Below are positions 1 to 31,366 of a stretch of DNA of 31,366 nt, in pieces. The position numbers and the translations under genes are program-made. The DNA is from Elusimicrobiota bacterium. GTDB lineage: Bacteria > Elusimicrobiota > Elusimicrobia > UBA1565 > UBA9628. The DNA lies in assembly GCA_027319565.1 (NCBI GenBank), contig DAHVNA010000026.1:1-31366 (forward strand), written 5' to 3'. How positions within the stretch are numbered: position 1 is the first letter of the stretch; every line of letters starts with the position of its first letter. The notes beneath the pieces are model-generated. The model had not been told where the DNA came from. It saw only the letters and a program-made list of their open reading frames with translations, and ran no database searches.

Positions 1-291
1 CATTGCGGACAATCAAGCCATATTTTCTCGGAAGGCGGAGCTCGCTTTGTCTCGGAAAAATACCAGATTCCCATTTTAGGAAATATTCCGCTCGATCCCG
101 CGGTTTGTCAGGCCGGAGAATCGGGCCGACCGCTGGTCACTCTTGAGAAATCCGCGACCGCCCAGGCTTTTCGCTCACTGGCCCGGCAGGTGGCTGCCCG
201 GGTGAGCGTCGTCTCGGCAAAAACCAAACCTATTGAAATAAAAATAAAGGCCTCTACGGCCAATGAACAAAACAAGGAGGCGATGATATGA
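1..291 (+). CDS. mrp: Mrp/NBP35 (ApbC) Fe-S cluster carrier ATPase, C-terminal part (5'-truncated by window)
   Basis: Manual frame +1 translation HCGQSSHIFSEGGARFVSEKYQIPILGNIPLDPAVCQAGESGRPLV...AFRSLARQV matches the Mrp C-terminus (CG..IF..GG, LG.IPLD, G.P). TGA at 289-291 overlaps the next ATG. Not in the ORF track. Confidence 0.88.
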   Translation, partial: HCGQSSHIFSEGGARFVSEKYQIPILGNIPLDPAVCQAGESGRPLVTLEKSATAQAFRSLARQVAARVSVVSAKTKPIEIKIKASTANEQNKEAMI

Positions 292-782
292 CCCAAACGA
301 CTGTTGCCGGACCCGCTTCGGAAACGACTCCGATTGCCATTGGAGCTACCGCTCCGGACTTTACCCTTCCCGATCAAGACAAGAATAATTTCCATCTGGA
401 AGATTACAAGCACAAAAAGCCCGTCGCTCTTTTTTTCTATCCTTTGGACTGGAGCCCTACTTGCTCTAAAGAAAATGTTTGCTTTACCCAGGACTTGTCG
501 CGCTTTTCCAAATATGCGGAAGTGGTCGCGATTTCAACTGATTCGACCTGGTCCCATAAGGCTTGGGCCGAAAAAATGGGGCTTAAACATCGACTCTTGT
601 CGGATATGCACCGCAAGGTGGTCAAGGCTTACGGGTTTTATCACCCAGCCGGAAACATGGGCCAAAGGGGAACGGTTCTCATTGATAAAGATGGAAAAGT
701 GGCTTGGGTTAAGGTTGAAGCCGATATCACCAAAGAGCGCAATTATTCCGAGGTCGAAGAGCAGCTTAAGAAGCTTTCCTAA
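288..782 (+). CDS. Peroxiredoxin (AhpC/TSA family, BCP/AhpE-like)
   Basis: APDFTLPDQ and FFYPLDWSPTC (PxxxS/TxxC peroxidatic motif), AISTDS, LLSD, QRGTVLIDKDG; AAGGAGG at 274-280. Confidence 0.9.
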   Translation: MTQTTVAGPASETTPIAIGATAPDFTLPDQDKNNFHLEDYKHKKPVALFFYPLDWSPTCSKENVCFTQDLSRFSKYAEVVAISTDSTWSHKAWAEKMGLKHRLLSDMHRKVVKAYGFYHPAGNMGQRGTVLIDKDGKVAWVKVEADITKERNYSEVEEQLKKLS

Positions 783-793
783 GCGGAGGCTAA

Positions 794-839
794 GCGGGGC
801 GCTTTTGCCGTCCACCGGACGGTTTAAAAGGCGCCCCGC
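794..839. other. Long GC-rich intergenic stem-loop
   Basis: GCGGGGCGC-TTTT-GCCGTCC-ACC-GGACGG-TTT-AAAAG-GCGCCCCGC; no U-tract on either side. Confidence 0.6.
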
Positions 840-846
840 GTAATTT

Positions 847-1929
847 ATGTTTATCATTGCCCGCTATCTCTTGCGGAAGTTCATCCCTTTGTTTTTCCTC
901 AGCCTCATGGTTTTGGTCGGGATTTTAATGATGAGCCATTTTTTGAGGCTGTTTAGTTTGGCGGTCATGAAGGGAATTCCGATTTTGTGGGTGATCGGCT
1001 GTTTTACCCGGCTTTTGCCTTTTATCCTGTCCTTGGCCCTGCCGATGGCCTTTTTGGTTTCGATTCTGCTCAGTTTCGGAGACTTGTCCCAAGGAAGCGA
1101 GATCATGGCCATGCGCAGTTGCGGGATTTCTTTTTGGGGAATTGTCTGGCCTTTTTTTGTCGTGACTATTCTTCTGTCCGCGACTCTGTTTTATCTCAAT
1201 CATAAAGCTAGTCCCGAGGGTTATCACGCCTTTCGAAAACAATATTTGCGCGCTTCAAGCCATATCAATCATATTGATCTAGAGCCGGGTTCATTTTTGA
1301 TTTTGGGGACTTGGAAATTATATGCCGCCAAAACCGATAAAAAGACAGGGCATATGGAGAATGTCTATCTTGTGGATATTTCAAAAACCCGCGATTTGCG
1401 CATTGTTTCTCCCGAGGGACGCTTGACGGTTCAAAAAGCCTTGGGGGCTAAGCTCGTGTTGAAAGACGGCTCGATTTTTTTCCCCAATTCAGATCCCACG
1501 AAACTCACGGTCGGACATTTTTCCACTTATCAGGTGGATATTCCTTTGACCGAAGAGGGAGGTTCTTCCTCCATGGATATTCCGGAGATGAATTCGCGGA
1601 CCTTGATTGAAAGGATTCACAATCCTAAGACGACACCCCAGCATCAGCGCGAGTACCGCGTGGAGCTGGCGGTCAGAAGCGCGGAGGCTTTGTCTCCCTT
1701 GATATTTTTTTTAATCAGCGTTCCTATTGGCGTCGGGCTTGGGAGGGACAGCCGGGCGCGAAGTTTCGCCCTCAGTTTGGGGATTTTGTTCGCCTTCTAT
1801 GGACTTCTTAGCTTTGGAATCGGGATGGGGAGAAGAAACCCCAAACTCTCCGATATCGCCCCTTGGGCGGCGGACGCGGCCGGGCTCGTCGCCGGGATTT
1901 TTCTTTATATCAGGGCCTCGACTTTGTGA
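847..1929 (+). CDS. lptF: LPS export ABC transporter permease LptF (YjgP/YjgQ family)
   Basis: N-terminal IIARYLLRKF, 3 TM + periplasmic beta region + 3 TM, LPMAFL...SEIMAMRSCGISF motif; first of a tandem pair. Confidence 0.85.
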   Translation: MFIIARYLLRKFIPLFFLSLMVLVGILMMSHFLRLFSLAVMKGIPILWVIGCFTRLLPFILSLALPMAFLVSILLSFGDLSQGSEIMAMRSCGISFWGIVWPFFVVTILLSATLFYLNHKASPEGYHAFRKQYLRASSHINHIDLEPGSFLILGTWKLYAAKTDKKTGHMENVYLVDISKTRDLRIVSPEGRLTVQKALGAKLVLKDGSIFFPNSDPTKLTVGHFSTYQVDIPLTEEGGSSSMDIPEMNSRTLIERIHNPKTTPQHQREYRVELAVRSAEALSPLIFFLISVPIGVGLGRDSRARSFALSLGILFAFYGLLSFGIGMGRRNPKLSDIAPWAADAAGLVAGIFLYIRASTL

Positions 1930-3014
1930 TCAATACTTTTTCTCGGTATATGTTCCGCCGTTTTTTGGCGCCTTTTCTCTTTGGAGTTTTTCTTTTTTCC
2001 CTGCTTATATTTCTCGGCGACATGTTCGATAAAATGAATGATCTTTTAAAAAGTTCGGCTTCCTTGGGGGTGATTTTAGAATTTCTCTGGTTGGAAGTTC
2101 CCTATTGGACCGGCCGCGTGATTCCGATGGCGACCTTGCTTGCGACCTTAACGGCCTTGATTGGATTTGTGCAAAGCGGAGAATGGCTGGGGGCGGAATC
2201 TTGCGGGTTTCAGACGCGCTCTTTTTGGGTGCCGATTTTGATTTCGTCCATCTTTGTTTCTCTATTTAGCTTTGCCTTTCAGGAGACCTTATTTCCTTTG
2301 TGCTTTAGACAGGCGGAACGCCTCTGGCAGGTCAAGATTCATCCGGAATGGGAATGGAATCAGTATTACAATATCGCTTTAATCGGCGCTCCCGATGAAT
2401 TTTTACAGGCGACTGTCTTTATCGCGGGCCAGGGCCTGATGCAGAGGCCCCTTCTTGAAAAGATGGGTAAAAACGGGGTGGAATTTCAATTGGATGCCGA
2501 AAAAGCCCTATGGGATTCTTCTCTTAAAAAATGGATTTTTTATCAGGGGGTGTTTAGAAGTTTTTCGGGAGGGCGTTTTAAGGAAGAGGTTTTTTCCAAG
2601 AGAGACTCCGATTTGGATGTTCCGCCCAAGGATCTGATTCCCAGGACGAAAAATCCGGATGAGATGAGTTTAAGGGAGTTAAGGCGCTATTCAAAAAGAA
2701 TGGCGGCCTTGGGAGTGTCTCCGCTTGAGCTTGAGACCGCCGCCGACTCAAAAATCGCTTATCCCATCAGCAACTTCATTATTTGCGCCCTGGGAATTCC
2801 GATTGCCCTTAAACTGAGAAGGCTTCCCAAGGCTGGAATTTTCTTCATCGCCCTAGCGGTTTCGTTTTTGTATTTATGGCTGATGGAAATATCGAAAGCT
2901 CTGGGTTCCAGCGGCGTCATTTCTCCGCTTGCTGCGGCTTGGATTCCAAATCTAGTTTTCGGCTCTCTGGCGGCGGTCGGTCTTAGCCTTTACGGGGAGC
3001 CGTCCAGTCTGTGA
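1926..3014 (+). CDS. lptG: LPS export ABC transporter permease LptG
   Basis: Probable GTG start at 1926 (GTGA overlap with lptF stop): VINTFSRYMFRRF, IPMATLLA, PDEMSLRELRRY, C-terminal SPLAAAWIPN. Confidence 0.85.
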   Translation: MINTFSRYMFRRFLAPFLFGVFLFSLLIFLGDMFDKMNDLLKSSASLGVILEFLWLEVPYWTGRVIPMATLLATLTALIGFVQSGEWLGAESCGFQTRSFWVPILISSIFVSLFSFAFQETLFPLCFRQAERLWQVKIHPEWEWNQYYNIALIGAPDEFLQATVFIAGQGLMQRPLLEKMGKNGVEFQLDAEKALWDSSLKKWIFYQGVFRSFSGGRFKEEVFSKRDSDLDVPPKDLIPRTKNPDEMSLRELRRYSKRMAALGVSPLELETAADSKIAYPISNFIICALGIPIALKLRRLPKAGIFFIALAVSFLYLWLMEISKALGSSGVISPLAAAWIPNLVFGSLAAVGLSLYGEPSSL

Positions 3015-3015
3015 T

Positions 3016-3822
3016 TTATTGATACCGAATCAGCTCGGTGTCAGGGCTTTCATAACCCGGCCCCGCGATCGTGGTTTTGATCTCTCCGACAAACGGGGCG
3101 TAGTAGGTGTATTTCCAAGAGAGAGGAAATCTCCCGTAAGCTTCCTTGACTTTAAGGCATCCGGAAAAAACTCCCGCGGCGGTTTTCACCACAGAAGAGG
3201 TAGAAATAATCTCAAAATACTTGCTATTTTTTCCGCCGCTAAATTCCCATCTTTGTCCGGCATGGAAAGGATATTTGAGTATGGGAATCGAGGACGCGCC
3301 CTCGACACGAAAAACCGACCAATCCTTTTTTTGGAATAAGAATTTCCCGCGGCGGACTAGATTTTTACCCGCGTAGAGAGAACTGACGATGGCGTTTTTA
3401 TCCGCTTTTCCGCCCAGAGTTTTCCATTCGTCTTTCATGTTTTTGCCTAGGCTTAAACTGTCTCCGTATATCCAGGTTCTTCCGGGTTCTAAAGGGAAAT
3501 AATCCGGACAGCTTAAAATTCCGAGGACCGCTTGTTGAAACCAGGGATTTTTGGGAGGCAGATCGCGCGCGACCGATTCGTAATCGGAAACCGCCTGGTC
3601 GCAGCGGTGAAAGACCTGGGCCTCGATATCTCCCCGACGAAGCTTCACTTCTACGGCGCGGGAAGATTTTGGCGGCGAAATCTTTAAAAATTGATTATAG
3701 AGATTAAAGGCCGCGATTTTGTTTCCAACTCCGTCCTCTAACTTTCCGACGTGGTAGTCATATGAGGAGCATCCGGCGAAACTCATCAGACAAAGAAGAT
3801 AAAGGAAGTTTATTTTTTCCAT
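3016..3822 (-). CDS. Putative lipoprotein: helical TPR-like N-domain plus DUF3108/TapB-like beta domain
   Basis: Probable ATG at 3822, MEKINFLYLLCLMSFAGC with lipobox FAG-C; DYFPLEPGRTWIY and VKTAAGVFSGCLKV...YYAPFVGEIK patterns. Confidence 0.6.
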   Translation of the reverse strand: MEKINFLYLLCLMSFAGCSSYDYHVGKLEDGVGNKIAAFNLYNQFLKISPPKSSRAVEVKLRRGDIEAQVFHRCDQAVSDYESVARDLPPKNPWFQQAVLGILSCPDYFPLEPGRTWIYGDSLSLGKNMKDEWKTLGGKADKNAIVSSLYAGKNLVRRGKFLFQKKDWSVFRVEGASSIPILKYPFHAGQRWEFSGGKNSKYFEIISTSSVVKTAAGVFSGCLKVKEAYGRFPLSWKYTYYAPFVGEIKTTIAGPGYESPDTELIRYQ

Positions 3823-3832
3823 TGTTTGCCGA

Positions 3833-4366
3833 TTAAGATAAGAGCCCATGGGCGCGAAAACTAAAAAAACCTTTTTTAGATACGATGAGGTGATCTAAAA
3901 GGGGAATTCCCAGAAGTTCTCCAGATTCTTTAAGCCGCCGAGTCGCGGTTTTATCTTCCGGAGAGGGAGAACAATCTCCCGAGGGGTGATTATGCGCGAC
4001 GATAAGCGCCGCAGAAGAGTGGCTGATGGCGGGCGCGAAAACTTCTCGCGGATGGACTAAACTCGCCGACAAGGTTCCTATGGAGACGGTTTCCGATAGG
4101 ATTAGCTGATTTCTTGAGTTTAAATAGAAAGCCAAAAAATTTTCCTTTTTCGCGGCTTTGACCGAAAAAGGAATCTGTTCCGCCACTCGTTCGGGGGCGT
4201 CAAGAATAGGCGGCATCTCTGGCTCAAAATCCGTTTCAATGATAGATTCCGTTTTCGGATTTTCCCGAATGAGAGGATTAAGAATTGAAATTAAAATCCC
4301 GGCCAAATCCTGAGCGCTCAGAGGAGCTTGAAAACCTTGTGGGAAAGCCGATATTGGGGGTTTCAT
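3833..4366 (-). CDS. radC: RadC/YicR-family JAB (MPN+) domain protein
   Basis: KENFLAFYLNSRNQLI, SIGTLSASLVHPREVF, AHNHPSGDCSPSPED, LLGIPLLDHLIV; probable ATG at 4366 overlapping the upstream TGA. Confidence 0.85.
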   Translation of the reverse strand: MKPPISAFPQGFQAPLSAQDLAGILISILNPLIRENPKTESIIETDFEPEMPPILDAPERVAEQIPFSVKAAKKENFLAFYLNSRNQLILSETVSIGTLSASLVHPREVFAPAISHSSAALIVAHNHPSGDCSPSPEDKTATRRLKESGELLGIPLLDHLIVSKKGFFSFRAHGLLS

Positions 4367-5388
4367 GGAATTGAAGCAGCGATGCGAGTTAATTTGTCCG
4401 TCTCCAAGGAAGAAACCAGAACCATCCTTAAGGAATTTTTCTGCCATGTCAGGGTTTTGACTTCGCTGTCGCGCGAGAGATAAGCGGAGGCTCCATTTTT
4501 GAGGGAGATTTTTTCTCCGCTCATTTTAGAGCCTAGATCTTTATACTCAAATAGAGAAATGGCGTTAATTCCGTCAGAGAATTCTTCTTGAATGACGGGA
4601 TGTCCCTGGTGAACGAGAGTTCTGATGTGGTCGAGCGCGTATCCAAAAGGAAGCCAGGAGGGAGTCAGGGGAGCGATTTTAAATTGCTTTTTTGCGCTTT
4701 GAAGAGAGATATCTAAAGACTCTTGAGCGGGATGAGATTTCTTGGGAGGTTTAAAAGCGAACCATTTTGGGGGAACGGGTTTTTTAACGAAAAATCTTAT
4801 CTTTTTGAAGTCGGATTTAGACTTTAATCGGCCGGAATCGTCGTAGACTTCGGTTTTAAGAATAACGCCATATTTAGGATCAAGCCAAAATATGCGGGAC
4901 AGGGAATGATTTTCCTTGGAGAATAGTTTGATTTTAAAAGCGCGTCTTCCGGCGGCATGGGAGGCCTTGGGCGAAGAAACGTCGTAATTGGCCTTAAGAG
5001 TATTTAATTCTTTTTGATTGTCTAGGGGAGCCGTGGGCGGCATTTTCCAATATTTCTTCGTGTCCCGGCGATAAATCCATTCTTCTTTATCGTTTAAAAT
5101 CGCGATTTCCTTGACCTTCCCGTTGGAGCCGAATACCTCGCGGCGGTAAAAATGGGGTGGGGCAAAACGAATGGAAGTCACAAAAGAGCCGCTGGATAAA
5201 TGAGAGGAGGCTGTCAATTCCATTTTGCCTTGATAAGGAACGGGCGATCCTTTGAGACTTTGGGCGATAAGGTCCCAGGAATTAGGCGTAATGTGTTTTT
5301 GGGGCGTCCGGGCCTGGAGAAAAAGCGGCGTAAAGACTACCCACAGGGCCCAGAAAACCGCGTTTGATAATGGATTTCCCATCTTCAT
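4363..5388 (-). CDS. MucB/RseB-like periplasmic sigma-E regulator
   Basis: Signal peptide; LolA-like region (AGRRAFKIKL, RIFWLDPKYGVILKTEVYD); C-domain PSWLPFGY and FSDGINAISLFE typical of MucB/RseB; third gene of an ECF operon. Confidence 0.75.
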   Translation of the reverse strand: MKMGNPLSNAVFWALWVVFTPLFLQARTPQKHITPNSWDLIAQSLKGSPVPYQGKMELTASSHLSSGSFVTSIRFAPPHFYRREVFGSNGKVKEIAILNDKEEWIYRRDTKKYWKMPPTAPLDNQKELNTLKANYDVSSPKASHAAGRRAFKIKLFSKENHSLSRIFWLDPKYGVILKTEVYDDSGRLKSKSDFKKIRFFVKKPVPPKWFAFKPPKKSHPAQESLDISLQSAKKQFKIAPLTPSWLPFGYALDHIRTLVHQGHPVIQEEFSDGINAISLFEYKDLGSKMSGEKISLKNGASAYLSRDSEVKTLTWQKNSLRMVLVSSLETDKLTRIAASIP

Positions 5389-5837
5389 TGGATTTCCTCG
5401 GCTCTCGGAAGGGCCAATTCCGTTTGAGATAAAGGGAGGCTCATCGCATATTCATTGTGAGCGGCCAATATCCAGTTCAGAGAAGGTTCGCTGGAAGGCT
5501 TAGGGAAAAATCGCGATCTAAACAAAAGTAAAGCCATGGCGGCGGCAAAGCCAAAACTGAGGGTTAAAGAAAGCCTCAGCGGCCAGGCGTGTTTTATCTG
5601 ATTTTGAGGTCGTTCTTTTCGTTTGAGAGAAGAGATAATTTCTTGAGCGAGGCTTTCCGGCATGGCGGGAATATACTCTGTAGAGGCGGCGCCCTTTTTT
5701 AAAAGAAGAAGTATTTCTTTTTCTTTCTGGCAGGCGGGGCATTGAGCGAGGTGCATGAGGGTCTGTTCTTTTTCTGTGCCCGTAAGTTCGCCGTCCACCA
5801 AGGCGTTGATATTTTCTTCCCAGACTTCGCACGTCAT
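5385..5837 (-). CDS. Zinc-finger (zf-HC2/ZAS) membrane-anchored anti-sigma factor
   Basis: MTCE...ALVDGEL...HLAQCPAC (HxxxCxxC), one TM helix, coupled to the ECF sigma by ATGA overlap. Confidence 0.88.
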   Translation of the reverse strand: MTCEVWEENINALVDGELTGTEKEQTLMHLAQCPACQKEKEILLLLKKGAASTEYIPAMPESLAQEIISSLKRKERPQNQIKHAWPLRLSLTLSFGFAAAMALLLFRSRFFPKPSSEPSLNWILAAHNEYAMSLPLSQTELALPRAEEIQ

Positions 5838-6367
5838 AAAGGGACCTCCTTAAATCGCTCTAAAAGCTTTATTTTTAACGCGCGCCGGGCCCGGGCGATG
5901 CGGGACCTGACTGTTCCCAAGGGACATCCCAGGGTTTGGGCGATCTGTTCATAAGAAAAGCCCTCCATATCGCAAAGAGTGAGAATGGCGCGGTATTCGC
6001 CGCTGATTTCCCGAAGACATTCTTCGACCGTCTTGGCCGTTTCCCGCCTCAGGAGCCGCTCTAAAAGAGGTTCTTCTCTATCCGCGAGCTTGTCGGCGAA
6101 GGTTTCAAGCCCGTTTTGAGGGTTAATGGGCGCGTCTAAAGAAAGGTTGAGAGAGCTTTTTCTGGAGACAGAGTCATAATAGATGTTTCTGAGGATCGTA
6201 AAAAAATAGCGATCGAAAGACTGGGAAGCGTCATAGCGTTCCCAGGTGCTTAAAACGCGCGCAAAGGCTTCTTGGACCAATTCCTTGGATTCCTCCACGT
6301 TTCCGGAAAGGCGATAGGCGAAATAGTATCCCTTTTCGGCGTATTGTTTAATTAAGCGATCAAGCAT
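5834..6367 (-). CDS. ECF RNA polymerase sigma factor (RpoE/SigW-like)
   Basis: Region 2 (AYRLSGNVEESKELVQEAF, YFFTILRN) and region 4 (EGFSYEQIAQTLGCPLGTVRSRIARARRAL). Confidence 0.92.
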   Translation of the reverse strand: MLDRLIKQYAEKGYYFAYRLSGNVEESKELVQEAFARVLSTWERYDASQSFDRYFFTILRNIYYDSVSRKSSLNLSLDAPINPQNGLETFADKLADREEPLLERLLRRETAKTVEECLREISGEYRAILTLCDMEGFSYEQIAQTLGCPLGTVRSRIARARRALKIKLLERFKEVPL

Positions 6368-6393
6368 AGCCTTGAATGAGACCTCTATACTGA

Positions 6394-6418
6394 TACGGAT
6401 GAGCCGCCAAAAAGTTCC
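6394..6418 (-). promoter_or_regulatory. Putative ECF autoregulatory promoter GGAAC-N16-CGTA
   Basis: Minus strand reads GGAAC-TTTTTGGCGGCTCATC-CGTA just upstream of the sigma ATG, matching the AAC-N16-CGT ECF promoter pattern. Confidence 0.65.
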
Positions 6419-6440
6419 CTCATTCGTCGAGAACGGCTTT

Positions 6441-6449
6441 ATTGTAGCA
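6441..6449 (-). promoter_or_regulatory. Putative extended -10 (TGcTACAAT) housekeeping promoter for the ECF operon
   Basis: Motif match only. Confidence 0.4.
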
Positions 6450-6498
6450 ATTCTGTTTTTCCCCGGCGGGCCGGCTATTTAGGTATAATGATAAAATC

Positions 6499-6572
6499 GG
6501 TGCGATACCCAAGTGGTCCAAGGGGACGGTCTGCAAAACCGTTATTCGCGGGTTCGAATCCCGCTCGCACCT
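6499..6572 (+). tRNA. tRNA-Cys (GCA)
   Basis: Acceptor stem GGTGCGA/TCGCACC, U discriminator, anticodon arm ACGGT-CTGCAAA-ACCGT, T arm GCGGG-TTCGAAT-CCCGC; CCA not encoded; TATAAT at 6484-6489. Confidence 0.95.
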
Positions 6573-6892
6573 TCGATATTCAGAGATAGAAAGTCGATTA
6601 AAAAAGAAGAGATTTTCCGGCGATCAGAGTTCCGAGTAAAAAAAATAAAACTAGTGAAATATCCGGAGATCTCTTGCTGGGCCGTTAAAACCCTGCCCTC
6701 AATCTCGAATTTTTGTCCGTGAATTTCCCAGGATAAGAGAACCCTGGACCCAACCTTGAGGGGCGCTAAGCTTGTTAATGCCGCTCCCTGGGAAGACAAG
6801 CCCGTCAGTCTTCCCCAATCTTCCTCCCGGGAGGGATCTGAAACGACAAGAAATCTCGCGGGAACGGCTCTGGGCAGAACGGTTTTTCTCAT
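6542..6892 (-). CDS. PilZ-like domain protein (degenerate ligand motifs)
   Basis: GRLTGLSSQGAAL (cf. D/NxSxxG), LKVGSRVLLSW, IEGRVL, FIFF...RRKISSFL follow the PilZ beta-barrel pattern; ATGA overlap with the upstream gene. Confidence 0.65.
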   Translation of the reverse strand: MRKTVLPRAVPARFLVVSDPSREEDWGRLTGLSSQGAALTSLAPLKVGSRVLLSWEIHGQKFEIEGRVLTAQQEISGYFTSFIFFTRNSDRRKISSFLIDFLSLNIEGASGIRTRE

Positions 6893-8040
6893 AAAGGATT
6901 GGGCTTTTGATGCCGAAATAGAATCGCTTTAGCTGAGCCGGCTGGCAGGCTTTGGGCGACAGTCCAGAAGTTTTTTCCGTCAAATCCAAGTCCCGTGGGA
7001 GCGTATTTCCCATTGGAATACTCGGGAAGCGGGGTTTTCGAGATAATTTGATCGGGGTGATTGATGTCGTGAAGGAGTATTTCTCTGTCAGGACCGTCTA
7101 AAGACCACAGGGAGTTGTGGATAAAAACAAGCGCGGTCGCTTGCGTTCCGGGATAGGGATAAGACGCGACTTCGCTTAAGCGAGAATCGGTGAGTCTTTT
7201 TGAGAGTCTTTTAGTCGCGCTGTTATAGGTCCAAAGGTAAAGCCCGTCAAAGGCGATAGCCGTTGTTTCGGGAACCTGATTGTAAGATTCAACTGGGGTG
7301 AGGCTGAGGTTTTTGAGCCGACGAACGATTTTTCCCGAGGCGTCCACGGTCCAAATGGCGTTGGGAGTCACGGCGATGGAAACGGGCATCTCATTGGGGA
7401 AATGAATAACCCGTTTGACGGCCCAAGAGCCTGTCGAATGCTCATAAAGAGACTGGCTGAACCAGTCGGCGACCCAGGCGTTTTCTCCGTCAAAGGCTAG
7501 GGCCGAGGGATAAAAATAAGGCAGAACCCAGGAATTTCTTTGCGAGAGTTGAGCCTCTCTAAGGGTTTCCGCGTGTTTGTGAATTATCCAGCCCGTAAGT
7601 CCCAAGGCCAATAGGGCCGTAAAAAAGAAAGCGTAAAAATATAATCCGCGAAGCGATGCGGGGGGGACCAGCGAAAGAGAAACGACGGGAAGTTTCCCGG
7701 CCCGGTTGAGGGCGGCCCTTAATTGTTCCTTGCCCAAAGGAAAAGAAAGGACTTCTTCAGATCCCAGGAGCATTAATTTAACGGCGCGCTGGGCGTCTCT
7801 GGAACTCAGAATGGAAATAACGGGCTTTTGAGGAAATAGAGAAATAGTTTCGCGCACAATTTCCTCAAAAGAAGAATTTTCTTCCAGGACCATGATGAGG
7901 CGCGGGTTTTGGGATCCGATGATTTCCTTAAGGCCGGCGAGATTGTCGACTCCGTAAACCAGGACCCCGATTTCTCCCAAGAGAAGCGAGATCTCGCGTC
8001 TTTTTTCCTCGGAAGAAGACAAGAGCGCAATTGAGATCAT
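6889..8040 (-). CDS. Membrane protein: receiver-like N-domain, one TM helix, beta-propeller-like C-domain
   Basis: PVISILSS...AVKLMLLGSEEVLSFP resembles REC a4-b5; TM at about aa 133-153; repeats ALAFDGENAWVAD, AIAFDGLYLWTY, GLGFDGKNFWTV. Confidence 0.6.
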   Translation of the reverse strand: MISIALLSSSEEKRREISLLLGEIGVLVYGVDNLAGLKEIIGSQNPRLIMVLEENSSFEEIVRETISLFPQKPVISILSSRDAQRAVKLMLLGSEEVLSFPLGKEQLRAALNRAGKLPVVSLSLVPPASLRGLYFYAFFFTALLALGLTGWIIHKHAETLREAQLSQRNSWVLPYFYPSALAFDGENAWVADWFSQSLYEHSTGSWAVKRVIHFPNEMPVSIAVTPNAIWTVDASGKIVRRLKNLSLTPVESYNQVPETTAIAFDGLYLWTYNSATKRLSKRLTDSRLSEVASYPYPGTQATALVFIHNSLWSLDGPDREILLHDINHPDQIISKTPLPEYSNGKYAPTGLGFDGKNFWTVAQSLPAGSAKAILFRHQKPNPL

Positions 8041-8043
8041 AAA

Positions 8044-9417
8044 TCAAGGCGGCGGCGGAATCGTAAACACGCTTCCTTCTTCGGGAATGCCGCGATTTAT
8101 TTTATCTTGATTGGCGTCATAGATCACTTCCCAATCATCGGGGTTGTGATAGTATTTTTTCGCCAGAGAGCGCAGGGTATCCCCGGCCTCAATTCTATGC
8201 TTTTGAGGCCAGAGAGCTTTGGGGGCGGCTTTAGGGCGCGGAAGCGCTTGCGGTTGCGCGGGAGCGGTGTTGAGAAGTTGGTTCTTTAACTCGGATTGTT
8301 TAATTTGGTATTTCAGTTCGTCATTTTTCTTTTGAAGGGTTTGATACTGGTTTTGAAGATCCTTGACGCGGGATTCCAAGACGTTGAGTTCTCCCGAGGT
8401 GATGTCTTTGCCGGTTTGAAGAGTTGTAAGCGCGGTTTGGGTTTGAGATTCTTTCTCGCCCAAGGACTGAATTTCTTCTTTTAGAGATTCCGCTTCCTGG
8501 GCCGCGTTTCCGACAAATTTGCTCCAGAAAGACGGGGCGCCGAAGAAATAATTGAAGCTGACTTCATACCCTCCGCCTTGGCGGTTGATCGAAGAGGTCG
8601 GGAAATCCCAAGCGACATCCAAGGTCACGGGGGAGAGATCGATTCCAAATCCGAAGGCCCATTGGGGAATGCCGTCGAGCTGAAAACCCTTTCCGGTTCT
8701 CAGTTTAAGAAGTCCCTCATCAAAGGAGGCTTCAAGCCCCGGGTAAAACTCAAGCAGATGCTGTTGTTGATAGATATCTCCGGCCAGGGTGAGCCATTTA
8801 TGCCAGGTGTAGGATGATCCGAGATCAAGAGCCGCGGGGATATTGGATTCCGTGGTTAGATTCATGACCGTCAAGGAAGATCTTAGCCCGGAATTTGATC
8901 GCGCGATCACTCCGGCGTCCATTCCAAGCCCGAAGGTTCCCGAGGAATGAGGGCCTTTGCTGTCGTTGATGAACTGCATGTTCGCTCCCACCTGGAGGGG
9001 ATTGGATAAGGGAATCCCTTGGGGAGACCAGTCTTGCGCATAATTGAGAAGGAGAGTATTTTGCCCGGGGCCGTTAGTCTGTTGTTCTCCCAAATAAGCG
9101 GCTCCCACGGTCGCGGTATTTTTAGGGTCGTAAGGCCGCACATAGCTTAAAGCGTCGTAAGACATGGGGCCGTTGGGAGAATCAAGCCGCCCCATCGTCC
9201 CGCCGGTTTGGGTGTAAGCGGTATTGGCGGTTCCCGCCGGGTTAAAGAAAAGCCCGTCTGGGCCCGAGGCAATTGAGGAATAGGCCATGCCCATGCCCAT
9301 TCCCGCCGCTCCGGGGCGAAAATCAAAGAGATTATCGGCCCATAATCGCGGGAGAACAAACGAGAAAATAAGGGATAAGAGAACGCCGCTAAAAATCCAA
9401 TGCCTTTTCCAATTCAT
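8044..9417 (-). CDS. Outer-membrane PorV/FadL-like beta-barrel fused to a coiled coil and C-terminal LysM
   Basis: Signal peptide; GAAGMGMGMAY...LFFNPAG motif; amphipathic strands; heptad region at about aa 305-380; HRIEAGDTLRSLAKKYY...WEVIYDAN...FTIP LysM. Confidence 0.7.
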   Translation of the reverse strand: MNWKRHWIFSGVLLSLIFSFVLPRLWADNLFDFRPGAAGMGMGMAYSSIASGPDGLFFNPAGTANTAYTQTGGTMGRLDSPNGPMSYDALSYVRPYDPKNTATVGAAYLGEQQTNGPGQNTLLLNYAQDWSPQGIPLSNPLQVGANMQFINDSKGPHSSGTFGLGMDAGVIARSNSGLRSSLTVMNLTTESNIPAALDLGSSYTWHKWLTLAGDIYQQQHLLEFYPGLEASFDEGLLKLRTGKGFQLDGIPQWAFGFGIDLSPVTLDVAWDFPTSSINRQGGGYEVSFNYFFGAPSFWSKFVGNAAQEAESLKEEIQSLGEKESQTQTALTTLQTGKDITSGELNVLESRVKDLQNQYQTLQKKNDELKYQIKQSELKNQLLNTAPAQPQALPRPKAAPKALWPQKHRIEAGDTLRSLAKKYYHNPDDWEVIYDANQDKINRGIPEEGSVFTIPPPP

Positions 9418-9465
9418 TTGTATAAGAAAAGGATAGGGGGTTAATGTTAAGAAATAATTGACAGT

Positions 9466-9542
9466 CTAAAGGCTAAAAAAACCTTTGACCCCGGAGACAA
9501 GGACGGCGTTGACGTGGCCAAAGAGAATGTCGATTTGCATCT
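9466..9542 (-). repeat. Direct repeat copy A: orphan duplicate of the last 24 codons and stop of the DUF3108-like gene
   Basis: 73/77 identical to 10846-10922 (offset 1380); reads MQIDILFGHVNAVLVSGVKGFFSL-TAG. Confidence 0.95.
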
Positions 9543-10745
9543 TTACGCTTTCCTCAAAGGATGCTTTCCCCAGTCCGGCATGACCCGAATCATAAAATCA
9601 TTGAAAAGAGGGACCGTAAAAGCCGTATCGCCGTGAGCCGGACTGTAGATCATTCCCTTGCCGATCAGCCCCGCGCGCAACGGCGCGCTGGACTGGACTT
9701 TAATGCCGAGACGATCGGCAATCTCGCTAGAGCGATGCGGTCCAGGCCCCAATTCAGCCAAAGCTCTCAAATAGTCTTTTTCGCGCGGGGTCAAGCGGTC
9801 AAACCGGACTCGAAAAAAGCTTCCGTCGAGTTTTTTAACCGCTTCAACGTTGGCGCGCAGGATGACGCTTCTGTTAATAGGCGACTCTTTCGCTAAATTC
9901 CAAGCCTGATATCCCCACTCTTGAAGGAAGTAGGGGTATCCCCGAGTCTGAAGCGCGATTTCCTTGAGCGCGTCTTCCGCAAAGACGACACCTTCTTTTT
10001 TTGCGGGGTCGCGCAAAGCCGCTGCCGCATCCTTGGGAGAAAGAGGGCCAATCTCGGGAAATCGGAATAGTCGTTCCGCGTAAGATTTCGATCTCCCGGC
10101 CAGGCCGATCAGCTGAGGCAAACCCGCTGAGACAAGCGCCAGCGGCAATTGGCGCTGAGACACGCGGTGTATTGCCATGATTAGCGCGCCCATCTCTTCT
10201 TCGTTTAAGTATTGAATTTCGTCGATAATGATGGCGACGGCTCTTTGCCTATCCTTGGCGGCTTCTCCCAGCGCGACAAAGAGTTCCGAAAGATCGGACT
10301 CCAAATTCCCTGAATCCGCCTTGCCTCTTTCAGGGTCAATTCCTAACTCGACCCCAGTCTCGCCGAACTTGATCTTGAACGTCCCGATAAAACTCCGGAG
10401 AACGCGCAATCCTAACTTCACCTTAGCGCTAATTTTCTCCATTCTGTCGAGTTCTATGAGCGTCCCCCGAAGACCGGGGATAAGGAGTTCGGGAAGGGAG
10501 CGGTCCTCGGAAATTTCGATCATCACGACGCAATATTTTTCAGCTTCGGCAATATCCTTGATGCGATTAAGTAAAACCGTTTTCCCGACGCCTCTCAGCC
10601 CGACAAGCATGAGGCTTTGCTCATAGCGCCCGCGTTTGATTCTGCCAAGCACGATAGCGGCCTCTTTGAGCAAATCATCGCGGCCGGCGAGTTCCGGCGG
10701 CGGATTTCCCGCGCCTGGAGAAAACGGGTTTTTAAGCGGATCCAT
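9543..10745 (-). CDS. AAA_16-type P-loop ATPase with probable C-terminal winged HTH
   Basis: NPFSPGAG.PP.LAGRD, Walker A GLRGVGKT, Walker B IIIDEIQ, GYPYFLQ, C-terminal SSEIADRLG...LRAGLIGKGMIY. Confidence 0.85.
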   Translation of the reverse strand: MDPLKNPFSPGAGNPPPELAGRDDLLKEAAIVLGRIKRGRYEQSLMLVGLRGVGKTVLLNRIKDIAEAEKYCVVMIEISEDRSLPELLIPGLRGTLIELDRMEKISAKVKLGLRVLRSFIGTFKIKFGETGVELGIDPERGKADSGNLESDLSELFVALGEAAKDRQRAVAIIIDEIQYLNEEEMGALIMAIHRVSQRQLPLALVSAGLPQLIGLAGRSKSYAERLFRFPEIGPLSPKDAAAALRDPAKKEGVVFAEDALKEIALQTRGYPYFLQEWGYQAWNLAKESPINRSVILRANVEAVKKLDGSFFRVRFDRLTPREKDYLRALAELGPGPHRSSEIADRLGIKVQSSAPLRAGLIGKGMIYSPAHGDTAFTVPLFNDFMIRVMPDWGKHPLRKA

Positions 10746-10773
10746 ATATAGGAAGTTTACCAGATTATCTAGT

Positions 10774-10796
10774 GTTTATCAATATATTGAATAAAC
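10774..10796. promoter_or_regulatory. AT-rich near-palindrome, candidate operator of the ATPase gene
   Basis: GTTTATCAATATATTGAATAAAC is self-complementary apart from one extra base, about 30 bp upstream of the ATPase ATG. Confidence 0.5.
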
Positions 10797-10845
10797 TTTA
10801 TATAAATATATCATTTGGCGTTGTTTCCCTGGTTTGCGCGGGACT

Positions 10846-10922
10846 TTAAAGGCTAAAAAAACCTTTGACCCCGGAGACAAGGACGGCGTTGACGTGCCCA
10901 AAGAGAATATCGACTTGCATCT
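10846..10922 (-). repeat. Direct repeat copy B: current 3' end of the DUF3108-like gene
   Basis: Reads MQVDILFGHVNAVLVSGVKGFFSL-TAA. Confidence 0.95.
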
Positions 10923-11715
10923 GAACGGGAATTTTTTTGGCGTCATCGGTCAGCCAGACCTGGAGTTTGCGGCCTTTTTGGACAAAGATTCCGTGCTTGC
11001 GGACCAAGGGCTCGACTAACACCGTGTCGAAGGTTCCGGCAGGAACGGTGATTTTTTCTTTTCTGAGAACTCGAACTAAGAGCGGCCAGTTTTTCTTGGT
11101 GTTCACATTGACAAAAACGTTTTTTCCCGGAGTCAGGGTTTGAGAGCGAAGATAATAGAGGCTTGAGAGAATATCTTGGATGTGGGAGATGATCGGCCCC
11201 GTTGAATAAGAGACGCTTCCGGTCTTTGAGACCGTTTTGGCTAAAAAAGAGTGGGTATCGTGATTGAAAAAGACCCATTCATCCCTGAAAAAATGACCTT
11301 CTCTTAAATTTTTTGAATATCCCAGGGAGGAAAGATTGGTCGCGTCCATCCACGATTCGTTGAGATCTCGGACTTTATAGAAGGCGTCGCAAAAAGAGTT
11401 GGAGCGAGCCCGGCTAATGATGTGGTAAGCCGTTTTTCCGGCAAAAGAGACTTTTTGGGCGACTTCCAAGGAAGCTTCGCCGACATTAACCGGGCCCCAG
11501 GAGATTTCAAATTTTAAATTTTCGGGAAAAACGGTCAAAGCCGTTAACGGCGCGCTTGAAGGAGAGATCTCGGGCTTTTCCAATTTGTGGATATTGGACA
11601 AAGTGGAAGAGGAAATGAGCGGGAGGGTCAGTTCCGTAGCGGAGGCCGGCAAGGAAATTAAGAACAGCAAAAAAGAGAGTTTTTTCATTGACCCTATTCT
11701 CCAAATATCTTTCAT
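10846..11715 (-). CDS. DUF3108-family exported protein (start may be ATG 11688)
   Basis: Signal peptide MKKLSFLLFLISLPASA; ENLKFEISWGPVNVGEA, FYKVRD, DILSSLYYLR, ITVPAGTFDT, VWLTDDAKKIPVQM. Confidence 0.8.
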   Translation of the reverse strand: MKDIWRIGSMKKLSFLLFLISLPASATELTLPLISSSTLSNIHKLEKPEISPSSAPLTALTVFPENLKFEISWGPVNVGEASLEVAQKVSFAGKTAYHIISRARSNSFCDAFYKVRDLNESWMDATNLSSLGYSKNLREGHFFRDEWVFFNHDTHSFLAKTVSKTGSVSYSTGPIISHIQDILSSLYYLRSQTLTPGKNVFVNVNTKKNWPLLVRVLRKEKITVPAGTFDTVLVEPLVRKHGIFVQKGRKLQVWLTDDAKKIPVQMQVDILFGHVNAVLVSGVKGFFSL

Positions 11716-12839
11716 CCGAGAAGCGCTTTTTCCCAGATTTCTTGTCCTTGAGTGATTTTTAATTTGATGGCTAAAGCGTATAACTCTCCGGACAAGGTCT
11801 CTTTCCAGCCCAGAGGTAGGCGAGTCGCGTCTTTAAGAGTGGTCAAAAACGCTCGCCCTGAGCGCACGGTTTCAATGGCCTTGAGTTCCTCGATTTGATA
11901 GGGGTGATGATCAGGAAACCGCCAGCGCTGCTCGATGCGGGCTCCCAATTCCGTGAGCTGATTTTCAAAAAGCTGCGGAAAGGCGATTCCGGAAACGGTG
12001 ACGATTCTTCTTCCCTCCAAAAGCGAAACGTCGAGCTTTCTTTGGGTTTTGATATCCAATAGGAAATCCGGCACGTGAGAGGCTTCCAGTATCTCCGCTT
12101 TGGGGCTCATTGCCGCTATTTTTTCGCGGAGAAGCTTGAGGTCTTTCTTGGCAATTAAATCGGCATGGGTGATGACAATCATCTGAGCGCGCCTGAGAGC
12201 GGAGGCGGGCTCCCTGAGGTTTCCGGCGGGCAGAAGGCGGTCTTCGGTAAACGGAGAGGCGGCATTGACAAGGACAATGTCGAGATCGTGTTTAATTTTC
12301 CAATGCTGAAACCCATCGTCTAAAATCAACGCTTTTGAATGATAAAAGGTGATTGCCTCTTGCCCGGCTTTCACGCGATTTTTAGAGACCAGGATTGGGA
12401 TGTTGAGTCCAAAGAGGGCTTGGTGCATCATCCAGGGCTCGTCTCCGCATTCTTCCCAATGCGGAGGATTGTCGTCAAGCAGGGTGACGACTTCGGAAGA
12501 GTTTTTCGAGCGGTTATATCCGCGGCTGAGAATGGCGAGGGATTGGCCGTGGCTGTGAAGAGTTTTGGCGGCCAATATCGCGGCGGGAGTTTTTCCGGTT
12601 CCCCCGACGCTTAAATTACCAATTGAGATCACCCGCGCCGGCAGGCGGATTGATTTTTTGAGGCCCATGCCGTAAGCCAGTTTGCGGAGAATGAGTCCCA
12701 ACCAAAATCCGAAACTGAGGAATTTTAAAAAGGCGGGGCCGAGAGGATGAGTTTTGATCTGTTCGCGGCGGTTTTCCCAGCTTCCAACCGAGACGCGACG
12801 ATCGTTGATTTCATCGAGAGGCTTTTCAGTTTCAAGCAT
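11712..12839 (-). CDS. lpxK: Tetraacyldisaccharide 4'-kinase
   Basis: VISIGNLSVGGTGKTP, ILSRGY, GDEP, ILDDGFQH, LLPAGNLREP, FPDHH. Confidence 0.95.
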   Translation of the reverse strand: MLETEKPLDEINDRRVSVGSWENRREQIKTHPLGPAFLKFLSFGFWLGLILRKLAYGMGLKKSIRLPARVISIGNLSVGGTGKTPAAILAAKTLHSHGQSLAILSRGYNRSKNSSEVVTLLDDNPPHWEECGDEPWMMHQALFGLNIPILVSKNRVKAGQEAITFYHSKALILDDGFQHWKIKHDLDIVLVNAASPFTEDRLLPAGNLREPASALRRAQMIVITHADLIAKKDLKLLREKIAAMSPKAEILEASHVPDFLLDIKTQRKLDVSLLEGRRIVTVSGIAFPQLFENQLTELGARIEQRWRFPDHHPYQIEELKAIETVRSGRAFLTTLKDATRLPLGWKETLSGELYALAIKLKITQGQEIWEKALLG

Positions 12840-12842
12840 ACC

Positions 12843-13841
12843 TTATTGTACGAGATTTGTCAGGAAATCTCTGACTTCTCCAAAAACTTCGTCGGCTGAA
12901 ATAGAGTTAAGACACGAGAGGCTTTGACAGAGGTGTTCGTTTTTAGACTCTTCGCGGCAAGGGCAGGACTTCTGGATAAAGCGATGCCTCTTGGGATCGG
13001 GAAAGGTCCAACTGACCGGAGAGTGCGGGCCGTAAATGGTGAAGGTCGCGACTTCCAAGGCCGCGGAGATATGTTTGACGCCGTTGTCGTTGCCGATAAA
13101 CAAATCCGCTCCTTCAATGAGAGCGGCGAGATCCATGAGGTTCCCGGTTGGAGGCGCAATCAGGGGTTTGTGTTTCATGGCGGCGGCAACTTGATCGGCA
13201 TTTTCTTTTTCTCCCGGCCCCCAGACGATTAAAATTGAGGCGCCAAGATCGGAAATGAGCCGGTCGGCCAGCGCGGCATAACGGTTTAACGGCCAGCGGT
13301 TAAAATGTCTTCGGGACACCGGGGATAAAACGATTCGGGGGCGGGAGATCGGATTTTTGGAAAAGAAATCCCGGGCGAAGGCTTTGGACTCATTCGGGAT
13401 TTTAATTTCCGCGCTCAAGTTCCCATGGAATTTGACTCCTAAGGGCTCTAAAAGGCGGATTTTCTCTTCGGCGACATAGAATGAGCCCTTTGGATCCGGC
13501 AGGGGGTGATTATAGGCCCAGTGGTGGAATACGCGGGCCAGCCCGGCTCTGAGACTGGCGCCACTGAGCGCGGTTAAAACGGCGCTTCGCGGGGTGCCTA
13601 AAAAATCGATCACCCAATCGTACTTTTGAGCGCGTATTTGGCGTATCAAGCGCCAAGGATGTTTTTTGTCGTAAACAATCAGATGATCAATGTCCGGATT
13701 TCCCTTCAAAACTTCCGCCGCCGGGTTTTCAGCGAGAAAGTCCACCGTCGCTTCGGGGAAATTTTTTTTGAGTTCCTTGACCGCGGGAGTTGTCAGAAGA
13801 GCGTCTCCAATGCGGTAGAGCTGTATGACCAAAATTTTCAA
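12843..13841 (-). CDS. GT9 ADP-heptose:LPS heptosyltransferase (WaaF/WaaQ-like)
   Basis: Probable TTG start at 13841 (KILVIQLYRIGDALLTTP) overlapping the upstream TGA; FIGNDNGVKHISAAL, IYGP. Confidence 0.85.
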   Translation of the reverse strand: MKILVIQLYRIGDALLTTPAVKELKKNFPEATVDFLAENPAAEVLKGNPDIDHLIVYDKKHPWRLIRQIRAQKYDWVIDFLGTPRSAVLTALSGASLRAGLARVFHHWAYNHPLPDPKGSFYVAEEKIRLLEPLGVKFHGNLSAEIKIPNESKAFARDFFSKNPISRPRIVLSPVSRRHFNRWPLNRYAALADRLISDLGASILIVWGPGEKENADQVAAAMKHKPLIAPPTGNLMDLAALIEGADLFIGNDNGVKHISAALEVATFTIYGPHSPVSWTFPDPKRHRFIQKSCPCREESKNEHLCQSLSCLNSISADEVFGEVRDFLTNLVQ

Positions 13842-14650
13842 AGTCGGGCTCTTCCGCGCGTGAGATTGAGATGGAAATCGAGCATGAAATCGTCTCCGCG
13901 AATAAAAAGCCGCCGAATCGGAGAAGCTGCCTGTTTCCACGGAAAGGGACTTAAGCCTTGCTTGACGCTGAAATCGTAGAGGTATCCCGCATCCAGAGCG
14001 GCTTGGCGAACCTTGGGGTTAAAGGCTCCCGAGCCGTAGGGATAGGCAAAGGCCTCGACGGTCCTTCCCAAAAGCTCTTCAAGGCGTTTTTTGCTTTCGG
14101 TGAGTTCCCAGACAACATCCGGCATGGGCGCGTTATCGAGATTGCGATGGCGCATGGTGTGAGAGCCAAACTCAACGAGTCCCGACTCCTGCATTTGCAG
14201 AATCTCTTCTTTTTTCAGCATCGGAATGCGGATTTCAGTTTCCGGCTCATGCCAGACATTGTCTTTTCCGATGGTCTCAAAGACAAGAAAAATATTTCCC
14301 TTCATTCCGAAATTCTTGAGAATGGGAAACGCTTCTTTATAGTTATTGGCGTAGCCGTCATCAAAAGTGATTAAAACCGGTTTTTGGGGAAACCCTTTTT
14401 CCTGCGCTTCAAATTTCTGGATTTCAGAAAATAGAATAGGCGTATATTGATGGGCCCTTAAATAGGCCAACTGTTGGCGGAACTGCGCGGGGCTGACCCA
14501 AAGTTTTTTGAGTTTGGATCCCTGTGGCGGGATTCCTATTTTGTGATACATCAAGACCGGAACTCCTTTGGCCCGAGGCCGCCACCAATTCCAGCGCGCG
14601 CTGATTCCAGTCGCCGCTCCCATTCCGATTCCGATAAGCCCCGCGATCAT
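13838..14650 (-). CDS. Polysaccharide deacetylase (NodB/CE4 family) with N-terminal anchor
   Basis: PVLMYHKI, LITFDDGY, FGSHTMRH, FAYPYG. Confidence 0.9.
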   Translation of the reverse strand: MIAGLIGIGMGAATGISARWNWWRPRAKGVPVLMYHKIGIPPQGSKLKKLWVSPAQFRQQLAYLRAHQYTPILFSEIQKFEAQEKGFPQKPVLITFDDGYANNYKEAFPILKNFGMKGNIFLVFETIGKDNVWHEPETEIRIPMLKKEEILQMQESGLVEFGSHTMRHRNLDNAPMPDVVWELTESKKRLEELLGRTVEAFAYPYGSGAFNPKVRQAALDAGYLYDFSVKQGLSPFPWKQAASPIRRLFIRGDDFMLDFHLNLTRGRARL

Positions 14651-15417
14651 CGTTGATTCTCCTTGATTTCTAATTCTTTTAGTTTGACATATTTAAGCCA
14701 ATGGTGAAATGCCGACAACGCCGCCCAGATAATTCCCGGATTTCCGTCTAAAATTCCGAATTTAAGAAACAGGCGCGAGAATATTTCCCAGGGCAATATC
14801 AGGTGATGCCAAAAATAAAAACGCTTTCCCTGCGCGCGCCCTTTGCGAGTTGAGAAATCCAGATAAGACGTCATCTTGTTTAAATATTCCCCGAGGTCTT
14901 TATAGGGCTTGTGAGAGACAAAGCCGGAAAAAAGAAGCGCTTTGCGGCCGGAGATCTCAAGTCCCTCGTGAATGAGGCCTCCCGCGAAGCGGCCCTTTAA
15001 ACGCTTAAATAATCTCAGATGCTTTTCGTGTCCAACTCCGCCAAATCTTAAAGCGCGTCCCATGAATTCGATTTGAAAGCGCAAGATGATTCCGTCAATT
15101 TCGCCGGGGCCAGAGATAAAGCGGAGAATCTCTTCTTTTAAAAGCGGGCTAATGCGTTCATCGGCATCGATGGATAAAATCCAATCCGCGGTCGCCAGTT
15201 CCAAAGCCGCCTGCTTTTGTTCGGCATATGAAGTGAAAACTCTCTTGAGAATCTTGCAGCCATGTTCGCGGGCGATGTCTTCGGTTTTGTCGGAGCTTTC
15301 GGCGTCTATGACGACGACGATTTCTTCCGCCAAGCCTTTGAGGCTCAATAAGCACCCCGGTAAATCCTCTTCTTCGTTTTTGGCGATGATAATCGCGCCG
15401 AGAGAACGCGGGCTCAA
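14647..15417 (-). CDS. GT2 glycosyltransferase (KdtX/WaaE-like)
   Basis: IIAKNEEEDLPGCL, SSDKT, WILSIDADER, LRLFKR, IHEG, GILDG. Confidence 0.88.
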   Translation of the reverse strand: MSPRSLGAIIIAKNEEEDLPGCLLSLKGLAEEIVVVIDAESSDKTEDIAREHGCKILKRVFTSYAEQKQAALELATADWILSIDADERISPLLKEEILRFISGPGEIDGIILRFQIEFMGRALRFGGVGHEKHLRLFKRLKGRFAGGLIHEGLEISGRKALLFSGFVSHKPYKDLGEYLNKMTSYLDFSTRKGRAQGKRFYFWHHLILPWEIFSRLFLKFGILDGNPGIIWAALSAFHHWLKYVKLKELEIKENQR

Positions 15418-16457
15418 GAATTTTCTCCCAGTATTTTTTTAAACACCTGTTCGGATTTCTCCCCGAATTTTTCGAGGCTCAATAAAGTCTCAAAACGCTT
15501 TTTGGATTCTTGCCCCATTCTTTGGGCTTCCTGAGGAAAGTCAATCAGTTTTTTGACGCCGGATGCCAATTCATCGGCATTTCCAGGCGCGAATAAGAGC
15601 CCATTTTCTCCCTCGCGAATTAAATCCGGAAGACCGCCGACGCGGCTTGAAATGACCGGGCGCCCGGCCGACATCCATTCTAGAGTCGCGCGCGAGACTG
15701 CTTCAGAACCCAAGGATGAGACGATCCCAATCCGGCAGCTGGAAATAAATTCCCAAATGTCCTCAACTCGCCCCAAAAATTCGACGGAACTTCCCAATTC
15801 CAGCTGGCGAACTTTATTTTGGAGAACCCCCAGCCTCTCGGGGCTGGATTCTCCGGCGATTAAAAATTTTATGTTGGATAAGCGGGTTTTCAGAATCGAG
15901 GCCGCCTCAATAAAGGTTTCATGCCCCTTGATTTTATCTAAGCGGCCCAGGATTCCTATCGCGCCTTCAGGCTCCCAGGGAATTTCCCGCGGCGGGCCTT
16001 CTGTTCCCTGAAAGACCAGATCAATGGAGGCGGAGGGAGAAGCGGCCTTAAGGCTTTCTCGGATCGCCGTATTGGCGGCGATAAAATGAGAAATCGTTTT
16101 AAGACCGAGTCTTGACAGGAAATTTCTTCCCGGCAGCCGCGCGTCGGCAAAGGTGCGAATGAGAACGGCTTTTCCGCGAACAGCCAGCCCGAGGCTTTGG
16201 GCGGAACCGGTCAAAGCGTCGATAATCGAAATTTGGTCTTCTGCTATTTTCCGCCTTAATTGAGGCAGGGAAAGCCAAGGCCTTTTAAGCGGCAAATAAT
16301 CCATGGATAACCGCTTACATTCTTTTTCGGCAAAAGACCTTTCCCTGCACCAAAATTGTACCGCGTGTCCGCGCCGTTTCATCTCGGAAGCGAGCGTCAG
16401 GCCGTAAGAGAGAATGCCGGAGTCCCAAGGTTCATCGTGCAGGAAGAGGATATTCAT
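15414..16457 (-). CDS. GT4 glycosyltransferase
   Basis: LGRLDKIKG, SEAVSRATLEWM (EX7E), PVISSRVGGLPDLIREGENGLL. Confidence 0.88.
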   Translation of the reverse strand: MNILFLHDEPWDSGILSYGLTLASEMKRRGHAVQFWCRERSFAEKECKRLSMDYLPLKRPWLSLPQLRRKIAEDQISIIDALTGSAQSLGLAVRGKAVLIRTFADARLPGRNFLSRLGLKTISHFIAANTAIRESLKAASPSASIDLVFQGTEGPPREIPWEPEGAIGILGRLDKIKGHETFIEAASILKTRLSNIKFLIAGESSPERLGVLQNKVRQLELGSSVEFLGRVEDIWEFISSCRIGIVSSLGSEAVSRATLEWMSAGRPVISSRVGGLPDLIREGENGLLFAPGNADELASGVKKLIDFPQEAQRMGQESKKRFETLLSLEKFGEKSEQVFKKILGENS

Positions 16458-17908
16458 CGCGACTCATTTCCGAGCATGGCTTGGGCGGTTTTCTCCACTT
16501 CCTGAACGCTGGTCAGTTCCATACAGAGAAAATGTCCGCGCGGGCATTTCTTTTTTCCATGGAGCCCGCAAGGCCGACAAGGCAATTCTTTTTCGATGAC
16601 CTTGTGCCTTGGGCCATATGGGAAAAAACCCAATTCCTTGGTCGTGGCCCCAAAGAGAGCCAAGGTGGGAATTCCAAGGCCGGTGGCGATATGCATGGGG
16701 CCGGAATCGTTCGTGATAAACAGAGAAAGAAGGCTGATTAAAGCTTTTAATTCTCCGAGATCGGTTTTCCCCGCCCAGTTAAGAGTATCGCTTCCCTTTG
16801 AGATTTCTTCGCACAGCTCTTGGTCTTGGGGACCGCCGACCAAGATTGGCTTGTATCCTGATTGGCTCAGCCCAAGACACAAGGCCTTGAATTTTCTCGC
16901 GGGCCAGCGCTTGGTCGGCCAAACCGATCCCGGGTGAACGCCGATGAGTTCAAGAGGTTTTCCCTGGGTTTCTTGCCTCAGGCGTTTGAGAACTTTTTCG
17001 ACGGCCTGGGGATCGGCGTAGAGATAAGCCGCTTGCGGGTTTAACGCCGCATTCGGCGCGAACGCCGAAAGAAGCGAGAGATTTCTTTCCAGATCATGGG
17101 TCTTCCAATCAAAAGGGAGGGCGTGGGTCAAAAATATTTTTCCGGCGCTTTTTTGAAACCCAATTCTCCGGGGAATTTGAGCCCAAAACCCTAAAAGCGC
17201 GCTTCTCAGAGAGCGGTGGGGGATAAAGGCGCAATCGTAATTTTTTTCCTTAAGCGCCCGCGATGTTTTAAAAAGTCCCCAGGTTTTATTGAGAAAACCC
17301 TTTTTTTCTTCCACCCAAACCCGATCCACCCAGCCGGAATCTTGAAACAGGGAAGCGGAGTTTTTGAGAGTGACGACGTCAAGCGTCGCGTTGGGCCAGC
17401 GCGATTTGATTTCGCGGGCCAAGGGAATCGTCAGAACCGAATCCCCCAGAAAAGAGCTTTGCAAAATGACGGCTCTTCGGGGTTCGGGAAGCCCGGTCCA
17501 AGGATAAAGCGCTTCGAGATATTTTTCCGAGACATGTTTTCTTAGTCCGGAAGAATTTTTTCTAAAAAAGACGAAGAGGCGACGAGCCCAGGCGTCCTTG
17601 CGGTAGACGGAAGTTTTGGGAACTCCGCTTAAACGGCGCAAAAACAAGGAGCGAAGGTTATTGTGAAGATCGAGGAGATAAGTAAATTTCTTTGAGCGAA
17701 TCAACCGCAGAGTCTTCCAAAGCCCGCCAAAAGAAATCACCTGTGTTATATGGGGGTTTCCCGCGAGGGCCTCTAGATAGGCGGGCTTGACGAGAACCCA
17801 AATCTCCGCTTCCGGCCAGGTCTGTTTGATTCTTTCATAAACGGGGGCCGTTAAAACGATGTCTCCCAACGAGGAGAGGCGAATGACCAATATTCTAGGA
17901 GCGGGCAT
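16454..17908 (-). CDS. GT9 heptosyltransferase (WaaF-like) with duplicated N-terminal domain
   Basis: RILVIRLSSLGDIVLT at aa 5 and RAVILQSSFLGDSVLT at aa 145; a single C-domain (HPGSVWPTKRWP, ITNDSGPMHIA, LFGAT). Confidence 0.85.
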   Translation of the reverse strand: MPAPRILVIRLSSLGDIVLTAPVYERIKQTWPEAEIWVLVKPAYLEALAGNPHITQVISFGGLWKTLRLIRSKKFTYLLDLHNNLRSLFLRRLSGVPKTSVYRKDAWARRLFVFFRKNSSGLRKHVSEKYLEALYPWTGLPEPRRAVILQSSFLGDSVLTIPLAREIKSRWPNATLDVVTLKNSASLFQDSGWVDRVWVEEKKGFLNKTWGLFKTSRALKEKNYDCAFIPHRSLRSALLGFWAQIPRRIGFQKSAGKIFLTHALPFDWKTHDLERNLSLLSAFAPNAALNPQAAYLYADPQAVEKVLKRLRQETQGKPLELIGVHPGSVWPTKRWPARKFKALCLGLSQSGYKPILVGGPQDQELCEEISKGSDTLNWAGKTDLGELKALISLLSLFITNDSGPMHIATGLGIPTLALFGATTKELGFFPYGPRHKVIEKELPCRPCGLHGKKKCPRGHFLCMELTSVQEVEKTAQAMLGNESR

Positions 17909-17922
17909 GGATGGGACACATT

Positions 17923-17931
17923 ATTATACCA
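17923..17931 (-). promoter_or_regulatory. Putative extended -10 promoter (TGgTATAAT) of the LPS operon
   Basis: Perfect TGnTATAAT 14 bp upstream of ATG 17908 in a 40-bp divergent gap. Confidence 0.55.
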
Positions 17932-17948
17932 TCTGAGAAACGGCGAAA

Positions 17949-18677
17949 ATGCAAAGAAAAGAATTTGTGGCGCGCATCTGGTCTAAATTGGCCTTGGCCC
18001 AGAAAAAAGAAGGGCTGGTGGAAAAGGGAAAAGGAATTTTGGCGGCGGTCTCGGGCGGTCCCGATTCCACCTGCCTGGCCCATTATTTAGTTTCGCTGAG
18101 GCGGCGGCTTTCTTTTCCATTGGAGTTGGCATATATCGATCATGGCCTGAGAAAAGAGGCTTTAAAAGAGGCCGCCTTTGTGCGTTCGCTGGGCAGAAAA
18201 TGGAGCGTTCCGGTTTCGGTTTTAAAGGTTGACGCCCGCGCCGCGCGAAAAGCCCGGGGCTTGGGATTAGAAGAGGCGTGCCGAAAATTGCGCTATGAGG
18301 CCTTGGCGGCGCGGGCAAAACGCCTTCAGTTTTCCGCGGTGGCGGTGGGACATCAAATGGATGATCAGGCGGAAACCGTGCTTTTAAATCTATTGCGCGG
18401 CCTCAGCCTCAAGGCCTTGGGGGCGATGCCGCCGCGGCGTTTTTTATCTTCCGGAGTGGAGCTGATTCGTCCGCTTTTGTGTCTTAAGCACTCGGAGATT
18501 TTAGATTATCTCAAGATTCACCAGCTCGATTATAAAATTGATGAGACAAATTATAATTTGGAATTGAGGAGAAACTGGATCCGCCACGAGGTCTTGCCGA
18601 TCCTTGAGGCAAAAAATCCCAGAATTCGCGAACATCTGGCGGGAATTTCGGAACAAGTTCGAGTCCTTGGACTATGA
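17949..18677 (+). CDS. tilS: tRNA(Ile)-lysidine synthetase, catalytic domain only
   Basis: AVSGGPDS, DHGLR, EEACRKLRY, GHQMDDQAETVLLNLLRG, IRPLL, DETN, RNWIR. Confidence 0.88.
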   Translation: MQRKEFVARIWSKLALAQKKEGLVEKGKGILAAVSGGPDSTCLAHYLVSLRRRLSFPLELAYIDHGLRKEALKEAAFVRSLGRKWSVPVSVLKVDARAARKARGLGLEEACRKLRYEALAARAKRLQFSAVAVGHQMDDQAETVLLNLLRGLSLKALGAMPPRRFLSSGVELIRPLLCLKHSEILDYLKIHQLDYKIDETNYNLELRRNWIRHEVLPILEAKNPRIREHLAGISEQVRVLGL

Positions 18678-19750
18678 GAATCGCCCATTTAGACACCGAA
18701 ATTTCCTGGAGGGGCGGGGAACAGCAGATTCTTTATCTGGCCGAGGTTCTCAGAGAAGCCGGGGATGAAAATTTGATTATCGCGCGTTCGGGCTCCGCGC
18801 TTGAACATCGGATGAAAGAGGGTGGTTTTAAGTGTTTCTCCGTTTCTCCCTGGATGGAGTGGGATTTTCTTTGCGCTCTTTCAATCAAGCGCTGCCTGCT
18901 TGAAGAACGCGTTGACCTCTTGCACGCCCATACCGCCCATGCCGCGGCCTTGGGAGCTTTGGCGACTTTGCGCGCGAATATTCCGCTCATTGTCTCCCGC
19001 CGGGTCGATTTCCATTTGTCGAAAAATTTTTTTTCGCGCTGGAAATACTCTCGCGCGGACAAGATTCTTGCGGTCTCATCCGCGATTAAGGAAATTCTGA
19101 TTGAAGACGGCATTTCTCCCGAAAAAATCGAGGTGGTCTATAGCGGGGTTAATTTAAAACGCTTTGAGGGAGAGAAAAAAAGCCGCCAGGACTTGGGACT
19201 TCCTGATTCAAAAATTCTCATCGGCCAGATCGCGGCTTTATCGGATCAGAAAGATCCGCTGAGCTTTGTTCGGGCGATGGCGCTCTTAGCCCAAAAGGGC
19301 GTTGATTTTCGCGCGCTGATGGTGGGAGAGGGGCCTTTAAAAACAAAGGTTGAGTCGGAGATTGCTCGTTTAAATCTCAAAGAGCGGATTTTTCTTTTGG
19401 GTTTTCGCGAAGATGCGTTTCAAATTCTCCGGCATTTGGACGTTTTCGTTCTCTCTTCGCGCTTAGAGGGCCTGGGAACTTCGATTTTAGACGCCTTTGC
19501 CGCCGGCGTTCCCGTAGTCGCCAGCCGCACGGGGGGAATTCCGGAGATGATTGAAGAAGGGATTTCAGGACTGTTGGTTCCCGTAGGCGATCCCGCTTCC
19601 TTGTCTCGCGCTATTGAGCGGATTTTATTGGATTTAGCGCTGCGCCAAAAGTTGATCGAGGGCGGGCGGAAAAAAGTTCAATTTTTTTCCGCTCAAAAAA
19701 TGGCGGAGTCAACCCGAGATGTTTACCAGAAAATTTTATCCCAAGCCTAG
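18674..19750 (+). CDS. GT4 glycosyltransferase
   Basis: WRGGEQQ, SRRVDF, EGLGTSILDA, PVVASRTGGIPE. Confidence 0.9.
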   Translation: MRIAHLDTEISWRGGEQQILYLAEVLREAGDENLIIARSGSALEHRMKEGGFKCFSVSPWMEWDFLCALSIKRCLLEERVDLLHAHTAHAAALGALATLRANIPLIVSRRVDFHLSKNFFSRWKYSRADKILAVSSAIKEILIEDGISPEKIEVVYSGVNLKRFEGEKKSRQDLGLPDSKILIGQIAALSDQKDPLSFVRAMALLAQKGVDFRALMVGEGPLKTKVESEIARLNLKERIFLLGFREDAFQILRHLDVFVLSSRLEGLGTSILDAFAAGVPVVASRTGGIPEMIEEGISGLLVPVGDPASLSRAIERILLDLALRQKLIEGGRKKVQFFSAQKMAESTRDVYQKILSQA

Positions 19751-21561
19751 AGAGTTTTTAGGCTTTTAAGCCAAAGGGAAAAAAGAAGAACCCTAAAATA
19801 GACATCGACATCAGCGGAGCCTTCTCTGACGAGATGAGCCCCGGACTTAAGAGACTCTTTTTTAAATAACCCGGTTTCAAGAAGAAGAGGGTTTTGGAGA
19901 GCTTCTTCAAGAAACGGATTTTGCGGCGCGCGCATCCAATTTTGAGTGCGTAAAATAAACCCGTGCTTTTTTCGGACGACGATTTCGCGCGGGAGCATTC
20001 GGGCCGCGACTTTTCTCAAAAGGTATTTCCCGCGAAAAAATTTGATTTTAAGCGGCGTGGGAAGGCGAAAAGCGTAATTGACAAGCCGAAGATCCAAAAG
20101 CGGCACGCGCGCCTCTAAAGACGCTTTCATCGTGGTCTTGTCGACTTTCATGAGGAGCTGATCGCGCATCGAGGTTTCAAGATCAAAGCGCAGAAGCCCG
20201 TTAAGGCCTTTTAAGTCTTTAAAGGGAGTGAGCCAGGGCCAATCCGTGGAAATAGGCGGTAAATCGAGCAAGTCCAAAGCGGCTTGAATGCGGCTTCCCG
20301 CCTCGGCTTGGGCCCAGCTTCTGGGACCGTCGAGAGGAATGGCTCGGAAATAGGCGCCAGAGCCGGTTTTTCGCGCGATCAAAACCGCCATCGGGCGCAT
20401 CCAAGACGGAATTTTTTCCAGCGCTTCGCTAACATATGCCGCCTTGTGCCTTCCGTAGCCGGCAAAGACCTCGTCTCCGCCTTCGCCGGTTAAGACCACC
20501 TTGACTTCCCTTCGGGCTTCGGTCGAAAGATGCCAAGTCGGGAGAATGGCGGCGTCGGCGATGGGCTCGTCTAAACATTCAACCATCTTCGGAATTTGAT
20601 TGAGAAGAGTGGATGGAAGGCGAATGGTTTGATGCTTGGTTTTTAGAAATTTCGCGACGGTTTCGGCGTATTGGCTTTCATCTACGCTGTCTCCGTCAAA
20701 GCCGATGGAATAGCTGCAAACGGGCTTGGAAGAAGTCCGGGCCATTAAGGCGGTGACTACGCTTGAATCAATGCCGCCGGATAGAAAGACCCCCAAGGGA
20801 ACATCGCTTTGCATCTGATCTGAAACGGCTTTTGTGAGCAGCGCTTCCAACTCTTTTTCCGCCTGAAGGGGATCGATTTTTGAAAAACTCTCTTTTGGAA
20901 GGCTCCAAAAAGAGCGCGGCTTTGAGATTTGAAAATTTTTGATTTCAATCCAATGGCCGGCGGGAAATTTCTTGATGCCATTGATGATGGTGTCAGGGGC
21001 GTGAACGTATCCGTAAGCGAGATAGTCGAGTAGAGCGCCGGAATGAATAGAGGCGGGTACGCCGGCTTTCAGGAGAGCTTTAAGCTCAGATGAAAAATAA
21101 AAAAATTCTTCGTTCTGATAAAAATAAAGCGGCTTGATTCCCAAAGGGTCGCGGGCGAGGGTGAGGGTTTTTTCTTTCCGGTCCCAAACGGCGCAGGCGA
21201 ACATCCCGTTGAGGCGGGAGAAAAAATCGCTTCCATGCCGGATAAAACCCTGGAGAATCGTTTCCGTGTCGGAATGGGTGTTAAATTTTATTTCCGGCCC
21301 CAGCTCCTTTCTGAGTTCGAGATGATTGTAGATTTCTCCGTTGAAAACAAGGGTCCAGCGGCCATCGGGGGAACTCATGGGCTGATGCCCGCGTTCAAGG
21401 TCTAAAATCGAAAGCCTTCTGAACGCGAGACCCACGGGGCCGTCGACAAATGTTCCAGAATCGTCGGGCCCGCGATGAGTGAGAGCTTCTTCTAAGGCCG
21501 TTAAACCCTTGGTAGGACAGGGATTATTTTTGAGGCTTAAAATTCCGGCGATGCCGCACAT
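19747..21561 (-). CDS. asnB: Asparagine synthase (glutamine-hydrolysing) family amidotransferase, possibly glycan-amidating
   Basis: MCGIAG Ntn cysteine, HRGPD, FNGEIYN, ARDPLGIKPLY, FLSGGIDSS, LTGEGGDE; next to glycosyltransferases. Confidence 0.88.
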   Translation of the reverse strand: MCGIAGILSLKNNPCPTKGLTALEEALTHRGPDDSGTFVDGPVGLAFRRLSILDLERGHQPMSSPDGRWTLVFNGEIYNHLELRKELGPEIKFNTHSDTETILQGFIRHGSDFFSRLNGMFACAVWDRKEKTLTLARDPLGIKPLYFYQNEEFFYFSSELKALLKAGVPASIHSGALLDYLAYGYVHAPDTIINGIKKFPAGHWIEIKNFQISKPRSFWSLPKESFSKIDPLQAEKELEALLTKAVSDQMQSDVPLGVFLSGGIDSSVVTALMARTSSKPVCSYSIGFDGDSVDESQYAETVAKFLKTKHQTIRLPSTLLNQIPKMVECLDEPIADAAILPTWHLSTEARREVKVVLTGEGGDEVFAGYGRHKAAYVSEALEKIPSWMRPMAVLIARKTGSGAYFRAIPLDGPRSWAQAEAGSRIQAALDLLDLPPISTDWPWLTPFKDLKGLNGLLRFDLETSMRDQLLMKVDKTTMKASLEARVPLLDLRLVNYAFRLPTPLKIKFFRGKYLLRKVAARMLPREIVVRKKHGFILRTQNWMRAPQNPFLEEALQNPLLLETGLFKKESLKSGAHLVREGSADVDVYFRVLLFSLWLKSLKTL

Positions 21562-21571
21562 GAAAATAGTT

Positions 21572-21945
21572 GGGAGGCGGCCGATACCCCGGATTCTGTT
21601 TCCGGCCCTTGCGAACCGGAGGGAATCATTTTTCTCAAGCGGCTACCGGGCGACTTTCGCTTTCGCGAAAATGCGCAAGCGGCGCGTGTCGCCGTTTATT
21701 GCCTTGCTCCCGGCGGGGTTTGCCTAGCCTTGTCTCTCGCGAGACAAGCGGTGGGCTCTTACCCCACCTTTTCACCCTTACCCGCGAGGCGACAGCCTCG
21801 AAGGCGGTTTGTTTCTGTGGCGCTATCCATCGGCAAAAAGTCGCCTTTTCGCCGTCTTGCCTTTCGGCAAGCGCCGCGCTTTGTGGAGTCCGGAAGTTCC
21901 TCTCCCGGAAATTAAATCCCGGAAGCGATTCCCGGCCGCCCCCTC
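21572..21945 (-). ncRNA. rnpB: RNase P RNA (bacterial type A-like)
   Basis: P1 GGGGGCGGCCG/CGGCCGCCTCC; GAGGAACTTCCGGACTCC; GCCACAGAAACAAACCGCC; GGTAAGGGTGAAAAGGTGGGGTAAGAGCCCACC; GGCAAACCCC...GAGCAAGGC; ACAGAATCCGGGGTAT. Confidence 0.93.
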
Positions 21946-21950
21946 AAATT

Positions 21951-21970
21951 ATTTTAGCAAATAGTAGAAT
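21951..21970. promoter_or_regulatory. Back-to-back -10 elements for rnpB (TGcTAAAAT, minus) and cysS (TAGAAT, plus)
   Basis: Each hexamer lies 5-6 nt from the predicted RNA 5' end or the ATG within a gap of about 31 bp. Confidence 0.5.
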
Positions 21971-21976
21971 ATTGCG

Positions 21977-23362
21977 ATGCCCTTAAAACTATTCAATACC
22001 CTGGGACGCTTGAAAGAAGAATTGAAGCCCCTCAAGTTTCCCGCGGTTGGAATGTACACCTGCGGCCCCACGGTTTATAATTATCAGCATATCGGAAATT
22101 ACCGGACCTATATTTTCGAGGACGTTTTGAAGCGAACTCTCGGCTTTTTGGGCTTTAAACCCTTTCATATCATGAATATCACTGATGTCGGGCATCTGAC
22201 CAGCCAGGGAGACGAGGGAGACGACAAGGTCGAGGTGATGGCCCAGCGGGAAGGAAAAAGCGCCTGGGATTTGGCGAAATTTTATACCGAGGCGTTTTTA
22301 CAAGATTGCTCGTCTTTGAATATCTTGCCGCCGGATGTCTTGTGCCGGGCCACCGATCATATTCAAGAGCAGATCGATTTAACTCGCCGCCTTGAAAAAA
22401 AGGGCTTTCTGTATTTGACTTCGGACGGAGTTTATTTTGAGACCGCAAAATTTCCCGATTACGACAAGCTCATGGGAAAATCCCATCTTTCCGGCATTCA
22501 ATTTGGAGCCAGAGTATCGGCTAGTCCGGAAAAAAAATCTCCTTCCGATTTCGCGGTCTGGAAGTTTTCTCCGAAAAATCAAAAGCGGCAGATGGAGTGG
22601 GATTCTCCCTGGGGGAAAGGCTTTCCCGGCTGGCATATCGAGTGTTCCGCGATGGCGATGAAATATTTAGGCGAGACTTTCGACATCCATTGCGGCGGCG
22701 TCGATCATATTCCGATTCATCATTCCAATGAAATCGCCCAATCGGAAGGCGCGACGGGAAAACCCTTCGCCCGCTATTGGCTCCATGGCGAATTTTTGCT
22801 GGTCAATAGCTCTAAAATGGCCAAATCGGACGGCACTTTTATTACGCTGGAAGATTTGAGAAAAAAAGGTTTTGATTCGCTGGATTATCGCTATCACTGT
22901 TTGACCGCGCACTACCGAAAACAATTAGATTTTACTTGGGAGGCTTTGGAATCTTCCAAAACCGCGCGGCGAAAACTCAAGGATTTAATCGGACAAATTG
23001 GCCAAGCTTCGAAAAAACCCGCCTGCGCGGATTCCTTGAACGCCTTTAAAGCGGCTTTGTCCGATGACCTCAACATGCCGGAGGCGCTTTCAATTTTGTG
23101 GAGCGATTTAAAAAACGGCGCTTTGCCGGAAGGCGCGCGCCTTCATTTCGCCGAAACCGCTGAGGAGGTTTTAGGTTTGGGCTTATTGGACGAGAAAACC
23201 GAAGAGGCCTTAAGCCCTGAAATTCTTGAGCTGATCGACGCCAGAGTGCTTGCGCGAAAAAACCGCGATTTTGCCCGCTCCGATGAAATTCGGCAAAAGC
23301 TTTTGTCTTTGGGAATTCTAGTCGAGGACACTCCCTCCGGGCAAAAGTGGAGGCGCAGATGA
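21977..23362 (+). CDS. cysS: Cysteine--tRNA ligase
   Basis: [47 protein letters not shown]. Confidence 0.97.
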
Positions 23363-24150
23363 GGCCTCAAAATCCGCGCCGGGTTTCGCCCGCGGTTTGG
23401 ATTACCGGTTTTCACTCGGTCAAGGAAACCTTGGGCTCCCGAGCGGAGGATGTGCTAGAGTTGTGGGTGGCGGCGGTCAAGAACCAAGATCTGGAAACTC
23501 AGGAAATCATCCGGCAGGCCCGAAGGCGCGGGATTCCGGTTCATTTTCGCGATCGAGACGAGATTGCGCGCGTGACGAAAACCGATCGCCATCAGGGCTT
23601 GGCCGCCCGGGCGAAAGAGAAAAGCGTTCTTTCTTTTTCCGATTTTTTAAGCCGCTGGGAGGAAAATGAGGATTTTAAAAGAGACCATTTTTTCTTGGTC
23701 GCCTTGGATCAAATCCAGGATCCCCATAATTTGGGGGCCATTGCGCGCTCCGCTTCCGTTTTTGGCGCTCACGGGTTGATTATCTGCGACCGAAGATCCG
23801 CTTCCGCCTCGTTGGGGGCCTTGCGCTCTTCCGCCGGGGCTCTTGAAAAAATCGCCCTCTATGAGGCCGGAAATTTAGGGCAAGCCCTGGCGAGCGCCAA
23901 GAAAGCCGGGTTTTGGATTTATGGGGCCGCCGCGGGAGGCAGACCTGCGTGGCAGTCGGCGCTCAATAGTCCGATGATATTGGTCATCGGATCCGAAGGC
24001 GAGGGTCTGAGGAAATCGACAGAAGAGTTCTGCGATGAGTTGGTCGGAATTCCAATTTCGGAATCCGGGGTTCCCAGCTTAAACGCCTCGGTCGCGGCGG
24101 GGATTTTACTCTATGAAGTTTACCGGAGAGACAAAAGGGACAGTCCCTAA
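23359..24150 (+). CDS. rlmB: 23S rRNA Gm2251 methyltransferase (SPOUT)
   Basis: Probable ATG 23359 (ATGA overlap); HQGLAA, LDQIQDPHNLGAIARSA, IGSEGEGLR, SLNASVA; follows cysS. Confidence 0.9.
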   Translation: MRPQNPRRVSPAVWITGFHSVKETLGSRAEDVLELWVAAVKNQDLETQEIIRQARRRGIPVHFRDRDEIARVTKTDRHQGLAARAKEKSVLSFSDFLSRWEENEDFKRDHFFLVALDQIQDPHNLGAIARSASVFGAHGLIICDRRSASASLGALRSSAGALEKIALYEAGNLGQALASAKKAGFWIYGAAAGGRPAWQSALNSPMILVIGSEGEGLRKSTEEFCDELVGIPISESGVPSLNASVAAGILLYEVYRRDKRDSP

Positions 24151-24158
24151 TTATCGCT

Positions 24159-25019
24159 ATGCAATGTGAACGGGTGTTTGTTCAAGATCATCGGGCGGTC
24201 AAGCCCGCCGCCTGGGCTTTTGGCATTGCGTTTCCTTTTTTTCTCATCGAACTCTCGGGTGGAATTTATGTCGGCAGCTTGGCCTTGATCGCCGACGCGA
24301 TGCATCTGCTGATGGATTTAATCGCCCTGGGAATGACCTTGTTTGTCGCTTTCGCTTCTCAAAGACCGCCGGATGAAAAACGCACCTTTGGATATGAGCG
24401 CCTCGAAGTATTAGCGGCCTTGGCCAACGGAATTTTGCTGTGGGTCGCGGTGGGAATTATTTTAAGGGAGGCTTATCAAAGATTTTCATTTCCCAAGCAG
24501 GTGTCCGGCGGTCCCATGGCCGCGATCGCGTTTTTAGGACTTTTATGCAACCTTTCTTCCGGCTGGATTCTTTATTCTTCCAGCCGAAAAAATATCAATC
24601 TCCGGGGAGCTTTTTTCCATGTGATGACCGACGCCTTCGGTTCGGCCTTGGTGATCATCGCGGGAATTGTCATCCTCAAAACCGGTTGGTATCAGGCGGA
24701 CGCGGTCGCCAGCGTTTTGGTTTGTTTTGGCATCATTTTAAGCTCGGTGTGGCTGCTCAGGGATTCCATCCATATCTTGCTGGAGGGCGTTCCGGCCCAT
24801 ATCCATGTCGATGAAGTCCAAAAGGCTTTGTCGGAAATCCCCGGCGTTAAAGACGTCCATGACATCCATCTGTGGTCGTTGACCCAAGGTTCCGAATCGA
24901 TGAGCGGGCATATCATCGTCAATTCCGGATTTGATTCTGACCAAGCTCTTAAGGCCGCGACGACGGTTTTAAAAGAGCGCTTTGGTCTCTCGCATGTGAC
25001 GCTTCAAATAGAAAAATGA
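24159..25019 (+). CDS. Cation diffusion facilitator (CzcD/ZitB-like Zn/Co/Cd exporter)
   Basis: SLALIADAMHLLMD, TFGYERLEVLAA, HVMTD, VHDIHLWSL, HVTLQIE. Confidence 0.92.
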   Translation: MQCERVFVQDHRAVKPAAWAFGIAFPFFLIELSGGIYVGSLALIADAMHLLMDLIALGMTLFVAFASQRPPDEKRTFGYERLEVLAALANGILLWVAVGIILREAYQRFSFPKQVSGGPMAAIAFLGLLCNLSSGWILYSSSRKNINLRGAFFHVMTDAFGSALVIIAGIVILKTGWYQADAVASVLVCFGIILSSVWLLRDSIHILLEGVPAHIHVDEVQKALSEIPGVKDVHDIHLWSLTQGSESMSGHIIVNSGFDSDQALKAATTVLKERFGLSHVTLQIEK

Positions 25020-25681
25020 ACGGTTCTGCGTCTCTTTTTCCGCGGCCTTGTCTCATTTTTCTCAATGGCGAGATTGAGGACCCAAAACGAGTTCTTGAAG
25101 CGGCACAATTTTGCCGCTGCCAACACGGGGCCGTTCTTTGCGCCGATGGAGGACTTAAGCAGGCGTTGAAATTAAAAATCATTCCCGACATCGTCATCGG
25201 GGATATGGATTCTCTCCCAAAGCCCTTGCCGGCTCTCGGTTTTAAAAAACCGGTGTTTGTCTGTGACTTTGACGAGGACTCTTCCGATTTTGAAAAAACC
25301 CTTCTTTGGGCGCTTGAGCGCGGGTTTAAGACCGCCTTTGTCTGCGGGCTTCTCGGCGGAGGACTGGACCATGCCCTGGTCAATATTGCTATGATGGAGC
25401 GCTTCGGCCTTAAGATGCGGGTTGTGGCCTTGGGCCGAGGCCAGGGAATTTTTTTGTCGAAAGGGCTTTATCAATTCGCGCTTAATAAAGGAGAGCGCTT
25501 TAGCCTTTTGGCTTTGAGAGAATCGGAAATCAGTCTTTTGGGCGCGCGTTACGAGTTGAAAGAAGAGACCTTGTCTTCTTCCAGTCGGGGCTTGGGAAAC
25601 ACGGCCGAAGGCCCGATTTCCGTTGAGTTGCATCGGGGAAATGCCTGGTTTTTGTTAGGACGCGGTCTGGGCCTAAAATAG
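25016..25681 (+). CDS. thiN: Thiamine pyrophosphokinase
   Basis: CADGG, PDIVIGDMDS, DSSDFEK, GGGLDHALVN, RGLGN. Confidence 0.88.
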   Translation: MNGSASLFPRPCLIFLNGEIEDPKRVLEAAQFCRCQHGAVLCADGGLKQALKLKIIPDIVIGDMDSLPKPLPALGFKKPVFVCDFDEDSSDFEKTLLWALERGFKTAFVCGLLGGGLDHALVNIAMMERFGLKMRVVALGRGQGIFLSKGLYQFALNKGERFSLLALRESEISLLGARYELKEETLSSSSRGLGNTAEGPISVELHRGNAWFLLGRGLGLK

Positions 25682-25684
25682 GTC

Positions 25685-25712
25685 TTGACAGGAGATAAAT
25701 GTCTGTTATACT
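25685..25712 (+). promoter_or_regulatory. Sigma70 promoter TTGACA-N16-TATACT with TGn extension
   Basis: Near-consensus match directly upstream of the riboswitch. Confidence 0.7.
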
Positions 25713-25740
25713 AACTCTTGTAGTGCGGTCAGTGAGACCG

Positions 25741-25810
25741 AAAAGGCAAACCTTTCGAAAGAAAGGGGCGCAAAGCGCGGGGTCCCTTGTGGATTGCCCG
25801 GCTGCCGAAG
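25741..25810 (+). promoter_or_regulatory. Cyclic di-GMP-I (GEMM) riboswitch aptamer
   Basis: GGCAAACCTTTC-GAAA-GAAAGGGGCGCAAAGC...GGCTGCCGAA matches GEMM P2 with GAAA tetraloop, the CGCAAAGC junction and 3' CCGA. Confidence 0.85.
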
Positions 25811-25818
25811 GGATCTGA

Positions 25819-26340
25819 TTGATGGATTATTTTAAATTGTCTTTGACGCGGAGGCGGATCGCGGGCGTTTTGGCGGTCGCTTCCGCTTTTTTATTTCTTT
25901 CTGCGAGAGCTTTTGCCGAAGTTCCCATCGGTCTTGGGGCGCAAGGGGTGAGCGTTAGTTACGCCGTTGCTAACGCCCTTCATCTGGACGTTCGCGACGC
26001 CTTGGGACGGCCGGTTTCTCGCTCCCTTATCCAAAAAGAGCTGAAAATTTCAGAGGCAAGAGCGCGCAGCCGGACTTCTTTTTTCTCTTCTCTTCCCAAG
26101 GCGCGGGCGATTAGTTTTTTTATTGAATGTGTTTGGAAACTCCCCATTTTCTCTTGGGGCGCCTCTCTGTTTGAGGCCAGAGCGCGCGTTTGGGCTCTTC
26201 CCGTTTCCAGAAAGAGGCCCTTGTTGGCGCGGGGGCTCTTGAGATGGATTTCGATTTTTTCAGGCGTATTTTTTGTCTCTTGTCTGATTTCCTTCCATCG
26301 GGAAGTATCCTACCTTAACTTTTCTGTTCTCCGCTGTTGA
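25819..26340 (+). CDS. Hypothetical exported or membrane protein, first gene after the riboswitch
   Basis: Signal-peptide-like RRRIAGVLAVASAFLFLSARAFA, C-terminal hydrophobic segment, ends SVLRC; no family recognised. Confidence 0.5.
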   Translation: MMDYFKLSLTRRRIAGVLAVASAFLFLSARAFAEVPIGLGAQGVSVSYAVANALHLDVRDALGRPVSRSLIQKELKISEARARSRTSFFSSLPKARAISFFIECVWKLPIFSWGASLFEARARVWALPVSRKRPLLARGLLRWISIFSGVFFVSCLISFHREVSYLNFSVLRC

Positions 26341-26459
26341 TTCTTCTTTTCTCCCCCTCATAAATCAAGAAACGAACAAGCTTGTTGAGAAGTCGTTAAG
26401 TGTTTGCGCGTCGGGTCTTATAGCTTTGAGTTCTCGCGCGCGCGAAGTCAAAGGAGAAG

Positions 26460-27113
26460 ATGAACAAGAAAGCGGCCAAATTGATGATCCTGGTTTTGGG
26501 CGCGCTTGGGTGTCTGGGTTTTTCCAGGGCCTGGGCTCAAAACACAGCCCCTCAGGGCCAAGCCGAGATTGCGCGCCCTTGGGCAGAGGGTTTTAGCGTC
26601 AGTCAATCCTCGATGTCCCGGCTTTTAGCGGTCAAATCGGTTTTTCAAGGTCCCAATAGAAGGGCGGCGAGCGCTTTAGAGGCGGCCTTTTTCCAAGAAC
26701 CCCGGGCTTCTATCCGGGCCTGGATGGTGCGGGCGGAAAACCATTCCGCGCCGGGCAATATATCGTTTTTAGAAACCGCGCTTAAAGACCCCAATGTTTT
26801 TGTCCGCGAAGCCGCTATTGTCGCCTTGGGAGAGTCCAAAAAGCCTCAGGCAGTTAAGGATTTGGCTCCGCTTTTGGCCACCGAGCCCGAGCCCGGCGCG
26901 CGGATAACCATCGCTTTTTGGCTGGGTCAATTGGGGGGAAGTTCTTCGGTTGTGGCGCTTTCCCAGGCCTTGGCTCAAGATAAAGATGCCAATGTTCGCC
27001 TTCAGGCGGCGCAGTCGCTTAAGGAGATTGGGAGTAGCTCGGCTTTGAGCGCTTTAAAGCAGGCGGCCAATGACCCTAATCCCCGGGTAAGGGGGCTAGC
27101 GCAAGGAAAGTAA
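26460..27113 (+). CDS. Exported HEAT/PBS-lyase repeat protein
   Basis: AAGGAG SD; signal peptide (AWA); LKDPNVFVREAAIVALG, DKDANVRLQAAQSLKEIG, NDPNPRVR. Confidence 0.85.
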   Translation: MNKKAAKLMILVLGALGCLGFSRAWAQNTAPQGQAEIARPWAEGFSVSQSSMSRLLAVKSVFQGPNRRAASALEAAFFQEPRASIRAWMVRAENHSAPGNISFLETALKDPNVFVREAAIVALGESKKPQAVKDLAPLLATEPEPGARITIAFWLGQLGGSSSVVALSQALAQDKDANVRLQAAQSLKEIGSSSALSALKQAANDPNPRVRGLAQGK

Positions 27114-27309
27114 CAGAAAGAAAATGAAAGCAACGGAAAGAAACGGAAAGTTACAGAAAGTAACGGAAGGTAACGGAAAGTTTGGATTGCTTTCCTTGGC
27201 TTTCCGTTACTTGCCGTTGCCTTCCGTTTCTGTCCGTGACTTGCCGTGTCTTTCCGCTGCTTGCCGTGTCTTTCCGTTGCCTTCCGTTGCCTTCTGTTTC
27301 CTTCTTTTC
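27101..27309. repeat. Inverted pair of 10-bp tandem repeat arrays (8 x NAACGGAAAG, then about 12 x CTTTCCGTTN)
   Basis: Units read directly at 27101-27180 and 27190-27309; TAACGGAAAG (27171) and CTTTCCGTTA (27200) are exact reverse complements. Confidence 0.92.
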
Positions 27310-30300
27310 TCCGTCCTCGCCTTTTTCCCCGGCAAAGCGGGGGCGCAGCAGTTGATTTCCAATTTCACCACGGGAGATGTTTCATGGCCGGGCAGCCGGC
27401 ACGTTTTTTATGATCACGGAATCGGGCAAGTTTTTGTCTTTTATTCCCAGCCCTACGGCATCGCCTACCGCTCTTATAATTTCAGTTCCTGGTCGAATGA
27501 ATCTGTTGTTATCTCAACAGGCCAAGCCCTGGCTCTTGACCCCACCACCACTGGTCCTGGCGGTAGCGCGCCCACGGACACAAACACGATGTATTCCAGC
27601 GTCTATTATGACCAAGCCTCAAGCTCGGTCTACGTTATCGCCTCGGATCCCAACGCTCTCCTTGAGAATAAATCAGGCCCAGGATGCACCAATGGATATG
27701 CGAACAGCGTCTTTCTCATTCACGGAACTATTAATTCGAACGGGTCTATTTCCTGGGGGAGCCTTGTTCAAAAAGCTCCCTCGGCTCAGGTGGCCAACTC
27801 CAATTCAGGAGGAGGTGAATGCGCCCCCGGGAGAAGCGTCGGAATTACCTACATGAAGGGCGCTCCGTCAGGCCTTATTTCCTTTGTCTGCGATGCCCAG
27901 GCGGTCAATGGCTGCGGAGCCGGAAACCCGACGTATAAAACTTCGATTATTGGCATGTATGGATTAAGCACCGCGTTTTCCGGCGGAACCGCTTGGTCTG
28001 CCGACCACAATGATGGCAATAGAGCCAGCAACACGTCTCCCGCCGAACTTAATTACGGAGAAATCGTTCCAGTCAATGACGTCTCCGGAGGCGGAAGTTA
28101 TGACTTCATGGTGTCTCAGGAATTTCAATATGGATCAGCTGTTATCAACTCTTATCAATACACGGGCACTTATAACTCTAATGAGTTGACCACGGGTGGA
28201 ATAGCTTCTTTTAACGCTTTAGTGACCGACTCCATGGCGCCCCAGCCGGATAATGTTTCTTCCCTGGCCGCTCTTGGCTATATAGATAGTTTGGGTGAGC
28301 TAAGCTATTACGAGCGCACGGGCTTTCAAACATGGGGGACTAAAGCCGTGATAGATGGATGCGGGGCTTCAATTACCACTCCCTGCGGAAACCCCAGCAC
28401 GGTTTACGTTGTCAATTCGCCCGTGGTTGGAGGCGATGCGGCGTACACGATTTATCTTTCTAGTTTTGGCGCGGTCAATTATGCCTACGGCGCTATCGCC
28501 AACGGACCATTCACTATTTCTTCTAACTGGCAGCCGGCGGCTGCGGAAACGGTGCCTCAAGCTCCGGCATATATCGTCGCGCCAGACCCAATTCCAGTGG
28601 TCATGGACAATACCTCGGGCGGGCTTGATTTTGAGTTTATTCCCACGGATGCGCTTGGACCGCCGACGATCACTTCTATTTCTTCATCGCCGACCACCGC
28701 TCCATTTTCAACGAATGCTTACGATCTTGTCCTGACCGGAACGAATTTCATGCAGGAGAGTAGCATCCTTCAATCCCAGGTCGGGATTCTTCTTGGAGGA
28801 GGCGCTCAGGGCAATATCACGGTGACTTCCACGACCTATGTCAGTTCGACTCAAATTAGGGCCTCCATCGTTATCAACAGCAATGGCGGCAGCCCCTATG
28901 ATATCCAGGTCAGCAATCCCGATGGCAGAAGCTCTATTGATTCCAAGGCTCTTTCTTTGCCTCTCCCCGTGGTCACAAGCGTGTCCGAGGATTTTGCCAA
29001 TCATCATTTGAGCAGTCCAAAATATGATCTTGTCATCAGCGGCTCCGGATTTGAGGATTGGGCAAGCCCCGGTCCCGTTTCGGTGACTCTTCTTAAAGGA
29101 GGGCTCACCCAAACGGAAATCAGCGTCACTTCTACTACTTATACGAGTCAGAATCAGTTGCGCGCCTCTATCGTTTTAAACCCGCCCATTTCAGGCGGCC
29201 CTTATGACGTAAAAGTGACAAATTCTGACGGGCAAACCTATACCTTGAGCGCGGCTTATTCCATTCCCGCGCCGACATTGACGGGAATTGTGATCAATGG
29301 TGAAGCGGTTCCGTCGGGAGGAATTGAGCCCAATATTCCGGATTGCGCTGGGAATAGTTGCCCTTCGACGCCATCTGGACGGCCGACAAGACAACTAGTG
29401 GTCTCGGGAGCCAATTTTGAAGACTGGACAAGCCCGATTGCCTCGGTCACGATCTCGGGCGTTTTTGTCGATTCGGTCACTTATTCCAATTCAGGACTTT
29501 TTACCGCCAATATCAACGTGACGACAGCGGCGGCATCGGGGCTTGAGAGCGTCACGGTCATCAACGCCGACGGCCAAGCCTCAAGCACGATCGCTTCGAC
29601 TTTTACCGTGACGGTTCCCACGGCGGCGGTGAGTTATCCGACCACTGTTTCCGGGACGATTTACAATCCCAACACCGCGATTTATTATTCATCGGGAGTT
29701 CCCAATATTTTGGGAACGGCGTCTTATTCTCCGGCTTCGGGGCAAACCTTCCTCTTGACGAGTCAAGCCGAAATCGAGCAATTGAGCGGAACCAACGCCG
29801 GTTATTTCTGGAACGGGGCCAATTTCCAGGCGGTTTCGGCTTTTACCGCTCCGGCTTCCGAAACGGAATGGCAGCCGGCCAGCGCGGCCACCCCGTGGAA
29901 TTACAGCGGTTGGACTAACAACAACACCGATCAAGCCGATGGAACTTCTTATAACATCGCTTGGCGGGGACTGACGGCGGATGAGGGCTGGAGCTATCCC
30001 ATTTCAAGCTTTACCTTGACGATCGATAAATCCCCGCCGGTGTCGAGCGTTTTGACGCCGGTCGGAGGCACTGTCGTCAATTCCCAGCCGGATATTCAAA
30101 TTCAATCGGTGGACGCGGGCGTTGGCGTGTCTCAGATGTGGATCTTGGCCGAAGACACCAATTCGTTTTCCTGGACCGGGTCTTCCTGGAGCGCGATTCC
30201 CGGAGCGATGTTTATTTCGACCAACGGCGCGGGCGGAGGATCGCCGAATATGGTTTTCTCTCCTCCGGAGGAAAATCCGGGGATTTTGACCTTTAACTCG

Positions 30301-31366
30301 GCTACGACCATTCAAGTTCCGGCTTGGAAAAATGGAGCCGAGTACAGCATTCAGGCCGCGGGACAAGACGCCTTGGGTCATTACCAAGCCGCGTCCGCGA
30401 TCAACTTTTTTTATGATGTCAATAACCCCACGGCGACGATTATCTCTCCCGTCATTAGCGCCAACTCCGCCAGTCCCACCTGGCTTAACTCTCTCACGAA
30501 TATTTCAGGCTCTATTTCGGATTTAGACATCATCAGTGGAAACACGATTTTCTCGGTCAATAACACCGTCGCCATTCAAATTAAAGATTTAACCAACGGG
30601 AATTTCTTTAACGGCTCAAGCTCTTTAATTGAAGGCTCGAGCCAAACCTTTATCTCGACCTCGGCCGTTCCCTCTAATGAAAACGGGGCCGACCCCTTCA
30701 TGTATTTTTATTATACGACCACCAACGGCTCTTGGACTGACGCTATTTCCGGAGTTCCCTTTCAAAACGGGCATGATTATCGCATCGCGATGTATGCCTG
30801 TAATCCCACCGAGCCGATTACTTCCCCCGCCAATCCCGGCTGCGACGGCGGAGACGGAACCACCGCTTCCGATTCAGACGGTTCCGCGACTTCCGCGCCC
30901 CCGGCTTTTATCGGCTATTTTAATTTCAATAATAATCCGCCGACTTCCGCGGTCACTTTCCCGACGACTTTAGCCACCCCTAACGCCTTTGGCGACAATG
31001 CCACTAAAACCGCCTCGTCTTTGTCGATGCTTTGGGGAACGGCTTCCGCCGCGACCGACGTTTCCGGGATATTCGCCGAAGAATATACTCTTCAAGACAC
31101 GATCACGGGCGATTATTGGTGTAATCCCGCTTCCACTGCGCCCAATAGCTCTTGTTATGGAGCCGGTTCGCCTGGATTTATTTCTCTGACCGTTGGCCAG
31201 ACCGCGCCCTGGATTGTCGCTCAGACAACGACGACGCCGGCTTGGGCGGGTTGGGAAATCAACAATATTCCGTTTCTTAACGGCCATTCTTTTCAGCTGA
31301 TTACCAAGGCGGTCGACAACGCCGGAAACGTTCAAGTCGTCTATTCCACGACCAATTTTATCTATG
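27124..31366 (+). CDS. Large secreted or surface protein with IPT/TIG and Ig-like repeats (at least 1414 aa, 3'-truncated by window)
   Basis: Frame +1 from ATG 27124 had no stop in the segments I translated and no terminated ORF is listed for it; signal ends AGA-QQ; three IPT/TIG-like repeats at about 28660-29610 (YDLVLTGTNF...YDIQVSNPDG); Ig-like linkers DKSPPVS, YDVNNPTA, KAVDNAGN; S/T/G/N-rich. Confidence 0.88.
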   Translation, partial: MKATERNGKLQKVTEGNGKFGLLSLAFRYLPLPSVSVRDLPCLSAACRVFPLPSVAFCFLLFSVLAFFPGKAGAQQLISNFTTGDVSWPGSRHVFYDHGIGQVFVFYSQPYGIAYRSYNFSSWSNESVVISTGQALALDPTTTGPGGSAPTDTNTMYSSVYYDQASSSVYVIASDPNALLENKSGPGCTNGYANSVFLIHGTINSNGSISWGSLVQKAPSAQVANSNSGGGECAPGRSVGITYMKGAPSGLISFVCDAQAVNGCGAGNPTYKTSIIGMYGLSTAFSGGTAWSADHNDGNRASNTSPAELNYGEIVPVNDVSGGGSYDFMVSQEFQYGSAVINSYQYTGTYNSNELTTGGIASFNALVTDSMAPQPDNVSSLAALGYIDSLGELSYYERTGFQTWGTKAVIDGCGASITTPCGNPSTVYVVNSPVVGGDAAYTIYLSSFGAVNYAYGAIANGPFTISSNWQPAAAETVPQAPAYIVAPDPIPVVMDNTSGGLDFEFIPTDALGPPTITSISSSPTTAPFSTNAYDLVLTGTNFMQESSILQSQVGILLGGGAQGNITVTSTTYVSSTQIRASIVINSNGGSPYDIQVSNPDGRSSIDSKALSLPLPVVTSVSEDFANHHLSSPKYDLVISGSGFEDWASPGPVSVTLLKGGLTQTEISVTSTTYTSQNQLRASIVLNPPISGGPYDVKVTNSDGQTYTLSAAYSIPAPTLTGIVINGEAVPSGGIEPNIPDCAGNSCPSTPSGRPTRQLVVSGANFEDWTSPIASVTISGVFVDSVTYSNSGLFTANINVTTAAASGLESVTVINADGQASSTIASTFTVTVPTAAVSYPTTVSGTIYNPNTAIYYSSGVPNILGTASYSPASGQTFLLTSQAEIEQLSGTNAGYFWNGANFQAVSAFTAPASETEWQPASAATPWNYSGWTNNNTDQADGTSYNIAWRGLTADEGWSYPISSFTLTIDKSPPVSSVLTPVGGTVVNSQPDIQIQSVDAGVGVSQMWILAEDTNSFSWTGSSWSAIPGAMFISTNGAGGGSPNMVFSPPEENPGILTFNSATTIQVPAWKNGAEYSIQAAGQDALGHYQAASAINFFYDVNNPTATIISPVISANSASPTWLNSLTNISGSISDLDIISGNTIFSVNNTVAIQIKDLTNGNFFNGSSSLIEGSSQTFISTSAVPSNENGADPFMYFYYTTTNGSWTDAISGVPFQNGHDYRIAMYACNPTEPITSPANPGCDGGDGTTASDSDGSATSAPPAFIGYFNFNNNPPTSAVTFPTTLATPNAFGDNATKTASSLSMLWGTASAATDVSGIFAEEYTLQDTITGDYWCNPASTAPNSSCYGAGSPGFISLTVGQTAPWIVAQTTTTPAWAGWEINNIPFLNGHSFQLITKAVDNAGNVQVVYSTTNFIY

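Follow-up and report, generated by a model that had tools for sequence, protein, structure and literature searches.

A solitary AAA+ ATPase gene between two copies of a gene end in an Elusimicrobiota genome, and its likely travel as a one-gene cassette

The window, that is, the whole stretch of DNA analysed, is 31,366 nucleotides long and comes from an Elusimicrobiota bacterium (assembly GCA_027319565.1, contig DAHVNA010000026.1). The features described here (Table 1) lie at the end of a row of LPS-core genes, in which glycosyltransferase genes and lpxK (11712-12839; LpxK, E 1e-78) precede a DUF3108 gene as the last member. The final 77 bp of the DUF3108 gene are present twice, with four differences, and enclose 1303 bp of inserted DNA. 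This duplication, described in a first-pass annotation of the window as two copies 1380 bp apart around one ATPase gene, was recovered by both a repeat search and blastn, and it is the sole direct-repeat family in the interval 8500-12000 (9467-9547 / 10847-10927, spacing 1380). Codon alignment likewise bore out the description of the differences as three silent changes and one Ile/Val replacement (GTC/ATC, GAT/GAC, GGG/GGC and TAA/TAG). The stop codon of the ATPase gene (TAA, 9543-9545) abuts the orphan copy directly; beyond that copy lies the native intergenic region, followed by the PorV-like/LysM gene. The repeat is not a chance match, since it aligns to a single-copy sequence in four sister genomes, nor is it a k-mer overlap artefact, since the two copies are non-identical. 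The 33-nt filler next to the in-gene copy has no counterpart in the cassette copies of two of these relatives, G003 and G004.

Table 1. Features of the ATPase insertion and its surroundings (positions in the window; a point marks features given no strand)
Feature	Position	Strand	Evidence
Downstream neighbour, 457 aa, weak PorV/PorQ-like and LysM-like matches	8044..9417	-	NCBIfam NF033709, E 8e-9, below cut-off; synteny
Orphan copy A, last 77 bp of the DUF3108 gene, stop TAG	9466..9542	-	blastn, repeat search, Logan contigs
50-bp core (= 10847-10896), the only part in which the copies are indistinguishable	9467..9516	.	Repeat search; separate 50-nt unitig in 4 runs
Cassette gene, 400-aa AAA+ ATPase with C-terminal winged helix	9543..10745	-	Pfam AAA_16, AAA_22; AlphaFold2; Foldseek
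AT-rich upstream region belonging to the cassette	10746..10812	-	Common to the G003 copy at another locus
Filler, 33 nt, between conserved cassette and copy B	10813..10845	.	Alignment loses similarity; blastn homology to G003 ends at 10806
In-gene copy B, functional last 25 codons and TAA of the DUF3108 gene	10846..10922	-	Repeat search; Logan pieces 9771-10876 and 10654-10876, bridging cassette and copy B
Target gene, DUF3108 protein, 289 aa	10846..11715	-	Pfam PF11306, E 3e-38

The ATPase contains a Walker A motif (GVGKT, residues 52-56) and a Walker B motif (DE, residues 175-176), and 35 homologues have invariant residues. The AlphaFold2 model (pLDDT 84.7) has the architecture of Orc1/Cdc6, an AAA+ module followed by a winged-helix domain, and its best Foldseek matches were 2qby_A, 2v1u_A, 2qen and 2fna (E 1e-10 to 2e-8, TM 0.45-0.64). 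The predicted fold is Orc1/Cdc6-like. In this respect the protein resembles the archaeal Orc1/Cdc6 initiators and the archaeal PF01637-type ATPases, which likewise have a lid and a C-terminal winged helix in addition to the AAA+ module. It is unlike Orc1/Cdc6 in that it does not reach the TIGR02928 model of these initiators (32.3 bits against a cut-off of 181.3, with residues 16-67 alone matching) and in its identity of 16-19% to the structures. A phmmer search against PDB sequences gave nothing below E 0.2. Pfam, PADLOC and Foldseek revealed no nuclease or recombinase domain in the ATPase. Membership in a defence system was considered and rejected, the matches in PADLOC-DB 2.0 being weak and limited to short P-loop stretches (Cas3, mad8; best E 1e-4 to 4e-4), with Cas3 as the best match (E 1e-4, 54 residues). 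In PHROGs, the ATPase matched a family of unknown function (E 2e-12) and, weakly, a 'DNA transposition protein' (E 2e-5). Titles and opening lines of abstracts on COG1672 in defense and on Cdc6-like bacterial AAA+ proteins in mobile genetic elements held nothing relevant, although the ATPase family may still be described in that literature.

The upstream region contains a promoter-like sequence, TTGATA-17-TAAACT (10782 to 10754), which ends 9 nt before the ATG of the ATPase gene, and an imperfect palindrome (GTTTATCAATA/TATTGAATAAAC) with a third GTTTAC box. The ATG is not preceded by a visible Shine-Dalgarno sequence. In 140 dereplicated loci of the family, the AT content is 60-72% over positions -80 to -1, compared with 46-49% further up, and each upstream region carries 3-5 repeated boxes. 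From these features we infer an operator and a promoter in this region and an almost leaderless mRNA. The ATPase is likely to regulate itself by binding to the repeated boxes ahead of its own gene. Genes for Orc1/Cdc6 adjoin replication origins, and the ATPase gene similarly adjoins an AT-rich stretch with repeated boxes; here, however, the boxes overlap the promoter and may be a plain operator.

The four sister genomes (G005, G001, G004 and G003) align by blastn to positions 7000-9542 and 10846-13000 and to nothing between. Each has one copy of the 77 bp with contiguous flanks, and the overlap between the two aligned window segments is 77 nt on both G005 and G003 and 67 nt on G001. The empty site expected from the first-pass annotation, in which the DUF3108 gene is directly followed by the PorV-like/LysM gene, is therefore present in all four. 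G005 does not encode the ATPase. G001 has a copy of 55% identity with an in-frame stop at another locus, and G004 has a copy of 75% within an insert of 1763 bp, for which a matching empty site was found at G000:C38:18820-18857. In G003, the ATPase is encoded on another contig (96% aa identity; 91% nt identity over 1237 bp). The G003 cassette adjoins two AAA_14-DUF4143 genes. No flanking repeats were found at the G003 and G004 copies, and the G004 insertion is entirely without duplication. Of 41 genomes, the source genome among them, 12 encode the ATPase and 40 the DUF3108 protein. The empty sites, together with the lack of any integrase or transposase (Pfam, larger ORFs of the 31-kb window), uphold the description of the insert as an integrase-less unit of one gene.

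At least 8000 homologues of the ATPase were found, and relatives are encoded in 430 of 600 genome candidates and in 461 of 593 metagenome candidates. Identities of 56-77% occur in Elusimicrobia, Proteobacteria, Chlamydiae, Verrucomicrobia, Planctomycetes, Acidobacteria and Actinomycetota; across phyla, the ATPase and host phylogenies are discordant at this level of identity. Among 70 genome loci with complete flanks, 6 have repeats of at least 25 nt around the ATPase, compared with 3 of 239 shifted control windows. Beyond these six, the source window and locus L030 (164 bp of the dapA end, with the ATPase gene convergent) are also bracketed, as are 10 of 80 metagenome loci (repeats of 94-353 bp). 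Overall, about one locus in ten has bracketing direct repeats of neighbouring gene ends, 27-353 bp in length, and the check suggested in the first-pass annotation, whether close homologues also lie between duplicated gene ends, was thus positive in genomes and metagenomes. Duplicated 3' ends with a Pfam name belong to DHDPS, an ABC-F ATPase, a SPOUT methylase and a MarR/DAO pair, and duplicated 5' ends to an aminotransferase and a helicase; some loci have a convergent gene pair duplicated, and the ATPase gene occurs in either orientation. The idea that the cassette carries a replacement 3' end therefore does not apply throughout the family, since other loci duplicate 5' ends or a convergent pair. 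In 15 bracketed events the repeats are spaced 1349-2111 bp apart, leaving space for hardly more than the ATPase gene. Repeat and ORF are separated by 68-600 nt on the 5' side and 0-518 nt on the 3' side, and since these spacers vary the cassette has no fixed ends; no terminal motif was found. The footprint is not obligatory, given the unduplicated insertion in G004 and the roughly nine in ten loci that are free of repeats.

The two copies of a repeat differ across the family by 47 synonymous and 21 non-synonymous changes in 380 codons, as counted in eight segments of seven loci with a certain frame, eight further events being left out. A simple model of in-place divergence, built for this analysis, gives an expected synonymous share of 0.35-0.44 (binomial p 2e-7 to 3e-5). 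By codon position, the differences number 14, 11 and 51 (51 of 76 in third positions). Four contigs with the aminotransferase locus have cassettes of 99.0-99.9% identity. Loci L185 and L189 have flanks of 100% and 99.5% identity and identical in-gene copies, yet 14 of 188 positions (7%) are different in their orphan copies. That the in-gene copy of L185 had arrived with the cassette, a reading in which the left context of the orphan copy is unrelated, was rejected: the upstream stretches are homologous, with a 12-nt indel. The synonymous bias and the 7% difference between orphan copies at loci otherwise at least 99.5% identical mark the copies as homeologous. Homeologous copies point to host homologous recombination, and the alignments show allele swapping of orphan copies between otherwise near-identical loci. 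As a counterpoint, allelic replacement of a flank from cassette-free relatives would yield the same synonymous bias without movement of the cassette.

When G005 serves as the outgroup for the source window, three of the four changes, Val to Ile among them, fall on the orphan copy and a single silent one on the in-gene copy. Both copies have four common states that are absent from the copies of all five relatives. Sliding identity against G005, G003, G001 and G004 gave no breakpoint beside either copy, which rules against import of the in-gene copy with a foreign tract. The orphan TAG and the sequences after both stop codons may be pieces of the relatives' terminator palindrome, a reading for which the alignment is too short and ambiguous. 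With few differences, shared states and no breakpoint, an in-place duplication of the target fits the source locus equally well. Two claims of the first-pass annotation are accordingly supported for the family rather than for the window. The proposal that both copies evolved as coding sequence is supported family-wide by the synonymous excess and the third positions, the four differences of the window being too few, and the proposal that one copy came from a related genome is supported by the swapping of orphan copies at other loci.

To our knowledge, insertion with long target duplication has been without a mechanism since 2000 and has been tied to restriction-modification genes. The class is defined by Furuta, Abe and Kobayashi (2010), who cite Nobusato et al. 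(2000) as their reference 37 (PMC2853133). In the part of that article used here, it consists of a small restriction-modification gene unit that is present in one genome, absent from a relative and flanked by variable direct repeats of more than 30 bp; the repeats match a single-copy target, often overlap a gene end and are accompanied by no transposase or integrase, and in the cycle that the authors propose, such units invade, are amplified through the repeats and are released again (PMC2853133). Compared with that definition, the ATPase insert is missing from related genomes whose flanks align on either side, both repeats align to one single-copy sequence, with a duplication of more than 30 bp (77 bp), and the inserted unit is shorter than 20 kb (1303 bp) and has no other mobile-element gene; restriction or modification homologues, which belong to the definition, are lacking from the insert, the AAA_16/AAA_22 ATPase being its sole gene. 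Homeologous repeat copies, as found for the ATPase cassettes, are not addressed in this part of Furuta et al. (2010) (PMC2853133). Judged by sequence, the ATPase cassettes match the class and would extend it beyond restriction-modification cargo. Unlike the restriction-modification units, the ATPase cassette is a single gene, occurs in many phyla and encodes no recognisable nuclease, so that the cargo cannot itself cut the target.

Integrative islands and prophages enter the 3' end of tRNA, tmRNA and protein genes and restore that end by a copy borne on the element. The ATPase cassettes are like them in that foreign DNA sits between directly repeated gene ends, the target is intact and one copy may be foreign. 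They are unlike them in having no integrase or conserved att core, in entering unrelated targets, sometimes at 5' ends, and in the range of their repeats (27-353 bp). As regards a site-specific element, no recombinase gene was found by Pfam among the larger ORFs of the window, and the 15 bracketed events have no att core or kind of target in common. As regards an insertion sequence or DNA transposon, there is no transposase and no inverted repeat at the cassette ends, and the duplications are long and variable. As regards an integron cassette, judged by Pfam and layout, the window has no IntI-like gene, and the ATPase stop codon abuts the orphan copy, which would leave no room for an attC. In Campbell-type ('ends-in') integration, which is used for the insertion of suicide vectors, a single crossover through a piece of the target borne by the incoming DNA leaves the insert between direct repeats of that piece, with hybrid donor/recipient copies, and the reverse reaction excises it. 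The ATPase insert too lies between direct repeats of the end of its target; unlike with suicide vectors, Campbell-type entry would here be a natural and recurrent way of life.

The footprint recurs around ATPase relatives in many phyla, and the gene therefore likely travels as a tiny cassette, which is probably moved by host homologous recombination. The fuller account that we consider fairly probable is that a cassette of 1.3 kb, consisting of one ATPase gene of a widespread solitary family and its own promoter region, enters a genome by insertion with long target duplication and then passes between related genomes by host homologous recombination, using the duplicated gene end. The first insertion at a new locus would be a break-and-repair or recombination event that duplicates the target, and as this leaves one complete copy of the gene, insertion into a gene end would be survivable. 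Recombination of repeat with repeat would release the cassette together with a single copy. In a related cell, it would then be reinstalled at the cognate gene end by RecA-type recombination, which would leave homeologous repeats; this would be either a single crossover of a circle or a double crossover in which the orphan copy forms one arm. DNA without a use would subsequently be trimmed by deletions down to functional borders, which would explain that the repeats often end exactly at a start or stop codon, that the ATPase stop abuts the orphan copy at the DUF3108 locus, and that about nine in ten loci have no remaining repeat.

Among the other explanations, an assembly artefact, in which the assembly linked sequences of two co-resident strains, or a small free molecule, via the 50-bp core and the figure of 77 is the assembler word size, is extremely unlikely. 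The strain-variant contigs C82 and C75 do sit in the bin, C82 and C38 overlap by exactly 77 identical bases (suggesting k=77), and the same runs hold related populations with the cassette elsewhere. However, the two copies of the repeat differ at four positions and thus are not an overlap duplicate, and the core with both distinguishing bases fits inside a 77-mer. Moreover, another assembler reproduces every junction: Logan contigs (k=31) from four runs of one study matched all four junctions exactly (0 differences). The piece 8900-9496 bridges flank and orphan copy, the part specific to the orphan copy is joined to the ATPase end by 9487-9608 in run X1, 9487-9603 in X2 and X3 and 9504-9603 in X4, and the cassette is joined to the in-gene copy by the pieces listed in Table 1. 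The core is a unitig of its own, with a depth figure of 26-35 against 11-24 in the junction contigs. Contigs of k=31 cannot phase across the identical core, so that the choice between an integrated cassette and a circle plus an empty site rests on the original assembly; for the same reason, the lack of a circle or empty-site joint in these contigs is uninformative either way. Terminal overlap was absent from 10 short metagenome contigs (<2.6 kb), an approach that could hardly reveal circles. Flank and cassette contigs are of similar depth (19.9 and 18 in X1), and the same anatomy is seen in many unrelated assemblies, which also argues against an artefact. Vertical descent from a genus ancestor with cassette and repeats, followed by precise loss of the cassette through repeat recombination in the relatives, would recreate exactly the empty site of the four sister genomes, and the cassette, at 91% nt identity to the G003 copy, has diverged about as far as the flanks (87-89%). 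It is nonetheless quite improbable, as it requires four independent losses, all of them precise, where a single gain would do, the ATPase gene lies at two other loci in G003 and G004, and the family is scattered over phyla at 56-77% identity.

A larger integrase-bearing island, site-specific at the gene end (attL/attR) and since reduced to one gene, had been offered in the first-pass annotation and found no support. It would account for a target end restored by a carried copy, as in integrative elements; the 27-nt flanking repeat of locus L047 encodes a tyrosine-recombinase-like LLGHSSIKT motif (as read from the translation), and locus L093 has a perfect 44-nt repeat. The latter was considered as the 3' part of a tRNA, of which ARAGORN and Rfam (E up to 0.1) found no sign in L093. 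This origin is very unlikely in view of a 31-kb window without an integrase, of repeats that enclose the ATPase gene and little else in 15 bracketed events, and of targets, repeat lengths and orientations that all vary, unlike in a site-specific system. More weight, though still rather less than an even chance, is given to a pure in-place duplication: a single break-and-repair or transposition-like insertion with cuts at least 77 bp apart, after which both copies, derived from the cell's own gene, diverged in situ with no homologous recombination at the DUF3108 locus. Such an event is in keeping with insertion with long target duplication as published, and in the window it agrees with the four states common to both copies, with the three changes that the outgroup places on the orphan copy against one silent change on the working copy, and with the lack of an identity breakpoint near either. 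Against it, the repeat differences in the family show much too strong a synonymous bias for an orphan copy that decays in place, orphan copies are 7% apart between loci otherwise at least 99.5% identical, and the cassette encodes no enzyme able to make such cuts. A minimal selfish hybrid of replicon and integron is also conceivable, though improbable: the Orc1/Cdc6-type initiator and an iteron-like AT-rich origin upstream of it would fire locally or after loop-out through the flanking repeats, multiply as a 1.4-kb circle with one host gene end and re-enter related chromosomes by RecA recombination at that end. If this were true, an initiator-driven, integrase-free class of mobile elements would exist in most bacterial phyla, and the solitary AAA ATPase families DUF4143 and DUF234 would be variants of it.

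Spread of the cassette by host homologous recombination bears on the movement of solitary, patchily distributed bacterial genes without a recombinase of their own, which is poorly understood. The repeats would be a readable record of such movement, their homeologous and swapped copies pointing to spread among relatives by way of the carried gene end. For annotation, duplicated gene ends beside ATPases of this kind would be insertion scars and not pseudogenes. The footprint is seen at about a tenth of the loci of a very large, nuclease-free family that extends over many phyla and also to plasmids, where a homologue was found in 122 of 72,556 records, compared with 2 of 50,697 phage records.

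All genes within positions 3000-17900 of the window are located on the minus strand. A repeat search over 8500-12000 returned a sole long direct repeat (9467-9547 and 10847-10927, spacing 1380 bp), the clean duplicated part of which is 77 bp long and comprises the final 25 codons and stop of the DUF3108 gene (9466-9542, orphan copy A; 10846-10922, working in-gene copy B). The initial 50 bp are without difference, and re-reading of both copies returned the same four differences as the first-pass annotation (Val/Ile, two silent changes and TAA/TAG). Copy A is directly abutted by the TAA of the ATPase gene. The plus-strand GC skew is negative (-0.03 to -0.14) inside the cassette (9600-10800), where it changes sign, and positive in the neighbours, though the cassette gene has the same orientation as them.

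Coordinates of genes at the locus, independent contigs covering its junctions, and decaying ATPase homologues
Feature	Position	Strand	Remark
lpxK	11712-12839	minus	before DUF3108 gene
DUF3108 gene	10846-11715	minus	directly after lpxK
ATPase gene	9543-10745	minus	400 aa; after DUF3108 gene
PorV-like/LysM gene	8044-9417	minus	after ATPase gene
Flank to copy A	8900-9496		Logan contig
Copy A's own variants to ATPase end	9487-9608 (X1), 9487-9603 (X2, X3), 9504-9603 (X4)		Logan contigs
Cassette to copy B	9771-10876 and 10654-10876		Logan contigs
Decaying homologue	G001:C4:565987-567174
Decaying homologue	G023:C11:13406-14599
Decaying homologue	G032:C72:23410-23886

This anatomy is that of the 'insertion with long target duplication', a class set up for restriction-modification genes; PMC2853133 names as criteria an insert missing in a relative, repeats of more than 30 bp and variable length, and no mobility gene, and offers, as a proposal only, a cycle of invasion, amplification through the repeats, and release. 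In our reading, a promiscuous cassette of one gene has inserted here once more and duplicated a long piece of its target. The uninterrupted site that the first-pass annotation had suggested seeking in relatives is present in four sister genomes (G005, G001, G004 and G003), where the DUF3108 gene, with a single 77-bp copy, is directly followed by the PorV-like/LysM gene. In G003 the ATPase lies on a different contig (C16; 96% amino acid identity, 91% nucleotide identity across window 9570-10806), within a group of solitary ATPase genes (L043, 3670-8033) that also includes two AAA_14-DUF4143 genes and a 123-aa fragment of another AAA_16/ORC-CDC6-like gene, and the region right of the cassette is without counterpart in the window's genome. 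G004 holds a 75% copy within a 1763-bp insert without duplication, for which the window's genome has the corresponding empty site (C38:18820-18857). G005 has no ATPase copy; G001 has a 55% copy elsewhere, with an in-frame stop. With the window's genome counted in, 12 of 41 genomes have the ATPase and 40 of 41 the DUF3108 protein. Two of the decaying homologues contain an in-frame TAA or TAG, and the third consists of three short fragments only.

The ATPase family comprises at least 8000 proteins, and identities of 56-77% connect those from Elusimicrobia, Proteobacteria, Chlamydiae, Verrucomicrobia, Planctomycetes, Acidobacteria, Actinomycetota and further groups; homologues occur in 122 of 72,556 plasmid records versus only 2 of 50,697 phage records. 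When the 700 nt on either side of the ATPase gene were compared, direct repeats of at least 25 nt were found at 6 of the 70 genome loci whose flanks were complete and in 3 of 239 control windows shifted by 2.1 or 2.7 kb. The window and locus L030 are two further bracketed loci beyond these six. Among metagenome loci, 10 of 80 have repeats of 94-353 bp (91-97% identity), three of the ten and L085 representing one locus only. Close homologues are thus also bracketed by duplicated gene ends, as had been put forward for checking, in some 15 independent events, the two repeats being 1349-2111 bp apart. Among the Pfam-named targets, the 3' end is duplicated for one DHDPS gene (ATPase convergent), one ABC-F gene, one SPOUT methylase gene and both members of a convergent MarR/DAO pair, and the 5' end for an aminotransferase and a helicase gene; this variety indicates that the cassette enters in either orientation and at either type of gene end. 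One intact copy of the target gene is always left. In six events one border of a repeat is no more than 5 nt away from the intact gene's start or stop codon, and the ATPase stop abuts the repeat in four. The spacers between repeat and ORF are variable (5' 68-600 nt, 3' 0-518 nt), so the cassette has no fixed ends. At L060 (2375-2428) the ABC-F orphan copy carries a 44-nt palindromic insertion that the working copy lacks. In a Phycisphaerales MAG (L093) a perfect 44-nt direct repeat (3760-3803 and 5710-5753, 1950 bp apart) surrounds the homologue; it looked tRNA-like by eye, and neither ARAGORN nor Rfam found an RNA gene in it.

The origin of the copies was examined by codon comparison of eight gene-end segments with a certain reading frame, from seven loci, omitting L181, L185 and L189 (same event as L085) and L047, L093, L105, L119, L152, L180, L197 and L203 (frame uncertain or non-coding). 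Over 380 codons, 47 synonymous and 21 non-synonymous changes separate the copies, and 51 of 76 base differences fall at third codon positions (chi-square p 3e-9). Under a simple model of our own, in which the target is duplicated in situ and the orphan then drifts freely, a synonymous share of 0.35-0.44 is expected; the copies gave 0.69 (binomial p 2e-7 to 3e-5). Four contigs with the aminotransferase locus have cassettes that are 99.0-99.9% identical. Between L185 and L189 the left flanks and in-gene copies are identical and the right flanks 99.5% identical, yet 14 of 188 positions are different in the orphan copies; L085 and L185 are unrelated in sequence from the cassette to the downstream repeat. 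The synonymous bias and the differing orphan copies indicate that the repeat copies are, as a rule, alleles from different genomes united by homologous recombination. Two routes would fit such mixing equally: movement of the cassette with a carried gene end, or replacement of a flank from cassette-free relatives. In the window, copies A and B have in common four states absent from the copies of all five relatives; with G005 as outgroup, three changes fall on copy A and one silent change on copy B, and identity to the relatives (89-95% for G005) does not change abruptly next to copy A or copy B. The window's own evidence on copy origin is neutral, and the earlier proposal that one copy came from a related genome holds as a family rule, by the synonymous share and the L185/L189 orphans; the window by itself would fit an in-place duplication just as well. 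Pure in-place target duplication is here considered rather doubtful. Ancestral presence followed by precise losses is very unlikely. A decayed integrase island is highly improbable, and Pfam detected neither integrase nor transposase in the larger ORFs of the 31-kb window, where an ORF of more than 1414 aa (27124-31365) running past the window end has no Pfam match. In an Elusimicrobia MAG (L047), a 76% homologue lies between 27-nt repeats (89%; 3844-3870 and 5193-5219) whose translation, read by eye, contains a tyrosine-recombinase-like LLGHSSIKT motif in an ORF without Pfam family, with an HTH_17 (excisionase-like) gene immediately downstream.

An assembly chimera is barely credible, since the copies differ at four positions and each junction is exact in independent contigs. 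The window is contig C30 of a bin with 111 contigs, including strain variants; one of these has an overlap of exactly 77 identical bases with another contig, and the assembler may have used a word size of 77. The four differences rule out an overlap duplicate. The junctions were compared with Logan contigs (different assembler, k=31) of four runs (X1-X4) from a single mine-drainage study, and each was reproduced with 0 differences. The 50-bp core forms its own unitig (depth figure 26-35 versus 11-24 for junction contigs) and cannot be phased by Logan contigs, so the integrated arrangement rests on the original assembly. In X1 the flank and cassette contigs have similar depths (19.9 and 18). 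In one X2 contig (depth 8.9), 9737 is joined to 10692 through 7 other letters; a co-resident population has here lost 954 bp from within the ATPase gene.

In the favored reading, cassette insertion with long target duplication, the primary insertion event would duplicate the target, and the spread and reshuffling of cassettes among relatives likely proceed by homologous recombination via the gene end so duplicated. If DNA is deleted as far as the functional borders, this would account for junctions that fall exactly at codon edges and for most loci having lost their repeats.

The ATPase matches Pfam AAA_16 and AAA_22, and the Walker A and B residues are invariant across 35 homologues. The AlphaFold2 model (pLDDT 84.7, pTM 0.81) predicts an AAA+ module, lid and winged helix; its best structure matches are archaeal Orc1/Cdc6 initiators bound to origin DNA (2qby_A, E 1e-10; 2v1u_A), archaeal PF01637-type ATPases (2qen, 2fna) and RuvB. 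Membership in the Orc1/Cdc6 family fails by sequence (32 bits versus a cut-off of 181). No nuclease or recombinase domain was found in the protein, PADLOC, PHROGs and PDB sequence searches returned nothing specific, and source annotations read 'AAA family ATPase' or 'ATP-binding protein' and nothing further. The 65 nt preceding the ATG are common to the window and the G003 copy and contain a promoter-like TTGATA-17-TAAACT ending 9 nt from the ATG, and an imperfect palindrome plus third half-site of GTTTAT/ATAAAC. Across 140 dereplicated loci the AT content is 60-72% from -80 to -1 and 46-49% farther upstream. Boxes recur three to five times in the -80 to -1 stretch (GTTTATC/GATAAAC, or GTATAAC spaced by about 10-11 nt), which lacks a Shine-Dalgarno sequence. 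These motifs suggest that the winged helix mediates self-regulation and that the mRNA is nearly leaderless, and the region may conceivably have an origin-like role.

Contig C82 (L004, 1510 bp), binned with the window's genome, carries a second, G003-like allele of the lpxK end and the entire DUF3108 gene. Directly past the DUF3108 TAG (junction 1265-1270) it continues into a yajQ-like region otherwise on C38, not into the PorV-like/LysM gene. A Logan contig contains this junction too (loose end at window 10847); the DUF3108 stop codon is in this way the breakpoint of a second rearrangement. The palindrome GGGAC[A/T]GTCCC occurs 16 times in the window's genome versus about one expected (in the window at 24137), mostly flanked by an A-run and a T-run, and resembles a shared bidirectional terminator hairpin or REP-like element. 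The sister genomes have one such palindrome right after the DUF3108 stop; past both stop codons in the window only short pieces, possibly derived from it, are present.

Follow-up and report, generated by a model that had tools for sequence, protein, structure and literature searches.

A dispersed inverted repeat array that encodes most of a predicted signal peptide and likely brackets backward toxin-antitoxin cassettes in a coupled Elusimicrobiota operon

The locus described here raises the question of what an inverted array of 10-bp repeats does at the junction of two genes, where it holds the stop codon of one and the other's start codon. The window, that is, the whole stretch of 31,366 nucleotides that was analysed, is the complete contig C30 of an Elusimicrobiota bacterium genome (G000; 2.03 Mb, 92% complete). 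On its plus strand, a c-di-GMP-I-GGC riboswitch aptamer (25736..25810; Rfam RF03167, 63.3 bits, above the gathering score), which is also present in the relatives G001, G004 and G005, is followed by a 173-aa ORF of no family (25819..26340), the first gene after the riboswitch, whose homologues precede the HEAT gene in relatives. Then come a HEAT-repeat gene of 217 aa (26460..27113; Pfam HEAT_2, E 3.8e-23), which ends inside the array, with its last codons and its stop in units 1-2, and the beginning of a very large exported protein; the riboswitch and the three genes look like one adhesin operon. The array itself, on the same strand, consists of a purine arm of eight 10-bp units (27101..27180), a 9-nt spacer that forms the hairpin loop (27181..27189) and has the same letters in a second copy on contig C96, and a pyrimidine arm of twelve reverse-complement units (27190..27309) that has no in-frame stop. 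Direct reading of the sequence bore out the unit, spacer and reverse-unit positions and the 10-residue period of the original prediction, as well as its placement, in the assembled window, of the HEAT stop (27111-27113) in unit 2 and of the large protein's ATG (27124) in unit 3.

The arms had been predicted to encode a signal peptide, and most of that claim stands. As assembled, the predicted signal peptide has 74 aa (27124..27345, plus strand), with the cleavage site placed where homology to the mature proteins of relatives begins. The mature part (27346..31365, plus strand) is truncated where the contig ends and contains a choice-of-anchor Z repeat (NCBIfam NF058597, 46.1 bits, cut-off 30). 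The ORF from ATG 27124 is stop-free for at least 1414 codons and runs off the contig, and homologues of the large protein were found in 17 of 61 genomes, in open frames of up to 14108 aa. The purine arm encodes the charged n-region (by composition, 5 K/R and 2 D/E among residues 1-20), as claimed, and the last units of the pyrimidine arm make most of the hydrophobic core. The hydrophobic stretch is shorter than had been proposed: 11-residue Kyte-Doolittle means reach 2.0-2.7 only for residues ~51-66, compared with 0.1-1.1 for residues 16-50. Composition and alignment with relatives thus give the features of a Sec-type leader, namely a charged n-region, a hydrophobic core and small residues at -3/-1. 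The in-frame starts before the cleavage site are ATG 27124 and TTGs at codons 22-52, and initiation at the latter could produce a shorter leader. A real start downstream of the array would have undone the claim, and the stretch from the array end to the predicted cleavage site contains no in-frame start, which leaves the arm as the source of the hydrophobic core.

Alignment of orthologues, which the original prediction had proposed, showed how the array came to be part of the leader. It was absent from all 10 homologue leaders read, which are mostly ~20-45 aa long (that of G004, with other palindromes, is ~70 aa). The last dozen residues of the window leader align with these array-free leaders, indicating that the array replaced the n- and h-regions. 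Such a replacement may be tolerated since the leader is cut off. The remaining leader end (27289..27345, plus strand), comprising the end of the h-region, the c-region and the predicted AGA cleavage site, is single-copy, as judged from the depth and exit of the adjoining array core and from the alignment.

The array belongs to a dispersed family, as had been suspected. A profile scan of the genome found 48 arms, compared with 0 in a triplet shuffle, and a cluster scan found 23 clusters, compared with 1 in a shuffle. After two split elements were merged and C42 and C66 were added, the site count was 22 chromosomal sites plus contig C96; a weak arm at C33:4897 was excluded and C66 was scored as non-leader. 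In the genome scan, all 19 two-armed clusters had the purine arm first, and the array therefore reads as a charged-then-hydrophobic peptide on either strand. Sixteen of the 22 sites cover a gene start or first codons that by eye encode Sec, lipoprotein or prepilin leaders. This supports the predicted preference for signal-peptide regions when compared with the 438 of 1410 genes that have a crude N-terminal hydrophobic stretch (p 7e-5), a comparison that is partly circular, as the leaders were called by eye and the arm itself is hydrophobic. Among 41 genomes, 9 contain a two-unit pattern, 4 of 5 congeners among them, and the pattern is strongest in this genus. Gains are lineage-specific: of two adjacent pilin leaders, the first carries the array in G000 and the second in G005. 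An exact triple-unit pattern was found in 10 scattered stretches in GTDB, and no cassette was seen beside the 9 of these that were read.

Sequence variation within the arms suggests some selection against arginine in the leaders. Across the 16 leaders, C>T changes that turn an in-frame Arg into Cys affected 10 of 37 units, compared with 5 of 72 in other frames (p 0.007), where units within one array are not independent. The losses were not concentrated near the cleavage site (Arg kept in 4 of 5 units near it and 22 of 32 far from it), and the excess of ATG in coding purine arms was not significant (8/105 vs 3/109, p 0.13). Avoidance of in-frame stops (0/17 vs 14/45) is circular and was not counted as evidence.

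Contig depth and contig branching suggest that the window is not the full arrangement at this site. Of 111 contigs, C96 (813 bp) alone has a 77-nt terminal repeat, and it is circular as assembled. It carries a RelE/YafQ-like toxin and a partner (weak matches, under cut-off) together with an array that is a 93% copy of the window array; other arrays are 68-76% identical over their full length. The core common to both (27156..27288, assigned to neither strand; 131/133 letters identical) is likely present in ~3 tandem copies at the site. In contigs of four sequencing runs (X1-X4), it has 2.56, 3.43, 2.56 and 2.21 times single-copy depth, and each of two cassettes has 0.77-1.13 times the depth of the big gene, contig depth not being a true copy number and all four runs coming from one study. 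The second cassette forms a bubble with the first, is 12 nt shorter, and its start resembles HicB of G005. Among the exits of the core that were listed, each led either to a cassette end or to window position 27289 onward, and no contig among those listed from the source runs spanned the whole stretch. Given the raised depth of the core and its listed exits, which lead only to the big gene and two cassettes, the window is likely a collapsed direct repeat from which the assembly dropped two backward toxin-antitoxin cassettes. Regarding the original concern that the array might be an assembly artefact, the letters are real, but in most cells the apparent run from HEAT stop through ATG 27124 to big protein probably reflects a collapsed repeat. 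If linear, the cassettes would sit between HEAT and the big gene; otherwise, they would be circles from the same site. The contig graph is also compatible with such free excised circles or with a mix of alleles. Two more runs, X5 and X6, cover the stretch in part only; in X6 there is a 96% relative whose loose end resembles the G005 leader over 30 letters only. No RNA data set was listed among those that hold the stretch.

Translation of C96 in the operon direction offered an indication of how such cassettes could be accommodated. The leader frame is open across both backward genes and stops in the cassette promoter (random antisense frames stay open for 166 codons at a frequency of 0.005). 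The frame restarts 1 nt later and, after 15 codons, meets a stop inside an array unit; 15 nt beyond lies the ATG of the next leader. A Sigma70-type promoter lies 6-7 nt ahead of the cargo ATG in C96, G001, G004 and G005, and one cassette promoter is common to G000 and G005.

Examination of the same junction in relatives revealed integrated cassettes with a similar design. HEAT was found in 9 of 61 genomes. In the eight others, HEAT and the big gene are connected by a relay of frames in five, directly coupled in two (G014, G047) and not coupled in one (G052), which has no ATG within 20 nt of the HEAT stop. Backward cassettes of 2.5-2.7 kb occupy the junction in G001, G004 and G005 and encode HicB, HicA, ParE, a Phd-like protein and a small protein of no family. 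In G003 the layout proposed for the window's site is directly visible, in the order HEAT, a 100-bp leader copy, a backward HicBA-like pair, the leader and the big gene, and the junction of G049 holds two tRNA modules. Pairs of tRNA and antisense RNA were observed within the cassettes of relatives. In all five relayed genomes (G001, G003, G004, G005, G049), ATG-started frames on the operon strand run unbroken from the HEAT stop to the big gene, over 2531 nt in G001, 2734 nt in G004 and 2689 nt in G005. Of the 28 hand-offs, 21 are at -4, and the longest single frame has 458 codons. Among windows on the opposite strand of ordinary G000 genes, a null that represents neither toxin-antitoxin nor tRNA DNA, such chains were found in 0 of 1500 at 2600 nt and in 26 of 1500 at 500 nt. 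With looser rules the null gave 7 of 1500 (GTG/TTG starts included) and 288 of 1500 (45-nt window), and the five genomes are kin with shared cassette parts and hence not independent.

Elsewhere, relays occur only in some cases, which counts against the explanation given below. Two sites on contig 62 of G003 and one further site in G004 are relayed; two other G003 junctions and two further junctions in L044 showed no relay. Among seven loci in other families where one of the cargoes lies antisense in an operon, two are fully relayed (both in G004), one partially and four not; of the five outside G004, none is fully relayed and one partly. The unbroken chains in the five relatives suggest that coupling likely matters at this junction. 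Relatives are coupled without the array, and coupling at the junction is older than the array. Rho, which is relevant to the mechanism proposed below, scored above cut-off in G000, G001, G004 and G005, and was found in two pieces in G003.

Taken together, we consider it fairly probable that the array, as one member of a dispersed family, supplies most of the predicted signal peptide and likely also serves as a direct repeat bracketing backward toxin-antitoxin cassettes in a coupled operon. Arrays of this family are dispersed with the purine arm first. From contig depth and branch points, the chromosome would read HEAT - array - cassette - array - cassette - array - big gene, which the assembler would have collapsed. 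Unbroken ATG-started frames cross the junction cassettes in five relatives, and the C96 cassette has the same design, in which each copy of the array supplies one stop and one start; the stop beside the start in use likely belongs to a short relay frame and not to HEAT. The otherwise meaningless frames may carry ribosomes across the inserts, in which case Rho would be kept from terminating the transcript and re-initiation would bring ribosomes to the big gene's buried start; only inserts that leave the chain intact would survive. Both mechanisms, relief from Rho-dependent polarity and re-initiation at a buried start, appear in the text available for PMC12548453. If true, this would explain how kilobases of selfish DNA pile up in a tightly coupled operon without silencing it, by way of long 'meaningless' frames open across backward genes and of repeats that by chance encode export signals. 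Such arrays can also hide collapsed cassettes in metagenome assemblies, such that models based on gene neighbours in a contig may be wrong.

Several other explanations were weighed against this one. The original prediction held that the array is also an RNA switch, in which a long, register-sliding hairpin is kept because it holds the big gene silent until a ribosome that terminates at the upstream stop unfolds it. The proposed fold check gave a stable hairpin for 27090-27345 (-121.4 kcal/mol, z -8.34), equalled by none of 200 shuffles, that can slide, with alternative registers lying within 17 kcal/mol (five registers, -68 to -85). In the finished hairpin the start is indeed buried: the computed cost of freeing 15 nt on each side of the ATG is 29-33 kcal/mol, far above 100 control starts (median 8.8, maximum 17.5 kcal/mol), and 15.8 kcal/mol remain when the terminating ribosome is modelled. 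The stop lies 10-15 nt ahead of the ATG in both known copies, and hairpin unfolding is an established coupling mechanism, according to the text available for PMC12548453. However, the start is open (0-3 kcal/mol) until the transcript passes ~27230, some 110 nt beyond the ATG. A G-U bias is absent from the arms on the coding strand (A>G 33/525 vs T>C 36/545; C>T 24/327 vs G>A 20/315; 105 purine and 109 pyrimidine units). No enrichment in coupling was seen at array junctions either, with 7 of 18 ATG-coupled compared with 644 of 1077 others (13 of 18 when GTG/TTG starts are included), and the array leader on C19 has no upstream gene on the same strand. The junction is also coupled in relatives without any array. 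The hairpin is improbable as the reason that the array is kept, and the claim of a switch opened by ribosomes ending on HEAT is unsupported. The array encodes a predicted export signal and is likely a cassette boundary in a relayed junction, and an array-specific switch is unlikely. It could alternatively be a neutral sink for repeats, growing by slippage where this is harmless, with the window as the true majority allele and the cassettes as excised circles or a minority. The circular assembly of C96, symmetric variation of the two arms that points to turnover at the DNA level, and a contig graph that cannot give order are all consistent with this. Both cassettes are nonetheless at single-copy depth in four of four runs, five relatives have cassettes integrated at this very junction, and the relay is far outside its null, making a neutral origin an unlikely explanation of the whole.

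It is conceivable that the array is the recognition or recombination site of a designed mobile element, one based on a four-helix-bundle protein (23S rRNA IVP) that moves cassettes and targets start codons. PF05635 genes are flanked by similar 10-mer arms in G021, G042 and G047, and by 7-mer arms at two further loci; in G003 a cargo gene lies between 64-bp direct repeats of the purine arm; and the cassette promoter common to G000 and G005 also fits such an element. Against this, PF05635 was not found in six genomes of the genus (G000 and five congeners), nor were PF01797 and PF13366 in G000, a genome that is 92% complete; PF00589 gave 7 matches there. Relatives bound the same cassettes with other sequences, either their own leader start or other palindromes, indicating that the array is not required. 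Toxin homologues elsewhere are open on the opposite strand at only 2 of 16 loci, both short partial matches, a pattern that speaks for filtering at the site and against built-in design, and we regard the element as quite improbable. A bolder version of the cassette-boundary reading, which we offer as possible but doubtful, is that the junction acts as a cassette collector without an integrase: modules, either toxin-antitoxin or tRNA/antisense, would be written backward into the adhesin-operon junction, and the junction would be duplicated like CRISPR repeats. The relay and the repeat-made signal peptides would then keep the operon working however many cassettes pile up.

A literature search that took in few subscription papers turned up nothing on the array family, on relay frames that span antisense cassettes or on tRNA/antisense pairs. 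The REP/REPIN and the Rickettsia palindromic elements are palindromic repeats that have invaded coding sequence and been put to use in membrane-targeted proteins. The REP/REPIN systems differ in that no RAYT gene (Y1_Tnp, PF01797) was found in G000, an incomplete genome. PARCELs, a looser parallel, share these properties (PMC2996958, available text). These three groups consist of palindromes of 20-150 bp or domains of 25 residues, unlike the 10-mers found here. The closest published case is that of the MIRUs, dispersed start-codon repeats with their own start and stop that keep coupling, typically at -4 (PMC12548453, available text). The arrays described here also lie at gene starts, at 16 of 22 sites, and coupling through an internal ORF of the MIRU type was found in the C96 copy and at two other sites, the 7 of 18 ATG-coupled array junctions not exceeding background. 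They differ from MIRUs in being inverted arrays of 10-mers that are kept in the protein as a leader, and in that the coupled frames run for hundreds of codons backward through whole cargo genes; neither the MIRU sequence nor a mycobacterial host is involved.

Integron arrays provide a second comparison, as they contain toxin-antitoxin cassettes with promoters, the ORF-11 reading frame in attI1 and short ORFs across attC hairpins (PMC8876359, available text). On this account, tandem cassettes, toxin-antitoxin cargo with its own promoters, hairpin boundaries and ribosome-passing junk ORFs are common to both. However, no integron integrase (TIGR02249) scored over cut-off in the five genomes searched here, the boundaries are direct repeats of 41-190 bp that, by eye, mostly copy the host junction, and the array lies inside a chromosomal adhesin operon. 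As another of the looser parallels, tandem TAACTGA heptamers in Beggiatoaceae lie just upstream of starts and often overlap the upstream stop, and a role in translation has been proposed for them, as yet untested; in the text available they are nearly all direct and intergenic, with no inverted arm and no signal peptide (PMC4679880). The PF05635 cassettes share with the array the inverted tandem arms of short units with the purine arm first, including the similar 10-mer arms in three genomes of the family. They differ in that no PF05635 gene lies between the arms here, where the spacer is 9 nt, and in that here it is likely the entire two-armed array that recurs, as a direct repeat flanking other cargo.

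Cassettes in relatives contained tRNA matches scoring 45.8–67.2 bits (Rfam), at loci L041 7505–9780, L042 7704–10208 and L043 9296–10235 (minus strand), at L055 4350–4554, and in the L136–L143 set, which includes L141 in genome G049. A promoter, short RNA and terminator followed each match. In all 8 of the pairs tested, the longest complementary run of the short RNA, 10–15 nt in length and covering the anticodon arm, was to its own neighboring tRNA, whereas runs against non-partner tRNAs reached only 4–9 nt, except between two copies of one type. The anticodons were GCT, GTC and GAC, and the GCT tRNAs lacked the long variable arm that is usual for tRNA-Ser. The tRNA and short RNA are a candidate RNA-only toxin-antitoxin pair, in which a miscoding tRNA would be countered by an antisense RNA; a literature search found no description of tRNA/antisense pairs of this type.

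In cassette genes of L053 (217–254) and at the cassette starts of L041, L042 and L043, the ATG lies 6–7 nt past the -10 box, and these genes look leaderless. The opposite strand of several of these promoters reads a stop and then an ATG. In G003 (L044, 1996–3423 and 3420–3718), purine-arm direct repeats of 64 bp bracket a cargo gene whose region is open in frame throughout and belongs to the next ORF, and two -4 relay frames run across a second cargo. In G070 (L073) and G092 (L084), a backward cargo gene lies within the N-terminal part of a longer ORF, whose frame is open there. At a TadG/TadE-like junction in G047 (L119) and G042 (L120), a backward four-helix-bundle gene lies between two pyrimidine arms, and no ATG relay was seen starting from the upstream stop at either locus.

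In the window's own genome (G000), three arrays on contig C33 (12235–12670, 21036–21430 and 25504–25957) hold REP-like palindromes inside their loops, one of them in frame within a leader that we take to be PorV-like. Several small contigs of this genome (C13, C2, C91 and other pieces <1 kb) have a GC content of 0.61–0.71, compared to 0.50 genome-wide, and are possibly bin contamination. In G005 C11, G025 C38, G037 C115 and G003 C145, the frames that encode homologues of the big protein stay open for 10272–14108 codons. Other RNAs of the window are an RNase P RNA (21569–21943, minus strand), a tRNA-Cys (6499–6572, plus strand) and, ahead of the operon, a c-di-GMP-I-GGC riboswitch (25736–25810, plus strand) that is kept in G001, G004 and G005.
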